Source: Okamejei kenojei (lineage: Eukaryota). Taken from it: DNA of 64,000 bases. The notes under the pieces were generated by a model, which worked only from the letters and a program-made list of their open reading frames with translations, made no database searches and had not been told where the DNA came from. The stretch lies in NCBI GenBank assembly GCA_035221665.1, contig CM069135.1:49290001-49354000 (forward strand), in the 5' to 3' direction. The position numbers and the translations under genes are program-made. Shown piece after piece: positions 1 through 64,000 of the stretch; within the stretch, counting starts at the first letter, position 1; every line of letters starts with the position of its first letter.

Positions 1-193
1 TCCACTCCCTACACACTAGAGGTAATTTACAAAGTGAATTAACTTACAATCCCACACATCTATGGATATGAGAAGAAATCCTCTTGATCGCAGGGAGAAC
101 ATGCACACTCACAGACAGCATCCTGATCTAGGCACTGATCAGGATGGAATCCAGATTTCTGGTGCTGTGAGACAGCTGCACTACTGCGCTGCC
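1..193 (-). mobile_element. V-SINE/HE1-type tRNA-derived SINE fragment
   Basis: Degenerate match to the clearer copies at 26306-26617 and 34386-34713 (cctacacactag...acagacagca...ctgtgagacagc). Confidence 0.65.
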
Positions 194-242
194 CATCTAG
201 TACAACAAAAGGTGCACCTATCTACGCAGTAGCGTTAGAAAC

Positions 243-813
243 AACCATATAACCATATAACAATTACAGCACGGAAACAGGCCCTCTCAGCCCTTCCAGT
301 CCATGCCGACCATTTGTTTTCCCCTAGTCCCATCTACCTGCACTCAGACCATACCCCTCCATTCCCTTCACGTCCATATACCTATCCACTTTACTTTTAA
401 ATGTTAAAATCGAACCTGCCTCCACCACTTCTGCTGGAAGCTCATTCCACACAGCCACCACCCTCTGAGTAAAGAAGTTCCCCCTCACGTTACCCCTAAA
501 CTTCTGTCCCTTAATTCTCATGTCATGCCCTCTTTTTTGAATCTTCCCTACCCTCAATGGGAAAAACGTATCCACGTCAACTCTGTCTATCCCTTTGTTA
601 AAGAAGGAACTGCAGATGCTGGAGAATCGAGGGTACACAAAAAGCTGGAGAAACTCAGCGGGTGCAGCAGCATCTAAAGAGCGAAGGAGATAGGCGACGT
701 TTCGGGTCGAGACCCTTAGACTGCCTATCCCTTTCATCATTTTAAAGACCTCAATCAAGTCCCCCCTTAACCTTCTGCGCTCCAAAGAATAAAGACCTAA
801 CTTGTTCAACCTT
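243..813 (-). mobile_element. CR1 (HER1-like) LINE 3' end, interrupted by a Penelope-derived unit
   Basis: ORF 324..866 carries CR1 ORF2 C-terminal motifs (LYSLERRRLRGDLIEVFK, FFTQRVVAVWNELP); (aaccatat)n tail at 243-260. Confidence 0.9.
597..720 (-). mobile_element. Short Penelope-LTR-derived unit inserted in CR1
   Basis: Flanked by direct repeat ctg(t/c)ctatcccttt (583-596, 721-734); same sequence family as the Penelope 3' end at 4330-4696. Confidence 0.75.
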
Positions 814-889
814 TCAACAACAGGAGCATACAGTAGCATGAGTAGCATGAGAAAACTAATGAACAAGCAACTTGCAGGAATGTCAGAAC

Positions 890-1060
890 AAAGACTGCAG
901 ATTCTGGTTTATACTAAAGATAGGCACAAAGTGCTGGAGTAACTGGAGCAATATCTTTGGAGAAAATGAATAGGTGACATTTTGGGTCGCGACCTTTCTT
1001 CGGACTGAAAGTAGGGGGTGGAGGGGGAGAGCTTGGGGCAAGAAAAGGTCCAGGACAAAT
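890..1060 (-). mobile_element. Penelope pseudo-LTR fragment
   Basis: actgcagattctgg...cacaaagtgctggagtaact...gacattttgggtcgcgacctttcttcggactg family motif. Confidence 0.65.
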
Positions 1061-1127
1061 CACAGAATTCCCTTTGCTAGAGACACTCTCTTCACTACAA
1101 AGGGATGCCAGAGTTAATAACCTATGG

Positions 1128-1228
1128 TAGACACAAAATGCTGTAGCAACTCAGCGGCACAGGCAGCATCTCTGGAGAGAAGGAATGGGTGATGTTTCGG
1201 GTTGAGCCCCTTCTTCAGACTGAAGAAA
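1128..1228 (-). mobile_element. Short Penelope-derived unit
   Basis: Family motif with palindromic ttcttcagactgaagaa end; 12-bp direct repeat aataacctatgg at 1116-1127 and 1559-1570 brackets this unit plus the RTE insert. Confidence 0.7.
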
Positions 1229-1251
1229 TGACTTTTAACCTATAACAAATA

Positions 1252-1550
1252 CTCCCCGTTGGATTGCAATCTTATAGTGGTCAGTGAGCTTGTGTGTCTC
1301 AGTGACCCCTAGAGCTATGCCAGAGGGAGATTCGTCTCCTGTTAGGGTCTCCCATGCTGGACAGGTCGAAGGGTAGAGGCGAGACAAAGAGCGATCCAGG
1401 TTGGAGGTTGAGCACAGGGCTAACAACCCTGTCTCGTAAAACAAATATGTTATGGAAACAGCAACTGAAGGAATCAAAGCTACTGAGTGGAGGGCTTTCG
1501 TTGCTACCCTACATGCCAGGATGCATAATAGGCAGTAAGTAAGTAAGTAG
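1252..1550 (+). mobile_element. Non-autonomous bipartite RTE-clade element (5' UTR joined to 3' end)
   Basis: RTE/BovB-like 5' UTR, ORF2-end remnant (WRAFVATLHARMHNRQ*), (taag)n tail, 12-bp TSD ctataacaaata (1240-1251, 1551-1562). Confidence 0.8.
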
Positions 1551-1631
1551 CTATAACAAATAACCTATGGATTAATTTGAAGGGAGGAATCAGTGCTAGC
1601 ACAATGGTAGCAGCAGAAAAAGCTTAGAGTA

Positions 1632-1844
1632 CAGTGGCTTGCAAAAGTATTCATACCCCTTGAAATTTTCCACATTTTGTCACGTTACAACCACAAACGT
1701 AACTGTATTTTATTAGGATTTTATGTGATAGACCAGCACAAAGTGGCGCATAATTGTGAAGTGGAAGGAAAATGATACATGGTTTTCAAATCTTCTAACA
1801 AATAAAAAACTGAAAAGTGTGGCGTGCAAAAGTATTCAGCCCCC
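1632..1844 (+). repeat. Left TIR of Tc1 with outer and inner direct repeats
   Basis: tgcaaaagtattca occurs at both ends of the TIR (~1640 and ~1825); reverse complement of 3045-3257. Confidence 0.93.
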
Positions 1845-2021
1845 TTTCCTCTGATACCCCTAAATAAAATCCAGTACAACCAATTGCCTTCAGAAGTCAC
1901 CTAATTAGTAAATAGAGTCCACTTGTGTCTAATCTAATCTCAGTATAAATACAGCTGTTCTGTGAAGGCCTCAGAGGTTTGTTAGAGAACATTAGTGAAC
2001 AAACAATGTTCCTTGGGCATC

Positions 2022-3039
2022 ATGAAGCCCAAGGAACACACCAGACAGGTCAGGGATAAAGTTGTGGAGAAGTTTAAAGCAGGGTTAGGTTATAAAAAAA
2101 TATCCCGAGCTTTGAACATCTCACGGAGCACTGTTCAATCCATCATCCGAAAATGGAAAGAGTATGGCACAACTGCAAACCTACCAAGACATGACCGTCC
2201 ACCTAAACTGACAGGCCGGGCAAGGAGAGCATTGATCAGAGAAGCAGCCAAGAGGCCCATGGTAACTCTGGAGGAGCTGCAGAGATCCACAGCTCAGGTG
2301 GGAGATTCTGTCCACAGGACAACTATCAGCCGTGCACTCCACAAATCGGGTCTTGATGGAAGAGTGGCAAGAAGAAAGCCATTGTTGAAACAAAGCCATA
2401 AGAAGTCCCGTTTGCAGTTTGCCACAAGCCATGTGGGGGACACAGCAAACAAGTGGTGGAAGGTGCTCTGGTCTGATGAGACCAAAATTGAAGTTTTTGG
2501 CATAAATGCAAAACGCTATGTGTGGCAGAAAACTAACACTGCACATCACCCTGAACACACCATCCTCACAGTGAAACATGGTGGTGGTAGCATCATGCTT
2601 TGGGGATGTTTTTCTTCAGCAGAGACAGGGAAGCTGGTCAGAGTTGATGGGAGGATGGATGGAGCCAAATACAGGGCAATCTTGGAAGAAAACCTGTTAG
2701 AGTCTGCAAAAGACTTGAGACTGGGGCGGAGGTTCACCTTCCAGCAGGACAACAACCCTAAACATATAGCCAGAGCTACAATGGAATGGTTTAGATCAAA
2801 GCATATTCATGTGTTAGAATGGCCAAGTCAAAGTCCACACCGCAATCCAATTGAGAATCTCTGGCAAGACTTGACAATTGCTGTTCACAGACGCTCTCCA
2901 ACCAATCCGACTGAGCTTGAGCTATTTTGCAAAGAAGAATGGGCAAAAATTTCAGTCTCTAGATGTGCAAAGCTGGTAGCGACATCCCAAAAGACTTGCA
3001 GCTGTAATTGCAACGAAAGGTGATTCTACAAAGTATTGA
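2022..3039 (+). pseudogene. Tc1 DD34E transposase, nearly intact (C-terminal frameshift)
   Basis: MKPKEH start at 2022; paired-like HTH, WSDETK, QQDN, SPHRNPIENLW; an apparent 2-bp deletion near 2985 shifts the expected ...PKRLAAVIAxKGxSTKY* end (stop 3037-3039). Confidence 0.92.
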
Positions 3040-3044
3040 CTCAG

Positions 3045-3257
3045 GGGGGCTGAATACTTTTGCACGCCACACTTTTCAGTTTTTTATTTGTAATAAAATT
3101 TGGAAACCATATATCATTTTCCTTCCACTTCACAATTATGCACCACTTTGTGTTGGTCTATCACGTAAAATCCCAATAAAATAAATTTACGTTTGTGGTT
3201 GTAACGTGACAAAATGTGGAAAAGTTCAATGGGTATGAATACTTTTGCAAGCCACTG
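3045..3257 (-). repeat. Right TIR of Tc1
   Basis: Reverse complement of 1632-1844 with few mismatches. Confidence 0.93.
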
Positions 3258-3604
3258 TATGTGATGTGTGTATGAAACCATTAAGCCATTGAGATTTCAC
3301 ACATGCCTATCATGCAGGGTTAATGATGTTGGAAATGGTTAACCACAAGTCAATCTGCACCTGATCAGCTCATGTCTCATGTGTCTATGAATTGGCTGAA
3401 GAATCTGTGCCTTCTCCGTGAATGTATAAATACATGGCATAACTTACACAGTCAGAGGCATATACAGTCCGCTCCCAGTAAAATGAATCTGTCTTTCCTC
3501 CACTTACAAGAATAAAACCAATCAAAATCCTAACTTTGTCTTTATGTGGGAACAAACAGTGTGGATGATTCTATGGTTTACAAGACTAATATGAGTGAAA
3601 CATA

Positions 3605-3940
3605 TATGAACATGATGGTGGATGTGGAGAATAAGTTTCTTAATGGGAGAATCTAATAAGAGCGGTCACTGTTTCAATGAAGTGGTCACTCATTCATCAT
3701 AGCGCTGAAGCAAAGTTATTTCGCACAGAAGCTTGTAATCTCTGAGACTCCCTTCGTCAAATGTTGACAGAAACTGTCTTTGAATATTTTAAATGCAGAA
3801 ATGGGTAGATGTTTGATAAGCAAGGAGTTGAAACATTACAATGAATAGGTAAAAAAGTGGAACCAAGGTTGAAATCCCATCGGTCATATCTTCATCTCGA
3901 GCATGCTTGAGGGGGCTTTATTGCTTGCCCTTCCTCCTTT
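3605..3940 (+). mobile_element. Old, degraded CR1 3' end
   Basis: Weak similarity to the CR1 3' ends at 12900-13256 and 18279-18588. Confidence 0.5.
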
Positions 3941-3979
3941 GTACACCCTTTGTATGTATACAAAATTAGATGAATCTAA

Positions 3980-4264
3980 AGGGCCTGTCCCACTTGCCGA
4001 TTTTTTCAACAACTGCCAGCGTCATATCAGGGTCGGCAAAAGATTTTGAACATTTCAAAATCCAGCGGTGACAAAAAAATGTTGCAACACTTGAAAAAAC
4101 ACCACACGTCAATACGTCTTCACGCCGCATCACGCCGCGTCACACCGTATCATGCCACGTCAAGCCTCATCATACCACATCACTCCGCAACTTTTACGGT
4201 GACCTGATACGTCAATTAATGATGCCAGCAGTCGCCGAAAAAATCGCCAAGTGGGACAGGTCCT
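3980..4264. mobile_element. MITE, PIF/Harbinger-like
   Basis: TIR agggcctgtcccacttg...caagtgggacaggtcct extending ~45 bp; flanked by taa/tag (degenerate 3-bp TSD); no ORF. Confidence 0.78.
4121..4190. repeat. Seven degenerate 10-bp tandem units (consensus ~cacgccgcat) inside the MITE
   Basis: cacgccgcat cacgccgcgt cacaccgtat catgccacgt caagcctcat cataccacat cactccgcaa. Confidence 0.85.
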
Positions 4265-4329
4265 TAGGAATTCTGTGAAAATGTGCATGCGAGCCTTTGC
4301 TAGGTTTAGCAAGCAGATGCGAATACATA

Positions 4330-4696
4330 ACTGATTTTTCTAACTTTAAGTAGCCCTTGCTTTCCCTTTGTCTCCATCCCTCCCCCACCCTAGTTCACTG
4401 ACTAGTTTCACTGTCCTGATTAATATTATTGTTTATATGACTCGTTGTCACCTTCCCCTCAGCCTACAATGAACCATTCTACATTTCCTTGACCATCATC
4501 TGCATTGGTTTGTCATTTTCACACCTGTTCCTTCCATATCGCTAGTTTCCCTCTCCTCTGACTCTCAGTCTGAAGAAGGATCTCGACCTGAAACGTCACC
4601 CATTCCTTCTCTCCAGAGATGCTGCCTGTCCCGCTGAGTTACTCCAGCATTTTGTGTCTATCTTTGGTGTAAACCAGCATCTGCAGTTCCTTCCTA
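4330..4696 (+). mobile_element. Penelope-like element 3' end / pseudo-LTR
   Basis: Pyrimidine-rich 3' region, then ctgaagaaggatctcgacctgaaacgtc and the conserved ...catctgcagttcctt end; same layout as the tail of the GIY-YIG-bearing copy at 54790-56080. Confidence 0.8.
4568..4599 (+). ncRNA. Candidate minimal hammerhead ribozyme core
   Basis: CUGAAGA - stem II (agg/cct) - GAAAC GUC; helix I only ~2 bp; minimal hammerheads are established in Penelope-like elements. Confidence 0.45.
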
Positions 4697-6229
4697 AACA
4701 TTACTGGAGTTTTATAAATGTTTTTGCTTCTTGTATTTTACCAACATATAAAGTAGGGTTATTGTTCAGAGGATTTTCAATATTTAAAGGTAAATAATCC
4801 TGAGCTCCAGTAATTCTTTTAACATTTTCAAGATGGTTTATTTTGCTGTATTGAGTGCTGTTTAGGAAATGTCAGTTTGCTCAAATGCACATCTTATTAT
4901 AAATGTGTTAAATTCTGGACCAGCATTCAAATAAATTCTGTGGTTTAGACTCTCCTGTTTAATCAGCTTGATTTTAGTTTTATTTTCGCTCAAATTAACA
5001 CAGCAAGGTAATACAGATGTTTAACATTACACCGTTTGCTTTTGTAGTGAACTCTTTGTCAGATAGCCCTGTTTAATAACATCAGCAATGCTAAGCGAGA
5101 GATAATGAAGTTATCGCTGCAAGCTCACTAATCCTGCAGAAAGTTTGCCTGTGATGTAAAATAAGTGCCATTTACAAATGATATTTAGGCAATTCATTTC
5201 CAAATATAAGTAAATCAATACTGACCTAAATTGGAGCAATAAACATTTTCATTGTAGATCCCAATTAAGCTCCTAGTATCTTAATACAAAGCAATCTGAA
5301 GAAGTATCATGAAAAACTGCCTGATTATCTTATCGCGGTTTCCTGATAAAATGAGACAGGAGCATTTCTGCCTGAAAAATATATCACAAACCAAAGGGAT
5401 TAAAGAACATTAATAATCTATTATATCAGCAATGATACAAATGATGCATCAATGTGTACACTGGTCCATGCCCAGCAGTATAAAGATTATCTGTGGATGA
5501 TTAACTAAGAAAATCCCACATGCTTTGAGATAACACCAGAGCAGCTGAAATCTTCAAAATTATATAATTTAAATAGCAGGTTAAGTTCAGTGTTTAAATT
5601 ACAAAAATTATACAAGTAAATAGCTCTTGAAATCAATAGCTCCTAAAAGCAGTTCTGTCGATAGCAATATATGTTTAATTCCACATTCTGTGTATTGCAC
5701 ACAGCGCACAAATATTGTGCTGGTTTTTAATTATAAAATATTGTAGTATTTGCTCCAGCTCTAATCAATCAATATCTATTTCACATTAGTCACCAAAGTA
5801 TATTTCCTCAAGTCTGAGGCGAACAGGGGAGCAGAATAATCTGGGTAGAATTTGTTAAAAACCTATGACACAAGATTAAAATAGCTTTAAAACTGAATTG
5901 AACAGGCACAAAGTTATGTTATACTTATACAGGAACTTGACAGTCAAAATTCATTGACCATTTTTTGCTGTTCAAGTGGAGGTTAAAGGACAATGGTTGA
6001 CTGAAATGAAAGCAGAGCTGGGTAATTGTATCTGTCAGGAAAGAGTGAACAGACTGAGTACTTCTCTCTCTCAAAGTACATGAGAGCGGTGACCTGATTC
6101 TGATGGTTAATATTATAGAATAGACACGGTGAATATGTTTCCATATGTGGAAATGATCTGAACAAGGAACACATAAATATAAGAGGAGAAACTGCATATG
6201 TTACTTTACACAAAAGGCCTCGCACTGCT

Positions 6230-6575
6230 TTAGTAACTCAGTGGATCAGGCAGCATCTCTGGAGAATATGGATGGGTAATGTTTTGGGTCTGGACCCTTC
6301 TTTGTCTGAGCAGGGTCCCGACACACAACATCTGTCCGTTCCCTCCATAGATGCCCGACCCGAAATGTTACATGTCCATGTTCTCCACAGATGCTGCCTG
6401 ACCTATGGAGTTACTCCAGACTTTGTGTCCTTTTGCTCATAATTATAACATAGTTATGAACATATAAATAAAAAGAACTGCAGATGCTGGAATCTTGAGC
6501 GAAACACAAAGTGCTGGGCTAATTCAGTGGATCAGGCTACATCTGTGGACGGCCTGGGTAGACAATGCTCTTCAA
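6230..6575. mobile_element. Inverted (head-to-head) Penelope pseudo-LTR fragments plus a third fragment
   Basis: 6232-6300 is the reverse complement of ~6355-6420; a further copy lies at 6471-6575. Confidence 0.65.
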
Positions 6576-8054
6576 TACTAATATATTCAACAGAGACCAA
6601 ATGAGAAACAGGAAGCTATCTTGCTACTGCAAAGATGTGTGGAGACAACTAAGAAGCATTTAAAGAAAGATTACATAAACGCACAAAAGAGGGAGGAATG
6701 GAGAATTTATTGATGGAAGTAAATGAGGAAGGGTGGATTGGTGCTTCTACAGACCATACACATTGGCATGATCATGTGTTCCACAGTTAGTATTGCAAAA
6801 TTAACTTCTTCCCGGGCAATCCTTGGGAAGTGAGAATGACTGGCTTCCACATTAGTTTTGAGCTCTAAGGGAGCCAATGAGACCAATGTACCTGGTACAG
6901 ATGGGCTCAGAGATGGTGGGTGGGCCAGACAGGTGGATAATTTGTGAGGTGGTCCGTCCCTGTCGCTGCCTCATAAAAAAATGTCCCTAGAAAAAGGTTG
7001 TGTTTATAATTTTGCTGGACAGTGCACAGCAAGCATTCAAGGACCTGGAGAAAATGCCACCAACCTTACAAAACCTTCCATAAATTTCTTTGCTGAGGCC
7101 TCTGTGTGAGATTGAAAAAGAGTGTTTTCCAAGTCTGGTGCTGAGTATGTAAAGGACTTGGCAAAATATATTCAAATAAGTCTAAACGGGGCCTCAGTAC
7201 TCCCGATGTTAGTCTGGAAGATGATACTAGCATTTGTTTGTACATCTCCTGTGCCCTGAGATGCCTGTTAATGGTAGTGCAGCAGAATAATAGACATAAT
7301 TAAAAGGACAATTTTATTAGGGGGCAAAACACAAAGTTCTGGAGCAACTCAATAGGTTAGGCAGCATCTTGGAAGGATCTGCCAGATCTTTTCCATCGGG
7401 TCCCATCTTCAGACTGATTTTATTAGGAACTTTTTCATAAAAGCTTTATTAATGTTATTGCAAACATTCTGCAGGAAAAATAGGATACAAGATTTTTTTT
7501 TAAACGCTAAAATTCTGTGTATTGTGTCAGATACAGAGGTGGTTGATTACAGACAGCACAAAACAATTTGTCTTATTCTCGTCAATGTTCTATTTTCATC
7601 CTCTTCATTGGAAATCATTCCTACAATATCAAAGTATTGCACATTCTTCTCCTTTGGTCTATGCTTATGAAGAATCTTCATTGCTCAATAGAATGGATAA
7701 AAATATAATAGATACACAATGCATAGGATATGCAAAGTGATTCAGCAGAACTGATTCCTTCAGAGCCAAATGCTCCACTCTCCTGAGGTATGATTAGGTA
7801 TTGTCAAAATGTAGGCATCTTCAAAAACCACTGAAGAATTTTACTAGGAATTCAGACAGACTCTTCACATCAGAGTAGTAAAGCAACATGTTACATTTGA
7901 CGCATGAAGAACATCACAAGGGTCTCACATAAGGAGATATTAGGGTTGTTAACCAAAGGTCTGAAAAAAAGAGTTGTATGGAATGTCTCAAAATATGGTG
8001 GAGCTTCAGGAGGGAAATCTAGATGATAGGTCTTCAATATTCATAAGTTAATAT

Positions 8055-8215
8055 CTTATAGGAGCAGTATTTGGCCATTCAGCCCATTATGTCGATGCCA
8101 TTCAATAATGGCTGATCTATGTTTCCCTCTCAATCCCATTCTCCTGCCTTCCCCCAGTAACCTCTGACACCATTATCAATCAAGAATCTATCTATTTCTG
8201 CCTTAAAAATATCCC
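8055..8215 (-). mobile_element. CR1 3' end fragment
   Basis: ggccattcagccc...gccattcaataatggctgatct...ctcctgcctt matches the reverse complement of CR1 tails in the window. Confidence 0.7.
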
Positions 8216-8332
8216 AGTCTTTCCCTCTAACCCACCTTCTCTCACATGTCCAATAAATCTATTTTGATTCCATACCAACAATTAACCTCCAACCCTGAAT
8301 GTTTTTAAGATGTAGGAAGAAATCAGAGCACT

Positions 8333-8638
8333 TCTTCCTGCATGTGGCGTGCACAGCCTAAAATTGTAGATCATGGGTAGACATCCAGGCCAGGGCACCA
8401 TTAGTTATTGGGTGGTTGGTTTTGATTCCACCAGGGAAAAGCTTCAGTGAGCATTCATTTACGATGTGTGGGATGGTCTGGTCTGGATGTCTGCAGTCAG
8501 GGTTGACTGTCATCCCCCACATATGCAGGTGATGGGCTGTTCTTGCATGGAGGGTGCAGATTCCGTTCAGGGTTAGCCATTGCTAACCAGAGTTTGCATT
8601 TTCTTCATGACCATGTGTATTTGTGCACAAACAAATAG
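8333..8638 (-). mobile_element. 5'-truncated RTE-X-like LINE 3' end inserted in a V-SINE
   Basis: Minus translation WLTLNG...LHMWGMTVNPDCRHPDQTIPHIVNEC...FPGG...WM (non-LTR C-terminal Cys/His motif); 11-bp TSD atcagagcact (8322-8332, 8639-8649). Confidence 0.7.
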
Positions 8639-8919
8639 ATCAGAGCACTCAGAGAAATACACATGGTCATGAAGAACATGCAAACTCTATACATGAGAAG
8701 TAAGTAAGATTAGGGTTCAACCAAGTCATCGGACCTGTACTACAATGCCATTCATATTGAATAAGGACATTGATGACCAGGGATTTTTTCCTATTATTTC
8801 TCAAATTGCACAAAGACGCTTTCTGCTTGGTTTATCGTCTCATTTTAAAATGTTTAAAAACTCAATAGAGTGCAATTTTCAATTGGATTAGGTGAGCAAA
8901 CGTCCAGATTGGGATTTGC

Positions 8920-9020
8920 ACGTCACCCATTCCTTCTCTCCAGAGATGCTGCCTGTCCTGCTGAGTTACTCCAGTATTTTGTGTCTATCTTCTGTGTAAA
9001 CCAGCATCTGCTGTTCCTTT
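8920..9020 (+). mobile_element. Penelope pseudo-LTR 3' fragment
   Basis: Near-identical to 4593-4692. Confidence 0.75.
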
Positions 9021-9618
9021 GTACATATTTGAATCTGTAACCTGGCCTTGGACACAAGAGTTCTACCAAATAAAGGCAAGGCTGACACCAGTTAATGTGA
9101 AAAATCAAATTACAACAGACTTTAGAAATAATTTAAGACTTTTTCTTTCATTCTTTCAGAGGATGCAGGCATTACTGGCTGGACCAGCATTTATTGTCTT
9201 TGGAATGGCTTTTCTTGCCTTCTCAAAAGGCAGTTAAAAGTCAATCAGGCTTCTGTGCATCTTGATACAAAGACGTTCTTCCTGAATAGACATGATGAGC
9301 TCAATGGGATTTTGCAACACTCCAATTGTTTTATGGTCACTATTACTGATGTATTTCAATTACATTTTAATGAATTAACTGAATTAAAATTCCTTTGCTA
9401 ATGAACTAGTTTATCCAATGTCCTATCGAAACGACAGACAGGTGGGCAGTGGCTCTGTTGGCAAGGAATGAAATTCAGTCCCTTGCGAGGGGTGACATAG
9501 AATCAGAAGATGTCAAGTCATTGTGGATAGAACTGAGAAATTGTAAGGGTAAAAAGACCCTAATGGGAGTTACTGTATCTACAGGCAATCAAACAGTATC
9601 CCGGAGATACGGCGCAAG

Positions 9619-10397
9619 CGTAATTGTGCTCTGAGAGCTTACCCCCTTAGTCTAGTTCAGTAAAACACCGAGTCAAGCACTGGACCACTAAATCATTTAT
9701 TTTATGAAAAAATTATGAATTCACTATACGATACCTAGGCACACCGCGGGATTGATCCTTGTCTCTGCTTGTCCAAGCCCTTCAGCCTCGTGCAAGCAGA
9801 TACTTCCAAAAGGTTACGCAGTCCCAAGCGCTCATCCAGAAGATCGATAATAAACCTTGTGGGGGTTACCTTTTATAGGTCATCAAACCCTGTGGGGCAG
9901 ATCTACATGGGGGTGGTACCCCTACAAACCAATCATAGATATCAATTACATTAAAGTGTAATTGACAATTCCCCAACTCAATTACAAAGCATCCCATTAC
10001 AATGTTTGTACAGAAGCTTCTGGAAGGAAGTCAATCACTCACATATTGCAACATTCTCCTGGGGAGTATAAACAATTCAAACAAGACTTCACACTTCAGC
10101 CAATCCTCAAACAGTAACATAAATACCTTGCAACATTATTAACAGTATTTACAATCCTTCTGCAGCCAGTCTGTCATGCTAATGCAGTCCAACACCTTTG
10201 GGTTTCTCAGCAAAGTACTCATACATTTTAACAATTGTGAGGACATCTGGAACTCACCTTATCTGATAGTTCAATCTAGGACCAAGATATCCTGGCACCA
10301 ATTTGCAGCTCTCAGCTTTGCACAGGAATTGACCAAACAGGTTTTGCAGATGCCCTGATACTCCATTTTATGTCTCTATTTTTCGCCGATATTAACA
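9619..10397 (-). mobile_element. Probable solo LTR inserted in CR1 copy 1
   Basis: Interrupts CR1 at caag|ttg (compare copy 2 at 13435); minus strand begins TGTTAA, has TATAAAA (~9871-9877) then AATAAA (~9696-9701); right end and TSD imperfect. Confidence 0.6.
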
Positions 10398-11373
10398 TGT
10401 TGCATCAAGAGTTAAAATTGGCATCTAACAAAGGTAATACTATAGTGGTTATTGGCGATTTCAACATGCAGGTAGACTGGGAAAATCAGGTTGATACTGG
10501 AACCCAAGACAGGGAGTTTGTAGAGCAGCTTGTACTGGAGGCTACCAGTGAGAAGGCAATTTTGGATTTAGAGTTGTGTAATGAACCTGATTTGATAACT
10601 CAAGCTTAAATGAACCATTAGGAGGTGGTGACCATAATATGATACATTTTCATCTGCAATTTGGGAGGGAGAAGGTAAAATTGGAAGTGTTGCAGTTGAA
10701 CAAAGGGGACTATGGAGGCTTAAGGGAGGAGCTGGCCAAAATTGACTGGAAAGGGACCCTAGCAGGGATGAAGGTTGAACAACAATGGCACATAGTTCTG
10801 GGAATAATCCAAAAGATACAGGATCATTTCATTCCAAAGAGGAAGAACGATTCTAAAGAGGCGACCATGGCTGACAAAGGAAGTTAAGGACAGTATGAAA
10901 ATAAAGGATAAGACATATAACATAGCAAAGATAAGAGGGAAGCCAGAGGATTCATAAAAAATTTAAATATCAACAGAAGGTAACTAAAAAGGCAATACGG
11001 GGAGAAAAGATGAAGTACGAAGGTAAGCTAGCCAAGAATATAAAGGAGGATAGTAAAAACTTCTTTAGGTATGTGAAGAACAAAAATTAGTAAGGACAAA
11101 TGTGGGTCCCTTGAAGACAGAAACAGGTGAATTTATTATGGGGAATTGGAAATGCTAGATTAGTTGAACCGGTACTTTGGTTCTGTCTTCACTAAGGAAG
11201 ATACAAACAATCTCCGAGATGTACTAGTGGCCAGAGGACCTAGGGTGACGGAGGAACTGAAGGAAATTCACATTAGTCTGTAACTGATGTTGGGTAGAGT
11301 GATGGGACTGAAGGCTGATAAATCCCCTGGTCCTGATGGTCTGCATCCCAGGGTTCTCAAGATGGTTGCTCTA

Positions 11374-11836
11374 GAAATCGTGGATGCATTGGTGATCATT
11401 TTCCAATGTTCTGTCAATTCTGGATCAGTTCTTGTGGATTGAAGGGTAGCTAATGTTATTCCACTTTTTCAGAAAGGAGGGAGAGTGAAAGCAGGGAATT
11501 ATAGACCAGGATAGACCTGACCGGTGGTGGGAAAGATACTGGAGTCAATTATTAAAGATGTGGATAGCAGTAACAGGATCGGTCCAAGTCAGCATGGGTT
11601 TACGAAATCGTGGATGCATTAGTGATCATTTTCCAATGTTCTGTCGATTCTGGATCAGTTCTTGTGGATTGAAGGGTAGCTAATGTTATCCCACTTTTTA
11701 AGAAAGGAGGGAGAGTGAAAGCAGGGAATTATAGACCAGGATAGACCTGACCGGTGGTGGGAAAGATACTGGAGTCAATTATTAAAGATGTGGATAGCAG
11801 TAACAGGATCGGTCCAAGTCAGCATGGGTTTACGAA
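11374..11836 (+). repeat. 230-bp tandem duplication inside CR1 copy 1
   Basis: gaaatcgtggatgcatt...ggtttacgaa repeated at 11374 and 11604, near-identical. Confidence 0.92.
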
Positions 11837-12452
11837 GGGTAATCATGCTTGACTAATATTATGGGATTTTTTGATGATGTAACGAGTGAAATGGACATGG
11901 AAGAGCCAGTGGATGTAATATACCTGGACTTTCAGGAAGCCTTTGATAAGGTCCCACACAGGAGATTAGTGGGCAAAATTAGAGCACATGGTATTGGGGG
12001 TAGGGTATTGACATGGATAGAAAACTGGTTGGCAGTCAGGAAACAAAGAGTAGGGATGAATGGGTCCCTTTTAGAATGGCAGGCAGTGACTAGTGGTGTG
12101 CCGCAAGGCTCGGTGCTGGGACTGCAGCTATTTACAATATACATTAATGATTTAGATGAAGGAAATAAAAGTAACTAGCAAATTCGTAGATGACACAAAG
12201 ATGGGTGGAATTGTGAACTGTGAGGACGATGCTATCTGGAAGCAGGGTGATTTGGACAGGTTGCGTGTGTGGGCAGATGCATGGCACATGCAGTACAATG
12301 TGGATAAATGTGAGGTTGTACACTTTGGTGTCAAGAATGGGAAGGCAGTTTATTATTTGAATGCTGTCAAGTTAGGTAAAGGGGAAGTACAACGAGACCT
12401 GGGTGTCCTTATACATCAGTCACTGAAAGTAAGCATGCAGGTAAAACAAGCA

Positions 12453-12611
12453 GTGGCCCTTGTGGCTAAGGGGATCAGAGGGTATGGACAGAAGGCAGGT
12501 ACGGGATACTGAGTTGGATGATCAGCCATGATCATATTGAATGGCGGTGCAGGCTCGAAGGGCTGAATGGCCTACTCCTGCACCTAATTTCTATGTTTCT
12601 ATGTTTCTATG
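12453..12611 (+). mobile_element. Young 5'-truncated CR1 3' end nested in CR1 copy 1
   Basis: Splits cagtg|aagaaag; almost identical to 18423-18588; (tttctatg)n tail. Confidence 0.88.
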
Positions 12612-13296
12612 AAGAAAGGGCCTTCATAACAAGAAGAGTTGAGTATAGGAGCAAAGAGGTCGTTCTGCAGTTGTACAGGGCCCTGGTGAGACCACACCCA
12701 GAGTGTTGTGTGCAGTTTTGGTCTCCTAATTTGAGGAAGGATGTTCTTGCTATTCAGGGAGTGCAGCGTAGGTTCACTTGGTTAATTCCCGGGATGGCGG
12801 GATTGTTATAAGATGAAAGAATGGAGCGATTGGGCTTGAACTCACTGGAATTTAGAAGGATGAGAGGGGATCTTATAGAAACGTAAAATTATTCAAGGAT
12901 TGGACACTCTAATTGTAGGAAACATGTTCCCGATGTTGGGGGAGTCCAGAACCAGGGGCCACAGTTTAAGAATAAGGGGTAGGCCATTTAGAACTGAGAT
13001 GAAGAAAAACCTTTTGACACTGTTCGTTGTGAATTTGTGGAATTCTCTGCCTCAGAAGGCAGTGGAGGCCGATTCATTGGCTGCATTCAAAAGAGAGTTA
13101 GATAGACCTCTTAGGGCTAGCCAAATCAAGGGATATGGGGAAAAGGCAGGAACGGGGTACTGATTGGGGATGAGCAGCCATGATCACATTGAATGCCGGT
13201 GCTGGCTCGAAGTGGCGAATGGCCTACTCCTGCACCTATTTTCTATGTATCTATGTCATTTCTCGCAATTACTAATGTATGTAATGTATGTAATTA

Positions 13297-15657
13297 AATT
13301 CAGTCCCTTGCAAGGGGTGACATTGAAACAAGAGATGTGGAGTCAGTATGGATAGAACTGAGGAATTGTAAGTGTAAAAAGACCCTAATGGGACTAATCT
13401 ACAGGCCCCCAAACAGTAGCCTGGACATAGGGCACAAGTTGAATCAGGATTTAAAATTGGCATGTAGCAAAAGCAAAAGTGTGGTTGTTATGGGAGATTT
13501 CGACATGCAGGTACACTGGGAAAAGCAGGTTGGTACTGGAACCCAAGAAAGGGAATTTGGAGAGTGCCTTTGTGATGGATTCTTAGAGCAGCTTGTATTG
13601 GAGCCTACCAGTGAGAAGTAAATTCTGGATTTAGTTATATGTAATGAATCGGATTTGATAAAGGACCTTGAGGTTAATGAGCCATTAGGAGGTAGTGACC
13701 ATAACATGGTCAGGTTTAATCTACAATTGGAGAGGGAGATGGGTAGATCGGAGGTGTCACTGTTACAGTGGAATAAAGGGGACTATGGGGCCATGAGGGA
13801 GGAGCTGGCCAAAGTTGACTGGAAAGATACACTAGCAGGGATGACAGTGGAACAAAAATGGCAGGTGTTTCTAGGAATAATACAGAAGGTGCAGGATCAG
13901 TTCATTCCTAGGAGGAAGAAAGATTCCAAGGGGAGAAAGGGACGACCATAGCTGACAAGGGACGTCAGGGACAGTATAAAAATGAAATCGAAGATGTACA
14001 ACGTAGCAAAGATGAGAAGGAAGCAAGTGGATTGGGTAATGTTTAAAGAACAACAGAAGATAACAAAAAGGCCATACGGGGAGAAAATATAAGGTACGAA
14101 GGTAAGCTAGCCAAGAATATAAAGCAGGAAAGTAAAAGCTTCTTTAGGTATGTGAAGAGGAAGAAATTAGTTAAGACCAAAGTTGGACCCTTGAAGACCA
14201 AAAAAGGTGAATTTATTATGGGGAACGAGTAAATGACAGATGAGTTGAACAGGTACTTTGGATCTGTCTTCACTAAGGAGGACACAAACAATCTTCCTGA
14301 TACAGTAGTGGCCAGAGGATCTGGAGTGACAGAGGACCTGAAGGAAATCCACATTAGGCAGTAAATGGTGTCGGATAGACTGATGGGCTGAAGGCTGATA
14401 AACCCCCAGGGCCTGATGGTCTGCATCCCAGGGTACTTAAGGAAGAGGTTCTAGAAATCGTGGATGCATTGGTGATAATTTTCCAATGTTCGATAGACTC
14501 AGGATCAGTTCCTGTGGATTGAAGGGAAGCTAAAGTTATCCTACTTTTTAAGAAAGGCGGGAGAGAGAAAACGGAATTATAGACCAGTTAGCCTGACATC
14601 GGTGGTGGGGAAGATGCTGGAGTCAATTATAAAAGATGAGATAGCCGAATATTTGGATAGCAGTAACAGGATCGGACCGAGTCAGCATGGATTTACAAAT
14701 AGGAAATCATGCTTGACTAATCTTCTGGAATTGTTTGAAGATGTAACTAGGAAAATGAACAAGGGAGAGCCAGTGGATGTAGTGTACCTGGACTTTCAGA
14801 AAGCATTTGATAAGGTCCCACATAGCAGATGAGTGGGCAAAATTAGGGCACATGGTATTGGGGGTAGAGTGCTGACATGGATAGTGGTTGGGAGACAGGA
14901 AACAAAGAGTAGGGATTAACGGGTCCCTTTCAGAATGGCAGGCAGTGACTAGCTGGGTTCCGCAAGGCGCGGTGCTGGGACCGCAGCTATTTACAATATA
15001 CATCAATGATTTGGATTAAGGGATACAAAGTAACATTAGCAAATTTGCGGATGACACAAAGCTGGGTGGCAATGTGAACTGTGAGGAGGATGCTATGAGA
15101 ATGCAGGGTGACTTGGACAGGTTGGAGGAGTGGGCAGATGCATGGCAGATGAAGTTTAATTTGGATAAATGTAAGGTTATCCACTTTGGTTGCAAAAACA
15201 GGAAGGCAGATTACTATCTAAATGGCGTCAAGTTGGGAAAATGGGAAGTTTTACGGGATCTGGTGGTCCTTGTACATCAGTCTTTGAAAGTAAGCATGCA
15301 GGTCCAACAGGCAGTGAAGAAAGCAAATGGCATTTATAACAAGAATTTCTAACAAGAATGGCATTTATAACAGTGGCCTTTATAACAAGAGGAATCGAAT
15401 ATAGGATCCAAGAGGTCCTTCTGCAGTTGTACAGATCTCTAGTGACCACACCTGGAGTATTGTGTGCAGTTTTAGTCCCCTAATTTGAGGAAGGACATTC
15501 TTGCTATTGAGGGAGTGCAGCGTAGGTTTCTCTAGATGCTTTCAAGAGAGAGCTAGATAGGGGATGATCAGCCAATGATCACATTGAATGGCGGTGCTGG
15601 CACGAAGGTTAAATGGCCTACTCATGTACCTATTGTCTATTCTCTATTGTATCTATG
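13297..15657 (+). mobile_element. CR1 LINE copy 2 (ORF2 remnant with 3' internal deletions)
   Basis: ORF pieces GLIYRPPNS, MGDFDM, LGGSDHNMV, SCLTNLLE, YLDFQKAFDKVPH, KFADDTK. Confidence 0.93.
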
Positions 15658-16291
15658 TAGTTTCTCTCTGGTTTGACTGATGCAGTAACATCACCATTTT
15701 GTGTTTAGTATCAGGATCGGGAGCTCACTATTTCTACCAGTCAGTACTCAGCAATACTTTGAGGAGCACTCTTCTGCATGTCAGTTAAGAGGTATTTCTG
15801 CAGAGTTACACATAGGAAATGAAGGAAAACTATATATTGAATGCAAGGCTAGCTGATTGATGACAGTACAGAATACTGAGGGAAGATATTCTATGTTTGA
15901 TGCCTGGGTCTTGCAGTGAGTGTAAGTCGCAATGGATGGCAGAGGTTGGATATTTGCAGAGAGCATTCCACCACTTACTGTGATGTGGCAGTGGAATGGC
16001 ACAGGGTTTGGCTCTGGCTTAGATATACTGTAAGGTTGTGACAACAAATAGATTTTGGGACATGTATTTCCAGTGAGAGTAAATGACTTCAGTATAGAAG
16101 TTATTGTTTTGAATCCATTTTTTCTTTTCATTTGCTGCTGGCATGGAACAAAGAGAACCTTTGTGTTCTGTTTTATAACTGCATCTCCTCCTATTCTCCC
16201 TTTGCCTTTATTTCCTTTCTCACTTCCTCTCTGGGCTTTATAAATGCAGCCTTGTCCTCACTCACATTATCAACCTGGTATCTATTTTGAA

Positions 16292-16490
16292 CAGAAGATA
16301 GGCACAAAAAAATGGAGTAGCTCATCTGATCAGGCAGCATCGCTGGAGAAAAGGAATATGTGACGTTTCGGACTGAGAGTTAGGGGAGTTGGAAATTAGT
16401 AATATGAAAAGGTACAGAACAAATGAATGGAAAATATATAAAAAGCAACAATGATCAAAGAAAGGTGGAGCCCACAATGGTCTATTTTTA
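16292..16490 (-). mobile_element. Penelope pseudo-LTR fragment
   Basis: caggcagcatcgctggagaaaaggaatatgtgacgtttcgg family motif. Confidence 0.65.
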
Positions 16491-17436
16491 ACATATCTGC
16501 ATAGAAATTCATGCCCTTCGGAAGCATTAAATGTTCCATGTAGTTCTATTTTATTCTGCCTCCAACATGTATGCCATGGTCAGTGCTGCAACCAGGGATA
16601 AACATCTAGACAATGAACCTACTTCAAGGCAAAATCCCAAGTAACCACATTTTACTGAGTAACAGCCTCATTTACACTCGTTGAATCTTGGCTATAATTA
16701 AACTGTCACCCTTCTTTAGATAATGAAACGTGATAAAGACAGGAAATTAAGGCAAAACTCCTTTATATAAATCACTTTGTTGTTGATTTGTTATCCATTT
16801 GCTCAGAGTCAATGCCACTGAATCCAAAATTAGCAGCCCACTGCAACAGCTGCAGGATCTGAACAATGGCTCTTTAAGCCTTATTGAGATTAATGATACT
16901 TCTGGTGATCACTGAGGTAAAGTGTGATGTAAATGTTACATGATATAGGAGTTAAGCAGATATGAGTGACGTTCAAATGAACTTGCTGTACCCAAATGCA
17001 AATAAGCACATTTATTTTTAGAAGTGCTTTTCTTGAAGTTGCACTGGCAATGAATCTTTACTCTTTGTTGTCAAGGAAACATCACTTTAAGTGTTTCCTA
17101 GTATTTATACAATGAGGTTAACTACCTAATTTGTTTCGATGCAAAAGAAAGAGTTGGCTGTTGACTTTAAATTAATTCTGTGACGAGTGCGTGCAATGGA
17201 GATACCCAATTTATTGGATGATCCACTGATTGGTTGACCACAGTGAAGCAAGTTTGCTTTATTTTTATGATGGTAATGTTTTGTGATGATAAATGACTGT
17301 TGTCAGTATTCATGTAAAACTGAATAACTTTTGGCTCTATCTAAATGAGATTCTTACACATTTACTGCAGTTACTAACCAATTTATTTCACGTGAATCTA
17401 CGGCTCTGCCAATTTTAAAGCAGAAGTCCTTTTAAC

Positions 17437-17605
17437 AACAAACCTACACATCTTTGGGATGTGGGAGAAAACCCTAGCACTCAGAGGAAATCCATGTGGT
17501 CACAGGGAGAACAAGCAAACACGACATAGGCAGCACCCGAGGTCAGGATTGAACCTGGGTCTCTGGCATTGTAAAGTGATGGCTCCACCAGCTGTGCCAC
17601 CATGG
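17437..17605 (-). mobile_element. V-SINE/HE1-type SINE
   Basis: acatctttgggatgtgggag...ggtcaggattgaacctggg core. Confidence 0.75.
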
Positions 17606-17928
17606 CATCCTTCTGAATAGTTTAGAATATATATTTTGGACCTTGTTGGAGGGCAAAAGTCTGCTTCCAGATCTGCCTCCCATCTAAACCTGCCAGGATG
17701 ACCTGGAACATAGCCTCTACAACCTATGTCCCAGCGAGACTGGCCTTCACATCCAGCTCAGCTGAGTAATGAGACCGCTGGCAGCAGAGTGTGGGCAGCT
17801 TGATCTTCTCTGACATGTTCAGACATCAGAATTTGAAAAGTTTAGAGATATGACAGCCTTTAAGTGAGCTCTATGGCAGGGAAAGGAGGAGAAGGGATAA
17901 ACAAACAAACAGGGACAGGAGTGCAATG

Positions 17929-18245
17929 TCGGCATAGTGGCCCAACTGGTGGAACTGCTGCCACACAGCTCCAGCAACCTGGCTTCAGTCCTGACTCTGG
18001 GCACTGTCTGAATGGAGTTTGCACGTTCCCCTGGACGTGGTGCTTTTCCTACAGGTGCTTTGATTTTCACCGACATCCCAAAGACATGCAGATTTACCGT
18101 TTAATTGCCTATAGTAAATTGCCTTGAATGCATGGATGGATGGTAGAATCTGGGGAAAATAAAATAAGATCAGTTTAAACGACTGCTTGATGGATGGCAT
18201 GAACTTGGTGAGCCGAATGGCCTATATCTGTGCTGTGCCTTTATG
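17929..18245 (+). mobile_element. V-SINE/HE1-type SINE
   Basis: tRNA-like head, tggagtttgcacgttc...catcccaaagacatgcag core, CR1-like tail. Confidence 0.75.
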
Positions 18246-18278
18246 ATCATTAAAAAAAATAGTTTGTGATGGGTTGGA

Positions 18279-18588
18279 TCCTTCTTAAGGATAAGGGGAA
18301 ATCCTTTAAGACCGAGATGAGAAAGACTTTTTTCACACAGAGAGTGGTGAGTCTCTGGAACTCTCTGCCACAGAGGGTAGTTGAGGCCAGTTCATTGGGC
18401 TATATTTAAGAGTGAGTTGGATGTGGCCCTTGTGGCTAAGGGATCAGAGGGTATGGAGAGAAGGCAGGTACGGGATACTGAGTTGGATGATCAGCCATGA
18501 TCATATTGAATGGCGGTGCAGGCTCGAAGGGCTGAATGGCCTACTCCTGCACCTAATTTCTATGTTTCTATGTTTCTATGTTTCTATG
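18279..18588 (+). mobile_element. Young CR1 3' end
   Basis: FFTQRVVSLWNSLPQRVV remnant and (tttctatg)n tail. Confidence 0.88.
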
Positions 18589-19329
18589 AAAGCTAAATAG
18601 AACAAATGTCATGTTGATGATAGTACAAACATAAAGGGGCAGAAATAGGACAAGGAAAGTGCGAGGTTGGTTTTGGAGAATGGCACATGATAACAGCCAG
18701 CTTGTTATCAACAGTCACTGCCTGATAAAATGGGAGCAGCATTTATGATCTGAAAAAGTTAAAATCAATATTGAGCTCTGAAGGCTGAAAACAGCCTTAT
18801 CGAAAGATAAGAGGCAGCCCCTTTGGCTTACAGCAATTTTCATTAACTTAAAGATCTTCTGAAAAATATAACTAATATCGGAGGAAATGGATGATTTCCA
18901 GAAGGTAATAAATAGACTGTGAAGTTCAGCAGCACCAACTGAAAGTGGGAAATTAAGTGAAAAATTGAGTAACCGGTTTGCTTTCAATTTTTCATATTAC
19001 ACTGCTATGTATAATTAATTTATAAATGTGCAAGCAGTCAACTTCACCAATAAAATTTGCATCTAAATTCCATTGTTAGACATTCCTCTGTCATCCCAAA
19101 ATGAGTGGATGAATTGTGTTCTTGGCTTTTTGCATGTTTTTGTGATCTTGCTACAAAAGCAATGTGTCATCCTGAAGGAATTGTTTGTTTTTGAGGTTTG
19201 GCATGGACAGTAACGGCAAAGTAATGACAAAATCAATTGACTTGTTCATTATGAATCTGAATAAGTGTAATTACAGTTAGAAAGATATAACTAATAGCGA
19301 GAAGTTGTAGCTGTGAGAGTCAGTGGGTT

Positions 19330-19660
19330 TCTAGGCATCTTTAGATAGTCTATTCATAGCTCACCCATATCACTCCCTCTGACTTTGCAAAGGAGATTCT
19401 TTCCTTATCTGGCATCTTTTTGTCTTCTTTTCACCTCTAACCACTGTCACTTATTCCTCCTCTCACCTATATCTTCCTATCACTTCCCTTAGCTTTGCCC
19501 TCACCCTCCACCCCATCCCCACCAATGCTCTTTTCCAGTTTCCTCCATCCTATTCCAGCAATCTCAAGAAGAGTCTCTACCCAAAACATCGTCTGTCCAT
19601 TACCTCCACAGGTGCTGCTTGATGCACTGATTTCCTCCAGCACTTTATTTCTTTGTCCTT
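19330..19660 (+). mobile_element. Degraded Penelope 3' end
   Basis: Pyrimidine-rich tract followed by a degenerate family motif (19562-19645). Confidence 0.55.
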
Positions 19661-20904
19661 TAATAACATTCTAATCCTTAACGTCCTATTCATGCATTTC
19701 CAATAGAATTCGAAGCTACCATAAAAATCTGCAGTGCACCATCAAAAATGAAATCTCACTTTGAATGCTGCTTTCACAGTGAACTGAGTGACCTTTTTGG
19801 AAATGTGGGAAAGGGTTAAGTCATGAAGCATAATGCTTCATATCAACCCTGAACAGCAAAGGGTTAATATTAATTTTATGGGAATTTAGCAGCTATTTGC
19901 TGAAAGGATTGTCAGTGAAGCATAACCTTTATATTGTCCAGATAAATCATATCCTGTGCATCAATCAACAACTGTAATATTTCCTCTATATAAAAATATG
20001 ACATGCCCTTGACACAAATTGAACCAGGGGTTTTTCAACATTTGAATGTCAAGTGGAGTTTTCTGGATGATCGGTATTTAATTAGTTTTGCAGAAGCATT
20101 TGTGGGAAAAGGTTTCATGTCGTGTTCAGAAAGGTCATTGGATATTATTTTAGCTCTGAACATACCTTGAATAACTGTGCATCTCCACTATCTCTGAAGG
20201 AGCAGCAACTTCTGCAATTCATTTGGAATTTAGTACCATTGCAATGGCACGAATGTTCCAGCAAATTTTCCAATGTAGTCATAATTTATTTTCAGCCACA
20301 CTTCAGATAGCATTGACTCATGACTATATTGTATTTCGTATTTTTTTTTGCCCGATAACTTTACTTCAGTTTTACATTTTCATTAAATATCGATTTTCAT
20401 GTTTAATTTTAATTCACCAAATGTATTTCAAACTTTCTATTGATTTTCCAATAAATCGTACACCAGAAATTCTCCACCAACAGTTTTAATCTTTAAGGTT
20501 GTGTTAATTCATTCTACTCTGTGTGTGAGCACACATTAAGCTGCACTAGATCAATCTTACACTGTCATTATGTCATTGATTAGGAGGCTGCAATAAACAA
20601 GTAACTGAAGTGAATGTCATTAAATATTAGCATTTTCGTGTTTTGTTGTGTTGAAAATATCTCCAGTCATGAAATTCAAAGCTATTAAGTGTTTTGAAAT
20701 CACTGATGTTGTGCCACTTATTCAGACAGAGGGGATTGGGGTAAATTATTATTTTAAATCAATCTAGAATCAGAAATGTGGTTTCAATCCATGGATTAAA
20801 AAGATATATTTTATTGTTTAGTTCTTGGTTCAATGCTTACTAGGCTTATCTAGCTGCCCACTAGATAAGAGAGTAGAAATTCAGAACCTTTTTTCCGAAG
20901 ATGG

Positions 20905-21500
20905 AAACATAGAAAATAGGTGCAGGAGAAGGCCATTCGGCCCATTCATTGTGATCATGGCTGATCGTCCCCTATCAATAACCCGTGCCTGCCTTCTCCC
21001 CATATCCCTTGATTCCACTAGCCCCTAGAGCTCTATCCAGCTTTCTCTTAAATCCATCCAGTGACTTGCCCTCTGTGGCAGGGAATTCCATAAATTCACA
21101 ACTCTCCGGGTGAAAATGTATTTTCTTACCTCAGTCTTAAATGACCTCCCCTTTATTCTAAGACTGTGGGCCCTGGTTCTGGACTCGCCCAACATTGGGA
21201 CTCGCCCAACATCAAATACTCGAGTGAATAGCTTTAAGGAAAGAAGGGGAAAATTAAAAGGAGATATGTGGGGAAAGTGTTTTTACACAGAGGGTAGTGG
21301 GTAGTTGGAACACGCCAGGTGTTGTGGTGGTGGGTACAGATACAATATTTGCATTTAAGAGGATATGCAGGGAATAGAGATAATTAGGTCATGTGCATGC
21401 AGATAATCGTTTGTCTGATAAACTGGTGCAGATAAATGGTCGGCACTGACATTGTGGACCGAAGGGCCTGTTCCTGTGTTGTACAATTCTATGTTCTATG
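20905..21500. mobile_element. Two CR1 3' fragments in opposite orientation (20905-21200 minus, ~21205-21500 plus)
   Basis: aaacatagaaaataggtgcagg start on minus copy; ttctatgttctatg tail on plus copy. Confidence 0.75.
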
Positions 21501-21964
21501 GAGATGAAATTCATTAATTGCAGCGCATTCTTAGAAACAAATCCAATGAATTGCCAATACAGCATTAACTCCAATGAACCATCGAGGCAGGGTAGAATGG
21601 TTAACAATGTTCACAGATTCTGCCAGGTTGGACAAGCAACTTTGCTCACATGCTGATCACCAGAGAGCCAAAAATGACAGCCAGTTCTGAGCTCTGCCAT
21701 GGGAAGTAATTTTCAGGTGGGCAGAGGAATGTTTTATGGAAGCACTTAACACTTTTTGGAAGAAGAGCAATGTCCCCATGAACTCTTGGGCATTTCTGTC
21801 TCATGCGGACTCCAAATAAAGAAGGGGCTTTCAGGATGGAACTGGGAATCTTATGTCAAGAGCACATGCCTTGAGCAAGAGCAAGAGCAAGAGCCTTGCA
21901 GGTCAACTCACAAACTATATGCACACCTGTTCTGTCTGCCAGCACTTGCCCCATCAGTGGAGGA

Positions 21965-22070
21965 GTCCAAGGTTACTGTACAGGTTCAGGAGCAACTTCT
22001 TCCCTACAACCATTAGGCTACTAAGCACTACAACCTCCAAATAAGCTATAAACTGCATAGACTTGGGGGC
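21965..22070 (+). mobile_element. Rex1/Babar-like 3' remnant
   Basis: RFRSNFFPTTIRLL resembles the C-terminus of the 36460..37227 ORF. Confidence 0.5.
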
Positions 22071-22094
22071 ATTGTTTCTGCACTATTATTCATT

Positions 22095-22958
22095 GACCTA
22101 GGGCAGAGGTGTTGGTATAGGAATGGGAAAGGGAGTTGAAATGGTTAGCAACCAGGAGCTCCAGCAGATCTTGGCAGAGAGAGCACGTGTCAAATGCAAG
22201 GGTTCAAGTCTATGCTTGGTCTCGACGATATAAAGCAGGCCACATCAGGAGCATAGAATGCAACAGTCGAGGTTGGGAGAGGTGCGTGTGAACCTATTTA
22301 TCACCTGGAAGAACTGCTGGGGACACTGGATGGGAGAGAGGAGGTGTGATGTGGGGACATCATGTTACATCTCCTCTGGTTGCCAAGGAAAGTGCTTGGA
22401 GAGAGGGCAAGTTGGGCTGGAAGGGATGAGTGAACCAAGGAGTTGCAGGTGAAAGTGGTCTCTGCAGAAAGTGGAAAAGGGTGGGAGCGGGAGGATGTGA
22501 CTACTGGCAGTATCATGTTGAAGGTGGTAGAGATGTCAGAGAATGATACTTTGAATGTAGAAGCTGATGGAGTGAAAGATGAGGACCAGAGGAACTCTAA
22601 CATTGTTCTGTCTATGGGGAGAGGGAGCACAAGCAGGAGTGTGGAAAATAGAGGAGATCTTAGTGAGCGCTCCATCCACAACAGCAGGGGGGGAATCCAA
22701 GTTTACAGAAGAAAAAGGACATCTCAGATATCCTAGAGTGGAAAGACACATCCCAAGAGAACAGGAGGCTGTGGTGGAGAAATTGAGAGTTAAGGGTTGC
22801 AAGAGGCAAGCTGGAAGGAGATGTAGTTGAGGTAACTGCAGTTGTCAGTGGGTTTGTTGCAGACATCAGTAGATGTCCTGTCCTCTGTGACAGAGAAATC
22901 AAGAAAGGGTATAGGGGTGTCAGAGATAGTCTGCTAATTTGAGAGCAGGGTGGAAGTT
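22095..22958 (-). mobile_element. Penelope-like element remnant (RT C-term/linker/GIY-YIG)
   Basis: RVPLVLIFH...IQSIIL, IFP.PPLSAF, and C.RC.LLYI.ETK-type GIY-YIG motifs across frames. Confidence 0.8.
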
Positions 22959-24140
22959 AACATAGAACACTGAACAATAGAACTGTACAGAACAAGCCCT
23001 TCAGCCCACAATGTTTGTGCCAATCATGATGCCTAGCGAAACCGATCTCATCTGCCTGCAACTGATCCATATCCCTGCAGTTCCTCCAAATCCATGTGCC
23101 TATCTAAAAGCTTCTTTAATACCACTATCACATCTGCCTCCACCACTGCCCCTGGCAATGCATTCCAGGCCCTGACCAGTCTCTGTGTATAACATGTCCA
23201 TTATATTTCCCCCCTCTCACTTTATAGCTACGTCCTCTAGTATTGGACATTTCCACCCTGGGAAAAAGATTCTGACAGCCTATCCTGTCTACGCCTCCCA
23301 TATATACTTCTATCAGGTCTCCCCTTGGGATCAGGGAAAGAATATTCACTTCATGGCCCTGTTTTCACCAATCTTTCCACCACCACGCACAAGAAGTGCA
23401 AGGCAGACATCATTATATGCAGATGCCGAGAAATGTATTCAGCTCTGGCTGAACAACTTCTAATCTTGTGTGTGGACTTGATAAGAAGAAGAAGGTCTCC
23501 CCTCAAACTCCAACATTCGAGAGAAAATCATCCATGTCTGTCCAACCTCTCCATGTAGCTGAAACCCTCTAATCGAGGCAACATTCTGGTAAACCTCTTC
23601 TGCACCCTTTCCAAAGCTTCCACATCCTTCCTGTAATGACGTGACCAGAACTGCATGCAATAATCCAAATGCAGCCTAACCAAACTCCTATAGAGCTGCA
23701 TAAAGATTTCCTGAATCTTATACTCAATTCCAGTAGCAATGAAGGCAATCATACCATATGCTTTCTTAACCACCCTATCTACTTGTGCTGCCACCTTTAG
23801 TGAGCTATGAAGTTGTACTCCAAGATCGCTCTGCACATCAATAAGGGTCTTGCCATTAACAGTATACTCTCTCCTTATATTCAACCTCCCAAAGTGAAAC
23901 ACATCATGCTTGCTCAGGATAAACTCCATCTGTCATGTTTCCTACCATTCCTACAGCTAATCTGTGTCCCACTGTATCTTCTGACAATCTTCCTTGCTGT
24001 CTGCAACTCCTTTGAATTTGGTATTTTCAGCAAACTTACTCACCAATCCATCTATGTATAGGTCATTTATATATCTCACAAAAAGAGGTCCCAGCACAGA
24101 TTACTGCAGAACTCTACAGGTCACGGACCTCTGGTCAGAA
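22959..24140 (-). mobile_element. CR1 3' portion
   Basis: ORF 23528..23929: QLYRSLVRLHLDYCMQFWS...LERVQKRFTRMLP; ORF 23128..23349: GDLIEVY. Confidence 0.88.
23326..23492 (+). mobile_element. Short non-LTR 3' end (RTE/RTE-X-like) inserted in CR1
   Basis: Perfect 11-bp TSD aggtctcccct (23315-23325, 23493-23503); (aag)n tail. Confidence 0.75.
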
Positions 24141-24734
24141 TATCTAAATTAGTAGTAAATGATTAAATCAATGAGCTCTGCATGGGTCTTTCCTGTCTAT
24201 TATACCCTAAAAGTCTATCTTCCTTCTCTCTCTTTGTTGAAACATTATGCTTTCTTAAAAAAGCACAAAACAATAAAATAATATCAGCACCAAATAAAAA
24301 ATCATGGAGGAAAATTATAATTAATCCATTATTGTGTAGGATTTTATCATTGGTCTAATCAGTATTAATATCTCTCTGTGATGAATTAAACTTATTGTAA
24401 AGCAGAGGTTTAAGGATGAAAAACTAGTAATTAATATGCATATCGCAAAGTAATATATATTCATTGTACATTTTTATTTCTAGTTTTGTGTCGGTATCTC
24501 AAAATGATATATAGTAATAATTTGTTGGAATACAGATGCAATCAATGTGTACAATTATAATACGATGTGGAACTGCAGTTCCATGTTAAAAATAATTCAC
24601 TGATGAATTATTCTGCATTACATATTTTAATTTATAAAATGAACACGGGAAATAATTGATCAATACTAACAAATGACAAATGTAAGTCTACTGAGGAAGC
24701 ATTTTAGAATGTTAGATTTGGAAAAGGTGGAAGG

Positions 24735-24880
24735 ACTCAAAATACTGGAGTAACTTAGCAAGTCAGGCAGGATCCTCAAAGAACATGAATAGGTGACGTT
24801 TCAGGTAGTAACCCTTCCTCAGACTGATTGCAGAGGTGGGGGAGAAAAAAAGCTAGAAGAGTAGACCTGAAGAGGTGGAA
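24735..24880 (-). mobile_element. Penelope pseudo-LTR fragment
   Basis: Minus strand ctgaggaagggttactacctgaaacgtc core. Confidence 0.65.
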
Positions 24881-25214
24881 ATGCATTCAAGAGCATGACA
24901 GAAAACATAGTGCATTTGCATTTATTGATACAGCAATATGTTCAGAACATACAAACAGAACATTGAATGTAGAAAGTGACAATGTAACACTAAATGCCAA
25001 TCCAGCTTTACTTTTTGCAGGTATTGAATAAAATAATTACAGTAACAAAGAAAAGGGCAGTAGAAATTCAACAACATTTTAGTTTGAAATTGAGAACGAG
25101 TATCCATGCTCTCAAAGTAAATTTCTATGCTGTAATATGACTTAAGCAAACATTCCAAGAATTAAATGAACAAAATATGATGAATCCCTCCCATAACAGA
25201 GAACCATCCCAAGA

Positions 25215-25902
25215 CATTCATCGGCAGTCACTCGAAACGCGTATGACTGTCCTCACATGGAGGACGCCTGTGCGTGACTTTGTTTAACCTGGGGAGACAG
25301 GTGCACAGACAGCCACCACACGGTCCTTGACAGATCTGGGTCAGAATCCAGTGGCATGGAATCCAAGATGACCGGGGACCCTTTTCTGCTGCAGCCTTCA
25401 TCCGCCCTCCCAGCCATTGTGATGCTCCACTAAAGTCAGCCATCATCCTCCGCCTGTTCCATCGTTGAGGTTGAAGTGGTACCAAACATGGTGAATAAAG
25501 GCGAGACATCAGGCCGGTTCAAACTGTTGTTTATTCAGTCGTTACGATAGGTTGGTGCGCTAACCATATTACAATGTTGCTGTAGCTGAGCGAGGTTGTA
25601 CTCTTGGACTCAGCTACCTGTTGACTCCTTAAGATCTCGAGGTGAGATGACCTTAAGTACCAGGACACTCCCTCTAGCCCATGACGTCACGTGCCCGCCC
25701 TCGTATCTCCTGACGAGGGTTCGAGCATAAGTGGCCCGTGTATAGGCTGACGCCACAAGGTCTTGGTTGAATTGCTCTTTGTCAGAGACCTCCCCCTCGA
25801 CCTTACCACCATGGGTGACCCTACCAGGAGCATAGCTCTAGACGGAATCGATCTCAGGACTACACACGCTTCTCCACCGCGACAAGGTGACAATCCACGG
25901 AA
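25215..25902 (-). mobile_element. Non-autonomous bipartite RTE element split by a solo LTR
   Basis: 5' part (25762-25902) homologous to 1255-1395; 3' part 25215-25470 resembles an RTE ORF2 end. Confidence 0.72.
25472..25757 (-). mobile_element. Solo LTR (286 bp, Gypsy-like)
   Basis: TG...CA termini, perfect 4-bp TSD aggt (25468-25471, 25758-25761), minus-strand AATAAA near 25530. Confidence 0.85.
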
Positions 25903-26305
25903 AAAGTCCCAAGACATTATGACATAACACAGCACAAAATGCATGACATGAGTATGGAACAATAAATTAATTGAGCAAAGCAAATATTTTCTACAGTCAA
26001 TAAATCTTATTTACTCAAGGAGGACACTACACAACTTGCAAACAGACATAAGATAAACTGATTGCCTGTAGCTGAAATGTTATGAAGGCTTGCCCAGAAG
26101 GACCCACACATTTGGGAGATTTCTACATCTTTGTAAAGAGTACAATTTATTAATGTGAAATAGCTATGGTAAGCCATCTGCAAAACATGAGTAGACCTCA
26201 GATAATCTCAATACCAGCGTATTGCATTGGAGTGCACAGGTGCACATTTAGCATTATGCAAAGTAACATTACAAAAGGGGATTTCACAAAGCCTGGCATT
26301 CATAT

Positions 26306-26617
26306 GGGCAGCACAGAGGCGCAGCGGTAGGGTTACTGCCTCACAGCGCCAGAGTCCCAGGTTCGTTCCTGACTACGGGTGCTGTCTGCACGGAGTTTGT
26401 ACCTTCTCCCTGCATCCTGCGTGGGTTTTCTCCGGTGAGTTCCGGTTTCCTGCCGCACTCCAAAGACATACAGGTTTGTACGCTAATTGGCTTGGTATAG
26501 ATGTAAATTGTCCCTAGTGTGTGGAGGACAATGTTAGTGTGTGGGGATCGCTGGTCGGCGCAGACTTGGTGGACCGGAGGGCCTGTTTCCGTGCTGTAGC
26601 TCTAAACTAAACTAAAC
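26306..26617 (+). mobile_element. V-SINE/HE1-type SINE, full length
   Basis: tRNA-like head with B-box-like ggttcgttcc, V core, (ctaaa)n tail. Confidence 0.88.
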
Positions 26618-27305
26618 TTTTTTTTTTTTTTTTTTTTTTTAAATTTATTTATTATAGAAACAAAATAACAACCAGTTACATTATATTTCAATAGTAAAAA
26701 TACATAGTCTTAATAATTGATTCATACTAATAATATTATTTATACTGTATTATCCTTAATTATAAATTTCAAAGTTGTATATTTTATATAATTAGAAATA
26801 CATAATACTAATAATACATTCATAATATTAGCATTATACTCGTACTATTAGTAATTTTCATTTTATCTCTAATTTTTTAGGTATAAGGCCAAATTTTATG
26901 ATATTATTGATACAAAAAGTTAGTAAAACTTATATAATTTCCATTATTTCTTCCTAATGTTAACAATATTTATCTTATCGCTAAATTTAAATTTAAAATT
27001 ATTGTACCATTAAAAGTACATAATTTTATATAATTAAAAATATAAAATACTAAAAAATACTAATAATACTAATAATGTTCTCATAAATCTAATAATATTT
27101 ATATTCGTACTAATATTAAGATAATGTGTTTCTATATTGTTTTTTAATTTTTTATATAGATATAAGAAAATAGAAAAGTTAAGAAATAGAATAAAGAGTA
27201 AGAAAAGGTTTGATGGAGAAATAAAATATTCGTCATTAATCCGTCCTTATAGATATATTCATGATTTATTATATGTATCTCTTCATCCATTCAAATATCC
27301 AGGTC

Positions 27306-30300
27306 TCAGTCAGGTTCTCGCGCCGAACCATTATGACCCTGTAAATATTCAATATATGGAGACCAAATCCATCTGAAGAGATCTAACCTATCCATAAGGA
27401 CAAGCCTCAATCTCTCCAAATGGAGTGTCTCCGACATTTCTATATTCCACATTTTGATTGTTGGGAATGCAGGGCCTTTCCAAAATTTTAATATTAATTT
27501 TTTCCCAATTATTAAACCATAGTCAATAAAAGTTCTTTGATTCGTTGTTATTAATTGGTCAGTTTCAATTATTCCAAGTATAATTAACTTTGGGTCAGGG
27601 GTTATATTTATATTGATAACGGTCGAGATTATTTTAAATATTTCCTTCCAGTATTCTACAATTTTTATGCAGTTAGTAAATGAGTGTGTCAAATTTGCTT
27701 CTGAAATTTGACATTTGTCACATATTGGAGATATCTTTGGAAAAATATTATGTAATTTAGATTTAGAGTAATGTAATCTATGTAATATTTTAAACTGTAT
27801 AAGAGAATGTTTAGCGTTTAATGAACAATAATGTATATGTTGTAAACTTTCATCCCATATTTTCTGGTCTTATTATTTGGCCTAATTCCTTTTCCCAAGA
27901 CTCTCTGTATATTTCTGTTGATGGGGTATCATTTTCCAATAAAATATTATATATATATGATATCATTTTTTCCATATTTGGATGTTTATTCAAACATTCA
28001 TCTAAAATTTCTATTTTTCTATTTTTCTAAATTCATATATATTTGCAGAGGCATAGTTTCTAATTTGTAAATATCTGAAATATTCTTTATTATGTAGCCC
28101 ATAAATTTGTTGCAACTCTTGAAATGAAAGAAAAGTGTTTTCCTTATAAAGATCACCCATCTTAGAAATTCCTTTATTTTTCCATTGTAAAAAAGCCTTA
28201 TCCAAAATTGGAGGTTTAAACATAAAATTATTAACAATCTTAAGACTTAGTGGTATAGATTTTAGTTTTAATGCTTTCTTTATTTGTTTCCATATGCGGA
28301 TTCCATTTTCTATTATCGGATTTTCACTATAAACTTTCTTAGCTACATTAATATTAGCAAATATTATAGAGCTAATTTCTAATGGAGAACAATCTTCTTC
28401 TTCCATATTTAACCAATTTGGTTTTATTGTCTATTTCTCCTAACCAAAAAATTCATGTTTTTAATATTAACTGCCCAGTAATAAAACATCAAGTTTGGTA
28501 ACGCTAATCCTCCATTTATTTTAGATTTACATAAATGTTTTTTATTTATTCTATGGGTCTTATAATCCCAAATGAAATTCGTAATTAAAGAATCTACTTT
28601 TTAAAAAAAAATTTTTGGAAGATATATCGGGATTAATTGAAATAAATATAATAATTGTGGGAGAAAAATCATTTTATTGCATTAATTTTCCCTATCATCG
28701 AGATAGGTAAACTTTTCCAATATGAAATATTCTTATTTAATTTATTTAGTAATGGGGGGGAAATTAGATTTAAATAGAGAGTTAAATCTTTTTGTAACAA
28801 AAATCCCAAGATATTTAATATTTTCATTTGTTATCTTAAAAGGAAATTGTTGTAATATATGTAACTTATTCAGTGTTATTGGCATAAGTTCACTTTTATT
28901 CCAATTAATACTGTATCCTGAAAGTGATCCGAATTCCGTTATTAGTTTTAACAAATTTCGAATACTTATTTCTGGTTGAGTGATATAAAGTAATACATCA
29001 TCTGCATATAAGGAAATTTTATTCTTAGTATCTGCGGTATCATATCCATATATTTCCGGGTGTAGTCTTACCCTCTGAGCAAGTGGTTCTATTGCTAATG
29101 CAAACAATAAAGGTGATAAAGGGCAACCTTGCCTACAACCTCGTGATAAATTAAATTTAATTGATAACATTCGATTTGTTGTTATTCTAGCTATTGGATT
29201 TGCATATAATAATTTAATCCAAGTAATAAACTCCTCTCCTAGTTTAAAGGCTTCCATCACCGAAAATAAATAAGGCCATTCCACTTGGTCAAAAGCCTTT
29301 TCTGCATCAAGCGAAATAACTACTAAGTCTTTTTTATCACTTCTTTTCGAATATATAATATTAAACAATCGTCTTAGATTATATGAAGAATATCTTTTTG
29401 GTATAAATCCAGTTTGATCCGGATGTATTAATTCATTAACAACTGAACTCAATATTTTTGCTAATATTGTTGTTAATATCTTTTGATCTGTATTTAATAG
29501 AGCTATTGCTCTATATGATCCTGGTTCGTCCAAATCTTTATTTATTTTAGGTATGAGTGTTATAATAGATTTGTTCAATGTATCTGGAAGCTTCTGTTCT
29601 GTATATATCTGTTCATATAATGATTTTAGATATGGGACTATATATTCATGAAATGTTTTATAAAATTCCGAACCTATACCATCAGGTCCCGGTGTTTTTA
29701 CCGTTTTTTAATGATCTAATAGATTCTTTGATTTCATTTATTGAAATATCAGCATTTAATAATTTTCTATTTTGTAAATCCAGTCCTTTCAAGTTACATT
29801 TTTTTATTAAATGCATTCTATTTCTATTTTACTTACTGTTGTTTTAGCAGTGTATAAATTTTTATAATATTGCATAAATCTTTCATTAATATCTTTAGGT
29901 TGTATTAATAAGTCACCGTTTTGTGATTTAATCCTATGTATAGTTTTTTCCGCTTCAATTTTCCTTAATTGTCGAGCCAGCAGTTTTTGGGGCTTATCCC
30001 CAAATTCAAACTGTAATTGTTTAGTATGTTGGTAGAATTTTATCACTTGATCTGTATATATTTTATTTAATTTATATTTCAATATAACAATTTTATTATG
30101 TAATATCGTATCTGGTTTTATTGCATTCTGTATATCTAATTCCTTAATCTCCTTTTCTAGATCTTGTTGTTCTTTCCGAATCTTTTTATTGTCAAATGCT
30201 TGTGAAGAAATCATTATTCCTCGAAGATATGCCTTAAATGTTTCCCACAATAAGGAACGCGATATCTCTGGTTGATCATTTATTTCAAAAAAAATTTTTA

Positions 30301-31124
30301 ATTTGAGTTATGATATATTCCTGAGTGGCTTTGTTTTTAAAATTTGTGGATTAAATTTCCACTGTCCTAAATTTTCTATTTTATTATTAATTTTAATTTT
30401 AAACGTTACTGGGGCATGATCTGAGATTATTATATTATCATATTTAGCTTCATAAGTAAGTGAAATAAGTTTTGCATCCACCAAAAAATAATCTATTCTT
30501 GAGTAAGTTTTATGCACTGGGGAGTAAAAGAATATTCTCGTCCTGTAGGGTTTTCTGTTCTCCAAACATCTTTAATATTGGTCGTTTTGCATATATGCAT
30601 TTAGCAAATCACTAGAATGTGATTTGTTTTTTCTTTGTTTTGTAGATCTGTCTAAGTAAGGATCTAATGTACAGTTGAAATCTCCACCAATTATCAAATT
30701 ATATTGCGTTAATTCCGGAATATTATTAAATACTTTTTAAAAAAACAATGGACTATCGAAATTTGGTCCATATATATTAACAATAATCACTTTTTCTGTA
30801 TTTAATTCTCCTATCACAATAATATATCTACCATCTTTATCATCTATGGTTGATATATGTTTAAATAAAGTACCTTTACGAAATAATATTGCTACACCTC
30901 TTGATTTATGTGTAAAAGAAGAATGATATATTTTATCTATCCATTTAGCTTTCAACCTGTTTTCCGCCTCTTTTTTTAGGTGGGTCTCTTGAATGTAAAT
31001 TACATCAGCTTTACTTGCCTTTAAATATGTCAATACTTTTCCTCTCTTTATCGGTAATACGTTTAACATTCCAACTGCAGAATGTTAATCCCTCATTCCC
31101 CGTATTTCTTTTTAAGTCTTGCAT
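27306..31124 (-). pseudogene. L1 ORF2 (AP endonuclease, RT, C-terminal Cys-rich region), frameshifted
   Basis: YIQETH, SRIDYFL, SDHAPV, WETFKAYLRG, SLDAEKAFD, GCRQGCPLSPLLF, LYADDVLL in successive ORF pieces. Confidence 0.92.
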
Positions 31125-32032
31125 TTTAGATTTATGGGGATCTGCAGGATCTAAGGATCAGCGCGATAAACCCAACCTTACACCTGAACCCTGAATGGAT
31201 GTAATTTAAATCTCTTTTTTGCCCCTCATGAATATATCTCCCTTGGTACATTATATTACTCCAATCAAACCAAAGATTACTATAGATATAAAAGATAGAT
31301 AAAAAATAAATAGAGGTATTGTGTGTAGAAGTAAAAAAGAACTACATCTAGAATCGATGTAGTTTGTGCCAGCCATATTAAGATGGCTATACATCTAATG
31401 ACTTCCGTCATCGATGTTATTAACACGACCAGCTCCTGGAATTAGTGAATTATTATTCTTTAACAATATTTTAACGGGGGTATAATATATATAATTTTTA
31501 AAAAAAAAAGGGAGGGGGAATGATAATAAAAAACAGGAAGGGGAGAGAGAAAGAAAAAAGAGGAAGAATAAAAAAATTCATCCTTTAAAAATATCAATAT
31601 CTAAAGCTAACTTAAAAATCTAAATAATATTAGACATAAAAAATACAAAGGCTATATAAAAAGAAGAATAACATACAATTAATTCAATTCAAAAAGGAAA
31701 AATTTAGTTATTAATTATTAGTAATAGTGATTAATAATAGTGAACATTCCTAATTAATTAAAAAAAAGGGTGGGAAAAACTAATAATAAAGCGTGTTATA
31801 ATCTTAATGTGTGTGTTAATTATTTATATTAGTTATATGTTAGAACTAATTATCAATGTCCAGATATCCAGATGACGTTGTCGAATCTCGTTTTATTCCT
31901 CTCCATTCCATTCGACATTGTCTATTCCATCAAGTCCAATATCATCTTGAAGAGTCGCAGTAAATATTAAAAGTCCATGTTGAATATCTGAGAATGATAA
32001 AAGTCAGTATATTACTTGCTTGTAGGTACTCT

Positions 32033-32776
32033 TCAAGTCTTGAGCTGCTGAGCAAATTCCAATGCTGCGGTTGGGGTCTTGAAAAAGTATTCCACATTCT
32101 TATAAGAAACTCTTAAAGTCGCTGGGTAATTCAAACCGTATCTCAGATTTTCTACTCCACGCATAAGACTTTTGGCTTCATTGAATGCTTTTCGTTTCCT
32201 GGCGACCTCTGGTGGATAGTCTCGATAGATACTAATCCTTTGACCTTCAAATGTCAAGTTTTTCGTTTTCGAAGCTTTCCGCATAATCTCATCCAGAACA
32301 AAATCAAATTGTACCTTTATAATCATTTGTCTGGGAGGAGCGTTGGGTCTGGTCTGACGTCTACTGACTCTGTGAGCACGAGCTAATAAAGGCATTTCTT
32401 CCAGAGATAGAACTTCTTTGAGTAATTTAGCAGTGAACTCTCGAGGGCCGTCGATATTCTCTAGACCCTCAGGAATCCCTACAATTCTCAGATTTTGCCT
32501 TCTCTGATGTCCTTCTAGCTCAGTACATTTCTCTGCTGTTTTAGTCAGCATGCTCATCAGACGTTCGTTTTCTGTAAACAGGTTCGCTGTAGTCAAAGCA
32601 TTCGTCTCAGCTGTTTGCTGAAGGTTCTTTATTTCAGCCATCTGTTGTTTCTGTATTTCTTCAATAGGATTAATCCTATTATCGATGTCTTTTTTAAACT
32701 TTTCCAGTTTTTTATCCATCTTTTTCTCCATGACGTTAAACATTTCAATAAATTCTTCCTTTAATTCATCTGACAT
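32033..32776 (-). CDS. L1 ORF1p (coiled coil + RRM + CTD, Transposase_22-like)
   Basis: Heptad-rich N-terminus, LEGHQRRQNLRIVGIPEG, RAHRV, ISIYRDY, YPATLRV; uninterrupted 247 aa. Confidence 0.92.
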   Translation of the reverse strand: MSDELKEEFIEMFNVMEKKMDKKLEKFKKDIDNRINPIEEIQKQQMAEIKNLQQTAETNALTTANLFTENERLMSMLTKTAEKCTELEGHQRRQNLRIVGIPEGLENIDGPREFTAKLLKEVLSLEEMPLLARAHRVSRRQTRPNAPPRQMIIKVQFDFVLDEIMRKASKTKNLTFEGQRISIYRDYPPEVARKRKAFNEAKSLMRGVENLRYGLNYPATLRVSYKNVEYFFKTPTAALEFAQQLKT

Positions 32777-34385
32777 TTTCTTAACCTTTTTTTCAATATT
32801 TAACTTTGTTTCTTGTTTTAAGTCTTTCAGTTGATTTTTTCATCTGATTCAGCTGAGTATCCATCAAACTATTTATTTGATTTATTTCTTCCTATACATC
32901 TTTTATTTCTCCCTTTAATTATTCCTTTAAGCTAACCATCTGATGAGAAATAAAAGATTTCAGTTCCTCACCTTCCATTTTTGTCCTGGTTTTTTGGACA
33001 CATCTTCCAGGGATCGAGTCCTACTCGACTCAAGGCTTCACTTGGGCCTTCTCCCGGTCTCTGCCGGGTTGGTCGACCTTTTACCTTGTCGGTAGGGATC
33101 CGTGAGACCGACATAGTTCGTCGCGCGCCTGATGACGTCACTCGGCACAGTCGGTGAAGAAACAGCAAGCAGTTTGTTGCAGGCAGCCGGTAAGTCTTTT
33201 AAAACCCCCGTTTTTTACAATTTTTTTGCGGAGCTGGCTGGCGCTATACTCTAGGGCTCCATAGCGCCTCCGTGCTGTAGCTCTAAACTAAACTAAACTT
33301 AATGACCCTTTGATTGCCTCCACTGACACTTCTCCTGTGTATTACAAAAGCATGACCCTTTAGGGTCACCAGATATATCCAAAAACCTTGCTGAAATTAA
33401 TTCTCAATTTCTCAATGGCTATTGTTAAATATGCATTACAGTAGAGTTGTACTTTATTTAAAATTTGGTTTCGCTGATTCCAATGCAACTAGATTTTGGC
33501 ACAAGAATGCACCATAGTCTCTACTATATTGCACACTTTCTGCTAATGACTGAGGATAAATGCTCACCAGTTGTTTGCAATAATATAATGCTATCTCTCT
33601 TTCACAGCCACACATGGTGCCTCTTAATAAAAAAAGAGAGAGAATTTTCTACCCCAAGGACCCTCCCCACCGCCAACCTACTCACTACACACCACTTACT
33701 CTCATTGTAAGTAAAAACACAGCTACACACACCATCTGTGAAGCTTCCAATAATTGCTTCGACTTCGACTGTGGGAGCGCACCTTTTTCATTGATGTTTT
33801 AAAAGTCTAACATAGCGCCCAACAATATTGTTTCGGCATGAAGTTAGATGGGGGTAATTAAGATGATGTAACATGATCATAAAAATTGCTAAAGAAGGTT
33901 GCAAAAATTATGATCATAAATAATTAAACACTACTTTGGAACATTTACATGCTTTACATCCTTGCAGCAACATATGGTGCTATAGCTGAATATTTTTGTT
34001 CAAACATAAGACGTGAGCAAAGTCTTTGTTTACCATCCATCACTAATAGCCTTTGAGAAGTTTGGAATGAACCATCTTCTTGAATGACTGCCGTCCTTCT
34101 GGTGAAGATACTCATTGGATCAATAACTCTAAGAACTTGAGCCAGCAACAAAGATTGAACAGAATTTATATTTTCATATCAAGATGGTGCACCACTTGGA
34201 GAGGCATTGCAAGTTGTTATGATGCATCATCAAATTGCCTGGTCCTGAAGATTTTGAGAGGAGATGTTGAAGAAGCCTCGATTAGTGACAGATAAGCATT
34301 TTGTATCAATACATATTTAAATTGGTTAAATATTTTTTGATAATATGAGCTTTTCCTGGATGGTACAATTTCACATGGGTATTTT

Positions 34386-34713
34386 AAGTTTAGTTTAGTT
34401 TAGTTTAGTTTAGTTTAGAGGTATAAAATGGAGACAGGCCCTTCGGCCCACCGACTCAGCACTGACCAGCGATCCCCACACACTAACACTATCCTACAAA
34501 CACTAGGGACAATTTACACATACACCAAGCCAATTAACCTGCAAACCTGTACATCTTTGGAGTGTGGGAGGAAGCCGTAGATCTTGGAGAAAACCCATGC
34601 AGTCGCGGGGAGAACGTACAAACTCCGAACAGACAGCACTCGTAGTCCAAATTGAACCTGGGTCTCCGGCGCTGCAAATGCTGTAAGGCAGCAACTCTAC
34701 AGCTACGCCACCA
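34386..34713 (-). mobile_element. V-SINE/HE1-type SINE, full length
   Basis: (tttag)n tail at 34387-34418, V core, tRNA-like head at right end. Confidence 0.88.
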
Positions 34714-35893
34714 TACTGCCCATTGTTGGGACTCATTCAAGCAAGAGGAGAGTAATCCATTGCACTCCTGCTTTGTGCCTTGATGGTGACGAAGATGATT
34801 CAAGGGATCAGTCACTTACTGGAATAAATACCCATTCCCTGACCTGGTCTTGTAGCATTTATATATGTAATGTCAAAAATTCCTGAGTTTCTCTGGCAGT
34901 TTATTTCTAGAATACAACATCTGCTCCTATGAGTCGAGTCTATGGTAACCGTATAGCACATTATTGTCAGCTGGGTGCTGATACACAATGGGGAACTGAA
35001 GTAAGAACTGATGCCTTAAGACTTCTTCAGGCTTGGAGTCAATGTTGAGAATCCCCATGGCCACCTCCATTTGACAATACGCCACTGCACTGACACCCTT
35101 CTGAATCTGGCTGGCTGGTGAGAAAAGCCATATCAAGTGACTGGCTGAATAATTGTCTGAAGATTTGAGTCTGTGGCAGGGCCGGTTGGTTTCGGTTGGA
35201 GCAATACTCATTCAGGAAAATAAAGATTCATTCAACCACTTGTGACTTTCATATGATGATGGTAGTAAGGAACATTCCCAATTTTGGCACAATCCAAAAT
35301 TTCATATGGGGACATGTGACTTCTTGTTCTACTTCAACGCAGGACCTTTGATGAGTGCTGAATGGCTCTACTATTGAGGTTCCTTGTACCTGTTTGATAG
35401 AACTAAATGACTTACTATAACACTTCAGAGGCCATTTGATTCACCCACACTGGTTTTGTTCTCAGGAAAGTAAGTTCCATCTTTAAAGCCAGCTGTCAGC
35501 TAAATGCCTCTGCCTGACAGTTCAGTAGTTACATGATCACACTGCAAATGCCAGCTTTTTTTTTATTCCAAACTTATTTAATTAGCTGAATTGATATTCT
35601 CCAATTTGGAATTCAAGCTCGTCTCCAGGCCTCTGGATTATTATTGTTGCATTAATTATGCTACCATATCCAACAGATAATATCAAACTCCTGTAGACAG
35701 ATTTAATATCTGTTGCAAAATAATGTCAGCTCATGTCAATTGCTGAGTGCAGATTTTCATAAAATCATATTAAAAAGTTACCCGTGGTCAATAATGGCAA
35801 AGGCAACAGTAGCAAAATAACATAATACATTTCATTATTAGGCCAGTTGCTTTCCAAACGTGATAAACTATATACAGACAACTGCTTGTAAAT

Positions 35894-36224
35894 AGTAAGA
35901 TTAAACGAGAACTTACCAGTTTGAAGTTTGATCTTTATTTTATGAGGAGTCGAGTTGAGGGACTACGTGAATAGAAGCCCGTACAGCCGTTGGTGCGTCA
36001 ATCTTCAAAGCAGCGGAATGAATTCACAGCTAACAATGACTGAAGTATAATGGTAAGATGATAAAACTAGAACTACCAGATGAGATCTATGAGGGTGGGA
36101 GCGGAGGGCACATAGTCCCTCAACTCGACTCCTCATAAAATAAAGATCAAACTTCAAACTGGTAAGTTCACGTCGATTAATCTTACTATTTTTACTTCGG
36201 AGTCACGTGAGTGACTACGTGAAG
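35894..36224. repeat. DIRS right terminus and internal complementary region (ICR)
   Basis: 35894-35969 is inverted at 36109-36187, followed directly by attttt-acttcggagtcacgtgagtgactacgtgaag, the complement of the left terminus. Confidence 0.9.
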
Positions 36225-36453
36225 ACTTCAAAGCACTGTGAATTCATGCCGCAGACCGAAATCCGACGTTCACACTGCCTGGATTGACTCAAAAGTCGTT
36301 AACAATCAATCATGCATCAGTAATACATTTGTTAAATGAAATAACAGTTTATTTACAAACAAATCATAACAAACCCCTCTAACTCAGGGGAAAAGTGTAA
36401 CAGTACTGAAACCAGAATCAGCAAACACCCTGAGCCTTGAAATCGGCTTGTGA

Positions 36454-37366
36454 GGCTGTGTGCTCAGTCCTCTCCTCTACTCTCTCTTCACCCATGACTG
36501 CATCCCTAAGTTTAGCTCCAACGCCATCATAAAATTTGCCGACGACACCACAGTGGTAGGACTGATCAGCGATAACGACGAGTCAGCCTACAGGGAGGAG
36601 GTCCAGCACCTGACAACCTGGTGTGCCAATAACAACCTCGTCCTTAACTCCCAAAAGACGAAGGAGATCATTGTCGACTTCAGGAAGAACAGAGGGGGCA
36701 GACACACCCCCATCCATATAAACGGGACTGAGGTGGAGCGGGTCTCCAACTACAAATTCCTCGGGGTACACATCTCGGAGGATCTGTCCTGGTCCCTCAA
36801 CACCTCCAAGCTGGTCAAAAAGGCGCAGCAGCGCCTTTATTTCCTGAGGAGGCTCAAAAAAGCCCACCTGTCCCCCCAGATCCTGACCAACTTCTACCGC
36901 TGTACCATCGAAAGCATCCTGACCACCTGCTTTACGGTATGGTACAGCAGTTGCACCGTAGCAGACAGGAAGGCACTACAACGGATGGTGAAAACCGCCC
37001 AGCACATCATCGGTGCCCCGCTCCCTGCTTTGGATGCCCTCCACCGAAAACGGTGTCTGAGACGGGCTGGGAAGATCATCAAGGACCCCTCCCACCCTAA
37101 CCATGGACTGTTTGTCCTCCTACCATCGGGGAGGCGGTACAGGAGCCTCAGGTCCCGCACCAGCAGGATGAGGAGTAGCTTCTACAATAACACCATCGCA
37201 CTGCTGAACTCGGAGTCCCGCCGATAGATTTCCACATCTGTATTTATTTATCTGTATTTATCTAAACATTGCTATCACTACGTACTGACACTAAACTGCA
37301 TTTCGTTGTACCCATACTTGTATCTGTGCAATGACATTAAATTTGAATTGAATTGAATTGAATTGA
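36454..37366 (+). mobile_element. 5'-truncated Rex1/Babar LINE inserted in DIRS A
   Basis: RT C-terminal ORF, short 3' UTR, (ttgaa)n tail; tga microhomology at both junctions. Confidence 0.9.
36460..37227 (+). CDS. Rex1/Babar reverse transcriptase C-terminal fragment
   Basis: LSPLLYSLFTHDC, KFADDTTVVGLI, KTKEIIVDFRK, KFLGVHIS, KKAQQRLYFLRRL; uninterrupted 255 aa. Confidence 0.85.
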   Translation: MLSPLLYSLFTHDCIPKFSSNAIIKFADDTTVVGLISDNDESAYREEVQHLTTWCANNNLVLNSQKTKEIIVDFRKNRGGRHTPIHINGTEVERVSNYKFLGVHISEDLSWSLNTSKLVKKAQQRLYFLRRLKKAHLSPQILTNFYRCTIESILTTCFTVWYSSCTVADRKALQRMVKTAQHIIGAPLPALDALHRKRCLRRAGKIIKDPSHPNHGLFVLLPSGRRYRSLRSRTSRMRSSFYNNTIALLNSESRR

Positions 37367-38280
37367 GAAAACCTCTGAAAAGTTAGCTCACTGGACCATC
37401 CTGCGGCCGTGAGGATATGGTCTATTGGCAAGTCCATCGCCCTTGCCGCGGAAGTTGATGCCGCCCTGGTGGAATGAGATTTGAATTTATCAGTATCAAT
37501 TCCAGCACTTGCCAGGACCTGCTTTAGCCACCTTGAAATCGTTTGCACCGACACCTTACTGTGTGTTTTTTTGTGACTAATAAACAAAGCCAACTCTGTT
37601 CCTCTCAGAGGTTTAGTAATCTCAATGTAACGAGATAAATGTGAGACTACACACAAGTGATCATCTGCGGGGTATGCTGAAAACACAATCTTACATCCTG
37701 TCATGCCTCTTCTATTATGTTTAAGCAAATCATAGACATAAAATATAATGGCATCAGCCGACACATGCATTCTATCTAGCCGTAGCTTTGCAACCATTTG
37801 TACACGTTGAGCTGAAACCAATGCCATAAGCATGACCACCTTCATAGATAATTTGGCTACTGATAGGCTTGTAACCGGAGCCCACTGGCGAAGAACCATA
37901 AAAACCTCACTCACATTCCAAATAACCGGCATACCTGGGTTTAGGAGGATTAGAATTGAAAAACTCCCTTCATGAATCGTGAAACTAACGGATGTGTCCC
38001 TACTGTATGCAATTCTGCATTCATAGGTAAATAAGAAGACAGAGCACTTCCGGCTGAATAAATCGCACTGTAACTTAATTTTTTGGTCAAAATAAAGAGT
38101 TGACAAACTCCAATACGTCCGTGATCCCTGCAGTGTGATATACAATATTCTGCTGTAGGCAGAATTGCTTGCTCCCACTTCCTTATATAGGTGATATATT
38201 GCTGCTGTGTACTATCCCTGCAGGCCGACGTGAGAACATCCACAGTCCGATGAGACAGTCCTCTCCCCAGGTATGGCCCT
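37364..38280 (-). pseudogene. DIRS tyrosine recombinase
   Basis: ALVSAQRVQ, QTISRWLKQVL..AGID, HSTRAAS, AAGWSSE; N-terminal SAM-like part STQQQYITYIRKW in ORF 37950..38243. Confidence 0.9.
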
Positions 38281-38289
38281 CCTTAAAAT

Positions 38290-40150
38290 CTGCAAATTAA
38301 AGATCAATACGATCATATAAAGGATGTTGATCCCAGTGACTGGATTTACCAGTAGATTTTATTCTTGGGCATAAGCATGTAAGGCTCCCTAACCATTTGT
38401 AATACAACGGGAAACCATGCTTGTGTAGGCCAATCTGGCACTACCAATACCCCTGAAGCAGAGTCCTCCCTTTGATCTTTTGCAAACATCTGCTGATGAG
38501 ACAGAATGGAGGAAATACATACACAAACATTCCTCCGCAATGCAGCGAAAATGCATCCACTGCTACTGCCCCAGTATCTGGTACCATGAAACATATCTAG
38601 GTAACTGATGATTTAATCGAGATGCAAACAAGTCAATAATCTGGTAATCCATACTGATCAATCATTTGGTTAAATACATCCTGATTTAACATCACATTCA
38701 ATGTTGTCATTAAACTGACGTGACCTCTTCCTGGCAAATAAAGTGCTGAAAAGCCAGATATTTTGGTCAATACACAACAGCTCCAAATCTGTTAGCCCAG
38801 TCTATCACAAGACTGTGACTTAACTCCACCCATGTGGTTTACATATGCCACTGCTGTGGTGTTGTCAATCTGACCTGCACATGCATATCCCTCCTTGTAG
38901 AACAATAAGCTTTGAGTCCCATACCAGTGCCCAACAACTCTAAATAATTAATCCCTCTTAATTGAGGAAGCGATGTCTCATCCACATTCCATCTGCCTCC
39001 ACAACTAGAAGAAACATATCTGTTGCACCCCAACCCAGTGCACTTACATCAGTCTGTAATATCAGTGACGGTGATTCCACCAAAACCTTCCTTAAATTTT
39101 TGAAACATGTACTATCCACCATTGTATGTCAGCAATCGCCCCAGCTGACAACATGCATAGGCCTATCAAAATGGCCCCTTTGTATTCTCAGTGCCTGTTC
39201 CTTTGATCGTTGTAATTGTTGATAATGCAGAGGTCCATACTGCACAGCTGGAAAGGCTGCAACAACTTCCCAATTAAACTGGCTACTTGTCTAATCGAGG
39301 CCGTCTGTTCTCGCAATGAGTTAACAATAGTCCTCAAATAACTGATTCAATATATCCCTGGGCAAAAGTTCCCAACATGTGAATTGAAATTATGTAAATC
39401 CCAGGATAAATCATATTTGACTGGGGTGATAATTTAGATTTATCTGGGTGAATAACAAATCCATTTTTTCATAAGTAGATTTCAAACAACTGAAATCGAA
39501 TGATTGAGTTTCAGGCATGAGTCTTTCCAACAATCAGGAATACATCTATATAGGCCCCTTACATCATGCCATGAAGCTTGAAGATGCATATCCAGTTTTA
39601 AACATATTTATTAAATAATTCCAAGGAGCGATAGGTAAATCCATTCGCATGCCTGAATTGCCACAGCTCACAACCCAAATAAATTACACAATTATCATTC
39701 TAATCATCTAATGTGAAATAGACAACTGCGTATAAGCATTCTTTTAAATCAATGGTGGCCATTATCATACCCTTGACACTAATGTTTGCCGTGGAAATCT
39801 CCAATTTTGAAATTGCCTTTAACAAACATAATAATTTGTTCAATTTCGATAAAGCCATAATAAATTCCTACATCCCTCCCAGTCTATTTTTAGATCAGGG
39901 TAATATATCTTTGACAGAAAATTGATTGACTCTTGATAGACAGTATAAGGCTTCTATTACCCTTTCTTATGGTTACACGACTATTCTCTCTCTGAATAAG
40001 GACATTTTCTTCATCTGAAAAAAAAGTTTTACGGACTAGGTAAATTGTTGATTTAGTAACCTGCCGTAGTAACAAATTTCAATTTTTCAACCCTTCACAT
40101 GCACTAAGTATGGACAAATCATGATGACAACAGCTGCTGCCATTGTTTAA
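38290..40150 (-). pseudogene. DIRS A RT / RNase H / adenine-methyltransferase-like remnants
   Basis: INYLELL, DLFASRLNHQLPRY, LVVPDWPTQAWFP, IDLK.AY; many indels. Confidence 0.75.
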
Positions 40151-40384
40151 AAACAATGTTTAACCTTTCCCCATTTGAAGAACAGGAACATCAGTTAATT
40201 TCATCTCTGTCAATTACAATTCGTTACTGCAATCTTTCCATGCGGACCTTGTTGTCCCTCGCCTTTCTTGTATGAGAACCATTTTTGGCTGCTTGCCCGC
40301 TGGGCTTAATGGGGCTCAGGGTTTTGACAACCGCTGAATTGGTGTACAATTTGGTCGCCTAGTTATAAGAAGGAAGTCAACTAA

Positions 40385-40868
40385 ATAGAGATGTACAGAG
40401 ACGATTTACTAGAATGTTGCCAGGTTCCAGCAACTAGTTACAGGAAGATTGAACATGTTAGGGCTTTACTTTGAGCGCAGAAGTTAAGGGGGACCTGTTT
40501 GTGGTCTTTTAAATGTTGAAAGATTAGACAGAAGTTGACGTGAACGTTTTTCTTCTCATGATGAGGGAAGATCATCAAACCAAGAAGGCATGACTGAGAA
40601 ATACGGACAGCGTTTGGGGTAAACGGAGGGGAACTACTTTACTATAGGGTGGTGGCTGTGGGAACTCATCTTTTCAAGCGAACGTGTGGCGCAGGATCGA
40701 TTTAAACATTTAAGATAAAGTGGGATATATATGGACGTGGAAGGGAATGGATGGGTATGGGTTTGAGTCGCAGGAGCATGGACGAGGCGAAAACAAAATG
40801 GTCGCACGGACTGACGGGTCGAGAGTGCCGGTTCCGTGTGCTGTTATTGTTATTTCGTTATTGGTTTT
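40385..40868 (+). mobile_element. CR1 3' end (garbled) inserted in DIRS A
   Basis: Colinear with the reverse complement of 243-813 but with scattered indels. Confidence 0.75.
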
Positions 40869-41699
40869 GGACAGCCTGACCAATTTTTGAAAGTTAACTA
40901 ACCACCAAACAAAACGATATTTCGAGGTGGCTACACTGGTAGGTTTGCACAAACACGCCCAAATTCATAGTAGCACTTAAATATCGGCCTCCCGAAATTA
41001 TTAATTATCTAAAATCATTACAAAGGTAATCCCAGTTTCACCTGTGTGCTTCAAACCATATCGCTTGTTTCAATTAACTTTTCACCACAGCTTGGTATAA
41101 CCGCTGACCACAGTTTTAAGCAGGGGGTAAGCACTTTTTTAACCTTTCATTCTCTGGGCCTATCAGGGCACTACGCACCATCTCATGACACAAATTTTGG
41201 GGATTAACACCGGTACTCAGGAGGATCACAAATTAACAGGGCTTATAGTTTTTTTGCTTTATTCATCCATAGCTAGCTCCGTAAACTGATGGAGAGCAAT
41301 ACGAATTGCATCGTCACCATTCTACTTCAATTGCCTTTCCTGCCTCTCTACCTCGAGAAACTTCCCAGCAAAGTTCGGAATTACTCCAATCAGAAACGTC
41401 CTTTACTGCTCTCGTCACCCAGCATAGATTCAGTGTCCGCAACTGCATGATAAGACATCCTCTCACAGGGCAGGATGAGTTTTGAGAGCCCTGAAACGGT
41501 GCTGACAAGCTCAAGCTTCCCACAGCCTGCTTGGGCACCACCACCTCCGGAGCTGGTCCCTGTCGAGATTTCCTATTTTTAATAGAATCCTACGTGGAGA
41601 GCCGAGAGCAAATCGACTTACACTATGGAGGGATATAACCTCCAGGGCCCCGGCCTCATTTACGGGCCACAAGATACTTGCCAAGGATCCAATACTGCG

Positions 41700-42670
41700 A
41701 CAAGCCCTCGGCAGGGGGGGCTGTGGGGGGCAGGGGCCTCCTCCACTTTGGGTGGTCCAACCTCCTGCTTGGCTGGGGCTGGGTAATAAACTGCCCCCCC
41801 TGGCTCTGAGGGGGGGCGGGCTGGGGTCTGTGGCTCTGGGCCACGGGGGCGGGGGCTGGGTCTGGCCACTGGGGGCTGGACTGGTGCTCTATCGTGGGGT
41901 CTGGGGGCGCACTGGGGGGGCAGGGTCTGCTCTGGGTGGGGGGGTGGGGGTCCACTTGGCTGGGCTCTGGGGGGGAGGACTTGGTGGGGTGTGTTGGGGG
42001 TGAAGGCTCTGGCTGGGGGGCTGGGGCTGGGGCGGGGGGAATGGGGGTGTGGGGGAGGGTGGGGGCTGGGAGGACTGGCTACACTTGGGAGGGGGCTGGC
42101 CACTGCCAGGCCTGCTGGTGGTGGGGAGGGGGGGGCGCCCCACTGCCCTTCCACGGGGGGTGGAGTGGGGGCAGCTGGGGGCTCGCTCACTGACTGCTGG
42201 CTGCTGGGGGGCAAGGCTGGGGGCTGGGCTGGGGCACTGGGGTGGGGGGCTGGGGGCCCTGGGGGGGGTAGGCTGTGCTGACTGGTGGCACTGGGTGCTG
42301 GCACTAGCAGGGGGGCGAAAGGTGTGGGGGGGGGCAGCGGGGGGGGGGTGGAGCTGGTGGGGCACTGGTTCACTGGCTGGCAGAGCTGGAAGACTCGTAG
42401 TCCACTGCTGGGGCTGGGCTTGGGGACTGCTCGGGGGGCTGTGGGGGACTTGGGGGCTGTGTCTGAGCTGGGTGCTTCTGGGGGGTGGAGACTGGACATG
42501 GGGTCGCCCTGGGGGCCACTTGGGGTGGGTGCTTCAGGACCACTGGGGGGGGGCACTGCGGTGGGGTGGGACTCTGGCAGGGACTGGGACTGCACATGCT
42601 GGGGGCTGTGCTGGATGGGTGCTCTGTGGCCACACTGGCTGCCACTAGGGCAGCTGATGGGGCCAAACCA
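41700..42670. repeat. G-run-rich low-complexity tract
   Basis: Dense GGG-GGGGGGGGG runs separated by ct/ca/t on the plus strand; Pro-rich reading on minus. Confidence 0.85.
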
Positions 42671-43246
42671 TTCGCCGCTGTGTAGCCACAAATGTACCAC
42701 CAATGGGCCTTCCATCCTCACACTCCTCCTGTGGTAAACTTCAAAAAAAAACTCCAAACTCGCCGAAATGATGACCTTTAAATTATTAAAAAAAAAAAAA
42801 AAACCTTACCTAGGTAACTGTTAAACGAAGAACTGCAATGCCTGTGAGAATCGACGGTTGAAGGCTTAAATTGGGTTCAACCGAAAACGTCGCCCATCTC
42901 CTTCGCTCCGTACGATGCTGCTGACACCCGCTGAATTCTCCGCTTTCGTTGTATAACCCTCCGGTTTAAACTGCCGTAACGGAGAGCGGCTGTTAGCTCG
43001 CAACCCGGCGGAACCTGACACCGCTGTCTGACGTCCATGCGCAACCACCGGCTTGTACGGCTTCAATGCACTGTATCACGTGACTCGAAGTAATAAATTA
43101 ATCTCCCAGTAATATGAAAACAGCATAAAATGCTGCTGAATAAAAGTTATTGCGGCATGATATTACCGGTTCCATTTGAGCAAATTTACCTGTATCATGG
43201 CGCCGACCTCAATCCAAATTAGTTGGCCAAAAAAAAAAAAAAAAAA

Positions 43247-46200
43247 AAAAATAGTACGCTTTAAACGAGAACGTTATTACCAGTTTGGAAGAGTGATTCT
43301 TTATTTTAACGGCGTAGTGAATTTCGTGAAGACTCCCACCAGCACTCATGCCGAAACCTTCAAAAGCACGGTGGTGGGAACTCAGACGCACCAAGACGGA
43401 AAAATGAAAGAGGAAGTAATAGTAAAACTTGAGTTGACTATGCTAGTGGTGGAGAGGGGGGCACGTAATCCCCACCCGCGACAGTGGCTATTGTAGAACC
43501 TTTAAAAGTGTTCTTCACTGGCCCGCCCGCGGGTGGGCGAGGACTTGTTCCATGGGCACATTCCCCCCCCAGGCCTCGCTGTGATTGAGGATGCGCCTAG
43601 TGGAATAGATAATAATAAAGTAGTACACACGCTTCATCCAACACAACCTGATCACCGGCGTGAAATTAGGTTGTACAGGCAACCCGATGATTGCTGGAGG
43701 TGTGTGCTGAATGATGAAGCCCCTGATTTCTGAAGGCTCCTGTAATCCGATATAGTGTGGAGATGTGTGGACTTATGCAAGAGTTGGCCAATCTACTAGG
43801 TATGCCCGAACTCCAACTGCACCCATGAAACACCGGCCGTGGCTCGTTCAATAAATCCTGGACAGAAAGTACAATTGTATGTGATCAGGGGTGTGGCCTC
43901 CATGCTATCCCACCGCCGCTTTTTGAAAGTCCTAACTCGTTGGGCCTGTATCAGTGCCATCTGCAGCCCAACTTGAGGGTGAGCTGTGCCCCATTCATTC
44001 CTTTGAGCCAGCTCCTCGTCGGGTCAGACACGACCTCTACATCCCAGGTGAAGTGTAACTGGGTCGTGAGGGTTGGTATGAACATGTCTCAATGAGTTTT
44101 TAACAACCAGGTTGGTTTGAGCCTATGCCCTTATTCCAGGTATGAGGACAGTGTACTCCTGGCGGTTGATGGCACTGCAGCTAAGGCTAGCATCAAAATG
44201 GAGGCCAGCTAGGAATTCCAGGACATCAGGGATAGTTGCGTGTTGGACGTCTTGTTGGTTACGAGCACAGAATGCCTCCCACTTCCTGATCTGCGTGAGT
44301 ACTGCTTCCGAGTGATTCTCGGCATGATGCTGAGATGAGTTCCATGGCTCATGGTGAGATGCCTGCCTTGATGAGTGTGGTCATTTTAGAACGTGCAGGC
44401 CAACAAGTTTAGGTGACCATGGCATGGATGACTATCCCCCGTAATGGGGTGAGTAATCAATTTGGGGTGTTTTTACCAATCGAAATCCAAGGTTTCAAAA
44501 TTTTAACGACCATTCGGGTACCATGGCTGTGTAGGCCAGTCGGGAATGATCAATATGCCAGTTGCAGAGTCCAGTTTAATTTTCTGCAATACCCGACTGA
44601 TGAGGCAAAATGGGAAATGCGTAGCAAAACCATTTCCCCCATGGATAGAAAACGCATCCATTGCTATTGGCCCAGGGTCTGGTTTCCCAAGACACATACT
44701 TTGGTATCTGATGGTTCAACCTGGTACGCAAAAAGGTCGTATCTGGTGTCGTCCACGATGTGAGCTATAATGTCTCCAAAAATTTGGGGGTTTCAACATC
44801 CACTCGATGTTGTCATTGATACCCGTGACCTGGAGTCCACCACTGTATTAAGCTTCCCTGGCAAATAGGTCGCTGTAATCCAATATTCCTCTTGATGCAC
44901 CAGTGCCAATTGTGTTTGCCAATTCATCACAAGATAGCGACCTGATACCACCCATATGATTGATGTAAGCCACCACTGTTGTGTTATCTATTTGGAGGCG
45001 GACATGTAAGTCCCGTGAGTTAGTACAGTAAGCCCGCAGTCCATGAAATGCCCCCAGCATTTCTATATAATTTATCCCATGTGACTGAAGGAAGGTAGAC
45101 TCACGAGAGTTCCATCTGCCACCACAACTGGACATAGTATCAGTTGCTCCCCAGCCTTGTGCGCTTGCTGTCCCGGGTCATCTTCAAATACAGCGGCTCG
45201 GCAACTGCTGGCACTTCTGGCTGGAGAAGACGAGATACTGAAAGGACTCCTTGCGCGGCTTGTGGAAGCCCATGAGTTCCGTTCTTCCCGGTCTCTGTCC
45301 TGCTGGAGGAGTTGCTCAACTAAGAGCTCCAAGCTCTATGCGACCGTCCCTGCTATGTGCAGCGGACAAGCCGACTTCCCCTGGCCCTACGATATCACTG
45401 GGGCTTCCACCATCGGACCACACCTCCATAAGGTGCTGTCTAGGGTCCAATGGCAGGTCGCCGTGGCCTACCGCCCGAGTAGGCTCATATGACTCCCGCA
45501 CGGACTCTCCGCTAGTCTGTCTTCTTCCAGACTGTGGCGGCCCACCTGTCTGATACGAAGGCAGGTGAGTTGGATCGGCGCCGGCCCCCGGAACCTGGCT
45601 CCCCGGAGTCCGTGCAAGCTTACCTCCACTATCGGCCCAATATTCGGCGTGGAGGCGCATGGTCGGCCGCTCCCAGAGCTAAGCTGACCGACCCTCTACT
45701 GCTGCCACCACCGCCCTTGACCGCAGCCTGACGGGGTGTTTTGCCGGCAGCACCTGCTCATACAGGTCTGCTTCGACGCCAGCAGTAGATCTGCCAGACT
45801 GCTCTACAGCAGATCTCCCTGGCAGTGGTACGTGGTGGTGCACAGCTGAGGGCTCCTTTGTAGTGCATCTGTCCCCCGCGCCCCAGTCCCCTAGGCGTCT
45901 GCAGGAACTTGGGTTGAGGTCGCTGGCAATGAGCGAGGCTCCTTCCCACGTACCTGCTTTCTCCCTCTTTTCTTGGGGGAAGGGGGCTCAAAGTCTGGAT
46001 CAGCAGTCTCCAGCTCCGGTGCGGTGACCATCAGGTGATGAGTCGGGCGCGAGAGTAGCGGGAGCGCGCCGACATCCGCGCCATTCTTGCACACACGTCC
46101 GAAGCTGCTGGTGGTGCTTGCAGCTCCGGGGACAAAGGCCGTTGGCTGGTCGAAGCAGCTCGGCTCCTGGAGAGCGTTGCCTTCCGCTTGCCCTTGTCCA

Positions 46201-46367
46201 TCCTGTGGGAGTAAAGGTAAGCACTTACCTGCCTGTCTTATGAAGGAGCTGGAGGAGAGAGTGCACTCCCCCCCCCCCAGCTTGTCGAGCAAATGCGCGC
46301 GACGATATGTCGCGCATGCGTGCTGGCGGGGTCTTCACGAAGTCACTCACGTGACTCCGAGTAAAAT
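43247..46367 (-). mobile_element. DIRS1-type retrotransposon copy B (internally deleted)
   Basis: Left terminus gtcactcacgtgactccgagtaaaat (46342-46367); RH motif RLQIDNTTVVAYINHMGG; MT motif FPFCLISRVLQKI...PDWPTQPWYP; garbled right terminus at ~43250-43520; gag joined to RH near 45135 with RT missing. Confidence 0.82.
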
Positions 46368-46502
46368 GTATTTTCTTTCAGACATGCATCCAGACCTTTT
46401 TTGAATCTGCATCCACTACCAATGCTTTCCGCACCATAAACCTATATTGTGTCAAAACAAAATGCTCATGTTCTTTTGCCAATCACTTTCTTTCTATATC
46501 GT

Positions 46503-46800
46503 ATAGAAACATGAAAAGTAGGTGCAGGAGTAGGCCATTTGGTCTTTTGAGCCAGCAATGCCATTCAATATGATCATGGCTGATCATCCAGAATCAATGA
46601 CCCATTCCTGCTTTCTCCCCATATCCCTGGATTTGGTTAGCTATATCTAACTCTCTCTTGAATACATCCAATGAATTGGCCTCCACTGCATTCTGTGGCA
46701 GAGAATTCCACAGATTCAGAACTCTCTGGCTGAAAATGTTTTTCATCATCTCAGTCCACACCTTATTATTAAACTGTGACCCCTGGTTCTGGACTCCCCC
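46503..46800 (-). mobile_element. CR1 3' end
   Basis: atagaaacat...gtaggtgcaggagtaggccatt; gcagagaattccacagattca. Confidence 0.8.
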
Positions 46801-47082
46801 ATATAGCTTTTACCCCCTATGGCAATTGCAATTTCCTTTGGGCCTACTATTTCTAATGCCCAGGCAGTTGTAACCCCAGATCTCTCTGTTCTTGCATTAC
46901 TTTGAAAGTGTGCCCTCTACTTTTCTCTTCTTTTCTCATTCTCCCCATCAAAATCTAGCTCATCACATTTCTCAGCATGAAATTTCACCTGCCACCCATC
47001 TGCCACTCCACCAGCCTATCTTTATCTTCTGTCTAATATTACTAATATCCATACAGTATAACCTTTATTCCCTGTTGTGCGT

Positions 47083-47420
47083 ATAAAATTATGAAGGCAT
47101 AGATAGTGAGCATGCACAGTCTTTATCCCAGAAAAAGGCAATAAAAAACTAGAGGGAATGGGTTTAGGCTGAGAGGGGAAAGATGTACAAGGGTACTGAG
47201 GGGCAACCTTTTTCTCTCAGAGATTGGTATGTATGGGCAGAATGAGAGGAAGTGGTTGCGGTGGGTTCAATTACAATATTTAAAAGACATTTAGACAAGT
47301 ACATGGATGGGAAAGGCTTAGTGGGATATGGGTCTGATTTGTGCAAATAGCTTTAAAAAAAACATCTTGGGCAGCATGGGTGAGTTAGCCTTAAAGGTCT
47401 GTTTTCATACTTTATAACTG
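47083..47420 (+). mobile_element. CR1 3' end
   Basis: tataaaattatgaaggcatagatag...tttaaaagacatttagacaagtacatggat. Confidence 0.75.
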
Positions 47421-47929
47421 ATTCCCATGAACTGCAAAATTAAATATTGTGCCTATTGTATCCACATTCAAATGATAAACATATATATTATGAAAAGCAG
47501 CAAGATGTAGTACCAACGCCTGTGATACTGCACTGTACACCTCTCTTGTCCATAAAACAAACCTTTACCACTACCCTCTAGTTCCTGTTGTACAATTTTG
47601 TATCCATACTGTTTCAGACATTTTTCTTCCATCTGTGATTCAATCTTGATGACAAGCCTTTTGCGGCACGATAGGAAATGCTGTTTGGAAATGCATAATA
47701 TTATAGCGGCACCTGCTGGTGCTCGCAGGTAGTCGGACCCTGCGGTTGGGTTCCTCGGGCATGTGACTCTGGGAGGGGTTGCGTTTTTGCTTGCTTTCTG
47801 GGCTGTGCCCCTTCTGTCGCTCCAGACCACCGTTGTTTTGTTGGTGTGTTTGAGACCCATCGTTAGTTTAATAGTTTTTGATTAAAAAACTTGATTTAAA
47901 TCATCGACACCTGTCTCCATCCACCAAAT

Positions 47930-47941
47930 TGGTGACCCCGA
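47930..47941 (+). promoter_or_regulatory. Primer-binding site complementary to the tRNA-Trp 3' end
   Basis: tggtgaccccga, 3 nt after the LTR-terminal CA. Confidence 0.75.
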
Positions 47942-48699
47942 TGCGTCCATCCAAAGTCGGACGAAGAAATGCAGGACAATTATCTTCCCACCGGCGCTTC
48001 CAGTGCCCATTAGAACGCTGTCAGCTTGAGATTGCCGGCATTTTGGCCCAATCAATCCCCGGTGTGATTCGCCCATGTCGAGGCGCAGTTTCATCTGCAC
48101 CACGTCGTGGCAGATGAGACGAGATACTTCCACGTGGTGGGAGCCCTGCTGCAGGAGTCCGCCTCCCGTCTAATGCCCTACCTTCGGGACCCTGCAACCG
48201 CCAAGTAAGACGGCCTCAAGGCCCTCCTGCTGCGTACGTTCGGACTCAGCCGACGGGACAGGGACGCCCGCATCCTGCAATGGACAGCTTGGGAGATCGC
48301 CGGCCGTCCGTGCTGAAGGCCAGGATGCTCGCGCTTATGGACAGCCAAGGCCGTGTGCCTGTTGTTTGAACAGGCGTTCCTCGAACAGATGCCCGATGAT
48401 GTCCGTCTGATGCTGGCCGGCGTGGACTTCAACGATCCCCAGCAGGTCGCAGAGCGAGCAGATGAGCTCTAGATGGCCAGACATCAGGATGACTGCACCA
48501 TTGACCACATGCCCGCACCAGCGCGCCTTTCACCTTGGCGGCTACGCCCTCACCTCCACTGAGGAGCCGCAGAAGTGTCCCGAGACTCATGGTAGGCACC
48601 GTTGCTGCTACTACCACCTCCGTTTCGGCATGGAGGCTCGCCGCTGTCGTAAGACCTGCACATTTCAGGAAATGCATCAGCCGATCATCTGTAAAGGCG

Positions 48700-50891
48700 A
48701 TCGCCTCTACGTCCATGACCGTCATTTCGGTCGCCGTTTCCTGGTGGACTGCGGAGCGATCATCAGCATTCTCCCCCCGACTGGCCGTCAGACAACAGCC
48801 CCGCTGCACCGCGCAGCTCGCCTGTCCCTTAGCTTGACACCGTCATTAAAGTCGAGGGCTCATTCGCTACCTTGCTCTCTGATTTCCCCGAGATTCTTAC
48901 GCCCAATTTCAGCGGGGCGGCTCCCCGACACACGTCGTGCACCACATCCCCACCGAGGGCCCCCTGGTGCATGCTCGGGTGCGCCGCCTGCCTCTGGACC
49001 AGCTGCGCATCGCCCGGGATGAATTCCAATTGATGGAAGACATGGGCATTGTCTGGTGGTCCGACAGCCCGTGGGCCTCCCCGCTCCATATGCTCCCGAA
49101 AGCTTCTGGGGGGTGGAGACCATGCAGTGATTACAGGTGCCTCAACGTGGTGAACACGGCGGACCGCTACCTGGTGCCTCATATCCAGGATTCTCCGCGC
49201 ACCTCGAGGGCGCCGCTTTCTTCTCGAAAGTGGACCTGGACTGGGGTTATAACCAAATACCCGTCCACCCCAATGACGTTCCCAAGACCACCACCATTAC
49301 CATATTCGGCCTGTTTGAATGGCTTCGTATGCCTTTCAGCCTGAAGAAAGCCGCTCAGGCGTTCCAGCGGCTCATGGACCAGGTTGGGCGGGGCCTGCCT
49401 TTTGTTTTCATTTATTTGGATGACATTCTGGTTGCCAGCGCTTCGCAGGCGGAGCACGGCACCCACCTCCATAATTTGTTTCAGCACTTCTGCGATCACA
49501 GCCTGGTAATTAACCCCGCGAAGTGTGTGTTTGGCCTGCATTCCATTTCGTTTCTGGGTTACCCCGCAGGGTGCTACGACGCTCCCTGCGATGGTTGAGG
49601 CCATCCGGCAGTTTCCCCGGCCTCTCACCATCAAAGGGCTGCAGGTGTTTGTCGGCATGGTGAATTTTTATCACCGCTTCATCCTGGCGGCGGCTGCCAT
49701 CAAGCGCCTCCTGTTCCAGTGCCTGGCGGGCAAGTTGCGAGACCTGGTGTGGTCCACTGAGGCGGAACCGGCATACGAGGGTGTCAAGGCAGTGCTGGCT
49801 AATGCCATCATGCTGGTGCACTCACACACATCCGCCCCCACAGCGCTCACCGTCAACGCCTCGGATGCTGCTGTTGGTGCCGTTCTGGAGCAGTTCGTTG
49901 ACAACCGCTGGCAGCTGCTGGCATTTTTCAGTCATCAGCAGCGGGATCCAGAGTGCAAATACAGCTCTTTCGACCGAGAGCTCCTTGTGCTCTACCTGGC
50001 TGACAGGCATTTCATGTATTTCCTCGAGGGCCGCGCTTTCACCGCTTTCACGGACCACAAGCCTCTTATTTTTGACCTCAGTAAAATCACGGATCTGTGG
50101 TCTGCCAGGCAGCAGAGGCACCTTGACTACATCTCGGAATTCACGACAGATACCGCCTTGCAGCTGGGAAGCTTAACATCGTGGTCGACGCCTTGTCTTG
50201 CCCCGCCAGGCCCTCCGTTTTGGCTCTCGATCAAGGCATCAACTACGGCGAGCTGGCAGTAGCGCAGCAGGCTGATGCCAGTATGGCGGACTATCGCACC
50301 GCCAACTCTGGCCTCCGGCTAGCTGAAGTGCCTTGTGGCGCAACCGGTATCAATGTCCTGTGTGATATCTCCACAGGACGCGCCCGCCCGGTCATCCCCG
50401 TCAGTTGGAGACAGTGGGTTTTCAACGGGGTCCATGCTTTAGCCCGTCCATCCATACGTGCGACGTCCACCTTGTTGGCTGCCAAGTTTGTATGGCATGG
50501 ACCCCATAAGCAGGTGGCTGCCTGGGCCCGCACCTGTATCCCATGCCAGACCTCCAATGTCCAGCGACACGTGCAGCCTCCTGTGCAGGATTTCGCTATC
50601 CCAGAGGGCAGGTTCCTGCATGTCCATGTGGATCATGTTGGTCCCTTACCACATTCCCGAGGCGCCACATACCTGCTCACTATCGTTATCCATTTCACGA
50701 GGTGGCCAGAGGCGATTCCACTTTCGGATACCTCCGCCGAGGCTTGCACCCAGGCTATGGCGGCGTACTGGAGCGCCCGGTTAGGGGTACCCTCCGACAT
50801 CATCAAGGACAGAGGAGCCCAGTTCACCTCTTCCTTGTGGTCGGCCCTAGCACAGCTCTACGGTGCCCGGCTGCACCAGACGACTGCCTAA
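48700..50891 (+). pseudogene. Gypsy pol (PR-RT-RH-IN), frameshifted
   Basis: ORFs 48937..49344, 49137..49598, 49525..50262, 50181..50891 carry consecutive pol motifs. Confidence 0.9.
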
Positions 50892-53800
50892 TACCCGGAG
50901 AATAACCGGGGTTGTCGAAAGGTGTCAGGGCAGCGCACCAGTAAATCGCAGCTAGAAGGCCCGTGATATTCTGCAGTCCGGACAGGATGGACAGCTTGAT
51001 TCATTTTTAAGTGGGTCTCTCGCTGTGGTATTCGTAGTCACGCGCTAAAGAGGGATGTGGTGCTCTCGTTCTGGCCTTGACATTGTTATATGGCTAGGAT
51101 TACTGACGCGGAATTTTCCTCCGCCACCCGACAGGATGGTTACGGGCCCTTGTATTGCCTCGCACCGTTCGTGAACAGGGTAAGCACCGTTGCTCCCGTC
51201 CCCATTCCAGGCATAGGTTCGTACGCGCATATGTTTTCCCTACGCAGAGTATGCAGCGGTTCATATGAAAGGGCCTTTCCAGGGCGGCCGTGCAAGTGCA
51301 TGTCCACATTGGGCTGGGTTGCCGGGATGGGGTCTAGTTCCCACAGCCCGTCGCAAGCGGGTGGATGTTGATCGACCGCGGTTGGTCGTTGTCCACCGTT
51401 GACTTTAGGGGTTTGTCCGCACGGCCGTGTCCACACATAGTATGACCACTGTTACCCGTTTTGTTTCGCATGCAACCTTTGTACGGGCCCCCCCACAAAT
51501 TAGCGAGACCCTCATCGCCTCCCAGCCATGATTGCTGCACATACTGGTTTACGGGGCCCGACCCCTTGAGAGACCTAGACGTTCCGATTCATTCGGCTCC
51601 ATGCTCATTCCGTAACTCGGGTTCTGTGGGGGGGGGGGGCATTAGCGGCAACCTGCTGGGCCGCAGGTAGTCGACCCACGGATGGGTTACACGGGCATGT
51701 CATTTTGCACGCTTCAGTCTGTGCTCCCTACCGTCGCTCAGAACCCACCGTGGTGCTGGAACCCTTTATGCTGGTTGGTTTGAGACCAATTGTTATTTTT
51801 TTGTGTTTTGATAAACTAGAATTAAAAACACGACGCTTTTCTCAACAGCAAAAATCACAGCAACTGAATTCATAGTCAACATCTCAGACATGAAAAATGT
51901 AAGTTATATTGATCTACCTGACAATGATAAGCAGGGGGGTATCTCAATCAATCCATGCTTCTCCTAGTGGACGATAATCTGCCCAATTTCCGTTACTCAA
52001 TCACTAAGTGTTGAACTGCCCTGTTACCGGAATGTGTATTCAATTTTTGACGAGGTTAGTTAAAAAACTGCCTTTTTTTCAAGACATCAGCCTACCCTGA
52101 CCTAGATAGTTTGAGGGAAATTATAGTGAGGCTCGTCCATTTGTTACCATACAGTCCAGAGCATTCAAAGATCCAGCCTACTTTGCTCAAAGTGATACAC
52201 AGTTCTGTGCAGCTGGTCGTTAAAATGAACCCTCTATTTATGGTTTTTGGTATACGCCGTTTCTCCCACTAATCGGCAACCATCCGTCACCCTACTCCGG
52301 TGTTCCCCCTCCATATAATCTTCCCCATACTAGTCCTACAATCCCTAGTTAACCTCCTTCTTCAATCGCCTACCCTATCAATTTACCTCTTATATTCCTA
52401 CCCATGGCTTTTACATTTAAACCTATCATCTGCTTATTTGACATTTACTGCTTTTCACCTTGGGCACTTACTTCATAACCTGTGTAGAAAATGATTGAAG
52501 TACCCTGCATGCAACCTTAAATATTTTGCAACAGGGTACCCTGGTCAGTACCACATGATTTTAAACCTGATCATGGGAGCACTTGAGTGTCAAACTAAAT
52601 CGGACTCTTTGTGAGGGGTATTAAATCTGACTTGTGGGGCTGGTAGGGTGGGAACAGCCGATTAATGTGAGACGGTTCCCAAGCTGGTTAAGTGTAAATT
52701 TCTCCGCGATTTCTAGAAGCAATGATTAACTAAAATTACAATGATTGTAAGGCTGGGTAAGAAGAAGCTAAGTCCAGGAAATGTGACTGTAAAAACTAGA
52801 GTCCTACCAATTGCCTCAGTATGTTTGGACAAAGACCCATCATTTAATTTATTTGAATTTGTACTCACAATTTTGGAGATTAATAATCAAATCACTGTGG
52901 TTAAAGTGCCTCATTAATAAAGCCATCTTTTTATACAATTAGGTTTATCCTTGTTGAAATACCAGCAAGGAGCGTCGTACATCATTAACATTGCGGCCTA
53001 TATCTCAAGCAACCCCCCTCACACGGGCCTGTGTACTATGTTGTTGTGGCTAAAATTGATTAGACAGGCTATGAGATCAAGGGGCTGACAGAAATCGTGG
53101 GGATTCTGGATATACAAGTCATTTTGTAGATACCCTCTTAAACTATAAGTGGTGTTACCAAACGCTAAAATGTTTTGTCGTTTATTCAGAGTCACGTTAA
53201 TAATGGAAACAGTTTGCTGCACCTTGACCTGTTTTATTGAATGTCGTAATAAATCTTTGTTCCACCAAAAGCTTAAGCTACAGGAATTGTGACAATTACA
53301 TCAGAAAAATTATTAACTTATTCATTTCGCAGTTGAATTGCGACGTTGTGCGTGGTTAGATTTTTCCTGTGGCGATGAGAGTTGTTATGATCATGTTATG
53401 GCATGGAAATGGATACAAGATATAAAGAATTATCATTGAAACAAACTGTAGTAATAAATGAGAAAAAAGAACGATAAATTAATTATGTACATATTTGATG
53501 TTCATTTCACGGGTCAATGTAAAAAACATTAAGGGGAGAAAGGCAGCAGCAAATATTGAAATCAAAGTGATGTGAAATTCAGTGTACAGGCAAAAGCGAA
53601 GAATGTAGACCTTCGTCAGAATGATAGGAAGGACTCGAAGAGAGTGGATTAAGGTGAGCACCTTGGGAACATAATGGAGTGCCAGGATAAATTATTTCTA
53701 AAATAACGCACGTATTAAAAGCAAATCATAAACAGTACATTCAGTAATTCAGCAAACAGAGTTATACCATTCTTATTTTCCATTTTCATCTTAATAAACG

Positions 53801-54184
53801 GCCACTTCTCTCATCATCCTGTTATTATCCCAAAGTTCCCATTAAATTTGCCACCCAGTTGTTTCATACTGAATAATTATATTCATAAGATTATAATGAA
53901 GGTAAACAAAACAACACTTTTAATTTCCTACTATGAAAAAATAAGAGCAGAACTTCTTGAGCACTCGCAAAAGAATTCTGCCCCTCTGTGGGATAGTCTC
54001 TATTTCTGAATTTTGTTCTGGTGACTTTTTCTGAGCAATCTCCTGCCTGCTATTTTGACGCACCCTTTTCCAGTCAGTATACTCTGAAAATTGGTCTAGT
54101 CGATTAAATTTATTGGCAATATATATTATTCTTTTTTACATGCTTACCGAAATATCTAAACCAATTATAACATTATCATCTAAA

Positions 54185-57100
54185 TATATGATATACGAGG
54201 AACCTACCTGTTTCGAAGTTTGAGCGGTATTTTAACGAGGAGTTACGATGAGGAATTTACGTGAAAACCCGACTCCCGCGGTTACGCATAACTTTCAAAA
54301 GCAACGCAGATAAAACACAGAAACCAAAGACGAGTGTAACATAGTTAAGGATCATAAAAAGGACTGTGAAACCAACATTAGACTCAATTTTATTTTTTAG
54401 TAGGGTGGAGTGGAGGGCACTAACTCACATCTTAACCTCGTAAAATAACGATTCATACTCGAACAGGTTGAGTTTCGCGTGTTATCTTACTTTTTACTTC
54501 GGTGATTCCACTGAGTGGACACGTGATGAAGTTTAAAGCTGTCTTGTGTTTGTTATGTCGTAGACTTAATCCCGGACACATCAGGGCTAATAAAACACAA
54601 TACTAGTAAGCCCACAATGTTAGATATTTTCAATCCAAGTTTGTATGCTGAATCCATTTATACCTCCTTATATTGTGGGAAAAAAGGATTACCGTACAAA
54701 GATTATATTAGTGACTACCAACCTGAAGTATACAAGTTAATAGCAACAAAGCGAGAGAATATAGTTTTAAAAAGGACTGGCAGATTGTGAGATCCGAGGG
54801 TACACAAAAGCGGAGAAACTCGGCGGTGTGCAAGCGCATCTTAAGGAGCGAAGGTGATAGGCCACTTGCGGCCCGGCACCATTCTTCAACTGTCAGGATC
54901 AGGGGAAAACGGAGAGATATAGACGGTGATGTGAAGGATAAGGAAACAATGAGGAAAGATATGCAAAAAAGTATCGTGATAAAGGAACAAGCCTTTGTTA
55001 AAGCGGTATTGTGGTGTATGAAAAGAGAAGACTGGTGCAACGAGGGTTGGGAGAGATAAGAGTAGAGAATGAATGCCCAGTGCCCAGGGGCGGAGAGAGT
55101 GGGAAGAGAACAGCAGGTGAACAAAAGAGAACTTCTATATTCTAGGCCCAAAGATGCATATCTCCCAAAGCGGATTATGAGTGGCTGTCCTCAGCTTGCG
55201 GTGTTTGCTTCCTCTGGCCGTGGAGGCCCAGGACCGAGTGTCGAGTGAATGTGGAGGGAGTTGAAGTTGGCAGTGCCACACGGGATGTCGGGTTTGGGTT
55301 ATGGCGACAGCGGAGCGGAGTTGTTCGGCGATGCAGATCCGCAAGCCTCCGCTAGGTCTCACCGAGATATATCATCTGGCATTGAGCTCGGATGCAGTAG
55401 AATAGTTGAAGATGCAGGTAAACGCTGTCGGACCTGGAAGGGACTGCTTGGGGTCCATGAAAGGGTGGGAGGGGGAGGTAAGACAAAGTGGTTGCTTTCT
55501 TCTGGGTGCATTGGGAAAGTGCCCGGGAAGGGGTTGGTAGAGTGGGGAGAGGGAAGAATGGACAAGGAGTGGCGAGGGAGCGGTCTTTGGCGAAGGCTGA
55601 ACAGGGGGGGAGATGGAAGAGGCTTTGAGGGTCACGTTGGAGGTGGCGAAAACTGGCGAGGTCTATATGTTTATTTGCCGGCTGGTTGGTGAAATAGGAC
55701 CAGGGGGACCTGCCCTGTTTGCATGGGGATATGGGGGAGAGAGGCAGTGTTTGCGGGGTATCGGAGAGAGACCTGGTGCAATGCTCTCAATCAATAGGTG
55801 GAGGAAGCCCGTTCTCTGAGATAGGCCCAGTTGGTTGACCTGTGTGAAAACCCATCCTTGAGCAGATCGGCGTAGAGGACGGAAATGGGAAAGGGATGGA
55901 GTACTTACAGAACAGGGAGGGAAAGTTGTCCACGGTTAGATGTTGCGGAGTCTGAAGGTGTAGGGGATGTCGCTGAGCGTATCCCCTGGCAATTAGTGAA
56001 TGGTAGGGTCAAGGAAATGTAGGGGAAGTGTTCGAAATGGTCCAAGTTTAAAGTAGGCCGGATGAAGGTGTGGTGAAAAGGAAGAAGTCAGTTATAGAAT
56101 GAATAGTGCTCCCAAACACCGCGGTTTCAAAACTGTCATAGTGTGAACAGTTTGTGTAGAACGTGAAATAGTTTCTTCTTTACTAACCCTGGCAGTTTAA
56201 AAATTTGATCATGTGTACGGCCCGCTCCCTTCACCGCGAACTGACTGCCCCCAGTGGAGGGTAGATTTAAGACATAAGTGTCTTCACGCTAAATAACCAA
56301 CATTCAACATTTTAGCTAGTTGAAAAGCTTGTGTGTGGCCTGTTGTGCGTAAGCCAGCAATGTCTGTTCCGTGTTCCTCGAAAAAGTTGTCCGTCTCTTA
56401 ATTCATTGTTCTAAATGTCTAACACACAACAAAGGCAACTTCAATAATGAAAAAGCTTGATAGTTTAATTTGTTTCCAGTATCTCCTCTGCTATCTTTGT
56501 TTGATAAGATCGTAACATAGATTAAAACGTTATATGTATTTATAACATGCATAACAGTCCTTAACACACATTTGTAATGTTTGCACTTTGGCTGAAGACC
56601 TGTGACATTAACATGACAATTTTATGTTAAACTATCCCATGACAACCCTTCAATTAGCAGTTCCATCTCTATGTAGAGGATAGTATAGCTCACATCCCAA
56701 ATCCTCTTGTATTTCTAGGTTGTGCATGTGAAACATTTCTGTTCATATTCGATAATGGCTGCGACCCAAGGGATTCTATATCACCATCATAAGTCCTAGA
56801 TGAACGAAAACCACGCTTCATTGGTAAGCACGTAACCTTAAATGGTGACCTAAAGCCAAATTGGCAGGAATTCCAAAAACAGGAGTAACATTCACATAAT
56901 CATCAGAATATTTTGGACTGTGTGCAAAATCTTCTATTTCTTAATATGTGTCATATATTGTTTCTGTGTGCTATCTCGCCATGATGTGCCAATAACTGTC
57001 AAGTTTGGTCCGACAATCCCAGTTCCTGTAGTGGTCTGGGTCAAAACCTGCAGATTAACAATTTCATATATGCATATAATGGGTAATCTTCATTTGTTAC

Positions 57101-60100
57101 TGGATTAGTCAAGATATCACTTACAGTTAAGAATATGCATATACGGTTCTTTAATCATATTCAGCCAAACTGGGAACCAAGGTTGAGTTGGCCAATTTGG
57201 CACTACCAACAATCCGGAAGCTGAATCTTGCTCTATTTTCTTCAAGCATCTCTGGATCAGAGCAAATGGTGGAAAAGCATAAAAGAACATTTTTCCCAGT
57301 GTAATAAAAATGCATCTACTGCAACTGCGTCCGGATCAGTGTTCCCAAAACACATAATGAGGCAAGTGATGATTAAGCCTGGATGCAAACAAATCAATTT
57401 CTGCAACCCAAATCGTCGAACAATATTCTTAAATATTGGTGGCTTAAACATCCATTTCGTATTATCTTTAAAAATCCTGGACCTTTCATCTGCTACCACA
57501 TTGTCTTTACCTGGAGTATAGCTTACTGCAATCCATATCTGCCGACCAATACACCATTGCCATATCTCATTGACCAGACAATCACATGATACTGATCCAA
57601 CTCTCCCCATGTGATTAATGTAAACCACAGCTGCTTTATTGTGTAATTGTATTAACACCTGCTAGACCTTGTTTAGCACAACAATATGCTTTAAAGCCCA
57701 TAAAAGGCCCCCAATAACTCCCAATAGTTAATACCATACTCTTGGAGAAACACTTGTTCTTCAGTTTTCCATCTACCTCCACAACTGGAGGATAAAATCT
57801 GTGGCCCCCATCCGAGAGCACTAGCATCTGTATGTAAACCATTTCAGGCGTTTAATTCATAATATTTATTAGCAGCTGTGTGACATTTTCCTTTTTTTAA
57901 CCCACCCATTGTAAATTTCCAATACAGCTTCTTTTGTTAATTACATAGGCCTGTCAAAATGGCCTGCCTTCTCTTTGAGAGCTTGTATCTTGTACCTTCG
58001 AAGTTATCAATTAAATGTAATGAAACCAAATTCTACTGCAGGAAATGCTGCTAACAAGTTCACCAATGGTTGTCACCATTTCTCGGATGGAAGGATAAGG
58101 TTTTGAATGAGATAATGACAAGTTACCAAAATATCATCGACTTTATCTGCTGGTAAAGGTATTAACATAGTCACTGAGTTAATTACAAACCCCAAAAGTT
58201 AAATTGTTTGTGCTGGCTTGCAGCTGGGGCTTAATTAGATGAATTCAAGAACCTTAGCTTACCACAAAGCTTTAGTAACTGAGACTGATCCTCAGCTGAC
58301 TCCTGATAAGTCACTAATGACCAGAATGTCATTGAGATAAGCCATAATGATGTGCATTTTGTGCTCTAATTGGGCTAAACTGGTTTCAACAGTTTCGTAA
58401 AGAGTAAAAAGCTGAACTCAGTCCATTTGGCAAAGCTTAACTGCCAGAATTGTCACAACCAATTAAAATTTAAGTACACCGAGACCTGATGCATAGGTAC
58501 AGAATAATAGGCGTCTTTTCATCAATCTTAGCCATATAACAACCTGCTGAATTAAATATTTTGCAGTATTCAATGTCTCCATTTGAACATGTTTGTATTC
58601 TACAAACTTATTTAGACCTGTAAGGTCCAGAATACTTCTGCAACCCATCATCTGTAATGCCTTCTATCTACATTAAAGACAAATTTTATGCTCGTGTTCA
58701 AATCTTTTCCATTACCTCTTTTCCAGATTAATTAGGCAATGTGAACATAAATCTCTGCTTTTTCAATTGCAGAAAACACGAAAACATAAGCAGGTTTATT
58801 CTGTACAGGAGGATTAACCTCTTTTTTTTAAAAGTAATAGTAGTTTAAATGAAACTGCTCGTAATATACTGATCAAAAATAATAGTAAGCCAGTCTTAAT
58901 AAACTTTTTGTAATCTCCCTCTAACTGGAGATTAATCCGCAGTTTCTTTAAGCAGGGAACAAGTCTTTAATTCCTCTGCATATGAGCGTGGTGTTCTCCT
59001 TATCCCTGAATTCGGGTAAGTATTTTGGTTGTGCAATACAATAAAACTTCCTTGACATATTTCTGCCTCTATTTCCAATATCAAATCCCCTTCTGGGCGA
59101 AAATACCTTTTCGTCCAAAGACGAAGGTTTCATGCAGCTAAAAATTTAGCTTTTCATCCAATTTCAATAAAATTAGGCAGATTACTCCAAACAGATAACC
59201 AAGAGCTTAAACACCACTTGCTCAACACAGGTATGCAACCTTGGGTGAAAAAATGGCCCAAATAGCCATTTATATTATATAAAATTTCATAGAAAGAAAT
59301 TGCACAATAGCGTCTTTATTTATGTTTTCCTTTCATTTGCCAAAAGCCATAATAGCAGCAGAATAATTTGTGAGGATTTTTAAACCTCACTATTTTGACG
59401 CTCTCATATTGGAGTCATGGATGCCCATATAACGGATAAACCGTAGCTCTTCCAATGAGGCACAATTTCCTGTGCTGTGCAATTTTAATATTTCAATCAT
59501 CACAGAATCATGAAGTTGGTGAGATACCATATATATATGTTGGCAGCCTAGGATTTCTTCCATAGCTTCACCACTTCCTTCATATATAGCAAAACCTTTT
59601 GCTATTCCATGCATCTTTGGCCTCTTTTCATATTTTTTCATTTTATTTTTATTTTTTATTTTGTGGTGTGCTTTCAAAATGCAAAATCACCATCAACAGG
59701 GTCTGCCTTCTGCAGCCCTAAATCAATTTGGGATTTCATCCATGAGACTTCTTCCGGCCCAAATCCTGGGTCCGGAGTTCCAACTTCCAATTAGGCCCAT
59801 GCATATTCAGAATAATTAAACCCTCAGGCTAACCTTAGGAACCTTCAGGTACTATGACCCTAGTCTCATAATTATTTGGAGAACTTTCTCCATATGCTCC
59901 ATAATCAGTTCCACATAGTTTACTTATGTGAGGATTTTTCAATGTCAGAGTCATCAGAACCACGGCCTCACAGATTTTTTATTTTATTTTATTTTCCATT
60001 TTTCATATTCGGAGCATTTCTCTCCGTGGTTATCATTTTGTAAACTAATTCGCTAACGGGTATATCTGCGGCCACCGGTATCGGAACCGCTCCGCACTAG

Positions 60101-60416
60101 CTTTCCCGTATATTTATTTTTTTCACCCCAGGAAGCATTTAACCGCGAATATAATTTACTTCATCATTTGTGCTTATCCAGCACTAACATGACTCTGACC
60201 TGTTTTTACTTAACAAATTTCCTATACTGCTGGACCTACCCACTGCGCCCCGCTAAAAAACCCAACTTTACTGTTCTTACCTGCGGGCCGTTCCGACCGC
60301 TGCGAGGAGCTGCTCCTTACTGCAGCTCCACCTTCTGCCGTCAGCGTCGACGTCATGCCGTTACCAGCGTGAGGCGGGTTCTTCACGTAGTCACTCACGT
60401 GACTCCGAAGTAAAAT
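54185..60416 (-). mobile_element. DIRS1-type retrotransposon copy C (degraded/garbled)
   Basis: Left terminus ttcacgtagtcactcacgtgactccgaagtaaaat ending at 60416; RT ILDLTGLNKFVEYKH; RH VVYINHMG...YTPGKDNVVADERSR; garbled right terminus/ICR 54190-54540. Confidence 0.82.
54790..56080 (-). mobile_element. Penelope-like element (GIY-YIG region + pseudo-LTR) inserted in DIRS C
   Basis: FPGTFP, PKQS.QVRQ.FTC, YIGET-type motifs across frames, followed by the pseudo-LTR family motif at 54795-54900. Confidence 0.78.
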
Positions 60417-60537
60417 GCCTGATTAAGTGGAATAACAGAGCATTCACCCGACTATTGGGAGTGGAATCATAGAATTTACAGCATGAAAACAGTTCCTTCA
60501 GACCACCACCAAACTCCCATTTACACTAATGCCAGTG

Positions 60538-60833
60538 TAGTTTAGCTTAGAGCTACAGCACAGAAACAGGCGCTTTGGCCCACCGAGTCCACACCGACCA
60601 GCAATTCCCGCACATTAACACTATCCTACACACTGGGGACAATTTACATTTATACCAAGCCAAGTAACCTACAAACCTGTACGTCTTTGGAATGTGGGAG
60701 GAAACGGAATATCTCGGAGAAAACCCACGTAGGTCAGGGGAGAATGTACAAACTCTGTATAGACAGCACCTGCAATCAGGATTGAACCTGGGTTCACTGT
60801 CGCCGTAAGGCAGTAATTCCACCGCTGCACCAC
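60538..60833 (-). mobile_element. V-SINE/HE1-type SINE
   Basis: Highly similar to 34410-34713. Confidence 0.88.
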
Positions 60834-61889
60834 ATGTTTTACCACTTGCCCATATACAGGGTGTAATTGACAATGGCTGATGAATCTACCATTAGAACAT
60901 TATAGTAAAGTGGAGCGCCCAGACAAAACTCATATGGTCATAGGTAGAATGAGCACCAGATGTCCCGATTAAAGCAGGGTCACTGGAACTTTGAAGAAGC
61001 AGCAGCTTATTTCAAAATCATTAGCTGACTCATTGATATGAAATTGTGCAAAAAATACACGTTTCTCTCCACATGCAATTTCCTTTAGTGCAACCTGTAC
61101 ATACGACTTGTCAACCTATTAATGTTGACACAGAAATAGGAAAGCTGGTCCTATTTATTTTCATTCAGCTCTACACTGGAACAATCTGGCAGGAGTCATT
61201 GGCACATTGTGATGCTATTGTGCACTATGAAATTTCCTTTTACTTCAGGTGCAGCTGACAATCTGAAAGACAAGTACTAAGCATATTTCAGGAATATTGC
61301 AATAAACAAATGTCGGCAAAATATGTTAAATTGCAGTTGAAAATGTATGACATCGAAAATGAATTCAGGAATTCAACAGAGATGTTCAACAAAGTCCATA
61401 AAAGAAAACCATGTGTACTACTATTCAATTAAGATCAATGTAAACTGCACAAGGACATCTTTTTCACACAGAGCAAGCTAGAATATTTATTATTTCTATA
61501 TAGCTGTTTCACCAGGCTGTTAAAATGATAGATACGGTTGTTGTCAGCAGGTAGCCTGAAAATGTTTTCCTTGCTCACACAGAAAACAACTGCCTAAAAT
61601 TGGATTGCACATAAATAATGATAAGGAGGTAGGTTGATGTTCTTCGTCTACTTCTGGATATGGTTCTGACAGCCACATATAATCTGCTAAATTGTGAAAC
61701 AGTCTTAGTTCATAAGTACATTTGAAAGGAGCTCATAGGACAAAATGGTCTTGTCTGTGAGGTCTTAAAACATGGCGGTACAAGTTCACTTTTAAACAAG
61801 TTAGGGTCCCTCTCCTGTCATGGATTCATAGAAAATTGGAGCCGTAGGGAGATAACATTATGGAATCAGACCCTCCAATCCGTTTGTAG

Positions 61890-62012
61890 ACAGGAACTGC
61901 AGATGCTGGTTTATATCGATGATATACGCAAAGTACTGGAGTTCAGGCAGCATCTCTGGAAAATAAAGGATGGGTGGCATTTTGGGTCAGAAATTGCCTG
62001 TCTGAAAAAGGA
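61890..62012 (-). mobile_element. Penelope pseudo-LTR fragment
   Basis: ggaactgcagatgctggttta...caggcagcatctctgga motif. Confidence 0.65.
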
Positions 62013-62301
62013 TTCTGATTTTCTACTACTTCTACTACTCACCAACACACTGGGGTCCATATATAGTAGCCAAATAACCTATTTTACTTCGGAGTCACGT
62101 GAGTGACTACGTGAAGAAGGCCGTCAGTCGTCATGTGCGTCATTACGTCTGAAGCATGCGCCAACGACTGACTGGCAGGCGTGTTGCATCTCTCCAGCGG
62201 TAAGTTTTAAAAACCGAGGTAAGTGTTTTTTAATAAGTTACTTACGGTCGTTGTTTGGCAGGTTCTGTTGTTAGTTTTTCTACCAACAGAACTAACCTAC
62301 C

Positions 62302-63448
62302 ATGTCGAAGTTGCAGAGAAGGTCTGCGAAGCCGGCTACGGAAGACCGCGGTGCTGCGGGTAGCGGACGGCTGTCCGAGTCACCTTGCAGGCCGCCGGCC
62401 AGCGGCAGCAGACTTGGAGCTACAGGAAAGCACTGTGGCAGCCCCGTCGGGGCGCAAAGCCACCCACAAGTCTGCCAGACCCGTAGACTCCAATGGGTCC
62501 GGGCCGAAGGAATCACCCACACTGGGAAGTGTCTGCGGGCACCTCTCCCAGATGGAGCACCTGTTGGAGAGGTGCCTCCAGACTGATCTGCTCCAGAGGA
62601 GGGAGCAGTATCAGCTGGGTCTCCACGGGAGCCTGTGCTAGCAGCACCTTACACAGGGCTGCGATGTATCTCCCGCTCTGTAGAGGGGAGTACATGGAGT
62701 CAGCAGTTTCCTACTCAGAGCAGGGAGGCACATTAGGGGAACACCCTAGGGAGCAAGAGGCCACAGTGCCTCCATTGGCGTCTAAGTTCACCTACTTATC
62801 CCAACCGGAGACGCCTTGGATGAAGAGCTGGCCACCACCATAAACTACCTGGCCTCGCTCCGGCTAAAGGACCAGGTTATGGAGGAGACCACCGGCCGCT
62901 ACAGTACACCTGTCAACTGTGCCTCCCTCAGTGTGCCGGCCGTCAACCACGCCATCTGGGGCCATATTGGAGCAGGGGTAAGAGCCCAGGAGGTTAAATT
63001 CCAGAAAATTCTAAAAATACTGGCCTCAGGGGTAACGGCTTTTGCCAGGTCCATCGATGGCGGGCCAGTGATGGAGACACAGCAGGATGCAGTGGGGCTC
63101 CTCTGTAATGCCCTGTTTGAGATAAACTCTCTGCACATTACGGCCGGCGCAATACGGCCGGCACGCAACCCAAAATTTGCGGTGCTGTGCAAGGCCAGCA
63201 ATGTACAGCTGGCCAACTGCCTCTTTGGGGCAGACCTGCCGAAGCAGGTCCAAGAGCTGGATGATGAGGCCAAGGCTCTCCGCCTAATGAGAGCTAAGCC
63301 TCAACTCCACCCAGGGGCTCATCGCTACGAGGCCACCCCTATGCCGCCTTCCACACCAGGTGCAACCAGCCTAGGGGTTCAGGGACAGGAGGCAGACTCC
63401 AGCTGTCCCAAGGCGGGAGGCTGGAGGCCAGGCCCACACAGGCAGTAA
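62302..63448 (+). pseudogene. DIRS gag-like ORF1, frameshifted
   Basis: ATG at 62302; core YSTPVNCASLSVPAVNHAIW...LFGADLPKQVQELDD in ORF 62816..63448. Confidence 0.75.
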
Positions 63449-63589
63449 CGCCCAAGGTAGGACAGTCTAGTCCCTTGTGGGACAATTTACACACCTCTAA
63501 CTTACAAGTAGGGGGAAGGCTAAAACACTCAAAATTTACCAAATCGCACATATGTGTTTCCACAACAGGAAAGATTTGAGATACAAGCT

Positions 63590-64000
63590 GAAATTCAGGC
63601 TTTACATGCAAAATGGGTGATTCAGAGGTCTCACCAAGAATCACACCAATTTGTATCAAACATTTTTCCCAAGCAAAAGAAGGATGAAGTCGTATTATCC
63701 TAGACTTGACGGAACTTAATACCCATGTGCAGTATAAACATTTTTAAATGGACAACTTTGGTACAACTATCCAGTTGGTTTCCAAAGGATGCTATATGGC
63801 TTGCATAGATCTAAAAGATGCTTACTACTCCGTACCAAATATACAGGGAACACAGGAGATATTTGAAATTTAACTGGATGGGGCAGATGTGGCAATTCAA
63901 GGCGTTGCCAAATGTGCTGACTTCAGCTCCCAGACTTTATGCTAAAATACTAAAACCGGATCTGGGCCTGCTACGAGCACAGAACCACATTGTGATGGCT
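63590..64000 (+). pseudogene. DIRS reverse transcriptase N-terminal part
   Basis: RIILDLTELN..VQYKHF*M, CIDLKDAYYSVP, QFKALPNVLTSAPRL. Confidence 0.85.

Follow-up and report, generated by a model that had tools for sequence, protein, structure and literature searches.

The closest described relatives of the elements analysed here are AcaDIRS1 and AcaDIRS2, mollusc-type DIRS1-like retrotransposons. In the parts of PMC3266345 at hand they share with ours the order gag, RT-RH-MT, recombinase, the ATT termini (seen in ours by inspection), a short conserved inverted terminal repeat (ITR), an internal complementary region (ICR) complementary to both ends and the absence of a long ORF overlap. The skate families differ from AcaDIRS1/2 (same source) in that several of them encode gag and RT in a single ORF and in that the recombinase frame mostly lacks a start codon of its own. 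Neither 'splic' nor 'intron' occurs (0 occurrences) in the available parts of PMC3266345, PMC9210276 and PMC3783388, and our literature search found no account of splicing control in DIRS leaders.

The principle of such control is not new, being known from retroviruses and Copia elements. As far as the available parts of the papers go, a donor acts through U1 without splicing in foamy virus (PMC3694450), in HIV (PMC6625037) and in the Ty1/Copia element EVD (PMC5580714), where U1 also blocks premature termination. The retroviral major donor resembles ours in being a strong 5'-leader donor upstream of gag (foamy virus, PMC3694450; HIV-1, PMC6625037); in retroviruses the genome RNA is unspliced, as is proposed here for DIRS, and the splicing-independent role of U1 is documented (same excerpts). 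Unlike retroviruses, DIRS elements have no env, and as they also lack an LTR, no second copy of a poly(A) site was identified near the leader. EVD offers a single gag-pol ORF with a donor at the gag/pol border, but its splicing yields Gag alone, whereas the splice predicted for DIRS joins an upstream frame to the recombinase, and the leader donor of DIRS lies, unlike that of EVD, in the leader (PMC5580714, in part). A donor at the gag/RT border (d3) and an acceptor at the recombinase start (a3) are new here.

Four DIRS1-like elements in one window

The window, that is, the whole stretch of 64,000 nt analysed, contains four elements, A to D. Their features are given below, with a slash at the exon-intron border, d1 for the upstream donor and d2 for the leader donor.

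62081..62118, + strand: left terminus of D, exact complement of the ICR type at 36190-36225
62197..62205, + strand: upstream donor d1 of D, GCG/GTAAGT, GT at 62200 (from the sequence)
62216..62224, + strand: leader donor d2 of D, GAG/GTAAGT, GT at 62219, offset +138 (from the sequence)
62240..62245, + strand: donor complement ACTTAC of D, predicted 3' hairpin arm (from the fold), also branch-point-like
62276..62289, + strand: candidate pre-gag acceptor of D, 71-nt intron from d2; gag ATG at 62302
63454..63462, + strand: donor d3 of D at the gag/RT border, AAG/GTAGGA, GT at 63457 (by family pattern)
60379..60416, - strand: left terminus of C
60275..60283, - strand: leader donor d2 of C, CAG/GTAAGA, GT at 60280, offset +136
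58968..58976, - strand: homologue of d3 in C, without GT
57048..57068, - strand: candidate acceptor a3 of C, end of RT-RH-MT and start of the recombinase frame
46331..46367, - strand: left terminus of B
46223..46231, - strand: leader donor d2 of B, CAG/GTAAGT, GT at 46228, offset +139, then CTTACC
46203..46216, - strand: pyrimidine tract and CAG of B, only 26 nt from the donor
43060..43096, - strand: left terminus of A, decayed
42812..42964, - strand: insertion in the A leader, about 150 nt, extra relative to the related copy L063
42804..42812, - strand: leader donor d2 of A, TAG/GTAAGG, GT at 42809
42729..42742, - strand: candidate pre-gag acceptor of A, 81 nt from the donor
38290..38310, - strand: candidate acceptor a3 of A at the recombinase start
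36109..36226, - strand: ICR of A
35890..35969, - strand: right terminus of A, with donor-like CTG/GTAAGT about 25 nt from the end

RVT_1 and Phage_integrase matches were found in a genomic relative and in A (Phage_integrase in 37291-38211), and homology was then mapped to A-D. In the Pfam search of the same two sequences the MT region gave a weak PCIF1_WW match below cutoff and RNase H had no match of its own. Inverted termini and an ICR complementary to both ends are present in A and in 20/20 full elements; with the motif used, no ICR was found in B or C, and D runs off the window. By inspection, ATT stands at the left ends and mostly at the right ends too. With RT, RNase H and an MT-like region followed by a tyrosine recombinase, and with ITRs and an ICR, these are DIRS1-like elements. 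The families are old, since four-fold sites are only 43% identical at the median across them.

All five GT positions that the sequence-only reading had named (two in D on the plus strand, one each in A, B and C on the minus strand) are exact. Its near-equal offsets stand as well, each of those for B, C and D being one less than claimed if the first T of the terminal TTTTACT is taken as the origin, as here, and not the A of ATT, where the earlier count started. AG/GTAAG, which occurs only 10 times on the 128 kb of strands in the window, is found at +136 to +139 in all four elements, in A only after the insertion of ~150 nt is discounted; as it stands, the donor of A is at about +288. This insertion, which had been labelled Penelope and may be such an element, is indeed about 150 nt of extra sequence relative to L063, lying between the donor and a d1-like block. 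A match to a dispersed repeat in the window (83% to 629-715) covers only 89 nt of it (42873-42961), and an Rfam search of the window gave no match.

The leaders had been called dissimilar, which is true downstream of the donor, where identity is at shuffle level, and wrong upstream of it, where they are 58–61% identical (shuffle mean 50–52%, 97.5th percentile 58–59%) and homologous. Hence the four copies do not count as independent cases, though both main clades are represented, one by C and the other by A. B is an internally deleted element of about 3.1 kb whose homologue of a3 at 44393 has no AG, and the family of C shares a common stop near the RT start.

Conservation of the leader donor

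Intact left ends number at least 11,301 in the genome; the donor frequency was taken from the first 100 exact matches, all on a single contig, a sample biased to young copies. AG/GTRAG lies at +125..150 in 83/100 of these, one of the other 17 being an ICR and not a left end, against a background of 71/16,400 windows (0.4%), so the positional conservation for which the earlier reading had proposed a larger alignment is borne out. Each of the 37 leader clusters keeps one or more leader GTAAG donors, and 29/37 have AG/GTRAG at +100..160. A d1-type upstream site is present in 40/100 copies. The 28 cluster representatives chosen for AG/GTRAG leave +3, +6 and -3 as free positions, and these read A in 28/28, T in 26/28 and C/A in 26/28, with decay at -4 and +7. 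The conserved block is the U1-pairing window (-3 to +6), and conservation of the leader stops at donor +6: identity to a coding copy is 0.80–0.90 at +121..140 in 9/10 comparisons and 0.30–0.70 at +141..160. In a 44-copy whole-element alignment d2 is the best-conserved donor column (0.93), one terminal-repeat site excepted. As in retroviruses, the leader thus carries a conserved consensus 5' splice site ahead of gag. AATAAA is scattered along the elements, with no clear site beside the donor.

The donor is predicted to fold back, as a rule, on its own complement. Its predicted pairing exceeds that of shuffles in 26/32 representatives, which are not independent; in D the pairing probability of the fold prediction is 0.83 versus 0.58 for shuffled sequence, and in A and B no such hairpin is predicted (0.03 and 0.07). 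The HIV donor also lies in a hairpin. At the right ends G/GTRAGT is found in at least 64/75, the variants CTG/GTAAGT, CAG/GTGAGT and CAG/GTAAGT each being U1-compatible. As GGTAAGT recurs at the right terminus and its complement is found in the ICR, it may serve in binding or pairing.

The donor is retained in four families with decayed genes (16/18, with a median longest ORF of 96 aa; 5/6; 3/3; 1/2). Coding-dead families, so far as their sequences go, tend to lose one of d3 and a3: d3 has no GT in family 4 and no AG in family 6, a3 has no AG in family 11, and in family 0 d3 does not align and a3 is still present. That such families retain the donor could also reflect a structural role or a recent exchange of leaders; L032 carries the leader of one family on the body of another.

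Copies that had lost an intron were found neither at a3 (0 among 21 variant contexts, 2,851 normal) nor, for the largest coding group, at its leader donor (0/37 variant contexts, 1,554 normal, covering exon starts other than G-N-A) nor in a short-leader family (0/2 variant contexts, 292 normal). By inspection, none of the deletions listed for 100 copies ends at splice sites. GT..AG ends were seen at 0/14 listed joints (7 contig runs of uncertain kind, 2 probably DNA; two copies), which is no evidence either way.

Candidate acceptors before gag and at the recombinase

The pyrimidine tracts with CAG that had been noticed before gag in A, B and D are all present, at 81, 26 and 71 nt from the donor. 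That of B is very close: usual spliceosomal introns are far longer than 26 nt, and it is unlikely to be used together with the B leader donor. C has no pyrimidine acceptor before gag. A tract with YAG within 95 nt of the donor is found in 10/16 short-leader families, A and D among these, versus 0/13 long-leader families, which hold most copies; these are threshold counts only, as a penalty value had distorted the shuffle mean. Neither a general pre-gag acceptor nor one at a workable distance in every family was thus found.

Skipping of gag to reach RT, as had also been suggested, is not supported, since gag and RT share a single ORF in several families and in others overlap at a T TTT TTA heptamer. 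For TCTTTTTTAG near the gag end, considered as a candidate RT acceptor, a -1 frameshift heptamer was preferred, the RT frame being open from that point with no conserved ATG after it. A role of the leader donor as main source of recombinase is not supported either: the leader lacks a conserved in-frame ATG, and another donor, d3, fits the recombinase frame.

At the gag/RT border d3 reads xAG/GTA in 19/24 representatives, mostly in phase 0 and always with the codon GTA; of the five without a call two are mis-anchored, two have no anchor (one reads AA/GTA) and one has no GT. The third base of this Val codon is A in 19/19, versus 80/303 at 19 other conserved Val columns. As measured, d3 is in frame with RT in 15/19, and in the long-leader clade it is weak (5/9 U1 matches). 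At the recombinase start a3 has CAG in 20/22, in phase 0, and among the copies listed the recombinase frame usually opens only 5–15 codons upstream of it, mostly without Met there. A splice from d3 to a3 is predicted to remove RT and to fit the recombinase frame.

Judging by homologues, the CAG of a3 appears to be partly ancestral: of 74 such sequences, those with a name coming mainly from marine invertebrates, 46 carry Met no more than three codons from the recombinase start, and in 29 the residue at -1 is Gln. AGN is in any case the Arg codon at most conserved columns (223/260). Among 143 homologues there was no protein that joins Gag to the recombinase without RT, and the gag search was empty, a weak test with best matches only 56–61% identical. 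A frameshift into the recombinase was rejected, the short overlap before it having no conserved slippery heptamer (by eye, among copies listed). Stop-restart at a CTG/TTG codon may be another way to the recombinase.

Possible roles of the leader donor

Its position, conservation limited to the U1 window, retention in coding-dead families and the absence of intron-less copies in the families tested argue for a probable retrovirus-type major donor that U1 binds and that the full-length RNA requires in cis. Separately from this, the recombinase would be made through a d3-a3 splice. We give this combined reading about an even chance. A promoter inside the left repeat would fix the offset of the donor, U1 binding would shield the RNA from premature cleavage or aid transcription, and the predicted hairpin, pairing the donor with its own complement, would damp donor use. 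The RNA that is copied would remain unspliced. True splicing from the leader donor would be a minor route, in one clade as a short leader intron and in the other perhaps as a splice to the acceptor of the recombinase, and the recombinase would come from the second donor, at the gag/RT border, spliced to the in-frame acceptor at the recombinase start. The fuller proposal of a retrovirus-like programme, with a hairpin-guarded leader donor and an optional RT-RH-MT intron fusing Gag or a transframe peptide to the recombinase, is more tentative, and we put it somewhat short of even.

It appears unlikely that the leader donor serves mainly productive splicing past gag and RT to a recombinase mRNA. 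The conserved acceptor (20/22), the retention of both leader donor and a3 in coding-dead family 0, the rank of the a3 window in the top 2–8% of interior windows in four related copies and, in the majority of long-leader families with their weak d3, a usable Met at recombinase codon 16 would all suit such an mRNA. However, the link between Met and weak d3 rests on a single split of the tree, Met is absent near the recombinase start in most short-leader families, no in-frame ATG is conserved in the leader, RT needs no acceptor, and dead families, which need no such mRNA, yet keep the donor. That the donor chiefly opens a short 5' UTR intron ending just before gag is very unlikely: the 10/16 short-leader families with a tract and YAG, and d1, which would add about 20 nt to the 47–59-nt cases, have to be set against 0/13 long-leader families, the 26 nt of B and the loss of such an intron expected on retrotransposition, which was seen in 0/2 variant contexts against 292 intact ones.

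GGTAAGT might instead be an RNA or single-stranded cDNA structure, or a protein site for packaging, priming or circle formation, that U1 does not read. The predicted hairpin, the heptamer at the right terminus with its complement in the ICR, the motif kept in non-autonomous families and the failure to find a spliced copy among those searched speak for this. We consider it quite unlikely, since the 5' arm is fixed and the 3' arm variable, the reverse of a purely structural constraint, conservation ends at -3 and +6, and the right-end variants are all U1-compatible. A donor kept for giving first exons to host genes is exceedingly improbable, as conservation across transposing families points to selection on the element and not on single loci; chimeric transcripts would be a plausible by-product of so strong a donor, which lies close to a presumed promoter and is present in thousands of copies.

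With no fewer than 11,301 intact left ends in this genome, the donor could also give rise to many chimeric transcripts. Living and dead families separate what the RNA needs in cis (the leader donor) from what protein expression needs (d3, probably a3), and the predicted signals supply exact, testable junctions. How DIRS elements express three frames from one RNA, the recombinase above all, is not explained in the available parts of PMC3266345, PMC9210276 and PMC3783388; the RT-RH-MT intron, if true, would explain how a recombinase ORF without a start codon is expressed.

Leader donor in the window and across the genome

Four elements of the window are DIRS1-like, as their reverse transcriptase (RT) and recombinase matches, short inverted termini and internal complementary region (ICR) attest. 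They are listed here with the other repeats found.

Mobile elements of the window (positions, strand, description)
about 43096 to 35890, - strand: element A, DIRS1-like
46367 to about 43255, - strand: element B, DIRS1-like, internally deleted
60416 to about 54180, - strand: element C, DIRS1-like
from 62081, running off the window, + strand: element D, DIRS1-like
1986-3023, + strand: Tc1/mariner transposase frame, open, 345 aa, inside 215-nt inverted repeats (1630-1844, 3045-3259)
48400-50900, + strand: Gypsy-like LTR retrotransposon remnant between B and C, with RNase H and integrase
36454-37227, + strand: RT fragment of LINE type, an insertion into A that separates recombinase and ICR
28742-29707, - strand: another RT frame, located within AT-rich sequence

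Some 160 nt separate the end of B from the start of A (43096-43255), and close or head-to-tail packing of elements is frequent elsewhere (L039 right end; L116/L117).

All five GT positions proposed for the donors of A to D proved exact when checked in the sequence. With offsets measured from the initial T of the terminal TTTTACT, the leader donor lies at +138 in D, +136 in C and +139 in B, and at about +288 in A. The sequence-only reading had ascribed A's excess to a Penelope insert of about 150 bp; alignment with the relative L063 confirms an excess of about 150 nt, within which 89 nt correspond to a dispersed repeat. The leaders, described there as otherwise dissimilar, are instead homologous, with 58-61% identity upstream of the donor and shuffle level downstream.

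The terminal motif has 24,027 exact matches in the 2.76-Gb genome, 11,301 of them with left-end context. Positional conservation of the donor held in a larger alignment: among the first 100 left-end matches listed, every one on contig C1, 83 carry AG|GTRAG at +125 to +150, against a background of 71/16,400 windows. One of the 17 sampled copies lacking the motif is an ICR, and most others bear point changes or deletions. By leader cluster, the full motif stands at +100 to +160 in 29/37, with a GTAAG donor nearby in the remaining 8 (L086 among these). Conservation spans -3 to +6, the stretch that pairs with U1, and drops beyond. The leader donor is thus real and family-wide. A second donor near +117 occurs in 40/100 copies, and one subfamily (L163, L167-L169, L174, L176, L178, L181, L182, L184, L187) has one extra G before the donor, G|GTAAGT still being read.

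The families are old, judging from four-fold-site divergence (median over 251 pairs: 68% amino-acid identity, 43% at four-fold sites). A tree of 26 copies, from which L128 was omitted for want of an anchor, splits into two main clades, C and A falling in different ones. Among leader clusters, the most abundant (18/100: L031, L113, L128 and 15 related loci) is coding-dead, full-length and non-autonomous, with near-perfect ends. Within the inverted repeat of left ends, at +45 to +70, GCGCATGCGC and TGACGTC/TTACGTC are recurrent motifs; we take them to resemble NRF1 and CRE promoter sites.

At least 64/75 right ends (L031-L130; window 35890-35969) have a donor-like G|GTRAGT about 25 nt from the terminus, often about 20 nt after AATAAA, and all its variants are U1-compatible. 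The site might influence how 3' ends form, or splice into flanking DNA. The right end of L034 has its ICR-to-right-terminus segment inverted relative to L033 and L039.

A leader splice donor in DIRS elements is not reported in the literature passages searched (PMC9341512, PMC7192593, PMC9210276, PMC4495291, PMC3783388, PMC3266345, PMC10294476, PMC4157794, PMC6681497, bioRxiv 10.64898/2026.05.21.726589); in those of PMC7192593, splicing is mentioned solely for a marker intron.

Candidate acceptors and a second signal pair

Of the families, grouped by leader type, 10/16 with short leaders and 0/13 with long leaders have a pyrimidine tract plus YAG no more than 95 nt from the donor. Spacing from donor to this pre-gag acceptor is 47 to 81 nt, and only 26 nt in B. 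The proposal that splicing skips gag to reach RT was not upheld, since no acceptor is required for RT: it shares a single frame with gag in cleaner copies of families 1, 3, 5, 10, 12, 14, 17 and 31 (indels occur in their other copies), and in families 2, 8, 15, 19, 20, 26 and 29 a stop closes gag shortly before RT, where a T TTT TTA heptamer marks the point from which the -1 frame is open. No conserved in-frame ATG was found in the leader.

Goodwin & Poulter (2004) reportedly mention spliceosomal introns for some recombinase retrotransposons. Here, xAG|GTA stands 11 to 18 codons before the GGRL motif of RT in 19/24 representatives, where the surrounding protein is variable; the third base of the GTA codon is A in 19/19, against 80/303 in 19 further columns of conserved Val, and the donor is in the RT frame in 15/19 as measured. 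The last codons of the RT, RNase H and methyltransferase-like region form a pyrimidine-rich stretch plus CAG falling exactly between two recombinase-frame codons in 20/22. From the arrangement of frames, a splice from the gag/RT donor to this acceptor would be in frame. Family 4 (that of C, with a shared stop in RT) lacks the GT of the gag/RT donor, family 6 its AG, and family 11 the AG of the acceptor.

The recombinase frame usually opens merely 5-15 codons before the acceptor, and Met is mostly absent there. Stop-restart at a near-cognate codon may express the recombinase instead. Several findings run counter to splicing. The homologues, the named ones mostly from marine invertebrates, have their own Met at the same recombinase start in 46/74 and Gln at -1 in 29/74, which argues that the acceptor CAG is partly inherited; the gag/RT donor of the long-leader clade is a weak one. 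No Gag-recombinase protein occurs among the homologues searched.

Intron-less copies were absent at the leader donor (0/37 variants versus 1,554 intact; 0/2 versus 292 in a short-leader family) and at the recombinase acceptor (0/21 versus 2,851), and so either the copied RNA is unspliced or spliced RNA is not copied.

A proposed role of the leader donor in cis

The donor is kept in gene-decayed families: 16/18 copies in the largest cluster, where the longest ORF has a median of 96 aa, and 5/6, 3/3 and 1/2 in others. Between the largest coding-dead cluster and its coding relatives, identity is 85-89% over the first 140 nt and about 62% in the interior. This pattern suggests a need that lies in the RNA itself. 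One caveat to this reading is the exchange of leaders between families, as in L032, which compared with L078 is a chimeric copy with one family's leader on another family's body and suggests template switching between families.

In predicted folds the donor pairs with adjacent downstream sequence, often its own complement, above shuffles in 26/32 representatives, which are related to one another (mean pairing 0.67 versus 0.50 shuffled); A and B do not follow this pattern. Next to the leader donor, no specific poly(A) site was found. In foamy virus, binding of U1 at the major donor prevents early polyadenylation and does so independently of splicing (PMC3694450), and a splicing-independent role of U1 at the donor is likewise argued for HIV (PMC6625037) and stated for EVD (PMC5580714).

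The most likely reading of these sequence patterns, with about an even chance of being right, is that U1 binds the leader donor, which serves as a major donor required in cis. It would belong to a broader splicing scheme that expresses the recombinase; for both, all functional steps are inferred.
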